Positions 1-32,000 of a stretch of 32,000 bases of DNA are shown here, piece by piece. How positions within the stretch are numbered: position 1 is the stretch's first letter; each line of letters opens with the position of its first letter. Where the stretch lies: positions 390,001 to 422,000 of the forward strand of contig JACQJH010000002.1 in NCBI GenBank assembly GCA_016205145.1. Direction: 5' to 3'. The DNA is from Candidatus Iainarchaeum sp. GTDB lineage: Archaea > Iainarchaeota > Iainarchaeia > Iainarchaeales > JACQJH01. The position numbers were made by a program, and so were the translations under genes. The notes beneath the pieces were generated by a model. It was not told where the DNA came from. It saw only the letters and a program-made list of their open reading frames with translations, and made no database searches.

Positions 1-375
1 AACTATTTCCTTGATGTCCTGTTCTGCTTCAAGGGCGTCCTCTTCGCTTACGTCCGGAAAGAACCGTGAAATCATCGTTGGTTTCATGCCCGCGATTTTC
101 ACTTTCCCTTTTTCCTCCAGAACATTTATCTTGCATGGCATGCAAAGAGAGACTAACCTGTTTTTGTTCAAAAATTTGTTTGCATGCTTGCCTGAACAAA
201 TCTCGATGATTTTCAGTGGTTTTTGCTCAAATCCTTTTGCAGCCAGCCGCTCTTTCACGTCATACACCTGGAACAGTACCCAGCCTTTATGGTCAACCGC
301 CTTCAAAACCGATACAACTGCCTCGTCAAAACCCTTGCCGGTTTCAACTACATATGCAAAATCCGCTAATTCCAT
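1..375 (-). CDS. DUF302-domain protein; C-terminal end runs off the window
   Basis: Own translation of the minus strand from the ATG at 375-373: MELADFAYVVETGKGFDEAVVSVLKAVDHKGWVLFQVYDVKERLAAKGFEQKPLKIIEICSGKHANKFLNKNRLVSLCMPCKINVLEEKGKVKIAGMKP... It stays open to position 1, and is absent from the ORF track because no stop is reached. The pattern matches DUF302, and the gene lies directly downstream of an ArsR gene, a common pairing. Confidence 0.6.
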   Translation of the reverse strand, partial: MELADFAYVVETGKGFDEAVVSVLKAVDHKGWVLFQVYDVKERLAAKGFEQKPLKIIEICSGKHANKFLNKNRLVSLCMPCKINVLEEKGKVKIAGMKPTMISRFFPDVSEEDALEAEQDIKEIV

Positions 376-457
376 TTTTCGTCCCCCCCCCTCGAACCCA
401 AAACACTTTTTCGTTGGCCTGCTGGAAACTCAATTTTTTGCCGCCTATTCGCGGAAT

Positions 458-817
458 TCATCTGGTTGCCGCCCTGAGAATTCTTCCAGTGTCTTCCAGC
501 TGCTCCAGCAAAACCGCCCTTATCAGGTTGCAGGCCTTAATCATTTTCCTGTTGGCAACTTTGTAGCTGACCGTTGTGCCATGCTTTCTGGCAACAACAA
601 CGTTTCTCTGCCTCAAAACAGCCAAATGCTGGGACAAATTCGCCTGCCTGATTTTCATTAAGCCCTCGAGCTCGGAAACCGTTTTTTCACCCTCGCTCAG
701 CAGGCTCAGGATTTCCAGCCGCTTCGGGTCGGCAAGCGTCTTGCAAAGTTCGGCGTGCAGACCGAACAAATCAGCATTCATATATTCAAATATACGAATA
801 TAACTTTTTAAACGCAT
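458..817 (-). CDS. ArsR/SmtB-family winged-helix transcriptional regulator
   Basis: 119-aa ORF. LCKTLADPKRLEILSLLSEGEKTVSELEGLMKIRQANLSQHLAVLRQRNVVVARKHGTTVSYKV is the canonical ArsR wHTH signature. There are two in-frame ATGs (817 and 781). Confidence 0.85.
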   Translation of the reverse strand: MRLKSYIRIFEYMNADLFGLHAELCKTLADPKRLEILSLLSEGEKTVSELEGLMKIRQANLSQHLAVLRQRNVVVARKHGTTVSYKVANRKMIKACNLIRAVLLEQLEDTGRILRAATR

Positions 818-828
818 CCCAGGCCGCC

Positions 829-890
829 ACGCCCGGCCGGTGCGCGCCCGATTCCGCTGCGCTTCATCGGGCTGGCTCGCTTCGCTCGCA
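829..890. repeat. Copy of a dispersed intergenic motif pair (acgcccggccggtgcg ... gctcgcttcgctcgca)
   Basis: The 16-mer at 829-844 matches 7537-7552 and 7603-7618 at 15/16 positions. The 16-mer at 875-890 matches 7561-7576 at 15/16. Confidence 0.45.
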
Positions 891-907
891 ACTGCAATTT
901 GCCAAAA

Positions 908-2101
908 TTACCTTGTAACCCCGCTTTCCCTTGCCGCCCGCGCAACCGCCTTTGCGATTTTCGGGACAACGCCCTTGTCCACGGCATTCGGCAGAATGTT
1001 TTCCCTTGAAGGCTTCCCCGCTGCCTTCGCCAGTGCCTTCGAGGCCGCCATTTTCATTTGCTCGTTGATTTCCGTTGCTTTCGCGTCAAGCGCGCCCCTG
1101 AACACGCCGGGAAAAGCGAGAACATTGTTTATCTGGTTTGGAAAATCACTTCTGCCAGTGCCGACAATGAAAGCGCCCGCCTTCAAAGCCTCATCAGGCA
1201 TTATTTCCGGAACAGGATTCGCCATCGCGAAAACAATCGGCTTTTCGTTCATGGACCGGATCATTGCAGGAGTCATCAGGCCCGCCCTTGAAACCCCGAT
1301 AAAAACATCCGCTCCCACAACCACTTCCGCAAGTCTTCCCTCGGCATTGTTCGGATTGGTCAGCTTTGCAAGCTCCCGCTTTGCGCCATTCAGGCCGGCC
1401 CTGCCATTGTGGATCGCCCCGACACTGTCAACCAGGATTATTTCCCTGACTGGAACGCAGACATTGTCATCCATTCCAGTACAATGAAGCCAGCGCGCGA
1501 TTGCGGTGCCCGCGGCTCCGGCACCATTGACCACAATTTTCAGGTCCTCAACCCTTTTGCCTGCAACCTTCGCCGCATTCAGCAACGCGGCATAAACGAC
1601 TATGGCTGTGCCGTGCTGGTCGTCATGCATGACCGGAATGCTGACACGCCTTTTAATTTCACGCTCGGCTTCAAAGCATTCCGGCGCTGCAATGTCTTCA
1701 AGGTTTATGCCGCCAAAAGTCGGCGCAATCGCAACTGCAACATCCGCAATTTCCTTCGCGGAAGAAGCATTCACAACAATCGGCACGGCATCAATGTTCG
1801 CAAACTCCTTGAACAGAACAGCCTTTCCCTCCATCACCGGCAGAGCCGCTTCCGGCCCGATGTCGCCAAGGCCCAGAACAGCCGAGCCGTCGCTCAAAAC
1901 CGCCACAGAGTTGCCCTTCCAGGTCAAATCAAAAATCGCTTTTTTGTCCAAGGCAATCTGCCTGCACGCCTCAGCCATGCCGGGAGTGTAGACAACGCTC
2001 AAATCGTGCCTTGACTTGACCGGAACCTTTGACTGCACCGAAAGCTTGCCCCTCAGCTTCTTATGCAATGCAAGCGATTCGGCAAAAATGTCGGAAGGCA
2101 T
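908..2101 (-). CDS. NAD(P)-dependent malic enzyme (small prokaryotic type)
   Basis: Motifs VVYTPGMAEACRQI, SDGSAVLGLGDIGPEAALPVMEGKAVLFKEFANIDAVPI, DDQHGTAIV and the second Rossmann motif VVNGAGAAGTAIARWL. The ORF opens with TTG at 2113; the first ATG is at 2101 (MPSDIF). Confidence 0.9.
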   Translation of the reverse strand: MPSDIFAESLALHKKLRGKLSVQSKVPVKSRHDLSVVYTPGMAEACRQIALDKKAIFDLTWKGNSVAVLSDGSAVLGLGDIGPEAALPVMEGKAVLFKEFANIDAVPIVVNASSAKEIADVAVAIAPTFGGINLEDIAAPECFEAEREIKRRVSIPVMHDDQHGTAIVVYAALLNAAKVAGKRVEDLKIVVNGAGAAGTAIARWLHCTGMDDNVCVPVREIILVDSVGAIHNGRAGLNGAKRELAKLTNPNNAEGRLAEVVVGADVFIGVSRAGLMTPAMIRSMNEKPIVFAMANPVPEIMPDEALKAGAFIVGTGRSDFPNQINNVLAFPGVFRGALDAKATEINEQMKMAASKALAKAAGKPSRENILPNAVDKGVVPKIAKAVARAARESGVTR

Positions 2102-2153
2102 AAAAACCAACAAAGTTGGAATACAATCGTATGTTTACTCCGGTTAAAAAAGA

Positions 2154-3173
2154 TTACTCTTTCTTCGTCTTCGCTGCATTGCCTGAAACGAACCTGAACG
2201 CCGAATAAACCGCGCTCACCGCTTCCCCCACCCCGACAATCGCCTGCTTGAACGCGGTGTCCACAACGTCCCCTGCAGCGAAAACGCCTTCAACGTTCGT
2301 GGAAGACGAGCGGTCGATTATTATTTCGCCATGCCCGTTGGTTTTCACGCCGAGGCCGGCTGCAAGCCCGGACAAGGGAATGTGGCCGATTGCCATGAAA
2401 ACCGCGTCCAGTGCAAGCTCTTTTTTCCCATTGTGCGGCTTGTCTAGGACAACGCTTTCCAAAAACTTTCCGCCCTTGAACGCAGTCACATTCGTGTTGC
2501 AAATTATTTCAACATTTGAAAGCGCTTCCAACCGCTCCATGTTTGAAGGCTCTCCGCGCAGTTTGCCGCCGCGGTAAATAATGAAAACTTTCTTCGCATA
2601 GCGCGCAAGCACGATTGCTTCCTTCACAGCTGAATCCGAGCCGCCGACAACAGCGACTTCCTTGCCCTTGAACAATGCGCCGTCGCACAAAGCGCAGAAC
2701 TGAATGCCCTTGTTCCTGAATTCCTTAGAGCCGGGAACGTCAAGCTCCTTCACTTTCGTGCCGGTGGCAAAAATCAGGGTTTTCGCGGAAAAATTCCCTT
2801 CGTCGGTTTCAAGCGAAAAATTGCCGGCAGTTCCCTTCACGCGGGAAACATTCGCCTGCACGGTTTTTATGTGCTCCTTGTAATCCATCGCATGCTCTTT
2901 CAGCTTGTCCACGAGTTCCTGTCCCGACAGGCGCTTGAAGCCGGGATAGTTTTCAACAATGTCAGTCCACAGGATGAGGCCGCCGAGATTTTCCGACACA
3001 AGCAGGGTTTTGAGTTCAAGCCTGCCGGAATACATGGCCGCGGCAAGGCCTGTGCAGCCCCCGCCGATTATCGCAACGTCGAAATTTTCAGTTTTTTCTT
3101 TACCGCCGGGCAACAAACCACCACAGAACAAAGAAGGCAAAAAGGTTAAAGCGCTTTTCTCAGTTGAGGCCAA
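2154..3173 (-). CDS. trxB: Thioredoxin reductase (FAD/NAD(P)H pyridine-nucleotide disulfide oxidoreductase)
   Basis: FDVAIIGGGCTGLAAAMY (FAD GxGxxG), redox-active CALCDG, VAVVGGSDSAVKEA (NADPH site), and C-terminal GVFAAGDV. The ORF-track start at 3173 is a TTG overlapping the upstream gene by 14 nt. In-frame TTGs at about 3116/3113, just after GGTGG, are alternative starts, so the start is uncertain. Confidence 0.85.
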   Translation of the reverse strand: MASTEKSALTFLPSLFCGGLLPGGKEKTENFDVAIIGGGCTGLAAAMYSGRLELKTLLVSENLGGLILWTDIVENYPGFKRLSGQELVDKLKEHAMDYKEHIKTVQANVSRVKGTAGNFSLETDEGNFSAKTLIFATGTKVKELDVPGSKEFRNKGIQFCALCDGALFKGKEVAVVGGSDSAVKEAIVLARYAKKVFIIYRGGKLRGEPSNMERLEALSNVEIICNTNVTAFKGGKFLESVVLDKPHNGKKELALDAVFMAIGHIPLSGLAAGLGVKTNGHGEIIIDRSSSTNVEGVFAAGDVVDTAFKQAIVGVGEAVSAVYSAFRFVSGNAAKTKKE

Positions 3174-3399
3174 GCGCCTTTTTCAGTTCCGGCTTGTTGA
3201 AACCGACAATAATCTTGCCGTCAACGTCAATCACCGGCACGCCGGTCTGGCCGCTCTTCTCGATTATCTCATGGACCCTCGCCGGGTTTTCGGACAGGTT
3301 GACGTCCTCGAACTTTATTTTCTTTTCCTTGAGAAAATCCTTGGCCATGACACAGTAAGGGCAGGTCGTGGTCGAATAAACTACAACATTCTTCGCCAT
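3160..3399 (-). CDS. Glutaredoxin/NrdH-like small thiol-disulfide oxidoreductase (CPYC)
   Basis: VVVYSTTTCPYCVMAKDFLKEKKIKFEDVNLSEN...GVPVIDVDGKIIVGFN. The ATG at 3399 (MAKNVVVY) is preferred over the ORF-track start at 3471. Confidence 0.8.
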   Translation of the reverse strand: MAKNVVVYSTTTCPYCVMAKDFLKEKKIKFEDVNLSENPARVHEIIEKSGQTGVPVIDVDGKIIVGFNKPELKKALGLN

Positions 3400-3518
3400 A
3401 AAAAAAACGCCTCCAAAATTTATTCCATAAATAATTGCCCGCGCAGGGTTAATATTGTTAGCTTTTAACACTTAAAACCCTGGTTTAATGTTGCCGGCCA
3501 CAATGGCAAATGCAGGGG

Positions 3519-4436
3519 TTACGCCTTTTTCAGCGCCTCCGCAACAGCCGCATCCAGAACCGAAAAATCGCTTTCGCCCACCAAAGCCTTGCCTCCGATG
3601 AAAAACGTCGGGGTGCCGTAAATGCCCGCTTTCTTTCCCTCGGCAAGCGTTACATCAACAATCGCCGAACCATTTCCGGCAAAATAGCATTCGCGCAGTT
3701 TCTTCTCGTCAGCGCCTGCCTTGGACGCCAGGCCGAAAATGAATCCGATGCCCTTCTGCCTGAATTCATCCTGGTTGTCAAACAGGGCTGTTGCAAACTC
3801 AATGAACTTTCCCTGCGCGGCCGCGCACGCCGCAATTTCTGCGGCAGGCCTGCTGAAAGGATGGTTTTCAAGCGGAAAAAACTTCCAGACAAAATGAACC
3901 CTGCCGCCATAATTTTCAATGAGCTGTTTTGTCGCGGGCCACGCCTTTTTCGTGTAAGGGCACGAAAAACATCCGAAAATGAAAACCGTTTCATTGGCAT
4001 CCGGGTTGCCGAGGGAAATTCCCTCAATTGCAGTGGGCACGGCAAGGCTTTCCGGCGCCGGAGCTGCGGCAGACGAACCATTGCCGAATGCCGCATTGTA
4101 AATGCAGAAGCCGCTGCTGTCCGGGCCGTTGCAGTTCCCGTAGGCCCAGAAGTTGTAGGCGCCCCAGGCCGAAAGCGCGATGCTTGCAATCATGAGCAAA
4201 GTGAAAAACCAGGACAATGCCTCGAAGTGCTTGAAAACAAACCTGCCGAGGCCCTCATGCTTTTCGAGGATTTTCGCGGAAATCCTCATTTTCATTTTCC
4301 TGTCAAACGAAGTATTGCATTTCCGGAAAGTGATGCGCCTGAAAACGCAGTCGAACGCCTCCAATGCAAGCCGCCGGTACTTCGCGGAAAAAATGCCTAG
4401 AACTGCGAAAACAACCAAGGCTATCAGGCAAATCAT
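3519..4436 (-). CDS. Membrane-anchored DsbA-like thiol:disulfide oxidoreductase with an N-terminal 2-TM Cys-pair module
   Basis: ATG at 4436 (MICLIALVVFAVLGIF, TM1); the ORF also opens at GTG 4460. A basic loop carries CVFRRITFRKC. TM2 is ALSWFFTLLMIASIALSAWGAY, followed by CNGPDSSGFC. The DsbA/thioredoxin-like domain then has CFSCPY, AAQGKFIEFATALFDNQ and GIYGTPTFFIGGK. Confidence 0.75.
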   Translation of the reverse strand: MICLIALVVFAVLGIFSAKYRRLALEAFDCVFRRITFRKCNTSFDRKMKMRISAKILEKHEGLGRFVFKHFEALSWFFTLLMIASIALSAWGAYNFWAYGNCNGPDSSGFCIYNAAFGNGSSAAAPAPESLAVPTAIEGISLGNPDANETVFIFGCFSCPYTKKAWPATKQLIENYGGRVHFVWKFFPLENHPFSRPAAEIAACAAAQGKFIEFATALFDNQDEFRQKGIGFIFGLASKAGADEKKLRECYFAGNGSAIVDVTLAEGKKAGIYGTPTFFIGGKALVGESDFSVLDAAVAEALKKA

Positions 4437-4478
4437 CCGGGCACCCGAAAAACAATACACAAAACAATGCGTTTTGTT

Positions 4479-5363
4479 TTAATTGCTTTCCCCGGAAAGT
4501 TTCGACTGGACAACCGCCTCGAATTCAGCCAAGGTCTTCGCGCCGACAACCTTCTCGCCGTTGATGAAAAACGTCGGCGTAGCGTTCAGGTTGAGGTCAT
4601 AAGCCTCCTTTTCATCGGCCTTCACCGCCAGCGAAAACGTGCCGGCATTGAAGCAATCGGAAAACGCCTTCCCGTCCAAGCCAGAGGACTGTGCGGCGTC
4701 AAACACGGGCTTCGGGTCAAACTGCTTTGCCGAATGGTCGTGCTCCGAATCCGGTTTCGGCGGCTGGCTGAACAAGGCCTGCATGAACTCCCATCTTTTG
4801 CCCTGCGCCTCCGCGCACTTTCCCGCCCCGGCATAGCGGTCGGAAAACTCGTGGATCGGGAAATCCTTGTACGAAAAGCTCACTTTGCCCGTGTCAACGA
4901 ATTTTTTCTTGAATTCCAGAAAAGTTTCGTTGAAAAACTTTTTCGTGAAAAAGCACTGCAAATCGCCGAACTCGACAATCTTTACCTTTGCATCAGGATT
5001 CTGCTGCACTGCCGCCACGGCTGAAACCGGCTGCTGTGCCGGAACGACCACAGCCCCGGAAACAACCGCTGCCTGGCCGGATGGCGTGGACTGCCCGCCG
5101 GCAATCGGGGGCACGGGAGATGCGGAAATGCCCTTGGCCTGTCCCGGCAGTGTTCCGCCGCGGCAGTTTACCTGTTTGGAAGGTTCAGAGCCGGTGGCAA
5201 TGGCAAGGTTCGCTGCAGACGTGGATGGGGCAGAGCCGTTGGAACTGGCTATGTGCCCGATGCTTTGCGAATTTTGCACACCGGCACTGCCGACAGGCAG
5301 TATGCCGGCAACCGACAGGACAGACGCCAGAAGCAAAACAACCGCCAAGGAAAACAAGGACAT
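4479..5363 (-). CDS. Secreted/anchored DsbA-like protein with CxxT active site
   Basis: ATG at 5363 gives the signal-anchor MSLFSLAVVLLLASVLSVAG, followed by a low-complexity A/S/P/G/V/Q linker. The DsbA-like domain reads KVKIVEFGDLQCFFTKKF ... CAEAQGKRWEFMQALF ... LNATPTFFINGEK. The second active-site Cys is replaced by Thr. Confidence 0.7.
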   Translation of the reverse strand: MSLFSLAVVLLLASVLSVAGILPVGSAGVQNSQSIGHIASSNGSAPSTSAANLAIATGSEPSKQVNCRGGTLPGQAKGISASPVPPIAGGQSTPSGQAAVVSGAVVVPAQQPVSAVAAVQQNPDAKVKIVEFGDLQCFFTKKFFNETFLEFKKKFVDTGKVSFSYKDFPIHEFSDRYAGAGKCAEAQGKRWEFMQALFSQPPKPDSEHDHSAKQFDPKPVFDAAQSSGLDGKAFSDCFNAGTFSLAVKADEKEAYDLNLNATPTFFINGEKVVGAKTLAEFEAVVQSKLSGESN

Positions 5364-5401
5364 CACGACAACTTTTTTCAAAACAATTTCCCCGACTTTT
5401 T

Positions 5402-6016
5402 TCAAAACAATCCCCCCTTCAAGGAAAACCATAAAGACAAGACAACCGCGATTGCGCCCAGAAACACGCCCGACTTGAACAGCAAGGCAAAGTCAAGCGA
5501 AAAAACCGGCTCAAAAATCCCCGTTTTTTCCGCCAGGCCGTGCTTTTTCACCATGCCAAGCATGTGCGCCGAGCCGAGAAAAGCGGAAACCAGGCCGATT
5601 GAAATGAAAAACGGCTGGAACCGGAAAAGAACGCCTGAAAGTATTGTCGCGCCAGCCAATGGAAGAACGTCTGCTATGTGGTGCGCGCAGCATGCCGCCA
5701 TGCTTGTTGCCGAAACACCGCCGGAAGCGGCAACCTCGCCTTTCAGCGCGGCATTCTGCGCTGAAACCGCATCAGAAAGGAAAACAAACAACGCTACCTG
5801 CAAACCGAAGCCGAAGGACAATGCAACAAGCCAGGGCCACGAAAAATAAAACTGTTCAATCGCATGCCGCAAAGAGTTCGCAATTGAAAGCACTCCGAAA
5901 AAAAACAGCAGAATTCCGGCAAATGCAAGGAAACCGAAAAACGCGGGATTCCTGCCGGGAACGGGGATTGCCGTCCCGGCGGGATTGGTTTGCAGCCACG
6001 CGCTTTCGGATTCCAT
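5402..6016 (-). CDS. Polytopic membrane protein with TM-embedded CC-x-HH motif
   Basis: 204-aa ORF with about five hydrophobic segments and the motif SMAACCAHHIADVLP. Its ATG at 6016 lies 4 nt after the upstream stop. No family recognised. Confidence 0.6.
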   Translation of the reverse strand: MESESAWLQTNPAGTAIPVPGRNPAFFGFLAFAGILLFFFGVLSIANSLRHAIEQFYFSWPWLVALSFGFGLQVALFVFLSDAVSAQNAALKGEVAASGGVSATSMAACCAHHIADVLPLAGATILSGVLFRFQPFFISIGLVSAFLGSAHMLGMVKKHGLAEKTGIFEPVFSLDFALLFKSGVFLGAIAVVLSLWFSLKGGLF

Positions 6017-6019
6017 GAT

Positions 6020-6343
6020 TTAAGCACTTCCAAGAATCTGCCCAAGGGTTCTGCCCGTCGCTTTCTGCAAAAACGATGGGTCGACTTTTTTCAGGCAGTC
6101 CGCATACTGGCCGGGATGATGCGACAAATGCTGGACGTTTGCCTCATCCTGCAAGTTGCCGCACTGGCTGCCGGAAGAGGCGGCCTGCTGCTCGAAAAAC
6201 TGCTGGTTTGACTGCGTCTGCAGGATTTGCCCGCTTTGCCCGACGTCAAGCCTGGGCTGGCTCAACAGGCTGAAAGCGGAAGCGCCAATCAGCAGGACGC
6301 CAATCCCAATCAGGGCCGTAAGCCCGATCAAAAGCTTGTCCAT
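6020..6343 (-). CDS. Small membrane-anchored protein with two Cys and a Q-rich linker
   Basis: 107 aa. N-terminal TM segment LLIGLTALIGIGVLLIGASAF; Cys in SGSQCGN and YADCLKK; also HLSHHPGQY. The ATG at 6343 lies 4 nt after the upstream stop. No family recognised. Confidence 0.5.
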   Translation of the reverse strand: MDKLLIGLTALIGIGVLLIGASAFSLLSQPRLDVGQSGQILQTQSNQQFFEQQAASSGSQCGNLQDEANVQHLSHHPGQYADCLKKVDPSFLQKATGRTLGQILGSA

Positions 6344-6346
6344 GCT

Positions 6347-6643
6347 TTAACACCCGCCGACCATGTCCGGCAGATTCTGCAGGCTGCTTGGAGTGCTTTG
6401 CTGCGCGCCCGCATTGCCCGCTGCTGTTGCCTGCTGCTGCACCAACGCAGTATTGCCTGCGCCCGCTGACTGTTTCAACTGGCCGACCGCATTTATTGCG
6501 CCTGAAAACTGCAGCGCCTGCACCGCGCCTAAAACAAACAACGCCGCAAGCACAATAAGAAAAACCTGCGAATTGCCCAGGCCGAAAAGGCCACCGGCAC
6601 CGGATTGTTTCTTTTCACTATGTTCAGAATTTTCTTTAGACAT
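6347..6643 (-). CDS. Small single-TM protein ending in PDMVGGC
   Basis: 98 aa. GGAGGT lies about 10 nt upstream of the ATG at 6643. TM segment VFLIVLAALFVLGAVQALQF, then an A/Q-rich tail ending LQNLPDMVGGC-stop. Confidence 0.55.
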   Translation of the reverse strand: MSKENSEHSEKKQSGAGGLFGLGNSQVFLIVLAALFVLGAVQALQFSGAINAVGQLKQSAGAGNTALVQQQATAAGNAGAQQSTPSSLQNLPDMVGGC

Positions 6644-6746
6644 TCACCAAAACCTCCAACCAAAAATTTTTGTTTTGCCAAATTATGAATGGCGGCACCC
6701 AGCATCATCCGGATGCCGCAAATTTCTACGGCAGCCTAAACCGGCC

Positions 6747-7463
6747 TTAACACCCGCCGACCATGTCCGGAATGCTGTCCAGGCCGCTGCCGGAAGTTGC
6801 CGCAACCTCCTTCAGCTTGGAAACATCCCTGAACTTGTTGGATGCAAGGTTGATGTAATTGAGTTCAATGCTGTTCGCCGCAAGCAGGGAAGCCTTCTGG
6901 AGAATCTGCTTCGGGAAAAACATCGTCTTCCACTTGCCCAATTCCTCCAAAACCTGCTCGTCTGAAAACTCGGAACCGTGCTTTGTCAGAATGTATTTTG
7001 CAAGGCCCCTCATGGCATAGCTGTGCTGGCAGCCGCACGCCGCTTCGCCGGTATTGAATATTATCGAGTCCGCGCCGCAGCAGTACTCGCACGAAATCTT
7101 GGTGGCGATTTTTATGTACCTCTGCAAATTGTCGCCGGAAAGCGTTATCTGGTCGTCAAGCGGCGCAAGGATTGCAAGCGACTGCACCGGCTGTTCGAAC
7201 GAAACCCCGAGCTCCGAACCGTAAACTGCTGGGATTCCCCTCGGAATCACTGTTTCCATAAGGTTTGCGGTTGAAAGCACCGCGTTGCCCGAAGCCGCCG
7301 CAGGCGTGACGCCAACACTTATTGACGAGTTAAGGCCGCTGCCAAGCGAAAGGCCTGAAAGCGCGCCGTTCAACTGAAAACTCAAATAAGTGTTGAAGGC
7401 GAAAACGCCGACGACAAGAATTGAAAGCACTGCTAGGAGCGTTTGCTCCAGATTTTTGTCCAT
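6747..7463 (-). CDS. Single-TM extracytoplasmic Cys-rich protein ending in PDMVGGC
   Basis: The ATG at 7463 is preceded by GAGGTGG; the ORF-track start at 7529 is a TTG. TM segment TLLAVLSILVVGVFAF, Cys cluster KISCEYCCGADSIIFNTGEAACGCQHSYAMRG, and C-terminus GLDSIPDMVGGC-stop. Confidence 0.6.
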   Translation of the reverse strand: MDKNLEQTLLAVLSILVVGVFAFNTYLSFQLNGALSGLSLGSGLNSSISVGVTPAAASGNAVLSTANLMETVIPRGIPAVYGSELGVSFEQPVQSLAILAPLDDQITLSGDNLQRYIKIATKISCEYCCGADSIIFNTGEAACGCQHSYAMRGLAKYILTKHGSEFSDEQVLEELGKWKTMFFPKQILQKASLLAANSIELNYINLASNKFRDVSKLKEVAATSGSGLDSIPDMVGGC

Positions 7464-7535
7464 GAAAAAAACCACCTCAATGCAAGGAATGCGGCTGAAA
7501 CCATATATAGCCGTTCTTGAAACCGTCAAAAGCCG

Positions 7536-7800
7536 AACGCCCGGCTGGTGCGTGCACTATGCTCGCTTTGCTCGCATAGCGCTGCGCCCATTGGCAACTG
7601 ACACGCCCGGCTGGTGCGAACCAAGGCGGCGGTTTCGTCCGCCGGGTCCGACGACGGGTACTTCGCGCGGCTCAGTACCCATCTGCTTTATTTTCGCATT
7701 AAACATTCAGGGATTGTGAGGGGATGCCCCCTACACGGAAATCTCGCTTTGCTCGATACCCATCTGCGTTCTTTTCATATTAAAAATTTCGGGGCTGCAG
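7536..7800. repeat. Repeat-rich divergent intergenic region
   Basis: acgcccggctggtgcg occurs at 7537-7552 and 7603-7618. gctcgctttgctcgca is at 7561-7576, with a partial copy ctcgctttgctcga at about 7743-7756. acccatctgc(t/g)tt(a/c)ttttc..attaaa...t(c)(a)ggg occurs twice, starting at about 7678 and 7757. A hairpin gggtac-N13-gtaccc lies near 7655-7680, and gctgcag-N6-ctgcagc near 7794-7813. Confidence 0.5.
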
Positions 7801-7845
7801 AGCACCCTGCAGCGCAGGCTGGAAAAAAAAACCGTTGCCGAAGTC

Positions 7846-8397
7846 ATGCGGCCTGCGCAAAAAGGGTTAAAAACTGCAGCGCAGACAATGCATAGAATGC
7901 GCGCAAACACAAAGACACTGTTAGGAATAGTCGCAATAATCCTGCTCGTCATCGCCGGATTCAACCTTGCGGCGTATTTCCAGAAACAGACAAGCAATAA
8001 CAGCTGCAGCACCGAAAAAATAGCGTGCGAGCACGAACAGGAACTGAACTTTTTGAACGCAGCGCTGCCGTTCCTTTTGGCCGCGGCCTTCGCCTTCGGC
8101 GCGGGCATATTCTATTTCATGTCAGGAAAAGTGGAAACGACAAAGCAGAGCCTGAAAAAGAACACTGACGTTCTGCTGAAACTGCTCAACCCCGAGGAAC
8201 GGAAGGTTGTGAACCTGCTTGTGGAGAACCACGGCAAGATCCTGCAGGCGGAAGCGACGAGGCTGCCGGGCATGACAAAAGTGAAATCGCACCGCATCAT
8301 ACAGCGCCTGCTCGACCGCGGCGTCATAGAAACAGAGAAGCTTGGCAAGACGAAAATCATCAGGTTCACCAAGGAAATAAAGGAAGGCTTGGAGTAG
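7846..8397 (+). CDS. Membrane-anchored winged-helix (MarR/TrmB-like) DNA-binding protein
   Basis: Two TM segments (LLGIVAIILLVIAGFNLAAYF and ALPFLLAAAFAFGAGIFYFM), then LNPEERKVVNLLVENHGKILQAEATRLPGMTKVKSHRIIQRLLDRGVIETEKLGKTKIIRF. Candidate ATG starts at 7846, 7888 and 7897. Confidence 0.65.
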   Translation: MRPAQKGLKTAAQTMHRMRANTKTLLGIVAIILLVIAGFNLAAYFQKQTSNNSCSTEKIACEHEQELNFLNAALPFLLAAAFAFGAGIFYFMSGKVETTKQSLKKNTDVLLKLLNPEERKVVNLLVENHGKILQAEATRLPGMTKVKSHRIIQRLLDRGVIETEKLGKTKIIRFTKEIKEGLE

Positions 8398-8471
8398 CCG
8401 CGGCAAGTCAGCTTTCCCCTGCGGCAATATTTTTAAATATGTGCTGGCACATATTGTAAATAGGTGGTTTA

Positions 8472-8690
8472 TTGGTCAACATTACGCTTTCAATGCCGGA
8501 CGAATTGTACGGCAAAATGCAGAAGCACCCGGAATTCAAGTGGAGCGAGGTCGCAAGGCAGGCAATCGCGGAAAAAATAAGCGATGCGGAGCTTTTGGAC
8601 GACCTGAAAGCCATCGGCATCGCCGAAGACGAACACAAAAAAGGCAAAACGGTTTCCCACAAGGAAGTGCTCAAAAAATTGGGTCTTTGA
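8472..8690 (+). CDS. Ribbon-helix-helix antitoxin (partner of RelE-like toxin)
   Basis: The TTG start follows TAGGTGG by 4 nt. [36 protein letters not shown] has a beta-strand plus two-helix RHH pattern. The stop abuts the ATG of the toxin gene. Paralogous to the ORF at 12333. Confidence 0.7.
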
Positions 8691-8939
8691 ATGCCTTTCG
8701 AAATAGAATATTCAACCAAAGCACTTGACAAACTGCAAAAGCTCGACAAGGCAATGCAAATCCAGGTCCTGAAAAGGCTTGAAGTGCTTTCCGGAAATCC
8801 GTTTCTCGCAAAGCCCCTCTCAAACGCGTTCAAAAATTTTTTCAGCGAACGCGTCGGCAAATACCGGGTGATTTTTTCAATAAGGGAAAATACAATAATA
8901 ATCGCGAAAATCGAACACCGGGACAGGGCTTACAGGTAA
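8691..8939 (+). CDS. relE: RelE/ParE-family type II toxin
   Basis: 82 aa. The pattern ...LDKAMQIQVLKRLEVLSGNPF...KPL...RVGKYRVIFSIRENTIIIAKIEHRDRAY is typical of RelE/StbE-type toxins. Confidence 0.8.
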   Translation: MPFEIEYSTKALDKLQKLDKAMQIQVLKRLEVLSGNPFLAKPLSNAFKNFFSERVGKYRVIFSIRENTIIIAKIEHRDRAYR

Positions 8940-9007
8940 CCAAACTGCCTTATTCTTTTTTGAATATTTTAGCACAAAAAATATTAATAAATATCTTCGC
9001 CCTTCAC

Positions 9008-9021
9008 ATTATTTAAACAAA
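9008..9021 (+). promoter_or_regulatory. Putative archaeal TATA box for the MetF-like gene
   Basis: ATTATTTAAACA has its TTTAAA at 9012-9017, about 23 nt upstream of the ATG at 9037. This suggests a leaderless or very short-leader transcript. Confidence 0.35.
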
Positions 9022-9036
9022 TTCCGAAGTGGGCTT

Positions 9037-9936
9037 ATGGGCTTTGACACGAAAACCGCACAGGCTTTGCCGGAGGAATCTCACGCCGGAAAGTCCGCGT
9101 TCCAGAAAAAGCTGGAGCAGGGCAAATTTGTCTTCACGGTCGAAGTGCACCTGCCCAAAGGAACGGACCTGGCCGAAGTGATGCAGAACGCCAAGCTCCT
9201 GAAAGGCGCGGTCGACGCCTACAACATTCCCGACAACACGCGCTCGGTCATGAAAATCGGAGGCATAGGCGTGTGCAGGCTTCTGCTTGAGGAAGGCTTC
9301 GAGCCAATCTGGCAGGTCGCGTGCAAGGACAGGAACCAGCTTGCATTGCAGTCGGATCTGCTGAGCGGCTGGGTTCTCGGCATCCGCAACGTGCTTGCCC
9401 TGACCGGCGACCCGCCGCAGGTTGGCGACCACCCGAACGCGAAAAAGGTGTTCGAATTCGAGTCAGTGAAACTCATAAAACTGATACATAATTTGAATGC
9501 CGGTTTTGACGAGGTCGGCAACCGCCTGAAAGGCAACACCAACTATTTCGTGGGCGCAACCTTCAACCCCAACTATTCAAACCAGGACAGGGCAATAAGA
9601 AAAGCCTATGCCGGCGCCAAATTCTTCCAGAGCCAGCTTGTCTTCGACCCGCAAAAATTCGTTGAGGAAAGCGCCAAAATCCGCGGGACCGGCGCAAAAA
9701 TTCTCGCAGGAATAATCCCGTTGCAGTCAGCAAAAATGGCGCATTTCGTCGCGGAAAAGGTTCCCGGCGTGAAAGTGCCGGAAAAAATCATAAGGGAAAT
9801 CGAATCCTCGCACAACCAGGAAAAAACCGGCATCGAAATCGCCCGCCGCACGATTAGCGAGATAAGGAAGCACTGCGACGGCATACACGTCATGCCATTG
9901 AAAAGGCAGGAACTCGTGCTCGAGCTTGTCGACTGA
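9037..9936 (+). CDS. metF: Methylenetetrahydrofolate reductase (MetF-like)
   Basis: FVFTVEVHLPKG..., ACKDRNQLALQSDLLSGWVLGIRNVLALTGDPPQVGDHP, FFQSQLVFD and IPLQSAKMAHFVAEKVPGVKVP. Motif layout as in short prokaryotic MTHFRs. Confidence 0.85.
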   Translation: MGFDTKTAQALPEESHAGKSAFQKKLEQGKFVFTVEVHLPKGTDLAEVMQNAKLLKGAVDAYNIPDNTRSVMKIGGIGVCRLLLEEGFEPIWQVACKDRNQLALQSDLLSGWVLGIRNVLALTGDPPQVGDHPNAKKVFEFESVKLIKLIHNLNAGFDEVGNRLKGNTNYFVGATFNPNYSNQDRAIRKAYAGAKFFQSQLVFDPQKFVEESAKIRGTGAKILAGIIPLQSAKMAHFVAEKVPGVKVPEKIIREIESSHNQEKTGIEIARRTISEIRKHCDGIHVMPLKRQELVLELVD

Positions 9937-9954
9937 AAACGCGGGCAAAAAAAA

Positions 9955-10278
9955 CTAATCGGACAAAACCCGTCTCGCATAAGCAAGCCCGCCTGCGGTC
10001 CAGCAAAAAGTGTCAGTCCGGTGTTTCCTGAGCAACCCGGCTTTTATGAACGCCTTCACGACATCACGGACGAATTCCCGGTCGTGCTTCGCCACATGCC
10101 TTGACAGGTTTGTAATCGTGGCATGCTTGTTCAGCGAATCACCCAGCTCTGCATAAAGCGATTGCACTGAAACCCTGAATTTTGGCAATGTTTCCAGTTC
10201 ACTCAATTGCAAAACCAAAAAGATTTCACAAATTTCAAAATATAAACGCCGCCCAAGTGCGTTTCCCTTGACTGCCAA
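9955..10278 (-). CDS. Hypothetical protein, possible wHTH
   Basis: 107-aa ORF, convergent with metF. ITNLSRHVAKHDREFVRDVVKAFIKAGLLRKHR looks like an HTH recognition region. No family recognised. Confidence 0.4.
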   Translation of the reverse strand: MAVKGNALGRRLYFEICEIFLVLQLSELETLPKFRVSVQSLYAELGDSLNKHATITNLSRHVAKHDREFVRDVVKAFIKAGLLRKHRTDTFCWTAGGLAYARRVLSD

Positions 10279-10336
10279 ACTTACCTGTTTAATAATATTT
10301 TGAAATTCAGGATATTAGCATAAAGGAGGGAACAAG

Positions 10337-10585
10337 ATGCAAACAATACAGCTTCCGGTTTCTGAAAGCATAAAAAAAGAGCTCGAAAAAATTCCGGCGT
10401 GGAAAGCGATGCTTTACCTGCAGGAAAACGGCGAAACGTCAGCGTACCAGCTGGCAAAAGCCCTCGGCTGGACAACCGGCAAGGCGCATGCCACCATAAA
10501 AAAGCTGGAAAAGTCAAAAGCCGTAAAAAGCAGGAAAACCACAGTCAACGGCAGGGCCGTGAAGCTTGTCAGGCTGGCAAACTAA
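10337..10585 (+). CDS. Small winged-helix DNA-binding protein
   Basis: AAGGAGGG lies 6 nt upstream of the ATG. AMLYLQENGETSAYQLAKALGWTTGKAHATIKKLEKSKAVKSRKTTVNGRAVKLVRL is a typical wHTH with a wing. Confidence 0.6.
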   Translation: MQTIQLPVSESIKKELEKIPAWKAMLYLQENGETSAYQLAKALGWTTGKAHATIKKLEKSKAVKSRKTTVNGRAVKLVRLAN

Positions 10586-11265
10586 ACGTCCACGCGGAAC
10601 AGCCTTTCCCTTTTTTTGTCCGCGCGCAAAACAAAGTCAAACTTTCCCGCCTGCAGGCACAAGTCCAAATCGCTTTCCGGGAATTCCGGCATGCCTTTGT
10701 CCAAAAAAATCTGCGCGCCGGGACCAGCGAGAATCCGCCTTTTCATGTTTTCAAAATCCGGCTTTTTTCCGGCAAGGCGCCATGCAATGTATTCCGCGCA
10801 CAAATCGTCTTCCACCCTTTCCTCGATGCCGAGCTTTCCCATTGGCACAAGGGAAACGGTTTCAGGATTTTTTTCCATCAAGTATTTGACGACCGCGTCA
10901 GCCGTCAAAAAGCCTGCCGCCAGAATCTCTTTCGCGTGAAACGCGTGCCTTATCCCCGGGGTGCCGGCGGTTGTCCGGAAAATTATGGTTTTGCCGGAAA
11001 AATTTTGTCCAAGAATTTGCGTGGGCGAATTGCCGTAGTCGAAGCCCGGAACCTGCAGGCCGAACTCCTCGCCCATCAGCACGAAATCCGGATGCGTTTC
11101 CTTGAGCGCGAATGCTTCCTGCAGATGCTCGACAACAATCATTTCCCTTGCGCCCTGAGCAAAGACGTATGCGGCGGTCGAAAACGCGCGCAGGACGTCA
11201 ATTATTACGACCGTGCCGTTTGCGTATTCCGCGCCCTCAAGCAGGGGAAAAACCCGCACTTCCAT
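10582..11265 (-). CDS. comB: 2-phosphosulfolactate phosphatase (ComB family)
   Basis: VVIIDVLRAFSTAAYVFAQGAREMIVV and GLQVPGFDYGNSPTQI match ComB hallmarks. The ATG at 11265 (MEVRVF) is preferred over the ORF-track start at 11346. Confidence 0.8.
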   Translation of the reverse strand: MEVRVFPLLEGAEYANGTVVIIDVLRAFSTAAYVFAQGAREMIVVEHLQEAFALKETHPDFVLMGEEFGLQVPGFDYGNSPTQILGQNFSGKTIIFRTTAGTPGIRHAFHAKEILAAGFLTADAVVKYLMEKNPETVSLVPMGKLGIEERVEDDLCAEYIAWRLAGKKPDFENMKRRILAGPGAQIFLDKGMPEFPESDLDLCLQAGKFDFVLRADKKRERLFRVDV

Positions 11266-11300
11266 GCAAAAACCAGCCAGACAACATTTAAAAAAACAAA

Positions 11301-11939
11301 ATGCGCAATCATTGCGGCATGCCGACTTTGACCGTTTCCGATTCAATGCAACTGCTCAAAAGGCACGGCATTCCAGTCGTCGAAAGCGTCGAAGTCAAAA
11401 CCGAGCCCGAGCTCAAAGCGGCTTGCAGGAAACTCCGCTACCCGATTGCCATGAAAATCGTTTCAGAAAAGTTCTCGCACAAAACCGACAAGGGGGGAGT
11501 AAGGCTGAACATAGATTCGCTTGCAAAGGCAAAACGCGCATTGCACGACTTCAGGAAAATGCCGGGATTCCAAAGCGCGATGCTCCAAAAACAGCTCGCC
11601 GGCCGAGAAATAATCATAGGCGGAAAATTCGACGAACAGTTCGGCCACACAATACTGTTCGGCCTGGGCGGCGTTCTCGTCGAAGTCATAAAGGACTTTT
11701 CCATCCGCATCTGCCCGATAACGCGAAAGGACACGAAAAAAATGATAGCCGAAATCAAGGGCTACCCCATCCTGGCAGGGGTGCGCGGCCAAAAGCCCAT
11801 AAACTTCCACGAACTGGAAGAGATTCTGCTCAAAACCGCGGAAATGCTCGAAAAAGAAAACATAAAAGAATTGGACATCAATCCGCTGATTGCCACGCCC
11901 GAAAAAATCGTTGCAGTGGACTGCCGCGCAATAATCTGA
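11301..11939 (+). CDS. Stand-alone ATP-grasp protein resembling the beta subunit/domain of ADP-forming acetyl-CoA synthetase
   Basis: LLKRHGIPVVESVEVKTEPELKAACRKLRYPIAMKIVSEKFSHKTDKGGVRLNI ... FGLGGVLVEVIKDFSIRICPIT ... ILAGVRGQKPINFHELEEILLK ... ELDINPL. Alternative ATG at 11319. Confidence 0.7.
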   Translation: MRNHCGMPTLTVSDSMQLLKRHGIPVVESVEVKTEPELKAACRKLRYPIAMKIVSEKFSHKTDKGGVRLNIDSLAKAKRALHDFRKMPGFQSAMLQKQLAGREIIIGGKFDEQFGHTILFGLGGVLVEVIKDFSIRICPITRKDTKKMIAEIKGYPILAGVRGQKPINFHELEEILLKTAEMLEKENIKELDINPLIATPEKIVAVDCRAII

Positions 11940-12035
11940 CCGGCTCCGCCAAAGCCACCAAACTTTCCCGTCCGAAGCTGCAAAAACAGGAAAATCCAGC
12001 AAAAAAATGCCCACAAATGCCAAATCAACATTTAT

Positions 12036-12066
12036 TAATATTGAATACAATATTGTTTACAATATG
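12036..12066 (+). promoter_or_regulatory. Three phased CAATAT(T)G half-palindromes (putative RHH operator/promoter)
   Basis: taatattg at 12036-12043, caatattg at 12048-12055 (a perfect palindrome) and caatatg at 12060-12066 are spaced 12 nt apart. They overlap an AT-rich TATA-like stretch and the ATG of the RHH gene at 12064. Confidence 0.4.
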
Positions 12067-12273
12067 AAACAGTATGCTTTTACCGTTGATGAAAACCTCA
12101 TCCGCCTGGTCGACGAAATCGTCAAGGAAACCGGTTTGTACCATTCGCGCAACGATTTTGTCAGGGATGCGTTGCGCAGCAAGGTTTTGGAATTCAGGCG
12201 CGCCCTGTCGGAAAACGAGCTTGAAAAAGAAGGGCAGACCGCCGGCGAGTTTTTCGGAAAAGGCGTGCACTAG
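12064..12273 (+). CDS. CopG/RHH-family DNA-binding protein (orphan antitoxin-like)
   Basis: MKQYAFTVDENLIRLVDEIVKETGLYHSRNDFVRDALRSKV. It carries the same G-L-Y-x-S-R-(S/N)-(E/D)-F signature as the RHH ORF at 22062. Confidence 0.65.
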   Translation: MKQYAFTVDENLIRLVDEIVKETGLYHSRNDFVRDALRSKVLEFRRALSENELEKEGQTAGEFFGKGVH

Positions 12274-12332
12274 CCTCCAACAAGACCCATTTAAATTTTT
12301 TACTTATTCTACTTATTTAAGGTGATTTGCCG

Positions 12333-12533
12333 ATGGTGAACATGACTCTGGCCGTGCCGCAAGAACTCCACGAAATAATGAAAAAGCACGCGGAAATCAG
12401 GTGGAGCGAAGTGGCAAGGCAGGCAATCGCAAAAAAAGCCTCAGAAATCGAAAAAAGCGAGCCCTGGAGAAAATACGCGCTGAAACACTCATTGGAGGAC
12501 TGGGATGCCGCCGATGAACTTTTCGAACTTTGA
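12333..12533 (+). CDS. Ribbon-helix-helix antitoxin (partner of PemK/MazF-like toxin)
   Basis: AAGGTGA lies 7 nt upstream of the ATG at 12333. [36 protein letters not shown] is paralogous to the ORF at 8472, and the two share an approximately 30-nt near-identical DNA core (gtggagcga.gt.gcaaggcaggcaatcgc). Confidence 0.7.
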   Translation: MVNMTLAVPQELHEIMKKHAEIRWSEVARQAIAKKASEIEKSEPWRKYALKHSLEDWDAADELFEL

Positions 12534-12870
12534 GCAGGGAACAATCATAACCGCGAACATAATCTTTTCAGACATGGCGGGGGTAAAGCTCAGGCCGGCG
12601 CTTGTAATCAGCAGCACAGAATATAACAAAAAATTTGCCGACATCATCGTGCTGAAAATCACTTCCGCAAAAGAAAGGCCCTTTCCGTTCAATGTCGACA
12701 TTGCCGACGGGGACGTTTTCGGCGGAAAACTGAAAAAGGAATGCACGATAATGGCTGACTTTCCGGTTACCCTTGCAAAAGAGCAGGTTTCCGGCATAAT
12801 AGGCAGGCTCTCAGAAAAAAAGCTTGCTGAAACAAAACAAAAAATGAAAACACTTTTTTCTTTGAAGTAA
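12505..12870 (+). CDS. PemK/MazF-family toxin
   Basis: GGAGGA lies 5 nt upstream of the ATG. The gene overlaps the antitoxin by 29 nt. FEQGTIITANIIFSDMAGVKLRPALVISSTEYN...IIVLKITS is the typical PemK N-terminal core. Confidence 0.7.
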   Translation: MPPMNFSNFEQGTIITANIIFSDMAGVKLRPALVISSTEYNKKFADIIVLKITSAKERPFPFNVDIADGDVFGGKLKKECTIMADFPVTLAKEQVSGIIGRLSEKKLAETKQKMKTLFSLK

Positions 12871-12885
12871 TGAAAAAAAATAAAT

Positions 12886-12913
12886 TCAACCGCCGGGTTG
12901 ATTTTTTTTCAAC
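12886..12913 (+). terminator. Hairpin plus T8 element, copy 1
   Basis: tcaacc-gccg-ggttga-tttttttt-tcaac lies 16 nt after the toxin stop. The same architecture recurs at 13995-14023. Confidence 0.5.
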
Positions 12914-13056
12914 ATAACCTATTTAAGTTTCGGCAAAAGCATTGCGTACGGCTCCTAGATTCACTAGAGCCTGCTCGGTGCGTTTCCGCCTGGCCAAAAG
13001 CCCGGAAGCGCACCGTTTTCTTTCAAACAGTCATTTTTGGGGTTGGATGTGTGGCA

Positions 13057-13323
13057 ATGAGCATAGCCGAACTGGCTTACCTGAAACTCTTTGACGAAAA
13101 AGTCAACGGCAACACGCCGCACTACCTTAAAGTCTTCCACGCCTCGAAAAGGCAGCGCTATTTCACGCACGACGAGCTTTCAGCGCTTTTCGGCAAAAGC
13201 AAGCCGCAGACAAAAAGAATCCTTGCCGGCATGCAGAAAGCCAACGCAATCAAAAAGGAAGGCTGCCTGTACAAGGCACTGCACATCACGGAGATTGCCG
13301 CGGCGGAAAAGGGCTTAATATGA
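13057..13323 (+). CDS. Hypothetical small HTH protein
   Basis: ATG at 13057 (MSIAELAYLKLF). FTHDELSALFGKSKPQTKRILAGMQKANAIKKEG is HTH-like. The stop overlaps the next ORF through an ATGA junction. Confidence 0.45.
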   Translation: MSIAELAYLKLFDEKVNGNTPHYLKVFHASKRQRYFTHDELSALFGKSKPQTKRILAGMQKANAIKKEGCLYKALHITEIAAAEKGLI

Positions 13324-13625
13324 ACGGCATGAAAAAGTATGTATTAATTCATACTGGTGGTTTGTTGTTCGAAAGCATTTCAACCATGGGCCAGAGAGGC
13401 CAGATAACCATTCCAAAAACAATCAGGCGGATAAAGGGCCTGAAGGCAAACGACAGGGTCATAGTCAAGATTGAAGGCGGCAAAATCGTCGTGGAAAAGG
13501 AGTTAAGCAAAAAGCGCAAGGAAACGCTGATGAAAGAATATTATATAAAATACGCTGATTTGCACAGGAAAACCAACAAGGAATGGGAAGCCGCAGACAT
13601 TGAGGCCAACAGGTTTTTGAAATGA
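13320..13625 (+). CDS. mazE: AbrB/SpoVT/MazE-type antitoxin
   Basis: GQRGQITIPKTIRRIKGLKANDRVIVKIEGGKIVVEK is the swapped-hairpin AbrB motif. The start is either 13320 (ATGA coupling to the upstream gene) or the ATG at 13386 (MGQRGQ). Confidence 0.75.
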   Translation: MNGMKKYVLIHTGGLLFESISTMGQRGQITIPKTIRRIKGLKANDRVIVKIEGGKIVVEKELSKKRKETLMKEYYIKYADLHRKTNKEWEAADIEANRFLK

Positions 13626-13972
13626 ATCTGAAGCGCGGAGACATAGTATTGGCAAACCTCGAGCCGTCATTCGGCTCTGAACAAGGCAGGATTAGGCCCT
13701 GCATAATAATCCAAAACGACATTGCAAACGCGTATAGCCCGACCACGATTATTATCCCGATGACATCCGCCCTTTCCGACAAGGAATATCCGACAGAAGC
13801 CAAAATACTGCCGGGAGATTCCGGATTAAAAGAAACAAGCATGGCGTTGTGCAACCAAATAAGAACAATATCCGTTGAAGACCGGATACTCAAAAAGCTT
13901 GGCTCTCTGAAGACAGCGGCAATGCTGAAAGTCAACGAAGCCCTCAAAACCAGCCTCGGCCTTGAAGAATAA
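13622..13972 (+). CDS. mazF: MazF-family endoribonuclease toxin
   Basis: MNLKRGDIVLANLEPSFGSEQGRIRPCIIIQND...TIIIPMTS...CNQIRTIS matches MazF/PemK. It has an ATGA overlap with the antitoxin. Confidence 0.85.
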   Translation: MNLKRGDIVLANLEPSFGSEQGRIRPCIIIQNDIANAYSPTTIIIPMTSALSDKEYPTEAKILPGDSGLKETSMALCNQIRTISVEDRILKKLGSLKTAAMLKVNEALKTSLGLEE

Positions 13973-13994
13973 GCCGAAAACGCCGGCAAGCCAC

Positions 13995-14023
13995 TCAACC
14001 CATAGGTTGATTTTTTTTCAACC
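13995..14023 (+). terminator. Hairpin plus T8 element, copy 2
   Basis: tcaacc-cata-ggttga-tttttttt-tcaacc lies 22 nt after the mazF stop. Confidence 0.5.
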
Positions 14024-14041
14024 TCAGCCATATTAAGCCAG

Positions 14042-14668
14042 GTGAAAGGGTTATGTACGAGGGGTTGGCAATTGTTTGCCGAAAAGCAGGCTCAAAGGAT
14101 AACGGCTGTTTCAGCCTTCGCACTGTTGCTTGTGCTCGCGGTTGCCGTAAGCGCGCAGACCAGCACAGGCCTTGCCCAAGCCAACATTCAGCCTGCCAAT
14201 GCACCACAAGACTATTCTGAGGCAATCGCAAAAGTTTCCCCCGAACTCATGCAGCAGGCAGCGGAAAAGGCACCGGAAGCGTTCGCAAACATTCAAATGC
14301 CGCAAAACGCCACAGGTTTCCCGGAACAACCAGCCGCGGGCCAGACGCAGGAAAACGCAATTTCCATGCCTGAAAACCCAAATGGCATGCCGCAGGCAGT
14401 CAAGGCAATCTTTACGGCAAAAGACGGCGAAGACCTGCAGGCCATTGCACAAAAAATCAGGGAACTTGGCGGCACGGTCAAACAGGAATTCAAAATAGGC
14501 AATTCCCTTGTCGCTGAAATCCCCGCCGACAGGCTGTTAGAGGCAGCGTCGCAGGAAGAGGTTTCGTCCGTCTGGGACGACTTCAGCTATTTTGGTGCTC
14601 ATGTCAACCAAAAAATGGTCAACTTCCGCCACCGAACCAAACTCCAAAACAGCCGGCAAATCGCTTAA
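14042..14668 (+). CDS. Secreted protein with a subtilase-propeptide (inhibitor I9)-like domain; possibly the 5' remnant of a subtilase gene
   Basis: GTG start. Signal peptide RITAVSAFALLLVLAVAVSAQT, then a P/Q/A-rich linker. AIFTAKDGEDLQAIAQKIRELGGTVKQEFKIGNSLVAEIPADRLLEAASQEEVSSVWDD resembles a subtilisin pro-domain. No catalytic domain follows, and the last approximately 130 nt are antisense to the next gene. Confidence 0.5.
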   Translation: MKGLCTRGWQLFAEKQAQRITAVSAFALLLVLAVAVSAQTSTGLAQANIQPANAPQDYSEAIAKVSPELMQQAAEKAPEAFANIQMPQNATGFPEQPAAGQTQENAISMPENPNGMPQAVKAIFTAKDGEDLQAIAQKIRELGGTVKQEFKIGNSLVAEIPADRLLEAASQEEVSSVWDDFSYFGAHVNQKMVNFRHRTKLQNSRQIA

Positions 14669-14962
14669 AATATTCCCGGATTTTTCCCGCTTTATTGACC
14701 TTGAAAACGCTTCCAAAGAATCCAGCCATTCCAACGAAACCGAATACTTCTTGTCAGAAACAAGCAAAACCCTGTCCTTGACCATGCCAGACAAAGCCTT
14801 ATGGACGGCCCGATACGAAACAGCCAAAGAATGCTCCCGCTTCAACTTGGCAAAAACCTCCTTAGCCGACAAAGCCGAACCAGCCCCCAAAACCCGCAAA
14901 ACTGCAAAACAGACGTCGGATTTGGAACCGATGAAAGAAAAAACCATGCGAGATTTATACAT
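14537..14962 (-). CDS. wHTH regulator, apparently a C-terminally truncated paralogue of the 21093-21938 gene
   Basis: SAKEVFAKLKREHSLAVSYRAVHKALSGMVKDRVLLVSDKKYSVSLEWL aligns by eye with TAKQIHARVSRNSGKSVSYQAVHKTVAQMLSEGVLAKNGKNYSISESYI of the 281-aa paralogue. Similarity continues to ...NLFL versus ...TIFL, then the ORF stops at 141 aa. It is divergent from the AT-rich operon. Confidence 0.55.
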   Translation of the reverse strand: MYKSRMVFSFIGSKSDVCFAVLRVLGAGSALSAKEVFAKLKREHSLAVSYRAVHKALSGMVKDRVLLVSDKKYSVSLEWLDSLEAFSRSIKREKSGNILSDLPAVLEFGSVAEVDHFLVDMSTKIAEVVPDGRNLFLRRCL

Positions 14963-15017
14963 TAAAAAGGTTTAAAAAATCAACAAAAAACACTAGACAC
15001 GCCTTAAAAACGATGTA

Positions 15018-15057
15018 GAAAATTATAAAAACTTGTTAACGCTTTAGTTGTAACAAG
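15018..15057 (+). promoter_or_regulatory. Putative TATA box plus inverted repeat upstream of the AT-rich operon
   Basis: aaaattataaaaa at 15018-15030 is followed by cttgtta (15032-15038) and taacaag (15051-15057), perfect 7-nt inverted arms separated by 12 nt. AAGGTG follows at 15055-15060, and the GTG start is at 15068. Confidence 0.35.
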
Positions 15058-15067
15058 GTGCTATTCT

Positions 15068-15508
15068 GTGAACGGGGAATTTTACGATATATTGCTAGTG
15101 GATTTTAGCGGCATTTTCCCGTTTAAACTGGAAAAAGAGGATGTCCTCACAAGGCAAGAACAACTTTCACAACATAATCTAGAGACATTTTTGTTAGAAT
15201 TAGAGAAGAATCTCGGGGAAGAACTTACATACATTGGCTCGGATCTATTAGAAACAAAAATGTTCCATAGGGCATTACTAAAAGATGGGCTACTAGAGCT
15301 ATTAATTGGCACGCCCATAACCCTACTAGCACACTACAAAGAAGAAAAAAAGGCCAAAAAATTCAAAGAATCGCTCGAAAGGACATTGGAAAAAACAATA
15401 CCCGAGCATTTGGCGCCGCTGATTCAAGATTCAATTGAAATTAAAAAAATAAAAAGAGTTCTAGGGCCACCCCCACAAGGTTTTAGAAAACTCGGGAAGG
15501 TTGAATAA
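15068..15508 (+). CDS. Hypothetical protein (first gene of the AT-rich operon)
   Basis: 146-aa ORF with a GTG start after AAGGTG. Composition is E/K/L-rich and helical-looking. The stop lies 2 nt before the next ATG. No family recognised. Confidence 0.55.
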   Translation: MNGEFYDILLVDFSGIFPFKLEKEDVLTRQEQLSQHNLETFLLELEKNLGEELTYIGSDLLETKMFHRALLKDGLLELLIGTPITLLAHYKEEKKAKKFKESLERTLEKTIPEHLAPLIQDSIEIKKIKRVLGPPPQGFRKLGKVE

Positions 15509-15510
15509 TT

Positions 15511-16878
15511 ATGGTTGAAGGAATTATAACAAAATGGTCAAAATTGCAAAAATTAAAAGAAAAAGGTAAAACGAGTAGAATTACTGTTGGCATCGGTTTA
15601 TCAGAAACAAAAAATAGCGTAACAGCCACAAAAGAAGCGGCTCAAAAAGCATTAAAACAATTAAATGGCAAAAAACCAACCATTTCCTATGTTTATTATT
15701 CAGGCGAGTATGACCCGAATGAGATTAACAAAGGTTTAATTGAGGAATTAGGCGGAACCGATTATGTCGGGGGTTCCACAGACAGAGTATTATATAACGA
15801 TAGAATAATAGACAACGGGATTCTAATAGTTTCGTTACAATCCGATTTCTTGCATGTTAGCATTGCTTCAGCAGAGAATATCTCCAAAGACCCTTATGGC
15901 ATAGCAAAAAAAACGATAAAGGAAGCCGTTAGCAAACTTACCTTGGACCAATATATTGACCCATATTTACAGGTTTCAAGGATGAAACAAGGAAATGTCG
16001 AGTGGTTGCTAAAAATCCCATCATATTTTGTAATTGTTTATAGCAGAGGCCTCAAATTACCTGTAATGGGTGATGAAACAAAAATAGTTAACGCTGTTTT
16101 CAATGTGCTGGGTCCAAATGTCCCATTATTTGGCGGTAGCTATGGCGCGCCAATAGAAAAGTTGTTTGGCGGGCAGCCATACGAAATCAACATATTCCAC
16201 AATGGAAAAGTGCTGAAAGATGGCCTAGTTGTAATAATAAATGCAGGGAATATTCTCTATGGGCAAGCGCTCGAGCATGGCGCAGTCAGAACTGACAAAA
16301 TAGGATTTGTTTCCAAAACGAGCAATGAAGGCTATATAGTTAACGAAATATCCGGAAGAAACGTTATAGATTGGTATGCAGAAGAAATCGGCATTTCAAG
16401 AGAAGAATTTGAAAAAAGCAGTCAAACAATAACCCAGAGATGGCCGCTGGGCACCCCCGACGGATATGGAAACTACATTATCCGCGGTGCAGGGGTATAT
16501 AGTAAACAAAATGGGAAAGACAGCCTTGGCTATGTCGCACCACTAATCGAAGGGTGGCCCGTGTACATAATGGACGCCAAACAAGAAAACCTAATGAAAG
16601 CCTCAGACGCCATTTCCACAAAAATACAAGAGTTCACAAGCGAAACAACAAAACCAGCAGTTATTTTCGCAAATTTGTGCGCATCACGAAGAGCAATATT
16701 CAAGGAAAAATTAGTAGAAGAACAGAAAAAATTAATAAAAAAATTTGGCGGCGCGCCATTAGTGGGATTCTCATGTTATGGCGAAATAGGTTCAGCCCCA
16801 GGAAAACCAGCAGGATTCCAACACATGTCAGCGAACATATTTGTGATGTATGATAAACTCTTAAACGAACTGAAATAG
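15511..16878 (+). CDS. FIST-domain protein (FIST_N plus FIST_C-like), stand-alone
   Basis: 455 aa. N-terminal part: ITVGIGLSETKNSVTATKEAAQKALKQLNGKKPTISYVYYSG...GGTDYVGGSTD. C-terminal part: PAVIFANLCASRRAIFKEKLVEEQKKLIKKFGGAPLVGFSCYGEIGSAPG...HMSANIFVMY, matching the FIST_C pattern (C..R ... GF..yGEi ... hn.t). Confidence 0.7.
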   Translation: MVEGIITKWSKLQKLKEKGKTSRITVGIGLSETKNSVTATKEAAQKALKQLNGKKPTISYVYYSGEYDPNEINKGLIEELGGTDYVGGSTDRVLYNDRIIDNGILIVSLQSDFLHVSIASAENISKDPYGIAKKTIKEAVSKLTLDQYIDPYLQVSRMKQGNVEWLLKIPSYFVIVYSRGLKLPVMGDETKIVNAVFNVLGPNVPLFGGSYGAPIEKLFGGQPYEINIFHNGKVLKDGLVVIINAGNILYGQALEHGAVRTDKIGFVSKTSNEGYIVNEISGRNVIDWYAEEIGISREEFEKSSQTITQRWPLGTPDGYGNYIIRGAGVYSKQNGKDSLGYVAPLIEGWPVYIMDAKQENLMKASDAISTKIQEFTSETTKPAVIFANLCASRRAIFKEKLVEEQKKLIKKFGGAPLVGFSCYGEIGSAPGKPAGFQHMSANIFVMYDKLLNELK

Positions 16879-16886
16879 GACACCGT

Positions 16887-18086
16887 ATGAAAAATTTATT
16901 AACCATAGAAGAGGAATTTAAGACATTTATAGAGAATTGCAATTCTGGGGAATATAAGAATATTTTAGATGTCCCCCCTCACATTTGGGGGTTACATGGA
17001 TGGGAGCAAACCCCAAAAAAGAAAATTGAAGAGATACTATTGCCATTTATAAATCAAAACATAGAACGTGCAAAAAAGTTTATGCCAATCTACAAAAACG
17101 CTTATGCGGGCACAAACCCTAAAAAAATAGAAACAATTGAAGATTTTTGGCAAATTCCAGCATTAATAAAGGACAGCGGCAATTACGGCATAGGATTTAG
17201 GGAAAAAGTCAGAAAAAATCCGTATGTAATGCTGCCAACAGACATAAAAGAACCCACATATGTATTCCGTTCTGGAGGAACTAAAGGAGTTGCCACACCT
17301 ACAATGGTAACTAAATTCGATATCGAAGTTGAGAGTCATGGATTTGCTCGCGGCTATCGATATGAAGGAATGAAACCCGGAGATATCGCAATGAGCACAT
17401 ATAATCCAACACACAAGGGTGGAGAATGCATAAAAGAAAGTTTCATTAAAAACGGAATGACATATATACCACGAAGAACCACAGACCCGCCAAAAGAAGT
17501 AATAGACATAATCGAGGCATATAAAATTAATGTCCTCTTAACCGTGCAGGGGCCGGTCGAGAGAGGGGACAATGAGCAAAAAGGTGGTGCTGGCGGGCTA
17601 GATTTATTTAGCTTGATAGAAGCCAATAGCGACATAATTGAAAAAAATATAGACATTATTTTTTTGGGCGGGTATAGATTGATAGATGAAGCTATAACTT
17701 GGGCAGAAAATGCAAATAAGCCGTTAGTCACACTATTAGGATCATCTGAAGCAATACCTCAAGCAACAAGTACTGGACTTGGACCTAAAGACAGGCTTTG
17801 CAAATTTAATAACCTTCATGTTTTGCACGGGCCCCACTATATCGAAGTATTAAAAGAAGAGTCTGGAACATTAGTGCCAGTAAAAAAGGGAGAAACCGGT
17901 CTTTTGGCTTATACTACTGTGGCAAGACAAGGAACGTTGTATATACGATATTTTCCTGGCGATGCGGCCACATTATTAGCCAAAGAGAAGGAATGCAATT
18001 GTGGCATAAAAAGCGAAATAATTACGGATGTAAATAGAATAGATCACCCGGAAGATGTAGTAAGCACGGGTTGTTGCATCGGGTGA
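16887..18086 (+). CDS. Adenylate-forming enzyme of the PaaK / coenzyme F390 synthetase / LuxE-like clade
   Basis: 399 aa. IETIEDFWQIPALIKD; degenerate P-loop VFRSGGTKGVATPTM (compare SSGTTGKPT); STYNPTHKGGECIKESFIKNGMTYIP; LLGSSEA; LHVLHGPHYIEVLKEESGTLVPVKKGETGLLAYTTVARQGTLYIRYFPGD...CNCG. The C-terminus is ...VVSTGCCIG. Confidence 0.75.
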   Translation: MKNLLTIEEEFKTFIENCNSGEYKNILDVPPHIWGLHGWEQTPKKKIEEILLPFINQNIERAKKFMPIYKNAYAGTNPKKIETIEDFWQIPALIKDSGNYGIGFREKVRKNPYVMLPTDIKEPTYVFRSGGTKGVATPTMVTKFDIEVESHGFARGYRYEGMKPGDIAMSTYNPTHKGGECIKESFIKNGMTYIPRRTTDPPKEVIDIIEAYKINVLLTVQGPVERGDNEQKGGAGGLDLFSLIEANSDIIEKNIDIIFLGGYRLIDEAITWAENANKPLVTLLGSSEAIPQATSTGLGPKDRLCKFNNLHVLHGPHYIEVLKEESGTLVPVKKGETGLLAYTTVARQGTLYIRYFPGDAATLLAKEKECNCGIKSEIITDVNRIDHPEDVVSTGCCIG

Positions 18087-18090
18087 CAAA

Positions 18091-19680
18091 ATGGAAAATA
18101 AATTTGATAATATTATAGGCGGAAAGCAACTCACGTTAAGTGGCAAATATTTTACTGCCGTAAGCCCATTTTATGAGGATTTCCAATACTCAATAGCCGA
18201 TTCTAATTTTGCAGATATTAGTGTTGCGATATCAAAAGCAAAACTTGCGGTAGAAGAATGTGAAAAGTTAAAGTTTGAAGATCGGCAGGAAATATTGACG
18301 AAAGCTGCAAAAACAATAAAATTTTCAGATAAAGAAAAAAAGTCTGTTGTAAAAATGACTGGCATGCCAATAAAATATATTTCTAAATACCTTGAAGAAA
18401 TACCACAACTTTTAGAAAACCTGCCAACCATTGGGGTAAATCGATATGGAGTAATAAACGGAATAATCGCAAGAGACCTATATGAAAAAGAAACGTTTCA
18501 CAAAATTGAATTTCGCCACCCAGTTAATGGATTTGTATATGCAATAACTCCATCAAATGACCCGAGAACAACGACGTTGGTTTCAACAATTTTAACTATT
18601 TTAGGCATCCCCGGCATCATAAAACCAAGTAAATTTGATTGCGTGCCTGCAACAAAGGTTATTACTGCAATTATCAATGCCGGTTATCCACAAAACGCTT
18701 TAAATGTAATTTATTTTGATTCAGAAAATAAATTATCAAACACGCATAATTTCAAGTTATGCGATGCTGCTAAGGTAATTTGGCCATTTGGGGACGATAA
18801 AACTGTAGATCAGTTGCTCAGATTGGAACATAGAAAAATGCTTAATCTACAAAAAATTATGACTAACGAGAATAATATAAATCAAAAATTAGTGAAAAAA
18901 GTTCTAGACATGTTGAATAAATCAACTGATGACGCCCAAGAATATATAGAAGACCAGACAATAGATCACTTCGCATCAAAAATAGTATTAAGACACGCCT
19001 CTGGGCGGTGTGCCGGAATTGTGGATAGCGACTTTGAACCTAAAAAGGCAGTAGATTTAATACTAGAGTCCTCAATGACATACCCTATTGGTTGCAATTC
19101 GATGAAAGCGCTTTTTGTAACAGAAAAAGCATTCCTGCCCATCATAGAATTATTAAAAAGCAAATTTGCAGAATTGGAAAATAAAACCGGCGACCCGTTG
19201 GATGAAAAAACTGAAATTGGTTTGATAAACAAAGGTACGATAGATTATATGTCAAAGAGAATTAATGAATTGACATTATCTGGGCTTACTCAAACTATCG
19301 CAGGTGGCAAAAAATTAAGTGACACCCAAGTGACTCCTCGTTTAGTAACAACTAAAGACATACATTCAGAATTATTAATCAACGAAATACCAGCATACAT
19401 TTTAGCAATAAAAAAATCCGAAACATTTGAGGATGCCGTCCGGGAAGCAAATATCGCGGCGAAAGAAAGTAACAAACTAGCCATTAGCATTTTCACTAAC
19501 AACCACGAGCACATGAAAGCAAAGCTTAAGGCACACCATCTGAAAATTAACCACCCTACAACAGACGTAGATGGGATAATTCACGAAGGGAATGATTATA
19601 TAATGCAATTAACGAAACCTCATGTAGTACACATCCAAAAAAGCGAGCTAAAGAAACACCCATATAGACCCGCGGTATAA
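18091..19680 (+). CDS. Highly divergent aldehyde-dehydrogenase-superfamily protein (possibly LuxC/acyl-reductase-like)
   Basis: 529 aa. GFVYAITPSNDPRTT (Asn of WNFP), GIIKPSKFD (KPSE Lys), PQNALNVIYF, VLRHASGRCAGIVDSD (aligns with LELGGK..IV.DAD), YPIGCNSMKALFV (catalytic Cys region), and NEIPAYILAIKKSETFEDAVREAN...LAISIFTNN (EEIFGPV...AN...GL.A.VFT.D). There is an N/K/Q-rich insertion around aa 250-290. Confidence 0.7.
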   Translation: MENKFDNIIGGKQLTLSGKYFTAVSPFYEDFQYSIADSNFADISVAISKAKLAVEECEKLKFEDRQEILTKAAKTIKFSDKEKKSVVKMTGMPIKYISKYLEEIPQLLENLPTIGVNRYGVINGIIARDLYEKETFHKIEFRHPVNGFVYAITPSNDPRTTTLVSTILTILGIPGIIKPSKFDCVPATKVITAIINAGYPQNALNVIYFDSENKLSNTHNFKLCDAAKVIWPFGDDKTVDQLLRLEHRKMLNLQKIMTNENNINQKLVKKVLDMLNKSTDDAQEYIEDQTIDHFASKIVLRHASGRCAGIVDSDFEPKKAVDLILESSMTYPIGCNSMKALFVTEKAFLPIIELLKSKFAELENKTGDPLDEKTEIGLINKGTIDYMSKRINELTLSGLTQTIAGGKKLSDTQVTPRLVTTKDIHSELLINEIPAYILAIKKSETFEDAVREANIAAKESNKLAISIFTNNHEHMKAKLKAHHLKINHPTTDVDGIIHEGNDYIMQLTKPHVVHIQKSELKKHPYRPAV

Positions 19681-19681
19681 T

Positions 19682-20155
19682 ATGCACAAGAAAGCAGAAG
19701 AATTGTTATTTGCAGATCTCCTAAGTTTCGGAGAAGATGGCAAGATAAATCTATTCAACACTGCCGCATTTTTGTTGCCAAGCGATTTTGTTTTAAAATT
19801 AGAGGAAAAACTATCAACAGATGAAATTTACAGCCTATCTAAAAAAATCCCCGAACCGATAATTAAAATATTGATAGAAAGACAGATGAAAGATTTAGAA
19901 CGGCTCGATTTTATGTTGGAACTGGCAGAAGTACTTGGGATGGGGCAAATACAAATACCAGATTTTGATCAGAAAAAAAGCAAACACGAAGTAGTAATAA
20001 AAAATTCCACTACCAATAACGTATCCTGCCACCGCACAAGAGGATATTTGGCAACTATTTTTTCTGACTCACTCAAGAAAAAATTCGAATGCCAAGAAAT
20101 CAAATGTGCTTCAAAAGGGAACGAATACTGCCAATTTGTTTTGACTAGCGAGTAA
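19682..20155 (+). CDS. V4R-domain protein (stand-alone, predicted small-molecule binding)
   Basis: 157 aa. The C-terminal signature VSCHRTRGYLATIFSDSLKKKFECQEIKCASKGNEYCQFVLTSE matches the V4R Cys pattern (C..rG...g....... ec.E..C...G...C.F.l). The ATG lies 1 nt after the upstream stop. Confidence 0.75.
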   Translation: MHKKAEELLFADLLSFGEDGKINLFNTAAFLLPSDFVLKLEEKLSTDEIYSLSKKIPEPIIKILIERQMKDLERLDFMLELAEVLGMGQIQIPDFDQKKSKHEVVIKNSTTNNVSCHRTRGYLATIFSDSLKKKFECQEIKCASKGNEYCQFVLTSE

Positions 20156-20957
20156 TTCCAGAGATTTTTTCCCCGCTGAAAACATTCTCATCTTTAACTT
20201 CCAAACCAGTCGGCGTTAATTCCATCAATAGGCTATCTAAATTGTGGTTTGTTTGCCTCATTTTTCTGATCTTAAGGCTTCTTACGCTTTTTCTTGCTAT
20301 CTCTTGAATATTAACAATAATCACGCCATCAGTAATAAATTCGCTTATCCCATCCGCAGATAATCTGCCTCCTTCTTCCGGCAATTCGGATGTCAGCAAG
20401 GCTGTTTTCCCGTATTTTTTGAGTTCCTGAATTAAACGGAAGAGAATGCTTTTCGCTATGACTTGTTCCGTGCGCGGTATGGGTGAAACACTTTCAGCCA
20501 CCTGCACCAATGAGAATGCCGAGTCTTCCGTCAGGCCGGAAATCAGCAAAGCATCAGTCAGGGTTGTCATGGAGTCCACGACAATGCGTTTTGGCTGGAA
20601 TTCTGCGACCATTTCGTCGACTTTTTTGATGAAATTGTCTCCGCCGGTTATGTCAAAGTATTTGATTTTGAACAAATGCCTTGTTTCCAGTTCATCCAAG
20701 TCCCAGCCGAAGCCTTCGGCCTGCCGGTGCAATTCTTCAACTGTCTGTTCAGTGGAAATGTACAATCCTTTTTCTCCGAAAAGCTTGGCGCCGTTAATCA
20801 AAAACTGGAGGCAAAGCGTTGATTTTCCCGTTCCCGCGCCGCCTGAAATAAGCACGAGGTTGCCGGCCGGGATGCCGCCGTGCAATGCCTTGTCCAAACC
20901 CTGAATGCCGGTTTTGACCTTGTTCTCCAAATTACTAGCCTTAGCCTTGCTCTCCAC
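20145..20957 (-). CDS. KaiC/RecA-superfamily single-domain ATPase
   Basis: GIQGLDKALHGGIPAGNLVLISGGAGTGKSTLCLQF (Walker A) and PKRIVVDSMTTL (Walker B). GTG start at 20957. The 3' end overlaps the V4R gene by 11 nt in convergent orientation. Confidence 0.85.
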   Translation of the reverse strand: MESKAKASNLENKVKTGIQGLDKALHGGIPAGNLVLISGGAGTGKSTLCLQFLINGAKLFGEKGLYISTEQTVEELHRQAEGFGWDLDELETRHLFKIKYFDITGGDNFIKKVDEMVAEFQPKRIVVDSMTTLTDALLISGLTEDSAFSLVQVAESVSPIPRTEQVIAKSILFRLIQELKKYGKTALLTSELPEEGGRLSADGISEFITDGVIIVNIQEIARKSVRSLKIRKMRQTNHNLDSLLMELTPTGLEVKDENVFSGEKISGITR

Positions 20958-21092
20958 GAAAAAACACCACCGAACAAAAACAACTATAACTGATTAACTA
21001 AACGGCAAAGGTCGTATTTAAGCTTTTTTGGATTTGGCAAGGCGGCTGGCAGGCAAAAAAAGCGCTAATCGGCCGAAAAAAAGGCCAACGGT

Positions 21093-21938
21093 TCAAACTT
21101 TCCTGAAAAACTTCGCCTGCTTGCCGAGGTAGGCTTCCCTTATCTGGTCCGCCAAAGCCGGATCTTTTGCGACTATGGCAGTTATAGGCGCGGGATAGTC
21201 GCGCATTTTTGCCAAGTGTTCGCCAAGGTCAAAGCTTTCAAGGTCTTTTGGTATGCGGTTCTGTTCAAACCATGCCTGCCTAAAGGTCGGCTCGAACCAG
21301 ACGTGGCAGACGAAGTCGCCTGCAACAAAAACGTCCTGCAATGCGGAAGCCGGATTGCCGACGAAGTGCACTTCGTTTATACCGAGCTTTTTGAGCGCAT
21401 CCGCAAACATTTTGTCCAAAAAGTTTTTTTCGGCGCAGAAGCAATAGGTCGGGGTTTTTCGAAAATGTTCGGTCAGTTCCTTGTAGTCCTCGTCTTTTAT
21501 TCCCACAATCGAGTAAACCGGAGCGGTCAGGAAAATCGTGGGCTTGTTTTCCGGGTTCGGAACCTGCATCAGGCCGCCGATGAGAAAGCGGGCCAGTTCG
21601 AGTATGCCGTGGAAGTGGAAGACTGTCGCATCCTTTTTGAGCATTGCGGAAAAGTCCTGTTCCGGCTGGCCGGAATACTTTGATTCGAGGGCGTGCGCGG
21701 ACTGCTTGAGTTTTTTGATGTAGGATTCGCTTATCGAATAGTTTTTCCCGTTTTTTGCGAGCACTCCTTCGGAAAGCATTTGCGCAACGGTTTTGTGCAC
21801 TGCCTGGTAGGAAACGCTTTTGCCTGAATTGCGCGAAACGCGCGCATGGATTTGTTTTGCGGTCAGCGGCCATTCCTCGCCCAGAACGCCAAGAATTAGG
21901 TCTTTTGTCGAGTTTTTCGCGGAAAAAGCCTTATCCAA
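21093..21938 (-). CDS. wHTH regulator with an uncharacterised approximately 190-aa C-terminal domain
   Basis: 281 aa with a TTG start. N-terminal wHTH LILGVLGEEWPLTAKQIHARVSRNSGKSVSYQAVHKTVAQMLSEGVLAKNGKNYSIS. The C-terminal domain is unrecognised. Full-length paralogue of the 14537-14962 gene. Confidence 0.65.
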   Translation of the reverse strand: MDKAFSAKNSTKDLILGVLGEEWPLTAKQIHARVSRNSGKSVSYQAVHKTVAQMLSEGVLAKNGKNYSISESYIKKLKQSAHALESKYSGQPEQDFSAMLKKDATVFHFHGILELARFLIGGLMQVPNPENKPTIFLTAPVYSIVGIKDEDYKELTEHFRKTPTYCFCAEKNFLDKMFADALKKLGINEVHFVGNPASALQDVFVAGDFVCHVWFEPTFRQAWFEQNRIPKDLESFDLGEHLAKMRDYPAPITAIVAKDPALADQIREAYLGKQAKFFRKV

Positions 21939-22061
21939 GCAATAGCACCAAGACTTTATTGTGGCAAGGCGAATTTAAAGGTTTTTTCGGCCGGATGCCA
22001 GACGCTAAGGCGTTCTGCCAAAACCATAGCTTTATAACAGATTATTAACCTGTTATTAACC

Positions 22062-22337
22062 ATGAAAATGCTTTCCGTTGCAGTCGACGAGCGGCTTGCC
22101 AAAAGCATTGATTCTGCGATTGCCTCTTCCGGCTTGTATTCTTCGAGGAGCGAGTTTTTGAAGGATGCCATCAGGAAGAACTTGTCTGGGCTGGTTGAAC
22201 AGAGTGAGGACCTGAAGGCAATCCGTGAAGGCGTTGCGCGCCTGAGAAAAAAAGCCGTTTTCCGGCCGATGACTTCAGAAGAACGGGATGCATTGGCAAT
22301 GGAAGTTATAAAAAGTGAGCGGGCGAAACGCACCTGA
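22062..22337 (+). CDS. CopG/RHH-family protein (VapB-like)
   Basis: MKMLSVAVDERLAKSIDSAIASSGLYSSRSEFLKDAIRKNL. A tandem ttattaacc-tg-ttattaacc lies directly upstream (22042-22061) and could be an operator. Confidence 0.7.
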   Translation: MKMLSVAVDERLAKSIDSAIASSGLYSSRSEFLKDAIRKNLSGLVEQSEDLKAIREGVARLRKKAVFRPMTSEERDALAMEVIKSERAKRT

Positions 22338-22725
22338 CAAAGCTTTCGGCCTTTTTGAAATCCTTCAGGTTCCAGGTGACGATTTTATCCGCATTGTTTT
22401 CAACGGCGTATGCCACATGCGCGGAATCCGCCCAGTGCAGGCCGCAGTTCCGCGAAATTTTCAAAACAAGTGCTTCGCTTGGCGCCTTTTTGCAGGTTTC
22501 CAAATTCAGCATGAAGCATTCCAACTCTTCAAAGACCGCCTTTTCCGGCAGGGAGAGCACATGAAAAATTTCATCCAGAAACATTCTCGAAACGAGCATC
22601 GTGGAACCAGCTTTTCTCGCCCAAATAAAGAAATTTTCGCTGTCTGTCCCCAGAAGATTGAAGGATGAATCAATCTCTTCCCTTACAAGCGAAATGAAAA
22701 CATTGGAGTCGAGATACAGGCGCAT
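22306..22725 (-). CDS. vapC: PIN-domain (VapC-like) ribonuclease
   Basis: MRLYLDSNVFISL (first Asp), FLDEIFHVL (Glu), WADSAHVAYA (Asp) and IVTWNLKDF (the T.N..DF C-terminal motif). Confidence 0.75.
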   Translation of the reverse strand: MRLYLDSNVFISLVREEIDSSFNLLGTDSENFFIWARKAGSTMLVSRMFLDEIFHVLSLPEKAVFEELECFMLNLETCKKAPSEALVLKISRNCGLHWADSAHVAYAVENNADKIVTWNLKDFKKAESFVRCVSPAHFL

Positions 22726-22817
22726 CAGGAAAAAGCCGCAAAAAAGCGGATTTTAAGCTAACGCTTTTTTCGTCAAACAACGTTCCGCTTAATTGGTTGC
22801 AGGTTGCGGCTTTTGCC

Positions 22818-23402
22818 TTATTCCGGCTCCAGCTGCTGCCTTGTCTTGTCGTTGTCCCAGTTGAATGCGTGTTTTTCCTTGAGCACGAATTTGCATGCCT
22901 GGCCGCCCAAGGCAGAGCATTCGAGTTCGACGCATTCCATGTCCGCGGAGAAGAATTTTGAGAACAGGCCTGCGAGGATTCCGCGAATCAAGTGGTCTGT
23001 TTCGGCTTGTGTTTTGCCTTGCAGGTTTTCAGCGAAGGGACTGTTTGCGACTGTCACTATTGCCTGTTTTTTGTCGAAGTCCAAATCGATGTTTTGCAAT
23101 TGGCCCCAGCCGAAGGCGGTAAAGATTGTTTCAACCAGTTCAAGGCCTTTCTGCCCTTGGAGGCCGAAGTCGATGTTGAATTTTTCCATGAGCTTTTCCT
23201 GTGTCGCCTGTTTTACCGCATAATAGATTTTTTTTGCCTCGTCTTGGCTGGCTTTTGCGGTTATGGAAACGAGTATTTCGGTTGGAACCATCAGGAACTG
23301 CGTGTCAATCAAATAGAAGTTGTTGTTTTTGTATTTGAGGTTGTTCGTAACAACAAATTTGTCCAGAAAAGAGTTGAGCATGAGACCGCCTTTTGCCAGC
23401 AT
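22818..23402 (-). CDS. V4R-domain protein (native-composition paralogue)
   Basis: 194 aa. The C-terminus ETDHLIRGILAGLFSKFFSADMECVELECSALGGQACKFVLKEK is the V4R signature. In-frame ATGs at 23402 and 23381. Confidence 0.75.
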   Translation of the reverse strand: MLAKGGLMLNSFLDKFVVTNNLKYKNNNFYLIDTQFLMVPTEILVSITAKASQDEAKKIYYAVKQATQEKLMEKFNIDFGLQGQKGLELVETIFTAFGWGQLQNIDLDFDKKQAIVTVANSPFAENLQGKTQAETDHLIRGILAGLFSKFFSADMECVELECSALGGQACKFVLKEKHAFNWDNDKTRQQLEPE

Positions 23403-23492
23403 ATACTTTTCCGCTTTTTTGCTTAAAAATGGCTCGGAAAAAGGTTTTTGCGGGATAAATCCTAAAAAGGGGTTAAACAGTATTATTTGACG

Positions 23493-23858
23493 ATGGCTGG
23501 CGGAACATCTGGTGGGCGTGGCAATCGGCAGGGAAAGCCAAAATTGCCGGCGTTGGTAAAAAACGCAGGCTCAAAAGCATACCCGTTTGGCGTCAAACCC
23601 GGAAACCGTGCAGTCTGGCCTGTTTTGTCTTGGAAGGCGCGGCTTCTAAGCAGGGCCATGGCTGAACCTGAAAGCAGGCCTGAGACGCATGCCGGTTATT
23701 TTCTTCAAGGAACAACTGTTCCGAACGCCATTAGAGCCGTCGAGGATGAGATTCGCGTGTGCCGCACTTCGGGTGACAGAAACGGGGTCGCATTTTATGG
23801 GCGGGTGCTGGAAGTTTTGAGAAGAAAGGCTCTTGGTGGGAAAAAAATTGACAAGTAG
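23493..23858 (+). CDS. Hypothetical protein
   Basis: The ORF-track ORF opens at TTG 23487; the first ATG is at 23493 (MAGGTSGG). No domain recognised. The region is GC-rich, with competing ORFs on both strands. Confidence 0.4.
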   Translation: MAGGTSGGRGNRQGKPKLPALVKNAGSKAYPFGVKPGNRAVWPVLSWKARLLSRAMAEPESRPETHAGYFLQGTTVPNAIRAVEDEIRVCRTSGDRNGVAFYGRVLEVLRRKALGGKKIDK

Positions 23859-24354
23859 GGTTCCGCGTGTCTTGAAAGACAGGGCGACCGGAATAAGGCA
23901 TGAGCCGGGCACGGCGCAGGAGGTTGCGCGGCATCTTGCGCAGCGCATTGTCGAAGGCGGGGGCGTGCGGTATGAAGGCGTTCATTTTCCAGAGGTGCCG
24001 CTTGACCACGAGATTGCGCGGCATTTCAGCCATATAGAAGCCTTGCAAGCCCGACTGGGCGAACCAAAAATCAACGCTCCGGAGAACAGTGAAAAAAAGG
24101 CGGCTTTGATGGCGGAGCTGCGGTTCCATTTGGCGGTTGCGAGGGAGTTGAGGCGTGAACGACGGGCGGCAAGCGCCAGAATCAAGGCGCTTGAATCCGA
24201 AATCGCGCAGTTGCAGGCGGAAGCGCGCAGGCGTGCAAGCCTTGGCGGAGAGGATAATTCTGGACAAATAGTGGGGAAAATTGCCGAGCTTGACAGGCTT
24301 AGAATGGCGTTGGGCCTGCCGGGGGCCAGGGTCGGATTGGATTTGCATGCTTAG
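23833..24354 (+). CDS. Hypothetical coiled-coil protein
   Basis: TTG/GTG start within GGTGGGAAAAAAATTG. The C-terminal half is E/A/R/L-rich (AARIKALESEIAQLQAEARRRA). Its composition looks more protein-like than the antisense 229-aa R/P-rich ORF. Confidence 0.4.
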   Translation: MVGKKLTSRVPRVLKDRATGIRHEPGTAQEVARHLAQRIVEGGGVRYEGVHFPEVPLDHEIARHFSHIEALQARLGEPKINAPENSEKKAALMAELRFHLAVARELRRERRAASARIKALESEIAQLQAEARRRASLGGEDNSGQIVGKIAELDRLRMALGLPGARVGLDLHA

Positions 24355-24432
24355 GCATTGCTTGGCCAAAAATATTTGTTTGGAAAATTGGGCGAAAGCC
24401 AAAAAAAGCGGTTTTCGCATTAATGTGATTGC

Positions 24433-25530
24433 ATGGCCGTCGAAGTTTCAATGGATTTGCATAATCATTTGGTTGAGAAGAACCTTGACCCTGCCAGGTG
24501 GTGGGCTTCCGCCAAGGCGAAGCGCCTGGATGTCATTGCGATTACGGAGCACGCGCATTTGGATGCGGAAAAGTCTTACCGCAAGTTAAGGGAATTGCAG
24601 CCGAAGGGCATTGTCTTGGTTCCTGGCATGGAACTCAACACCGATTTCGGCCATGTTTTGTGCCTCGCAACAGATGCTGAAACCATTTTTTCGCTGAAAG
24701 AGCTGAGGCGGTGGGAATTGCCCATGGAGAGTGCGTTAAAGATTGCGGAAGAGCATGGTTTCCTGCTTGTCATAGCCCATCCTTGGGGTTTTGACAGCGA
24801 CAGCGCCGCGTTCATGGCAGGGGAAAAGAAACTGAAGGCGCTTGTGCGGAGCGGAAAGGTCGGGGTTGAAGCGTACAATGGATTGGTCGCGCACATGTCG
24901 GAATTCGTTTACGGCACGGCGTGGTTCAGGAAGCCGATAAATTTTCTGGATTTTCTTGGAAGGAACAGGTTTGCGAAAAAAATCCGCATAAACCGGGTCA
25001 CTGGTGCGTTGCAGAAAAGGCTTGAGTCCAAAAGCAGGGAAATGGTTGAAAGGTGCGTCAAGGCAATGGCTTTGGCGCAGCAGGCTTCTTTCATCACCGC
25101 CGGCAGCGACGCGCACCATCAGGACAGGATTGGCTCCGGCATAATCAGGTTCAGGCTCGGCAGGAGGCCTGCAAACGCAAAGGATGTTTTGGATTGCGTG
25201 AAAAATAGGAAGGGCATTGCCTGGATCGGCCCGCAGACCAAAAAAATCGGAAAGGGCAGGTATGAAAAGTTTTTGCAGCCAATCACGAGAAAAGAGGTCG
25301 TGCAGGGCCTGGGCTATGCCACCAAAAAAGCGATAACCTCAAACCGCGTCGCGGACAGGATCAGGAAAAGGATGCCGAAAATGGCTTTGCGGGAACGCCT
25401 TGCCAAGGCAAGGAAAAGGATTCCTGCCTTGCACCTCAGGGAAAAAATTTCCGGGGCGCGGCGGAAGGCCCCGAAGATGGGGTTGCGCGAACGCATTTCC
25501 TCCATCGGCAGGAAGCTGAAAAGGCTGTGA
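24433..25530 (+). CDS. PHP-family metal-dependent phosphoesterase with a basic C-terminal triple repeat
   Basis: PHP metal-ligand motifs MDLHNHL, AITEHAH, GMELN, VIAHPWG and TAGSDAHH. The last approximately 57 aa contain three repeats: RKRMPKMALRERLAKA, RKRIPALHLREKISGA and RRKAPKMGLRERISSI. Confidence 0.75.
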   Translation: MAVEVSMDLHNHLVEKNLDPARWWASAKAKRLDVIAITEHAHLDAEKSYRKLRELQPKGIVLVPGMELNTDFGHVLCLATDAETIFSLKELRRWELPMESALKIAEEHGFLLVIAHPWGFDSDSAAFMAGEKKLKALVRSGKVGVEAYNGLVAHMSEFVYGTAWFRKPINFLDFLGRNRFAKKIRINRVTGALQKRLESKSREMVERCVKAMALAQQASFITAGSDAHHQDRIGSGIIRFRLGRRPANAKDVLDCVKNRKGIAWIGPQTKKIGKGRYEKFLQPITRKEVVQGLGYATKKAITSNRVADRIRKRMPKMALRERLAKARKRIPALHLREKISGARRKAPKMGLRERISSIGRKLKRL

Positions 25531-25540
25531 AGGCGGTTGG

Positions 25541-25951
25541 ATGCGGCAGGTTGTTTTTTATCCGGATGACGTGAAAGGCGTTCCGGCTGACGCGCAAAGC
25601 ATCCACCTTGTCAGGCCGATCAAATTGTCGGAACTGAAAAAGCTGTTCGCCAAATGCAGGGGCCTCAGGGACGTTTCAACCAACGGGTCTTGCATCAGGC
25701 GCATGCCGGCCAGGACGAAAAAGCTTTTGGAGGACAAGGGCGTTGCATTGCACGTCACGGGAAACAGGGGAAGGGCGATTGAAGTGGAATTGAACAAAAT
25801 GGCGCAGGCGATTGAAATGGCGAAGGATGGGATGTCGATGAGGCACATCGAGAAAGTGACCGGCATTCCGAAAAGCACTGTATACTATCTTGTCAAATAC
25901 GCGGAGCGCACTAAAATAAAAATCGGCAAAAAGACCGTCTGCCTTGTCTGA
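25541..25951 (+). CDS. Small protein with a C-terminal resolvase/Hin-like HTH
   Basis: 136 aa. MSMRHIEKVTGIPKSTVYYLVKYAER is a classic HTH. The N-terminal approximately 90 aa are unrecognised. Confidence 0.55.
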   Translation: MRQVVFYPDDVKGVPADAQSIHLVRPIKLSELKKLFAKCRGLRDVSTNGSCIRRMPARTKKLLEDKGVALHVTGNRGRAIEVELNKMAQAIEMAKDGMSMRHIEKVTGIPKSTVYYLVKYAERTKIKIGKKTVCLV

Positions 25952-25970
25952 AAAAAAGCGGGCGGGCTTT

Positions 25971-26666
25971 TCACTCAAACAGCGCCCTGCCGATGCGGAC
26001 CATCGTGCTTCCCTCTTCGATTGCGGCTTCGAAGTCGTTTGTCATTCCCATTGAAAGCACGATGAACGAACCGGCGCCAAGCTCTTTTTTCGCGCGTTCG
26101 AACAGGGAGAACATTTTTTTGAAGTGCTGCCCCGCCTGTTCCGGTTCCGCGAGCGGCGCCATGCACATCAGGCCGCAAAGCCTTACGTTAGGCAGAACGA
26201 GGATTTTTTTGCAGAGTTCAACCGTTTCGCCGGGCGGAACGCCGAATTTTTGCATTTCCCCGCCGATGTTGACTTCGACCAGTATGTTTTGCGTTTTTCC
26301 GGTTGAAGCCGCGGCGTTTGAGATTTTGCCTGCGAGCTTTTCCGAGTCGACTGACTGGATCATTGAAGCTATGGGAACGATTTTTGCGGCCTTGTTAGAC
26401 TGAAGGTGGCCAATGAAATGCCATTCCGGAAAAAATTTGTGCGCGGCAAGCAGTTCGCGCTTTTCCAAGAGCTCGTTTGCGTAGTTTTCGCCGAAGGCAT
26501 TGAAGCCCAAGGATATCAGCGATTCAATCTGCGAAATGCTTCTTCCTTTTGAAACCGGCAGCAGTGTTATTTCGGATTCATTTCTGCCGGCGCGGCGGCA
26601 GGCTTCGGCGATTTTCTGCCTTGCATTGCCGAGGTTTTTGGCCGGGCGAGTGTTCTGCAGCATCAT
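25971..26666 (-). CDS. yggS: YggS/PLPBP-family pyridoxal-phosphate homeostasis protein
   Basis: ITLLPVSKGRS (PLP Lys), FGENYANEL, WHFIGHLQSNKA, LVEVNIGGE, LSMGMTNDFEAAIEEGSTMVRIGRALF. ATG at 26666/26663 is preferred over 26777. Confidence 0.85.
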   Translation of the reverse strand: MMLQNTRPAKNLGNARQKIAEACRRAGRNESEITLLPVSKGRSISQIESLISLGFNAFGENYANELLEKRELLAAHKFFPEWHFIGHLQSNKAAKIVPIASMIQSVDSEKLAGKISNAAASTGKTQNILVEVNIGGEMQKFGVPPGETVELCKKILVLPNVRLCGLMCMAPLAEPEQAGQHFKKMFSLFERAKKELGAGSFIVLSMGMTNDFEAAIEEGSTMVRIGRALFE

Positions 26667-26668
26667 GC

Positions 26669-26791
26669 TCACGGTTCCGCCTGCACCCGGAAATGGCATG
26701 CAGGGCATTCGAGTGTTGCGAAAACCTTTCCCTGCACGATTTCGCCTATGCCGGCGCGCAGCATTCGCGTTTTGCATTTCGGGCAGTCCAA
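26669..26791 (-). CDS. Small zinc-ribbon protein (CPKC...CPAC)
   Basis: LDCPKCKTRMLRAGIGEIVQGKVFATLECPACHFRVQAEP. The stop lies 3 nt before the yggS start. I favour the TTG at 26791, which is preceded by GGTGA. The ORF-track start at 26884 lies in a poly-A/T low-complexity stretch. Confidence 0.45.
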   Translation of the reverse strand: MDCPKCKTRMLRAGIGEIVQGKVFATLECPACHFRVQAEP

Positions 26792-26951
26792 AATTTTTTC
26801 ACCTGTAAAATTTTTTGCATTCCAAAAAAATATTTTTGGCGGAAAAAAAACTTTTGTGCGGAAAAAATCCAAAAAAAATTCCAAACAAGACGAACATTTA
26901 AATACTAGAAAGGTTTTTTATCAATTAGGAATTTTTTTGGGAGGATTCAAA

Positions 26952-26987
26952 ATGGCAAAGAAAAAGAAAGCTAAAAAGAAAAAGTAA
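26952..26987 (+). CDS. Candidate mini-ORF encoding MAKKKKAKKKK
   Basis: GGGAGG lies 7 nt upstream of the ATG. The ORF has 11 codons plus TAA and is followed by a GC hairpin and a T-run. Expression is unproven. Confidence 0.25.
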   Translation: MAKKKKAKKKK

Positions 26988-27030
26988 AGTCCTCTGATTT
27001 TGTCAGGGCTTTTTATAACCTTTTTTTGTC

Positions 27031-27055
27031 GGGCCCTTTTGCGGGGCCCTTTTTT
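27031..27055 (+). terminator. GC hairpin followed by a T6 run
   Basis: gggccc-ttttgcg-gggccc-tttttt. Further T-runs follow up to 27099. Confidence 0.4.
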
Positions 27056-27115
27056 CTGTTTTCCGCTTTTTTCGCTTCTGGCGGGTTTTAATTTTTTTTG
27101 CATGACAACTTGCGT

Positions 27116-27778
27116 ATGCTGAAGGCAGTGCTGTTTGACCTGGACAATACGCTGGTCGATTTCATGCGGATGAAGCGCTTAAGCTCGGAGGCCGCGGTTT
27201 CGGCGATGGTGAACGCTGGCCTCGGTCTGGAGGAGAAGGTTGCGATGGAAAGGCTGTTTGCCCTGTACGAAGAGCACGGCATAGAGAACCAGGGCATTTT
27301 CGAGGTTTTTTTGAAAAAGGAAATGGGGAAAGTGGACTACAAGATTTTGTCCGAGGGGATTGTGGCGTACAGGCGCGTTAAAGCCGGGCACATTTCAACC
27401 TATCCGAGGGTGCATTTCACTTTAATCAAGCTCAAGGAGAAGGGCCTGAAGCTCGGCATTGTCAGCGACGCCCCGAAAAAGCAGGCGTGGCTGCGCCTTG
27501 CCGAAATGAACCTTTCGGATTTTTTCGATGTTGTCATCGCACTGGAAGACACCGGGGAGTTGAAGCCGAGCGAACTGCCGTTCAAGCAGGCGCTCAAAAT
27601 GCTCGGCCTAAAGCCCGAGGAAATCCTTTTCGTCGGCGACAATCCTGGGCGCGACATTGCAGGCGCGAAAAAAGTGGGCATGAAGACCGCGCTTGCAAAG
27701 TACGGCCAGGTCGTGGAAGGGAAGGAGAAGGCGGATTTCGAGCTTGACAGCATTTCCGGCATACTTTCAATAGTTTAA
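27116..27778 (+). CDS. HAD-superfamily (subfamily IA) hydrolase
   Basis: Motif I VLFDLDNTLVDF, motif II GIVSDAP, motif III K in GELKPS, and motif IV FVGDNPGRDIAGAKKVGM. ATG at 27116; the ORF opens at TTG 27098. Confidence 0.85.
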   Translation: MLKAVLFDLDNTLVDFMRMKRLSSEAAVSAMVNAGLGLEEKVAMERLFALYEEHGIENQGIFEVFLKKEMGKVDYKILSEGIVAYRRVKAGHISTYPRVHFTLIKLKEKGLKLGIVSDAPKKQAWLRLAEMNLSDFFDVVIALEDTGELKPSELPFKQALKMLGLKPEEILFVGDNPGRDIAGAKKVGMKTALAKYGQVVEGKEKADFELDSISGILSIV

Positions 27779-27815
27779 TATTGCGGAGCGCTCAAATCTT
27801 GTAAAAGGTGGGCTT

Positions 27816-28043
27816 GTGGCGAGGCTTGGTGTTTTCCTGGAACGGGTTTTCATTGTTCTGCTTGCGCTCACGATTTTCGTGTTTTTTTACGTGAAGCTCA
27901 GGCTTTGGAGCACCGACCTCATTTTCTTTTTCCTGAAAACCCGGAGGTGGGAGAACCTCGTTTACCTGGCTTTGTTTGTTTTCGCCCTCGGCTTCGTGCT
28001 CACGCGGCTGACGCAGAATGTTTTCAGGAAAAACCTTCTTTGA
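27816..28043 (+). CDS. Small two-TM membrane protein
   Basis: GTG start after AGGTGG. Hydrophobic segments FIVLLALTIFVFFYV and LVYLALFVFALGFVL. The 3' end overlaps the convergent DHH gene by 20 nt. Confidence 0.4.
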   Translation: MARLGVFLERVFIVLLALTIFVFFYVKLRLWSTDLIFFFLKTRRWENLVYLALFVFALGFVLTRLTQNVFRKNLL

Positions 28044-29046
28044 GTTCCGGTTTTTCCTTGAAAGCCTTTTCGATGAACTGCGTTGCGAGTTTTACGCATT
28101 CGTCGAGCGCTGGCTGGAATGATTCGGCTTTTGAGTTGAAGGCAGCCGCGCCATCGTGCCCGCCGCCGGAACCGGAGAATTTTTGCGGCAGCTTCTGCAT
28201 GACGTCTTTTGCCAGGCTCAGGCCGGTTTTTTTCAGGAAAACGTTGTTTGCACGCGCGGAAATCCTGAGCTCTTTGCTTTTTTCGTCAAAGCTTGCTGCA
28301 AAGGCGACGTCGGCGCCCAATCCCACGAGCGCGAGAGCCACGTCCGCCTCATAGGAGCCGATTTCGGTTGCGGCTATGAGCGCGTTTTCGTGCCGGAACA
28401 ATTGTGTCCTTTGCATTGCCTTTATTTTGGCAATCCTTTCGCCTAATGGATCATTATGTTCGAGCATGCGCCTCAGCTCTGAAATCGAAAGGCCGGACAG
28501 CTTCAGGCATTCCGCCAGGCATTGCAGTGATTCGGGAGTCGAAACAAGCAGGTTGGCGGAATCGTCGATTATGCCCAATGCAATGAGGGTTGCGGCTTTT
28601 TTGGAGACTTTTGCATTGTTGCGGCAGAGCAGGCTGAAGACAACCTGTGTTGCCGACACTGCTTCGGGGTCGAGCAATGCGTTTTGCTTCGGCATCGGCA
28701 GGTTTTTTTCTGGCAGGTGGTGGTCGATGCAGAAAAGCTTTCCCTTGAAATTGCGGATTGCGTTCTGCATTGTTCCGGCCGTGTCGGTGCCCTGGAAGTC
28801 GACGCAGATTGCAGTGCCGAATCCTTCAAGCGAAGCGTTTATTTGGAACGGGATGCCGAGTTTTTCGGACAGGCTTTTCGCCTGCTGGTTCATGTGATCT
28901 GGCACGACTATTCGCGGCTTCGGGGTTTTTGGCATTGAGAGAAACAGTGCTGCCGCGGAGCAGAATGCGTCGGCGTCCGCGCCGGAATGCGTGATTATGG
29001 CGATTTTGCCCCGGAATTGTTTCAGCGATGGGAACAATCTGGTCAC
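28024..29046 (-). CDS. DHH/DHHA1-family phosphoesterase (NrnA/RecJ-like)
   Basis: IAIITHSGADADAF (DxD), ICVDF, FCIDHHLP (DHH) and SGSGGGHDGAAAF (the DHHA1 GGGH motif). Confidence 0.8.
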   Translation of the reverse strand: MTRLFPSLKQFRGKIAIITHSGADADAFCSAAALFLSMPKTPKPRIVVPDHMNQQAKSLSEKLGIPFQINASLEGFGTAICVDFQGTDTAGTMQNAIRNFKGKLFCIDHHLPEKNLPMPKQNALLDPEAVSATQVVFSLLCRNNAKVSKKAATLIALGIIDDSANLLVSTPESLQCLAECLKLSGLSISELRRMLEHNDPLGERIAKIKAMQRTQLFRHENALIAATEIGSYEADVALALVGLGADVAFAASFDEKSKELRISARANNVFLKKTGLSLAKDVMQKLPQKFSGSGGGHDGAAAFNSKAESFQPALDECVKLATQFIEKAFKEKPELKEGFS

Positions 29047-29048
29047 GT

Positions 29049-29411
29049 TCAGGAAATGTCAGATGATGCTGTTTCCTTTGCCTCGGTTTTTCCTTCAATC
29101 TGCGCTTTTATCCTGTTGAGCTTTGCGACAATGTTTTCTTCCTGCTTCAGCAGCGACTTTACCCTGAGGTCCGAGGTTTCCTTTTCTTCGGACAGCTCTT
29201 TTTTGACCTTGTCGACTTCGGACAGCACGAGAATGTTGCCGACCGCCTTGTAGACCTTTTTTTCGCCTGTCTTTGCAAGCTCTTCCAGCGCGCTGCCGAG
29301 AGTGTCGGACTGGAACTGCAATTGCTGTTTTTGCGCGGAAACGTTCATTAGCTGCGCCCTGTTGCGCTCGAATTCGGTTGCGAGCTGTTGCTGCTGTTCC
29401 TTTGAAACCAT
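29049..29411 (-). CDS. pfdB: Prefoldin beta subunit
   Basis: 120 aa. Two coiled-coil arms flank KVYKAVGNILVLSEVDKVKKEL (beta-hairpin core). Located at the expected position in the exosome superoperon. Confidence 0.85.
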   Translation of the reverse strand: MVSKEQQQQLATEFERNRAQLMNVSAQKQQLQFQSDTLGSALEELAKTGEKKVYKAVGNILVLSEVDKVKKELSEEKETSDLRVKSLLKQEENIVAKLNRIKAQIEGKTEAKETASSDIS

Positions 29412-29415
29412 CAGA

Positions 29416-29661
29416 TTACACCTCCAAAAAGCGTGTGATGAGAATGATTGATTTTGCGAATGAATTGAAGGATGCCCTTAAAGCCGCCTTGTCAAGCGCC
29501 GCAATATTTAGGGCCAGCGAATTGTTTTTAAGTTTAATATCCGTCTTCGCCCTTGTTTCATGGGCCTGGCCGAGTTCGGGCTTGAGGGCTTCGAAGGCGG
29601 CCTGGGCGTTTTTTGCGGAGGCGAAGGTTATTTCGGATTGAATGGAGTATTTTGCGTTCAT
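29416..29661 (-). CDS. pcc1: KEOPS subunit Pcc1
   Basis: From the ATG at 29661: MNAKYSIQSEITFASAKNAQAAFEALKPEL...TDIKLKNNSLALNIAALDKAALRASFNSFAKSIILITRFLEV. This matches archaeal Pcc1 (...A.D..ALR...NS......I.....EV). Confidence 0.8.
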   Translation of the reverse strand: MNAKYSIQSEITFASAKNAQAAFEALKPELGQAHETRAKTDIKLKNNSLALNIAALDKAALRASFNSFAKSIILITRFLEV

Positions 29662-30143
29662 GCTGTTTCCGCTTTCCTGGTCACTGAGAAAACCGGGCCG
29701 ATTTCCTTGCCGCGGCAAAAAAACGACAGGTGGCCGGCGTATTCGCGCATTTCAAGTGGCGCGCCAGCCGAGTTTTCGGCAAGCGTTGCCTGCATGAAGG
29801 TTTTTGCGCCGTCGGATGAAATTACGCTGAATGACAGTGAGTTGAATTTTTCCCTGTTTTTCGCGAAGCCGGAACGCGTCTTTATGACTTTGGCGTTGAA
29901 TTCGCCTAACCGTTCAAGTTTTTCGCCTGCGGTTCCGAAAAATGCGAATGCCGAGGGGTTGCCGTGGGATTCCTGCACAACGCACAGGCGGGAAAAGCCT
30001 TTTGAGCGGCATTTTTCCGCCAGCCCTTCAAGGGACTGTTTGCCTCGTGGAATGTACGCGGATCCGGGAAACGACCTGGCGAGGTCGGATGCAAGGCGCC
30101 TGCTGATCATGCCCGGCTGTCTGGAAGTCGAAAAGGCAAGCAA
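29658..30143 (-). CDS. Brix/Imp4-domain ribosome-biogenesis protein
   Basis: TTG start. LAFSTSRQPGMISRRLASDLARSF...IPRGKQSLEGLAEKCRSKGFSRLCVVQESHGNP is the archaeal Brix signature (TSR.PS.R.R.....L...RGK.S). It has an ATGA overlap with pcc1. Confidence 0.8.
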   Translation of the reverse strand: MLAFSTSRQPGMISRRLASDLARSFPGSAYIPRGKQSLEGLAEKCRSKGFSRLCVVQESHGNPSAFAFFGTAGEKLERLGEFNAKVIKTRSGFAKNREKFNSLSFSVISSDGAKTFMQATLAENSAGAPLEMREYAGHLSFFCRGKEIGPVFSVTRKAETA

Positions 30144-30161
30144 TTCGTAACCTTCTGGATT

Positions 30162-30293
30162 TTACCTGGCCGTGAGTTCCTTTGCGACCGGGTCGCGCAC
30201 TTTGTACAGCACCTTGTAGGCGCATGCCGGGCATCTTATCGGCCCGTCGTATAGCGCGTTTATTGCCGCGCCGCATTTTCCGCATTTGTACAA
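30162..30293 (-). CDS. rpoP: DNA-directed RNA polymerase subunit P (Rpo12/RpoP)
   Basis: Own translation; the ORF is below the track's size cut-off. (M)YKCGKCGAAINALYDGPIRCPACAYKVLYKVRDPVAKELTAR contains a CxxC...CxxC zinc ribbon. AAGGAG lies 8 nt upstream of the TTG at 30293. An in-frame GTG at 30302 is the alternative start. Confidence 0.75.
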   Translation of the reverse strand: MYKCGKCGAAINALYDGPIRCPACAYKVLYKVRDPVAKELTAR

Positions 30294-30308
30294 TTTGACC
30301 ACTCCTTG

Positions 30309-30641
30309 TCAGTTTTCCTGTTCTTCTGTGCCTTCAAGCTGTTCCTCTTCGGTTTCGATTATTTCTTCAAGGCCCTGCGAGAAGGACTTTTGCGCCACCA
30401 TTTTCTTGACTGCCCCGCCAGGCAGGGTTTCCGGCACGTAGGCGCCGCCCGCGAACTTGTGGCCGCATTTGGTGCAGGTGAACATTCCTGCCGCCAGCCT
30501 TTTCACTTTTTCCGCGCCGCACGCCGGGCACGCGAATTTTTTCTTCTGCTTCTGCTCTATTTTGAGTATTCTCTTGCGTATGCCCACGCCGTATCTTGGA
30601 CCGAACCTTCCGGTGTCGGACACTTTTTTCGTTCTGCCCAT
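30309..30641 (-). CDS. rpl37ae: Ribosomal protein eL43 (L37Ae)
   Basis: MGRTKKVSDTGRFGPRYGVGIRKR...FACPACGAEKVKRLAAGMFTCTKCGHKFAGGAYVPET. AGGTGA lies 7 nt upstream of the ATG. Acidic C-terminal tail. Confidence 0.95.
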   Translation of the reverse strand: MGRTKKVSDTGRFGPRYGVGIRKRILKIEQKQKKKFACPACGAEKVKRLAAGMFTCTKCGHKFAGGAYVPETLPGGAVKKMVAQKSFSQGLEEIIETEEEQLEGTEEQEN

Positions 30642-30647
30642 GGAATC

Positions 30648-31439
30648 TCACCTGAAATGCTTTTTCCTTATTTCCTTCGAGTTTTTCAGCGCGATGTCAA
30701 TGATGCTGTCGATTTCCTGCCTGGAGAATGCGCCGTGGCCACCGCCTTTCTGGAAGGCCGGCAGGTAACCGTCCTCTGTTGTAGCGACCGAGAACCTTGC
30801 GTCAAGCGCATGCCATTCCGCGAGGTCCGGATCGGCAACAACAGTGCCGCCGATTTTTGCGAACGTTGACAGCAATGGCTTCCTTGAAAGCTTCAGCTTT
30901 CCGTCGTATTCGCCTTTGACTATCTTGTCGTCCTTGAGCTTCGGAATCCTGGCGTTTTCAAGCGCCGCCAAAGCGGCTATTGACGCCGCATCGTAGAGGT
31001 TGCCGTCGTCGTTGAGCGCGTACAGGTCAATGAACACGACCCAGACAAGCTCTTTTTCCCTTATGCAGAGGTCCTTGAAGTCAATGCATTTGGACTCCCT
31101 TATGCCCCTGTCAACGACCCTTGAAAGTTCTATTGCCTCTTCTCCCGGCGGGCCGGATTCGAATGACGGCGATGCCAGCTGCAAGAGCTCTATGCCGACT
31201 GAAATCGTGCCTTCGTCGGGCGAGTCGGGGTATGGCAGGCCCGGCACGAACTTTACGCCTGCAATGACCTTGCAGCCGCCAAGCGTTACGGTCGCGCTGC
31301 CATCAGCGTTTTCACTCACGCCGGTTTTTATTTCAATGTGCCTGTACTCTTCAGGCTTTCTTCCGTCAAGCCTTTTTCCTTCCCGGAGGGCTTCCCTGAC
31401 CTTTTCAGTTTTAACGTCCCAGATAATTTCGTCGTTCAT
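30648..31439 (-). CDS. rrp42: Exosome complex component Rrp42
   Basis: From the ATG at 31439: MNDEIIWDVKTEKVREALREGKRLDGRKPEEYRHIEIKTGVSENADGSATVTLGGCKVIAGVK...ASPSFESGPPGEEAIELSRVVDRGIRES. ATGA overlap with rrp41. Confidence 0.9.
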   Translation of the reverse strand: MNDEIIWDVKTEKVREALREGKRLDGRKPEEYRHIEIKTGVSENADGSATVTLGGCKVIAGVKFVPGLPYPDSPDEGTISVGIELLQLASPSFESGPPGEEAIELSRVVDRGIRESKCIDFKDLCIREKELVWVVFIDLYALNDDGNLYDAASIAALAALENARIPKLKDDKIVKGEYDGKLKLSRKPLLSTFAKIGGTVVADPDLAEWHALDARFSVATTEDGYLPAFQKGGGHGAFSRQEIDSIIDIALKNSKEIRKKHFR

Positions 31440-32000
31440 TGGAATTCCCCCGCGTTTTCCCCGCCCAAAGCATTGTCCTGCGGCTTTTGGCTCTCGCCTT
31501 TTTCCGCTTCGGCGTATTTCTTTTTCAGCGCTTCCTTCTGGAGTTCCCAGACCTGCTTGCATCCTTTGATGCCCAATTCGACAAGCTGGTCCCATTCCTT
31601 TTTCTGGAGCAGGCCGTCCATCTGCAAAAGCACTATTTCTTCAGTGTTTGGAAGAATCGCCATCGGTATGTCAACCGCGTCCGGCGCGTCCTCTTCTTCC
31701 TTGTCCAGGTCCGCGAGAAGGTGCCCGCCTGCCTTTCCGACCCCGCACGCGCACACTATGTCGCGCATGGGAATGCCCGCGTCAACCAATGCGACCGAAG
31801 CCGCGGAAAGAGCCGCAACCCTGGTGCCAGCATTGCTGTCGAGGATTTCGACCAAGACATCGATTGTCATGTTCGGAAAGTTTTCCAGGAAAATCGCGCT
31901 TTCAAGCGCTTCGCCTGAAACCTTGGAAATTTCTATTTCCCTTCTTCCGGGCTTGGGATTTTTCCTGTCCGGAACCGAAAATGACGCCATCCTGTAAACA
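31436..32000 (-). CDS. rrp41: Exosome complex exonuclease Rrp41 (RNase PH fold); N-terminus outside the window
   Basis: ...MASFSVPDRKNPKPGRREIEISKV...TIDVLVEILDSNAGTRVAALSAASVALVDAGIPMRDIV. The frame stays open upstream of the ATG at 31990 (..VYR-MASFSV), consistent with the conserved ..Y.MAPFSV internal motif, so the true start lies beyond 32000. Confidence 0.9.
   Translation of the reverse strand, partial: VYRMASFSVPDRKNPKPGRREIEISKVSGEALESAIFLENFPNMTIDVLVEILDSNAGTRVAALSAASVALVDAGIPMRDIVCACGVGKAGGHLLADLDKEEEDAPDAVDIPMAILPNTEEIVLLQMDGLLQKKEWDQLVELGIKGCKQVWELQKEALKKKYAEAEKGESQKPQDNALGGENAGEFQ

What the first reader, a model, noticed from the sequence alone, without database searches (positions are those of the whole stretch)
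15068..20155. AT-rich five-gene operon (unknown / FIST / PaaK-LuxE-like ligase / divergent ALDH-like / V4R): candidate undescribed ligand-sensing acid-activation module
Seen in sequence: five plus-strand ORFs are separated by only 2, 8, 4 and 1 nt (15508/15511, 16878/16887, 18086/18091, 19680/19682). All lie in a block far more AT-rich than its surroundings. By eye they encode a 146-aa unknown protein, a stand-alone FIST protein, a COG1541-type adenylate-forming enzyme with a degenerate P-loop (RSGGTKGVATP), a very divergent aldehyde-dehydrogenase-superfamily protein and a stand-alone V4R protein. Established knowledge: FIST and V4R are both predicted small-molecule-binding modules and are usually fused to signalling or transcription outputs (V4R occurs in XylR/DmpR-type regulators and BchJ). 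Here two such modules are free-standing and bracket two enzymes. I know of no characterised pathway with this four-domain combination. Inference: the operon may be a substrate-presenting or ligand-gated module that activates an acid as an acyl-adenylate and interconverts it with an aldehyde.
Basis: partly seen in the sequence, partly recalled or inferred. Interest (0 to 1): 0.85.

Follow-up and report, generated by a model that had tools for sequence, protein, structure and literature searches.

The report
LuxCE-like acid reductase module in DPANN
A gene cluster conserved in tiny symbiotic (DPANN) archaea pairs a truncated acid-activating enzyme that ends in a swinging cysteine tail with an aldehyde-dehydrogenase-like reductase, the design luminous bacteria use to make aldehydes, and surrounds the pair with two ligand-binding proteins, an orphan small protein and a KaiC-type ATPase whose roles are unknown.

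Summary

The unit is larger than reported. A convergent KaiC-like ATPase (20145-20957) and the 146-aa orphan protein are constant partners. The six-part set recurs in more than 20 DPANN loci, even where gene order is shuffled.

The catalytic core is a new, very small family pair that is built like LuxE/LuxC.
- **Ligase:** it has only the PaaK-type N-terminal domain. It ends in a disordered tail with an invariant Gly-Cys (76 of 76 members).
- **ALDH-like protein:** it keeps the catalytic Cys, but an invariant His replaces the hydrolytic Glu, as in reductive ALDHs.

The most likely chemistry runs acid, acyl-AMP, acyl-S-tail, acyl-S-reductase, aldehyde. The substrate is unknown; neighbouring genes hint at an amino-acid-derived acid.

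FIST is fused to a winged-helix domain in one lineage. That favours a sensor or regulator role over substrate presentation.

Bacteria carry only the enzyme pair. I found no description of this module in the literature I could search. I rate it a new variant of a known kind, of moderate to high interest.

The parts
14537..14962 (-). Divergent 141-aa protein that looks like a winged-helix regulator (w141). A possible regulator of the module.
   Evidence: ORF. It has host-like composition (GC3 0.54). There is no Pfam hit. It shares 30% identity with the N-terminus of L021:12375-13937, a protein whose residues 124-325 match FIST/NosP. The wHTH assignment is by eye.
15023..15030 (+). TATA-box-like element TTATAAAA, about 40 nt upstream of the first gene. 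An AAGGTG Shine-Dalgarno sequence lies at 15055-15060.
   Evidence: Read directly from the sequence. Its promoter function is inferred, not tested.
15068..15508 (+). Orphan small alpha/beta protein (146 aa, GTG start). A constant module member, of the same family as 'u158' in other loci.
   Evidence: The family has 50 members in 5.8 billion proteins and no Pfam hit. hhalign to the u158 family gives probability 98.6%, E 6e-16. The AF2 model has pLDDT 75.8. No convincing structural match: best TM 0.38, no E below 1e-3.
15511..16878 (+). Stand-alone FIST_N + FIST_C protein (455 aa), the predicted ligand sensor.
   Evidence: Pfam FIST 71.5 bits and FIST_C 58.1 bits. It is not NosP (47.8 bits against a cut-off of 450). 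Identity is 42-55% across DPANN lineages, with about 80 invariant columns. L012 has a wHTH-FIST fusion (HTH_24 27.2 bits). L021 appears to have a second one.
16887..18086 (+). Truncated PaaK-type adenylate-forming enzyme (399 aa), the predicted acyl-protein synthetase.
   Evidence: The A2 profile matches PaaK 4r1l residues 8-326 of 436 only. Foldseek gives TM 0.65-0.70 to PaaK and also matches the C-domain-less EhpF. The AF2 model has pLDDT 86.6. There is no LuxE or PaaK family membership.
17271..17300 (+). Degenerate phosphate-binding loop SGGTKGVATP (residues 129-138).
   Evidence: G130, G131, G134 and P138 are invariant in 26 sequences. The loop aligns with the PaaK SSGTTGKPT loop.
18036..18083 (+). 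Hinge Arg384 followed by a 15-residue flexible tail ending TGCCIG. Cys396 is the predicted acyl acceptor.
   Evidence: R384, G395 and C396 are invariant. The GC tail is present in 76 of 76 full-length family members. A Cys lies in the last 9 residues of 40 of 42 distant truncated relatives. The tail has pLDDT below 50. The LuxE equivalent is R355...KGC364 (PMC9157457).
18091..19680 (+). Divergent ALDH-fold protein (529 aa), the predicted thioester reductase.
   Evidence: Pfam Aldedh 103.7 bits. The family has only 44 members. The nearest solved relatives are generic ALDHs, P5CDH and GAPN at E 1e-20 to 1e-14.
18994..18996 (+). His302, in the column of the ALDH catalytic-triad (hydrolytic) Glu.
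   Evidence: It is invariant in 23 archaeal and 3 bacterial sequences. It aligns with the E of ELGG in 8hap and of AEMGG in 3rjl. ALDH18 reductases use a His at this position (PMC12041015).
19093..19095 (+). Cys335, the catalytic nucleophile, in the motif PIGCNSMK.
   Evidence: It is invariant. It aligns with the catalytic Cys of GAPN, 8hap and 3rjl.
19682..20155 (+). Stand-alone V4R protein (157 aa) with a Zn-site-like pattern C116...E139-x2-C142-x7-C150. The predicted small-molecule binder.
   Evidence: Pfam V4R 41.7 bits. The C-terminal E-x2-C-x7-C pattern is conserved across loci, while C116 is absent from four of twelve sequences. The V4R/TRAPPC3 fold forms ligand cavities stabilised by Zn (PMC10933270).
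20145..20957 (-). Single-domain KaiC-like RecA-superfamily ATPase (270 aa). It is convergent, and its 3' end overlaps the V4R 3' end by 11 nt.
   Evidence: Pfam KaiC ATPase 199 bits. Walker A G39-T47 and other motifs are conserved. A KaiC gene is present in nearly every archaeal locus long enough to show it; L023 is an exception. Composition is host-like (GC3 0.52).
21093..21938 (-). 281-aa protein with a winged-helix-like N-terminus (w281), a recurrent neighbour.
   Evidence: There is no family hit. Paralogues lie in tandem arrays of 3-7 next to the module in L001/L028, L011 and L013.

Best explanation
This is a conserved DPANN-archaeal module. Its catalytic heart is a two-protein carboxylic-acid reductase that works like the LuxE-LuxC fatty-acid reductase, although it is not a member of those families.

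Proposed steps (inferred from sequence and structure, not measured):
1. The truncated PaaK-type ligase adenylates a carboxylic acid.
2. It has no C-terminal subdomain and no CoA step. The acyl group moves to Cys396 on the ligase's own flexible C-terminal tail.
3. The tail swings into the ALDH-fold partner and hands the acyl group to Cys335.
4. NAD(P)H reduces the thioester and an aldehyde is released. His302 in place of the hydrolytic Glu keeps water from cleaving the thioester.

The substrate is unknown. Inserted or adjacent genes suggest an amino-acid-derived acid. These are IlvE, a HisC-like aminotransferase and a Rossmann-fold reductase in archaea, and a threonine-transaldolase-like enzyme in a bacterium.

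The four non-enzyme partners are FIST, V4R, the orphan small protein and the KaiC-like ATPase. They are an archaeal add-on and most likely form a ligand-sensing control layer together with neighbouring winged-helix-like proteins. FIST acts as the sensor half of a transcription regulator. V4R, the small protein and KaiC form a second sub-block of unknown output.
For: **Shown by tools**

Ligase:
- It equals the PaaK N-terminal domain only (profile hit to 4r1l residues 8-326 of 436; Foldseek TM about 0.7).
- The chain stops 15 residues after the hinge Arg, with an invariant Gly-Cys. The tail is disordered in a confident model.
- The GC tail is in 76 of 76 family members. A terminal Cys is in 40 of 42 distant truncated relatives. 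One exception is a fragment. In the other, a phosphopantetheine carrier domain follows the tail.
- LuxE has the same design and a proven acyl-Cys364 relay to LuxC Cys296 (PMC9157457; PMC12041015).

ALDH:
- The Cys is invariant, and His sits in the Glu column.
- The review states that loss of this Glu enables reductive or reversible reactions, and that ALDH18 uses His there.

The pair is adjacent in archaea and in three bacterial loci.

Aldehyde-consuming or amino-acid context:
- A fluorothreonine-transaldolase-like gene in the L017 operon. This is the best NCBIfam match at 296 bits, below the cut-off of 650.
- IlvE inserted between the ligase and the ALDH in L020/L021.
- A HisC-like gene after the ALDH in L006.

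Regulatory layer:
- A wHTH-FIST fusion in L012, and probably a second one in L021.
- V4R, the small protein and KaiC form a separate divergent sub-operon in L006 and L013.

An ALDH-annotated enzyme that reduces a protein-tethered thioester has a further precedent in TabE (bioRxiv 10.1101/2025.08.11.669332).
Against: - No biochemical data exist for any member of these families.
- The ligase and the ALDH do not reach the LuxE or LuxC Pfam models. LuxE and LuxC are not among the PDB sequence hits listed. The parallel may therefore be convergent.
- Replacing Glu prevents hydrolysis in either direction. CoA-acylating ALDHs oxidise aldehydes, so the residue pattern alone does not fix the direction.
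- Support for direction comes from one bacterial locus and from analogy.
- The aminotransferases may be chance neighbours. HisG lies near the HisC-like gene in L006.
- FIST is as conserved as the enzymes (about 42-55% identity) and is translationally coupled to them. That would also fit a structural subunit.
- The KaiC partners are much more divergent than the enzymes (28-61% identity).
- I could not read the key paper on archaeal KaiC neighbourhoods.
Confidence: 0.55

Rival explanations
1. The machinery is the same but runs in reverse, as an energy-conserving aldehyde oxidation. The ALDH-like protein oxidises an aldehyde to an acyl-Cys335 thioester. The acyl group passes to the ligase tail Cys. 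The ligase then runs backwards to make ATP from AMP and PPi and releases the acid. This would be substrate-level phosphorylation for an energy-poor symbiont.
For: Replacing Glu with His blocks thioester hydrolysis, which is equally needed for oxidative, non-hydrolytic ALDHs (PMC12041015). IlvE and HisC-like aminotransferases in the operons fit amino-acid catabolism through oxo-acids and aldehydes. From my own knowledge, AMP-forming acyl-CoA synthetases can run in reverse when PPi is available, and DPANN have few known ATP-yielding reactions.
Against: The characterised truncated-ligase and ALDH-fold pair (LuxE/LuxC) runs reductively. From memory, EhpF with the ALDH-family EhpG does too. The Parachlamydiales locus is biosynthetic in character, with transaldolase-like, ATP-grasp and methyltransferase genes. 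No aldehyde-generating decarboxylase is found in the module.
Confidence: 0.17
2. FIST, V4R and the small protein are stoichiometric subunits of a multi-protein enzyme complex. They bind and present the substrate, or sequester the reactive aldehyde product. KaiC acts as an assembly or remodelling ATPase, and none of them acts as a regulator.
For: All six parts are co-conserved despite shuffled gene order. The genes are separated by 1-8 nt. FIST is as conserved as the enzymes. V4R/TRAPPC3 cavities hold hydrophobic ligands such as palmitate or phenols (PMC10933270). LuxC sequesters its aldehyde product (PMC12041015).
Against: Bacterial relatives have the enzyme pair alone. FIST is fused to a DNA-binding winged helix in L012, and apparently in a paralogue in L021. 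In L034 a FIST orthologue is detached from the enzymes. V4R, the small protein and KaiC can form a separate, oppositely oriented operon.
Confidence: 0.15
3. The pair does not make a free aldehyde. The Cys-tailed ligase is a general acyl (or sulfur) donor that modifies another protein or carrier. For example, it might acylate the V4R protein or form a thiocarboxylate. The ALDH-like protein would have a non-redox role.
For: A distant relative continues from the Cys tail into a phosphopantetheine carrier domain, so tails can feed carriers. TRAPPC3 was crystallised with bound palmitate. Suf sulfur-mobilisation genes lie next to the module in two lineages.
Against: The catalytic Cys, the NAD(P)-site residues (K178, G234, T238, E432) and the oxyanion Asn are invariant in the archaeal ALDH family. 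That argues for real redox chemistry. The ALDH partner is the one gene always adjacent to the ligase, including in bacteria. Suf adjacency is seen in only two lineages.
Confidence: 0.06
4. The block is cargo of a mobile island with a defence or addiction function, and is not a metabolic or signalling module.
For: The composition is foreign (GC3 0.30-0.36 against 0.52-0.61). MazEF and RHH/PIN toxin-antitoxin pairs flank it. The module is AT-richer than its flanks in 15 of 17 archaeal loci.
Against: No module protein matches PADLOC defence models, apart from a weak P-loop hit on KaiC. There are no PHROG hits beyond generic ALDH and RecA-like ATPase families. No integrase or transposase lies beside the module in the window. 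Both enzymes have intact active sites.
Confidence: 0.04

Closest known systems
LuxE-LuxC fatty-acid reductase of luminous bacteria (PDB 7XC6)
   Same: The ligase is an ANL-type adenylating enzyme that lacks the C-terminal subdomain and carries a short flexible tail. The tail has a conserved Gly-Cys a few residues after the hinge Arg. The partner is an ALDH-fold protein with a conserved Cys and without the hydrolytic machinery, and it is encoded next door. The predicted relay runs acyl-AMP, tail Cys, reductase Cys, aldehyde.
   Different: There is no detectable sequence membership: no PF04443 or PF05893 hit for the window proteins, and LuxE/LuxC are absent from the PDB profile hits listed. The ALDH partner is closer to classical ALDHs and retains the Asn and NAD-site residues, with His in place of Glu. 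No luxAB or luxD is nearby. The host is a DPANN archaeon. Four extra non-enzyme partners are present. A fatty-acid substrate is not indicated.
PaaK phenylacetate-CoA ligase family (COG1541; PDB 2Y27, 4R1L)
   Same: It is the best sequence and structure match for the ligase N-terminal domain. The P-loop, YGxxxGG-like, GSSE and RY.PGD motifs are alignable.
   Different: The whole C-terminal subdomain, with its catalytic Lys and CoA-thioesterification function, is missing. Scores are far below the equivalog cut-offs (37-50 bits against 646-700). The residue aligned with the PaaK LFTGG Phe is an invariant His-Lys pair. I could not check my recollection that this Phe lines the aryl pocket.
EhpF / EhpG of phenazine (griseoluteic acid) biosynthesis
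   Same: EhpF is a solved ANL enzyme without a C-terminal domain, and Foldseek matches it (3hgu, 3l2k). ehpG beside it is annotated as an aldehyde dehydrogenase family protein (PMC11278526).
   Different: The structural match is weaker than to PaaK (TM 0.55-0.57). The context is a bacterial secondary-metabolite cluster. That this pair forms an aldehyde is my recollection and was not verified here.
Gamma-glutamyl-phosphate reductase (ProA, ALDH18) and other reductive ALDHs; TabE acyl-ACP reductase
   Same: These are ALDH-fold enzymes that reduce an activated acyl group through a Cys thioester. ALDH18 uses a His in place of the triad Glu. TabE reduces a protein-tethered thioester, and a transaminase follows it. 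The region from H302 to C335 gives local hits to ProA and P5CS.
   Different: Overall similarity is low (26 bits against 317 for proA). The acyl donor here is predicted to be a protein Cys tail, not an acyl phosphate or an ACP.
Archaeal KaiC-like ATPase signalling hubs; one-component FIST and V4R sensors (NosP, XylR/MopR/PoxR, MsvR)
   Same: The module has a single-domain KaiC-family ATPase with an intact Walker A. It has FIST and V4R ligand-binding folds, and V4R carries a Zn-site-like Cys/Glu pattern. It also has wHTH-FIST fusions.
   Different: FIST and V4R are stand-alone here and are tied to an enzyme pair. All scores are far below the NosP, MsvR and circadian KaiC cut-offs. No kinase, response-regulator or clock partners (KaiA/KaiB) are present.

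Membership tests
LuxE acyl-protein synthetase (Pfam PF04443) | ANL-superfamily N-terminal domain fold | tested here: met
   Profile hit to PaaK N-domain. Foldseek TM 0.65-0.70 with a pLDDT 86.6 model.
LuxE acyl-protein synthetase (Pfam PF04443) | Lacks the ANL C-terminal subdomain | tested here: met
   The chain ends 15 residues after hinge R384. The match covers PaaK residues 8-326 of 436 only. LuxE property taken from PMC9157457.
LuxE acyl-protein synthetase (Pfam PF04443) | Short flexible C-terminal tail with a conserved acyl-accepting Cys (LuxE KGC364) | tested here: met
   TGC396 is invariant and present in 76 of 76 family members. Tail pLDDT is below 50. Acylation itself is not testable here.
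LuxE acyl-protein synthetase (Pfam PF04443) | Sequence match to the family model or to solved LuxE | tested here: not met
   No PF04443 hit at E up to 0.1. No LuxE chain among the PDB profile hits at E up to 1. Ten distant relatives were also not recognised as LuxE.
LuxE acyl-protein synthetase (Pfam PF04443) | lux operon context (luxAB luciferase, luxD thioesterase) and a fatty-acid substrate | tested here: not met
   No such genes in any of the roughly 30 loci examined. The substrate was not tested.
PaaK phenylacetate-CoA ligase (TIGR02155 / NF041878) | Score above the equivalog cut-off | tested here: not met
   37 and 50 bits against cut-offs of 646 and 700.
PaaK phenylacetate-CoA ligase (TIGR02155 / NF041878) | C-terminal subdomain with the catalytic Lys (PaaK1 K422) for adenylation and CoA thioesterification | tested here: not met
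   The domain is absent.
Aldehyde dehydrogenase superfamily (Pfam PF00171) | Family model above the gathering score | tested here: met
   103.7 bits against 23.
Aldehyde dehydrogenase superfamily (Pfam PF00171) | Catalytic Cys and oxyanion Asn | tested here: met
   C335 and N156 are invariant in the 23 archaeal sequences. C335 aligns with the catalytic Cys. The Asn is lost in two of three bacterial partners.
Aldehyde dehydrogenase superfamily (Pfam PF00171) | Catalytic-triad Glu that activates water (hydrolytic, irreversible ALDHs) | tested here: not met
   An invariant His302 occupies that column. The protein is therefore not a classical hydrolytic ALDH.
LuxC acyl-CoA/acyl-protein reductase (Pfam PF05893) | Sequence match to the family model or to solved LuxC | tested here: not met
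   No PF05893 hit for the window protein. A few homologues carry precomputed PF05893 hits. LuxC is not among the best 60 PDB profile hits.
FIST sensor domain (PF08495 + PF10442) | Both domains above the gathering score | tested here: met
   71.5 and 58.1 bits.
NosP NO-sensing FIST protein (NF041558) | Equivalog cut-off | tested here: not met
   47.8 bits against 450. Haem binding was not tested.
V4R domain (PF02830) | Family model above the gathering score, plus the Cys/Glu Zn-site pattern | tested here: met
   41.7 bits against 31. C116/E139/C142/C150 are read from the sequence, and the C-terminal E-x2-C-x7-C is conserved in the alignment. Metal binding is not testable here.
KaiC-family RecA-like ATPase (PF06745) | Family model above the gathering score, with Walker A | tested here: met
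   199 bits. GGAGTGKS is conserved. It is not circadian KaiC: a single domain, 140 bits against 408.

The most novel reading that the evidence does not exclude
The module is a self-contained small-molecule signalling system of DPANN archaea. The LuxCE-like pair would spend ATP and NAD(P)H to make an amino-acid-derived aldehyde (or a product formed from it) as a signal. FIST and V4R would be its receptors. The KaiC-like ATPase, the orphan small protein and the winged-helix-like proteins would transduce it. That would make it an archaeal counterpart of an autoinducer synthase and receptor cassette, possibly used in symbiont-host or symbiont-symbiont communication, and spread laterally among DPANN lineages.
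Probability: 0.12. Interest if true: 0.85.

Novelty: new variant of a known kind. Interest (0 to 1): 0.62.

Why it matters
DPANN archaea have tiny genomes and few recognisable pathways. A six-gene set kept together across Diapherotrites/Iainarchaeota, Micrarchaeota, Norongarragalinales and Altiarchaeales MAGs is therefore likely to matter to their biology.

The core shows that the 'swinging cysteine tail' acid reductase design is not confined to luminous bacteria, where it is best known. It defines a broader, unnamed clade of truncated PaaK-like ligases: 40 of 42 distant relatives keep the terminal Cys.

These enzymes reduce acids to aldehydes without CoA or a carrier protein. That is useful for biocatalysis.

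The constant pairing with FIST, V4R and a KaiC-like ATPase gives a concrete, testable system. For all three protein types, ligands and outputs in archaea are largely unknown.

Tried and rejected
- **Genome scan with the ligase as a single sequence:** no confirmed loci. Repeating it with the ALDH alignment worked.
- **Rfam and tRNA scans of the window:** nothing found.
- **Fold of the 146-aa protein:** the AF2 model is moderate (pLDDT 75.8). Foldseek gives only weak AdoMetDC-like hits (TM 0.38 at most, E 4e-3 at best). The protein also lacks the Glu-Ser self-cleavage site that I recall for AdoMetDC, so I left the fold unassigned.
- **X320, the membrane protein inserted between ligase and ALDH in many loci but absent from the window:** it has an invariant DxxDxxxD motif that looks like UbiA. 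There is no Pfam, NCBIfam or PDB profile hit, so it is unassigned.
- **SDR526:** only an N-terminal Rossmann match could be reproduced. The precomputed PF27054 label could not.
- **w281 family:** no hits.
- **Defence-system and viral libraries:** negative.
- **P0043, an apparent KaiC-ALDH fusion:** it is a chimeric or decayed ORF on a 2.3-kb contig, so I rejected it as evidence.
- **Makarova et al. 2017 on KaiC neighbourhoods (PMC5717392):** not held. I cannot exclude that a KaiC-V4R or KaiC-FIST link is mentioned there.
- **L034, FIST next to the aspartokinase, Asd and carboxynorspermidine genes:** I considered this a substrate clue (aspartate semialdehyde or polyamines). It is a single locus, so it remains only a lead.

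Full report
**1. The observation**

The five plus-strand ORFs are at the stated coordinates, with gaps of 2, 8, 4 and 1 nt. The block has GC 0.373 against 0.509 for the rest of the window. GC3 is 0.30-0.36, while the genes on either side have 0.52-0.61.

Profile searches confirm the domain content:
- FIST_N and FIST_C.
- An Aldedh-family protein.
- A V4R protein.
- A weak, sub-threshold AMP-binding/PaaK-like protein.
- A 146-aa protein with no match.

A TATA-like TTATAAAA (15023-15030) and an AAGGTG Shine-Dalgarno sequence precede the GTG start. A T6 tract follows the last stop codon. The exact protein sequences are on record from a Candidatus Diapherotrites MAG.

**2. The unit is bigger and is conserved**

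The ALDH-like protein has only 44 relatives among 5.8 billion proteins, the ligase has 84 and the small protein has 50.

Around every ALDH relative I looked up, the same genes appear. The genomes include Micrarchaeota, Iainarchaeum, Norongarragalinales, Altiarchaeales and unclassified archaeal MAGs.

In the window, that ATPase is the convergent gene 20145-20957, and its 3' end overlaps the V4R 3' end.

The 146-aa protein and the 'u158' protein found before V4R in other loci are one family (hhalign probability 98.6%). The archaeal core therefore has six constant parts.

Gene order is permuted in L006, L013 and L016 while membership is kept. This is the strongest kind of genomic evidence for a functional link.

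An independent scan baited with FIST found 16 metagenome loci. In 13 of the 14 with enough sequence, the ligase follows FIST, and the ALDH, V4R, small protein and KaiC follow where the contig allows. The exception, L034, has FIST alone beside polyamine and aspartate-semialdehyde genes.

Lineage-specific insertions occur inside the operon:
- A polytopic membrane protein (X320).
- A 526-aa Rossmann-fold protein.
- A bona fide IlvE.
- A HisC-like aminotransferase.

**3. The ligase**

An alignment of 26 family members shows the PaaK-type motifs of the N-terminal domain. The chain stops 15 residues after the hinge Arg384 and ends in an invariant Gly395-Cys396.

The family profile matches PaaK only over residues 8-326 of 436. 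The AF2 model is confident (pLDDT 86.6, pTM 0.88). Its last 13 residues are disordered. It superposes on PaaK-family N-domains, and on EhpF, another ANL enzyme without a C-terminal domain.

The LuxC-LuxE structure paper describes the same design. LuxE lacks the C-terminal subdomain and has a tail of about 20 residues after Arg355, with the motif TRxxKGCxLS. Cys364 in that tail is acylated and carries the acyl group about 30 Å to Cys296 of LuxC (PMC9157457; PMC12041015).

All 76 full-length family members have the GC tail. An exhaustive profile search of 1.84 billion representatives found only 34 clusters at E up to 1e-30. It also found a second tier of truncated relatives of about 350-420 aa. 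I retrieved 42 of these, and 40 have a Cys within the last nine residues. One exception is a fragment. In the other, a phosphopantetheine carrier domain follows the GC motif.

None of the ten relatives I scanned is recognised as Pfam LuxE. The terminal Cys is therefore the defining, selected feature of a broad unnamed clade.

**4. The ALDH-like protein**

The 23 archaeal sequences keep the following:
- The catalytic Cys (C335).
- The oxyanion Asn (N156).
- Residues I take to line the NAD(P) site (K178, G234, T238, E432).

The column of the catalytic-triad Glu holds an invariant His302. Explicit alignments place this His on the E of ELGG in 8hap and of AEMGG in 3rjl.

The three bacterial partners keep H302, C335 and the C-terminal H-x-GNDY motif.

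The 2025 review of the superfamily states that reductive or reversible ALDHs arise by losing the residues that position water. It adds that gamma-glutamyl-phosphate reductases use a His that replaces this Glu. The protein is therefore a non-hydrolytic thioester enzyme.

It is closer in sequence to classical ALDHs than to LuxC.

**5. Direction and substrate**

The residue pattern fits both reduction of an acyl thioester and non-hydrolytic oxidation of an aldehyde. I favour reduction for three reasons:
- The known truncated-ligase and ALDH-fold pair runs that way.
- In the Parachlamydiales locus the pair sits in an operon with a threonine-transaldolase-like enzyme, which needs an aldehyde acceptor. 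An ATP-grasp ligase, a methyltransferase and an MBL-fold protein are in the same operon.
- A recently characterised ALDH-annotated enzyme, TabE, reduces a protein-bound thioester ahead of a transaminase.

The reverse, ATP-yielding direction remains a live rival.

The substrate is unknown. There are three hints:
- The aminotransferases inserted in the operons.
- The serine and glycine genes around the Omnitrophica copies.
- An invariant His-Lys pair that aligns with the Phe of the PaaK LFTGG motif. I recall that Phe as part of the PaaK aryl pocket, but I did not verify it here.

Together they hint at a polar, amino-acid-derived acid and not a fatty or simple aryl acid. This is inference only.

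**6. The non-enzyme partners**

Bacterial relatives have only the enzyme pair. FIST, V4R, the small protein and KaiC are therefore an archaeal addition.

FIST carries an N-terminal winged helix in the Altiarchaeales locus (HTH_24 above threshold). A 520-aa ORF after V4R in L021 appears to be a second wHTH-FIST protein. Its N-terminus resembles w141 at 30% identity, and residues 124-325 match FIST/NosP. Short winged-helix-like genes (u94, w141) or arrays of w281 paralogues flank the module. This favours FIST as the ligand-sensing half of a transcription regulator.

V4R has a Cys/Glu pattern that I recall as the Zn site of the MopR/PoxR sensor domains. Its fold is known to make ligand cavities.

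V4R, the small protein and KaiC form their own divergent sub-operon in L006 and L013. KaiC has intact ATPase motifs but is far more divergent than the enzymes.

The small protein has no recognisable fold relative.

How these four act is not shown. A regulatory layer is my best reading, and an obligate enzyme complex is the main alternative.

**7. Composition and mobility**

The five-gene cassette is AT-richer than its flanks in 15 of 17 archaeal loci, and by about 0.14 in three genomes with GC of 0.5 or more.

In the window, the drop ends exactly at the V4R/KaiC boundary. The region is flanked by toxin-antitoxin pairs.

Repeated lateral transfer of the cassette among DPANN is plausible but untested. 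Defence-system and viral libraries gave no support for a defence role.

**8. Comparison with what is known, and verdict**

The core works like LuxE-LuxC, but it fails the sequence-membership tests for LuxE, LuxC and PaaK. It is best described as a new variant of the two-component, Cys-relay carboxylic-acid reductase.

I found no paper that describes this pair or the six-part module. The DPANN genomics papers listed by my search do not mention FIST or V4R. The one paper most likely to touch on KaiC neighbourhoods was not available.

Its interpretation is partly supported and is now more specific. Interest is moderate to high:
- The mechanism is well supported by comparative evidence.
- The module is conserved in a poorly understood group of organisms.
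- Its substrate and the roles of four of its six parts are open and directly testable.

Noticed in passing
window 12505-12870, 13320-13625, 13622-13972; 22062-22337, 22306-22725: Toxin-antitoxin genes flank the module. Upstream are a MazF-like gene and a MazE/MazF pair (Pfam). Downstream is an overlapping RHH-like and PIN-like ORF pair, identified by eye from the translations.
   Followed up: partly
window 22818-23402 (-): A second stand-alone V4R protein (194 aa, Pfam V4R 43.3 bits) lies 2.7 kb downstream of the module. It shares 24% identity with the V4R of locus L006.
   Followed up: partly
window 21093-21938 (-); L001 484-3893; L028 1571-7463; L013 10220-13677; L011: The 281-aa protein with a winged-helix-like N-terminus has no family match. 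It occurs as tandem arrays of 3 to 7 diverged paralogues right next to the module in several genomes.
   Followed up: partly
window 15068-20155 versus flanks; L003, L008, L013: The five-gene cassette is AT-richer than its surroundings in 15 of 17 archaeal loci, by up to 0.14. In the window the shift stops exactly at the KaiC gene, although KaiC is a conserved partner.
   Followed up: partly
L034 7517-8878 and neighbours 9000-13850: One FIST orthologue sits without the enzymes. It lies beside a carboxynorspermidine synthase-like gene, carboxynorspermidine decarboxylase, aspartate-semialdehyde dehydrogenase and aspartokinase. That is another pathway of acid activation, reduction and aldehyde use.
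   Followed up: partly
L001 7040-8017, L003 6976-8004, L008, L009, L011 (absent from the window): A polytopic membrane protein of about 320 aa is inserted between the ligase and the ALDH in many loci. It has invariant EAEHKHSNR and GDIRDTKFD (DxxDxxxD) motifs and no match in Pfam, NCBIfam or PDB.
   Followed up: partly
P0226, P0221, P0243 (distant ligase relatives): Some distant truncated ligases with the Gly-Cys tail are fused to other domains. Two carry an N-terminal O-methyltransferase-type extension (Pfam-confirmed for P0221). In one, a phosphopantetheine carrier domain follows the tail.
   Followed up: partly
L036 526-1716 (protein P0043): A 396-aa ORF joins an internal ALDH fragment to the C-terminal half of a KaiC. 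It sits beside a truncated FIST_C and a V4R gene on a 2.3-kb contig. This is a decayed locus or an assembly chimera, not a clean fusion.
   Followed up: yes
L018 2095-2430; L019 2218-3048: The Omnitrophica contigs that carry the bacterial ligase-ALDH pair also encode MamF/MmsF-family (magnetosome-type) proteins. They also encode a 1040-aa SHMT-GcvT fusion protein.
   Followed up: no
window 9037-9936; 25971-26777 (-): A methylenetetrahydrofolate reductase gene and a YggS-like PLP-binding protein (Ala_racemase_N) are elsewhere in the window. I saw no evident link to the module.
   Followed up: no

What the first reader, a model, noticed from the sequence alone, without database searches (positions are those of the whole stretch)
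16887..19680. The ligase ends in Cys-Cys and the ALDH-like partner seems to lack the general-base Glu: LuxE/LuxC-like carboxylate reductase logic?
Seen in sequence: the adenylating enzyme terminates in ...VVSTGCCIG-stop. The ALDH-like protein keeps the Asn (ITPSNDP), the Lys (IIKPSK), the catalytic-Cys region (PIGCNSMKALFV) and the EEIFGP-like block (NEIPAYILAI). The block that aligns by eye with LELGGK reads LRHASGR, which puts His where hydrolytic ALDHs have the general-base Glu. The FTGS...G dinucleotide motif is also degenerate (WPFGDDKTV). Established knowledge: in the bacterial luciferase fatty-acid reductase, LuxE (a PaaK-related acyl-protein synthetase) acylates a Cys close to its own C-terminus. 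It passes the acyl group to the catalytic Cys of LuxC (an ALDH-superfamily reductase), which releases an aldehyde. Inference: this adjacent pair could work the same way, running acid to acyl-AMP to thioester to aldehyde rather than oxidising an aldehyde.
Basis: partly seen in the sequence, partly recalled or inferred. Interest (0 to 1): 0.65.

Follow-up and report, generated by a model that had tools for sequence, protein, structure and literature searches.

The report
LuxE/LuxC-style acid-to-aldehyde reductase pair
Two adjacent genes in a tiny symbiotic (DPANN) archaeon look like a two-protein machine that uses ATP to hang a carboxylic acid on a cysteine in its own flexible tail and then reduces it to an aldehyde, the trick known from bacterial bioluminescence, here in a new uncharacterised family that travels with a FIST "sensor" protein.

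Summary
The 399-aa ligase (16887-18086) ends in GCCIG-stop. The 529-aa ALDH-like protein (18091-19680) keeps the ALDH Asn, Lys, Cys and second Glu, but has His302 where hydrolytic ALDHs have the general-base Glu.

- **Conservation:** Gly395-Cys396 is invariant in 75/75 ligase homologues. The second Cys is not (58/75). His302 and Cys335 are invariant in 37/37 ALDH-like homologues.
- **Ligase anatomy:** it is a PaaK-type adenylating enzyme that lacks the whole ANL C-terminal domain. It ends in a low-confidence tail 11 residues after the hinge Arg384, which is LuxE's architecture.
- **Pairing:** the two genes are adjacent in every locus where this can be seen, in DPANN archaea and five bacterial phyla.
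- **Wider clade:** most truncated PaaK-like ligases (55 of 63 representative clusters) end in a Gly/Ser-Cys tail. All 5 examined have an ALDH/LuxC-like gene immediately downstream.
- **Family membership:** neither window protein matches Pfam LuxE or LuxC, so this is a new variant of the LuxE/LuxC logic, not a member.

Best reading (about 0.6): acid, then acyl-AMP, then Cys396 thioester, then Cys335 thioester, then aldehyde. Substrate and cofactor are unknown.

A FIST protein is the most constant third partner. Its invariant Cys390/Glu425 align with the aldehyde-reactive Cys326/Glu362 of human FBXO22.

The parts
16887..18086 (+). Tail-Cys adenylating enzyme (399 aa). It is a PaaK-type ANL N-terminal domain without the ANL C-terminal domain.
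   Evidence: The family profile matches PaaK-like BT_0428 with E 1.9e-15, covering residues 33-380 against 6-326 of 436. Foldseek's best hits are the PaaK family, E 2e-19, TM 0.65-0.69. The AF2 model has pLDDT 90.4. No Pfam LuxE hit was found in 34 family members.
17271..17303 (+). P-loop / A3 motif SGGTKGVATPT (residues 129-139).
   Evidence: G130, G131 and G134 are invariant in 75/75 and S129 in 73/75. The motif aligns with SSGTTGNPT of BT_0428.
17412..17417 (+). His176-Lys177 within YNPTHKGG, which replaces PaaK's Y(G)LFTGG substrate-pocket motif.
   Evidence: Both residues are 75/75. The His is kept across most of the wider truncated clade examined and is absent from the three full-length PaaK-like relatives aligned. 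A role in a polar pocket or as a catalytic base is inferred.
17547..17597 (+). Family-specific flexible loop QGPVERGDNEQKGGAGG containing the invariant Lys232. It is a candidate stand-in for the missing A10 lysine.
   Evidence: The loop is absent from BT_0428 in the HMM alignment. Its pLDDT is 55-68. K232 is 75/75. A K-G(-G) loop is present in most truncated tail-Cys ligases aligned and not clearly so in the three full-length PaaK-like relatives. LuxE uses an N-domain Lys238 for this role (PMC9157457). The function of the loop here is inferred.
18036..18038 (+). Hinge Arg384 (A8), equivalent to LuxE Arg355 and PaaK1 Arg326.
   Evidence: R384 is 75/75. Local alignments to LuxE pair it with LuxE's RR. 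The roles of Arg355 and Arg326 come from PMC9157457.
18069..18083 (+). C-terminal tail GCCIG. Cys396 (18072-18074) is the proposed acyl-carrying thiol.
   Evidence: G395 and C396 are 75/75, C397 is 58/75 and G399 is 71/75. Three residues follow the Cys in 69/75 sequences and 11 residues separate it from R384 in 69/75. The tail pLDDT is about 53. In the wider clade, 55 of 63 truncated representatives carry a [G/S/N]-C motif in their last 12 residues.
18091..19680 (+). ALDH-superfamily partner (529 aa), the proposed acyl-thioester reductase.
   Evidence: Pfam Aldedh matches with E 1.2e-29 in two stretches. The AF2 model has pLDDT 91.4. Foldseek TM scores to classical ALDHs are 0.7-0.8. The gene starts 4 nt after the ligase stop codon.
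18556..18558 (+). Asn156, equivalent to the ALDH oxyanion-hole Asn169.
   Evidence: It is 37/37. ITPSNDP aligns with ITPFNYP of GAPN.
18622..18633 (+). Lys178-Pro-Ser-Lys181. Lys178 corresponds to the cofactor-binding Lys192. Lys181 sits where NAD-specific ALDHs have Glu195.
   Evidence: K178 is 37/37 and K181 is 34/37. A preference for NADP(H) is inferred from general ALDH knowledge and was not tested.
18847..18960 (+). Variable helical insertion (residues 253-290) in the Rossmann half.
   Evidence: It is absent from the roughly 480-aa family members P0117-P0125. It is modelled as helices with lower pLDDT, 68-78.
18994..18996 (+). His302, occupying the column of the hydrolytic general-base Glu268.
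   Evidence: It is 37/37. Partners of more distant tail-Cys ligases have Phe or Tyr there and LuxC has Phe; none has Glu.
19093..19095 (+). Cys335, equivalent to the catalytic Cys302 of ALDHs, in the loop YPIGCNSMK.
   Evidence: It is 37/37 and is present in all 13 partner proteins of other loci. It aligns with the Cys of AldA, ProA (rPstCNtvE) and LuxC.
19384..19386 (+). Glu432, equivalent to ALDH Glu399, which contacts the cofactor ribose.
   Evidence: It is 37/37. It aligns with the EE(I/T)FGP block.
15511..16878 (+). Stand-alone FIST_N + FIST_C protein (455 aa), the most constant third partner. Invariant Cys390 and Glu425.
   Evidence: Pfam hits are. A FIST gene accompanies the ligase in 15/15 archaeal loci, directly upstream in 13; in L016 and L018 one gene intervenes. 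A FIST gene is also directly upstream of three remote tail-Cys ligases. The C-x-x-R and GE motifs are kept in 64/65 and 63/65 FIST homologues. They align with FBXO22 Cys326 and Glu362.
15068..15508 (+). 146-aa protein of unknown family, first gene of the operon.
   Evidence: It is conserved in 12/15 archaeal loci. It has no Pfam, NCBIfam or PDB match.
19682..20155 (+). V4R-domain protein (157 aa), last gene of the operon.
   Evidence: Pfam V4R matches with E 1.2e-10. It is present in 14/15 archaeal loci.
20145..20957 (-). Single-domain KaiC-like ATPase, convergent with the operon. Its 3' end overlaps the V4R gene by 11 nt.
   Evidence: Pfam KaiC matches with E 9e-59. It is present in 13/15 archaeal loci.

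Best explanation
The two genes encode a two-protein, ATP-dependent carboxylate reductase built on the LuxE/LuxC plan.

1. The ligase is a PaaK-type adenylation domain with no C-terminal ANL domain. It adenylates a carboxylic acid.
2. The thiol of Cys396, on a flexible tail of about 15 residues after the hinge Arg384, attacks the acyl-AMP. This gives an acyl-S-protein thioester. Lys232, on a mobile family-specific loop, probably replaces the missing A10 lysine.
3. The tail then enters the ALDH-like partner and hands the acyl group to Cys335.
4. No water-activating Glu is present, because His302 occupies that position and may instead act as base for thiol exchange. The thioester is therefore not hydrolysed but reduced by NAD(P)H, and an aldehyde is released.

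What is shown: the anatomy, the conservation, the loss of the C-domain, the Glu-to-His replacement and the obligatory gene pairing.

What is inferred: every chemical step, the cofactor and the direction.

The substrate is unknown. Invariant polar residues in both pockets (His176/Lys177; Asp157, Arg159, Arg306) and recurrent neighbours (aminotransferases, an amino-acid dehydrogenase, SHMT) suggest a small polar acid derived from an amino acid or 2-oxo acid, rather than a fatty acid.
For: Ligase:
- It lacks the ANL C-domain. The profile alignment to BT_0428 stops at 326 of 436. The AF2 model ends in a low-confidence tail after strand 378-384.
- G395-C396, R384, K232 and the P-loop are invariant in 75/75.
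- LuxE is described as lacking the C subdomain, with the tail motif TRxxKGCxLS, acylated Cys364, and Arg355/Lys238 (PMC9157457).
- Local alignments pair R384 with LuxE's Arg and GC with GC.

Partner:
- It has a full ALDH fold.
- The equivalents of Cys302, Asn169, Lys192, Gly245 and Glu399 are invariant, and His sits at Glu268.
- Loss of that Glu is what prevents thioester hydrolysis in non-hydrolytic ALDHs (review PMC12041015; LuxC paper).

Pairing:
- The genes are adjacent in every locus that extends past the ligase: the window plus 19 of the 20 genome loci, the other (L015) being cut by the contig end.
- In the wider truncated clade, 55/63 representatives carry a G/S-C tail.
- All 5 of 5 looked up have an ALDH/LuxC-like gene directly downstream. 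None of those partners has Glu at the 302 column.
- A LuxC domain fused to a PaaK-like ligase exists (P0224).
- EhpF, a solved ANL enzyme lacking the C-domain, is a structural hit. Its gene sits next to ehpG, an ALDH-family gene.

FIST partner:
- It carries the positional equivalent of the aldehyde-reactive Cys of FBXO22. This fits an aldehyde product.
Against: - There is no biochemical evidence.
- Neither window protein reaches Pfam LuxE or LuxC. Profile-profile scores against single LuxE and LuxC sequences are poor: probability 2% and 0.6%. The resemblance could therefore be convergent or merely architectural.
- The dinucleotide fingerprint is degenerate. The glycines of the canonical dinucleotide-binding motifs other than the Gly245 equivalent are not evident by eye; HMMER does not align residues 208-304. 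Cofactor binding is thus unproven.
- Asn156 is replaced by Ser in the Omnitrophica homologue and is likewise lost in the Parachlamydiales one (aligned segment PFFSI).
- No complex model could be built, so the reach of the tail into the partner is untested.
Confidence: 0.6

Rival explanations
1. Carrier-dependent route. The ligase transfers the acyl group to free CoA or another small thiol, and the ALDH-like protein is an ordinary acyl-CoA reductase or CoA-acylating aldehyde dehydrogenase. The tail cysteine would be regulatory or structural.
For: The nearest solved relatives are CoA ligases of the PaaK family. According to a preprint that discusses LuxC, LuxC itself can reduce acyl-CoA in vitro. 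CoA-acylating ALDHs also lack the general-base Glu (review).
Against: The whole ANL C-terminal domain is missing. In ANL enzymes that domain helps form the pantetheine tunnel and carries out the thioester half-reaction (established knowledge of domain alternation). An invariant Gly-Cys on a flexible tail co-occurs with loss of the C-domain: 55/63 truncated representatives have it, whereas the full-length relatives whose C-termini were read end in the usual Lys-containing C-domain without it.
Confidence: 0.12
2. Reverse operation for energy conservation. The ALDH-like protein oxidises an aldehyde to a Cys335 thioester, passes it to Cys396, and the ligase runs backwards (acyl-S plus AMP plus PPi gives acid plus ATP).
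For: Every step is chemically reversible, and ALDH-fold enzymes without the Glu can work in both directions (review). DPANN archaea have few ways of making ATP (general knowledge). L035 shows a FIST gene next to an ALDH gene without a ligase.
Against: From general thermochemistry, thioester energy is lower than that of ATP going to AMP plus PPi, so the reverse reaction needs unusual PPi and AMP levels. In the Parachlamydiales locus the pair sits in a biosynthesis-like cluster with a methyltransferase, an ATP-grasp enzyme and SHMT. The known analogue LuxCE works reductively, and EhpF/G is proposed to (recalled from the literature).
Confidence: 0.08
3. The ligase is an amide- or ester-forming PaaK-like enzyme, as NatL2 and ClxA are, or a plain adenylating enzyme. 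The tail cysteine is a metal ligand together with Cys370/Cys372/Cys305. The ALDH-like protein acts on a separate step.
For: ClxA and NatL2 are among the top structural hits. Cys305, Cys370 and Cys372 are invariant or nearly so.
Against: Cys305 and the CxCG motif also occur in full-length PaaK-like proteins that have no tail Cys, such as BT_0428. Family members that lost CxC (P0045, P0067, P0135) still keep the GC tail. AF2 does not pack the tail against those cysteines with confidence. The strict adjacency to an ALDH/LuxC-like gene would be left unexplained.
Confidence: 0.07
4. The terminal C-C-I-G is a CaaX-like box, with Cys at position -4, for lipid modification or processing of the protein.
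For: In 69/75 family members the invariant Cys is exactly four residues from the end. Some Micrarchaeota have a polytopic membrane protein gene inserted between the two genes.
Against: In 6/75 family members and throughout the wider clade the Cys lies 3 to 9 residues from the end. The membrane protein is present in only 6/15 archaeal loci and in no bacterial locus. It has no detectable prenyltransferase homology.
Confidence: 0.02

Closest known systems
LuxE/LuxC fatty-acid reductase of luminous bacteria (PDB 7XC6; PMC9157457)
   Same: - The adenylating subunit is related to PaaK and lacks the ANL C-terminal subdomain.
- A short flexible tail after the hinge Arg carries a Gly-Cys.
- The partner is an adjacent ALDH-superfamily protein with the catalytic Cys but no general-base Glu.
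- The proposed relay is from Cys to Cys, followed by NAD(P)H reduction to an aldehyde.
   Different: - No Pfam LuxE or LuxC match for the window proteins, and only weak local alignments.
- The Cys lies 3 residues from the end, against 9 in LuxE.
- The candidate replacement lysine (Lys232) sits in a different loop from LuxE Lys238.
- The partner keeps the Asn169, Lys192 and Glu399 equivalents and an ALDH-like fold overall. It has His where LuxC has Phe.
- The pockets look polar rather than lipid-like.
- The hosts are archaeal, with no lux genes. The pair is accompanied by FIST, V4R and KaiC-like genes.
EhpF/EhpG of D-alanylgriseoluteic acid (phenazine) biosynthesis (PDB 3HGU, 3HGV, 3L2K)
   Same: - EhpF is a structural hit with TM 0.63-0.64 normalised to EhpF.
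- Its gene lies next to ehpG, an ALDH-family gene.
- From the literature as I recall it: EhpF is a solved ANL enzyme without the C-terminal domain, and the pair was proposed to convert a carboxylate into a formyl group through an adenylate.
   Different: - Sequence similarity is marginal, E 0.03.
- I could not read EhpF's C-terminus, so whether it carries a tail Cys was not tested.
- The substrate there is a phenazine dicarboxylate in a bacterial antibiotic gene cluster.
PaaK-family aryl/acyl-CoA ligases (BT_0428 4R1L, PaaK1 2Y27, ClxA, NatL2)
   Same: These are the best sequence and fold matches for the N-terminal domain. They share the P-loop, the YG.TE-like block, the R-Y-x-x-G-D block, CxCG and the hinge Arg.
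   Different: - They keep a C-terminal domain of about 110 residues with the A10 Lys (residue count; the A10 Lys seen in the C-termini of full-length relatives) and use CoA or an amine (per the literature).
- They lack the Lys232 loop, the His176-Lys177 motif and the tail Cys.
Reductive or non-hydrolytic ALDH-superfamily enzymes: gamma-glutamyl phosphate reductase (ProA/AlDH18), CoA-acylating AlDH20, methylmalonate-semialdehyde dehydrogenase
   Same: - The general-base Glu is lost.
- For AlDH18 the review states that a conserved His replaces the Glu and may deprotonate the Cys (PMC12041015).
- The active-site loop yPigCNs.K resembles ProA's rPstCNtvE.
   Different: - The score against the proA model is 26 bits against a cut-off of 317.
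- In my HMM alignment E. coli ProA's conserved His lies 6 columns downstream of His302, so the two histidines may not be equivalent.
- No kinase or CoA partner is present here. The partner is an adenylating enzyme.
FIST_C domain of human FBXO22
   Same: The operon's FIST protein shares the C-x-x-R and G-E-I-G motifs. Cys390 and Glu425 align with Cys326 and Glu362, the site that forms a reversible hemithioacetal with aldehydes.
   Different: - FBXO22 is a eukaryotic F-box substrate receptor, and its known aldehyde ligands are synthetic degraders.
- The profile hit is weak (E 0.3), although the window FIST protein matches Pfam FIST_C and FBXO22's Cys326 region is described as a FIST_C domain.
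- The residue-level alignment used an FBXO22 sequence I recalled from memory. I validated it only by its length and by four published residue numbers.

Membership tests
ANL superfamily, PaaK-like branch | Sequence and fold similarity of the N-terminal adenylation domain | tested here: met
   The family profile matches BT_0428 with E 1.9e-15. Foldseek gives E 2e-19 and TM 0.65-0.69 to PaaK, BT_0428 and ClxA. The Pfam AMP-binding hit is weak: 21 bits, below the 29.9 cut-off.
ANL superfamily, PaaK-like branch | Core motifs: P-loop (A3), Asp of A7, hinge Arg of A8 | tested here: met
   SGGTKG, D359 and R384 are invariant in 75/75.
ANL superfamily, PaaK-like branch | C-terminal domain of about 110 residues with the A10 catalytic Lys | tested here: not met
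   The protein ends 15 residues after the hinge Arg. The alignment to BT_0428 covers only residues 6-326 of 436. Full-length relatives keep the domain.
LuxE acyl-protein synthetase (Pfam PF04443) | Match to the family model | tested here: not met
   0 of 34 family members match LuxE at E<=1. hhalign of the family against LuxE 7XC6_E gives probability 2%. A broader clade profile gives 82% for the N-terminal third only.
LuxE acyl-protein synthetase (Pfam PF04443) | No ANL C-subdomain. Instead, a short tail with a conserved Gly-Cys after the hinge Arg | tested here: met
   The LuxE features are taken from PMC9157457.
LuxE acyl-protein synthetase (Pfam PF04443) | N-domain lysine (LuxE Lys238) replacing the A10 Lys | tested here: inconclusive
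   The residue at the position matching LuxE Lys238 by motif comparison, after the GG of 'FLGGY' (LuxE 'GGGWK'), is variable. An invariant Lys232 lies in a nearby flexible loop found mainly in the truncated clade. Its reach to the ATP site was not modelled.
LuxE acyl-protein synthetase (Pfam PF04443) | ATP-dependent self-acylation on the tail Cys | not testable with these tools
   This needs biochemistry.
LuxC acyl-protein/acyl-CoA reductase (Pfam PF05893) | Match to the family model | tested here: not met
   The window protein has no LuxC hit at E<=1. Of 37 homologues, 24 have weak hits (best 7.7e-8), always far below their Aldedh hit. hhalign against LuxC 7XC6_A gives probability 0.6%.
LuxC acyl-protein/acyl-CoA reductase (Pfam PF05893) | Catalytic Cys retained and general-base Glu absent | tested here: met
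   Cys335 is 37/37 and the column of Glu268 holds His in 37/37. LuxC has Phe there.
LuxC acyl-protein/acyl-CoA reductase (Pfam PF05893) | NADPH-dependent reduction of a protein-bound thioester | not testable with these tools
   Only partial cofactor-site residues can be seen: Lys178, Lys181, Gly234 and Glu432.
Hydrolytic NAD(P)+ aldehyde dehydrogenases (Pfam PF00171) | Match to the family model and ALDH fold | tested here: met
   Aldedh scores 103.7 bits against a cut-off of 23. Foldseek TM scores are 0.7-0.8.
Hydrolytic NAD(P)+ aldehyde dehydrogenases (Pfam PF00171) | Catalytic triad Cys302, Asn169 and Glu268 | tested here: not met
   Cys and Asn are present. Glu268 is replaced by an invariant His302.
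Hydrolytic NAD(P)+ aldehyde dehydrogenases (Pfam PF00171) | Canonical dinucleotide fingerprint (the Gly-rich loop before the FTGS block, and FTGS...G) | tested here: inconclusive
   The Gly245 equivalent (Gly234) is invariant. The other glycines are not evident by eye, because HMMER does not align residues 208-304. The segment is nevertheless strongly conserved within the family.
Gamma-glutamyl phosphate reductase (ProA, TIGR00407) | Match to the family model | tested here: not met
   The score is 26 bits against a cut-off of 317, for residues 297-356 only.

The most novel reading that the evidence does not exclude
The real unit may be a triad: a FIST protein, a tail-Cys ligase and an ALDH-like reductase. 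In DPANN archaea it is extended by the 146-aa protein, a V4R protein and a KaiC-like ATPase.

In this reading the aldehyde made by the enzyme pair is captured as a reversible hemithioacetal on the family-wide conserved FIST_C cysteine. That cysteine is Cys390 here and Cys326 in human FBXO22. The FIST protein would then either sense the aldehyde or hand it on.

This would give FIST domains, whose natural ligands have been unknown since the domain was defined, a native ligand class (aldehydes). It would also explain why FBXO22 is so readily hijacked by aldehyde degraders.
Probability: 0.2. Interest if true: 0.85.

Novelty: new variant of a known kind. Interest (0 to 1): 0.6.

Why it matters
**Reach of the mechanism.** If correct, the CoA-independent "swinging cysteine tail" route for reducing acids to aldehydes extends beyond bioluminescence. 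That route is otherwise known from LuxE/LuxC and proposed for EhpF/EhpG. It would then cover a large unannotated clade spanning DPANN archaea and several bacterial phyla. The clade can be recognised by simple sequence hallmarks:
- an ANL N-domain only;
- a K-G-G loop;
- a terminal Gly-Cys;
- a partner of ALDH fold without the general-base Glu.

**Physiology.** A CoA-free way of making aldehydes is relevant for genome-reduced symbionts.

**Biocatalysis.** The pairs would be compact two-gene alternatives to the large carboxylic acid reductases (CARs).

**FIST proteins.** The constant association with a FIST protein whose conserved Cys matches the aldehyde-reactive Cys of FBXO22 turns the long-open question of what FIST domains bind into a directly testable one.

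Tried and rejected
**Direct homology to LuxE and LuxC.**
- Pfam gives no LuxE hit and only weak LuxC hits in some homologues.
- hhalign against single LuxE and LuxC sequences taken from PDB 7XC6 gives probabilities of 2% and 0.6%.
- Membership is rejected. The architectural analogy is kept.

**A Cys4 metal site involving the tail.**
- CxCG and Cys305 also occur in full-length PaaK-like proteins.
- The tail Cys persists where CxC has been lost.

**A CaaX box.**
- The distance of the Cys from the C-terminus varies in the wider clade.

**Small ORFs upstream of the bacterial ligases as possible carrier or precursor peptides.**
- The two examined are unrelated to each other.

**The 146-aa protein.**
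- No Pfam, NCBIfam or PDB profile match was found.

**The membrane protein of about 320 aa inserted between the ligase and ALDH-like genes in some Micrarchaeota.**
- Its GDIRDTKFD motif reminded me of the UbiA motif NDxxDxxxD.
- Neither Pfam nor a PDB profile search supports this.

**EhpF's C-terminus.**
- My attempt to read it from the PDB sequence search failed, because EhpF was not among the printed alignments.

**Literature searches.**
- Searches for a description of this family or of the FIST-ligase-ALDH-V4R-KaiC module found nothing.

**Limits of the tools.**
- Model coordinates are not exposed, so I could measure no distances (Cys396 to the ATP site, Lys232, cofactor pocket).
- No complex prediction was possible.

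Full report
**1. What is there**

The window comes from a Candidatus Diapherotrites (DPANN) archaeon. The exact proteins are on record from a 637-kb contig, named 'hypothetical protein' and 'aldehyde dehydrogenase'.

The finding lies inside a tightly packed plus-strand operon of five genes:
- a 146-aa protein without any family match (15068-15508);
- a stand-alone FIST_N+FIST_C protein (15511-16878);
- the 399-aa adenylating enzyme (16887-18086);
- the 529-aa ALDH-like protein (18091-19680), starting 4 nt after the ligase stop;
- a V4R protein (19682-20155).

A KaiC-like ATPase gene converges on the operon and overlaps its end (20145-20957, minus strand). The operon is markedly poorer in G+C (35-40%) than its flanks (about 50%).

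**2. The observation**

The eye alignment of LRHASGR with LELGGK is upheld by profile alignments:
- The family HMM aligns 'KivlrHasGr' with 'KRVIVEMGGK' of the P5C dehydrogenase 3QAN.
- It aligns S304-G305-R306 with G253-G254-K255 of E. coli AldA. By ungapped extension, this puts His302 on AldA's catalytic Glu251.

Conservation excludes chance:
- Among 37 homologues, Asn156, Lys178, Gly234, His302, Cys335 and Glu432 are invariant.
- Among 75 ligase homologues of 39-77% identity, Gly395-Cys396 is invariant.
- The second cysteine is replaced by Ala, Val or Met in 17 of the 75.

The conserved feature is therefore a terminal Gly-Cys, not Cys-Cys.

**3. The ligase**

*Fold and truncation.*
- Sequence and fold place the ligase next to PaaK-type ligases.
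- The alignment with BT_0428 ends at residue 326 of 436, and the window protein stops 15 residues after the hinge Arg384. The whole ANL C-terminal domain, with its A10 lysine, is missing.
- The AF2 model is confident overall (pLDDT 90). The exceptions are the last ten or so residues (about 53) and a family-specific loop at 221-240 (55-68) that carries the invariant Lys232.

*Comparison with LuxE.*
- This is the architecture reported for LuxE: no C subdomain, a short tail 'TRxxKGCxLS' whose Cys364 is acylated, and Arg355 plus an N-domain Lys238 doing the work of the usual Arg/Lys pair (PMC9157457).
- Local alignments with the LuxE sequence from PDB 7XC6 pair Arg384 with LuxE's Arg and Gly-Cys with Gly-Cys. 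They are not statistically significant for the family profile.
- A broader profile reaches 82% hhalign probability, but only over the N-terminal third.
- No member hits Pfam LuxE.

I therefore treat the protein as working like LuxE without being a LuxE family member.

**4. The partner**

- The AF2 model (pLDDT 91) has a complete ALDH fold. It is closest to classical ALDHs (TM 0.7-0.8) and not specifically to LuxC.
- The residues retained are the nucleophile (Cys335), the oxyanion-hole Asn (Asn156), the cofactor Lys (Lys178), the Gly of FTGS (Gly234) and the ribose-binding Glu (Glu432).
- Lys181 stands where NAD-specific enzymes have Glu195. From general ALDH knowledge this would favour NADP(H).
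- The other glycines of the dinucleotide fingerprint are not evident in this region, which the HMM leaves unaligned. A helical insertion (253-290) is dispensable in shorter homologues.
- The water-activating Glu is replaced by an invariant His.

A review of the superfamily states that loss of this Glu stops thioester hydrolysis. It also states that LuxC, CoA-acylating ALDHs and gamma-glutamyl phosphate reductases keep little more than the Cys, and that a His replaces the Glu in the last group (PMC12041015). The active-site loop 'yPigCNs.K' resembles ProA's 'rPstCNtvE'. However, ProA's conserved His falls six columns away from His302 in my alignment. LuxC has Phe in the His302 column.

**5. Comparative genomics**

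*The pair itself.*
- Twenty genome loci carry a relative of the ligase. They come from Iainarchaeia, Micrarchaeota, Altiarchaeales, Nanoarchaeia, Aenigmatarchaeota, Woesearchaeota, Chloroflexota, Nitrospirae, Ignavibacteriales and Parachlamydiales. An Omnitrophica locus was found separately.
- The ALDH-like gene is adjacent in every locus that is not cut by a contig end.

*The wider clade.*
- A search of 1.8 billion representative proteins found 1312 relatives.
- Among the best 146 representatives outside the starting family, 63 end soon after the hinge. Of these, 55 carry a Gly/Ser/Asn-Cys within the last 12 residues.
- Most of the eight exceptions look like fragments or variants such as 'GACGAI'.
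- The 64 long ones extend well beyond the hinge. Those whose C-termini were read end in the usual C-domain.
- Most of the truncated ligases aligned share a K-G(-G) loop and a His in the YNPTHKGG block, which the three full-length PaaK-like proteins aligned lack or do not clearly have.
- I looked up five distant tail-Cys ligases. All five are followed directly by an ALDH/LuxC-like gene.
- None of these partners has Glu in the His302 column. They have Phe or Tyr there, as LuxC has Phe.
- A natural fusion of a LuxC domain with a full-length PaaK-like ligase also exists (P0224).
- EhpF is a structural hit and its gene is adjacent to the ALDH-family gene ehpG. As I recall the literature, EhpF is a solved ANL protein without the C-domain, and the pair was proposed to make a formyl group from a carboxylate.

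**6. Mechanism**

The best-supported reading is therefore as follows.
1. The ligase adenylates a carboxylate.
2. Cys396 on the flexible tail takes the acyl group.
3. The tail delivers it to Cys335 of the partner.
4. Since no hydrolytic base is present, NAD(P)H reduces the thioester to an aldehyde.

His302 may serve as the base for thiol exchange and Lys232 as the substitute for the A10 lysine. All chemical steps are inferred.

The rivals are all less well supported, for the reasons given in their entries:
- a carrier-dependent route using free CoA;
- reverse operation to make ATP;
- an unrelated adenylating or amide-forming role with a metal-binding tail;
- a CaaX-like signal.

**7. Substrate hints**

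- The substrate-pocket motif of PaaK (Y-G-L-F-T-G-G) is replaced by Y-N-P-T-H-K-G-G with invariant His176-Lys177.
- The partner has invariant Asp157 and Arg159 next to the Asn, and Arg306 next to His302 (35 Arg and 2 Lys of 37).

The neighbours recur:
- in Chloroflexota and Omnitrophica loci, a class I/II aminotransferase, an SHMT-GcvT fusion, a PRK-like kinase, M14 carboxypeptidases and GcvH/P;
- in Parachlamydiales, an MBL-fold protein, a methyltransferase, SHMT and an ATP-grasp enzyme;
- in a Nanoarchaeia locus, two class IV aminotransferases;
- next to a distant pair, an ELFV amino-acid dehydrogenase.

These point, weakly, to a small polar acid related to amino acids or 2-oxo acids rather than a fatty acid.

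**8. The module around it**

In 15 archaeal loci the counts are:

| Gene | Loci |
|---|---|
| FIST | 15/15 |
| ALDH-like | 14/15 (the exception is cut by a contig end) |
| V4R | 14/15 |
| KaiC-like | 13/15 |
| 146-aa protein | 12/15 |

- FIST genes also sit directly upstream of three of the five distant tail-Cys ligases.
- In one further locus a FIST gene is followed by an ALDH gene without any ligase.
- Another distant FIST gene has the classical sensor context, with a histidine kinase and a GGDEF response regulator.
- The FIST family has an invariant Cys390 in C-x-x-R and an invariant Glu425 in G-E-I-G. These are kept in 64/65 and 63/65 FIST homologues, including distant bacterial ones.
- The only solved relative found is human FBXO22 (E 0.3, profile positions 351-408 against residues 312-368).
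- I aligned an FBXO22 sequence recalled from memory. I checked it by its length of 403 and by C227/C228, C326, E362 and Y390 all falling on their published numbers. It reproduces the same coordinates and aligns Cys390 with Cys326 and Glu425 with Glu362.
- Cys326 of FBXO22 forms a reversible hemithioacetal with aldehydes, and Glu362 supports it (PMC12407915; bioRxiv 10.1101/2023.11.01.564830).

A FIST protein carrying that site, possibly translationally coupled to a predicted aldehyde-forming enzyme pair (its stop codon lies 8 nt before the ligase start), fits an aldehyde product. It also suggests that the FIST protein binds or senses that aldehyde. This is the most novel reading and it is speculative.

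**9. Novelty and verdict**

I found no description of this family or module in the searchable literature. The sources call the proteins hypothetical, PaaK-like, F390-synthetase-like or aldehyde dehydrogenase.

The mechanism class is known from LuxE/LuxC and probably from EhpF/EhpG. The pair is therefore a new variant of a known kind: a different lineage of both components, a different residue at the key position, archaeal hosts and a new set of partners.

Interest is moderate to high. The reasons are the breadth of the unrecognised tail-Cys clade and the FIST-aldehyde link, both of which are directly testable.

Noticed in passing
window 15068-20957: A six-gene module is conserved across DPANN loci, with some variation in gene order. 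It consists of the 146-aa unknown protein, FIST, the tail-Cys ligase, the ALDH-like protein, V4R and a convergent KaiC-like ATPase. Counts in 15 loci: FIST 15, ALDH-like 14, V4R 14, KaiC 13, 146-aa protein 12. A more distant version recurs in L031.
   Followed up: partly
window 15511-16878 (Cys390 codon at 16678-16680, Glu425 codon at 16783-16785): The FIST_C motifs C-x-x-R and G-E-I-G are nearly universal in FIST homologues (64/65 and 63/65). They align with Cys326 and Glu362 of human FBXO22, the site that forms hemithioacetals with aldehydes. The residue-level alignment used an FBXO22 sequence recalled from memory and checked only by published residue numbers.
   Followed up: partly
P0129-P0274 (representative search); loci L028-L033: There is a large clade of C-terminally truncated PaaK-like ligases of about 350-420 aa. 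Of 63 representatives, 55 end in G/S/N-Cys plus 2-9 residues. All five examined have an ALDH/LuxC-like gene directly downstream. Two representatives (P0168, P0195) have an O-methyltransferase fused at the N-terminus. P0224 is a fusion of LuxC with a full-length PaaK-like ligase.
   Followed up: partly
L001 9194-10171; also L008, L010, L011, L013, L015: In six Micrarchaeota/Iainarchaeia loci a polytopic membrane protein of about 320 aa is inserted between the ligase and ALDH-like genes. It has invariant motifs LLEAEHKH..R and GDIRDT.FD. No Pfam or PDB match was found. The resemblance of the second motif to the UbiA Asp-rich motif is unconfirmed.
   Followed up: partly
L004, L020-L022, L025, L003/L017: Bacterial homologues of the pair share synteny with an SHMT-GcvT fusion protein of about 900-1050 aa (plain SHMT in Parachlamydiales), a class I/II aminotransferase, a PRK-like kinase of about 575 aa, M14 carboxypeptidases and GcvH/GcvP. 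This suggests a link to glycine, serine or other amino-acid metabolism.
   Followed up: partly
L035 5001-7619: A distant FIST gene is followed directly by an ALDH-family gene, with no ligase. Another distant FIST gene (L034) precedes a histidine kinase and a GGDEF response regulator.
   Followed up: no
window about 15000-20000: The operon is a low-G+C stretch (35-40%) within flanks of about 50%. Together with the patchy distribution across DPANN and bacterial phyla, this suggests horizontal acquisition.
   Followed up: no
window 21093-21938 (-) and 14537-14962 (-); L001 155-6047: There is a family of proteins of about 280 aa with no Pfam match; one L001 copy has a weak precomputed FUR hit. Seven tandem paralogues sit upstream of the module in L001, one copy sits downstream in the window, and the window also has a short 141-aa relative.
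   Followed up: no
window 22062-22337 (+) and 22306-22725 (-): An RHH (CopG-like) gene and a PIN-domain gene lie on opposite strands with their 3' ends overlapping by 32 nt. This is an unusual arrangement for a VapBC-like pair.
   Followed up: no
window 22818-23402 (-): A second V4R-domain protein (194 aa) is 27% identical to the operon's V4R protein. In several other loci the V4R gene of the module resembles this paralogue more closely.
   Followed up: no
L016 6397-7944, L018 6343-7923, L031 9845-11443: A protein of about 515-530 aa with an N-terminal Rossmann (SDR-like) motif is inserted between the FIST and ligase genes in two archaeal loci. A 532-aa protein with a similar weak N-terminal Rossmann-type (KR) hit lies downstream of the pair in L031, but its relatedness to the other two was not tested. 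These could be a further reductase of the pathway.
   Followed up: no
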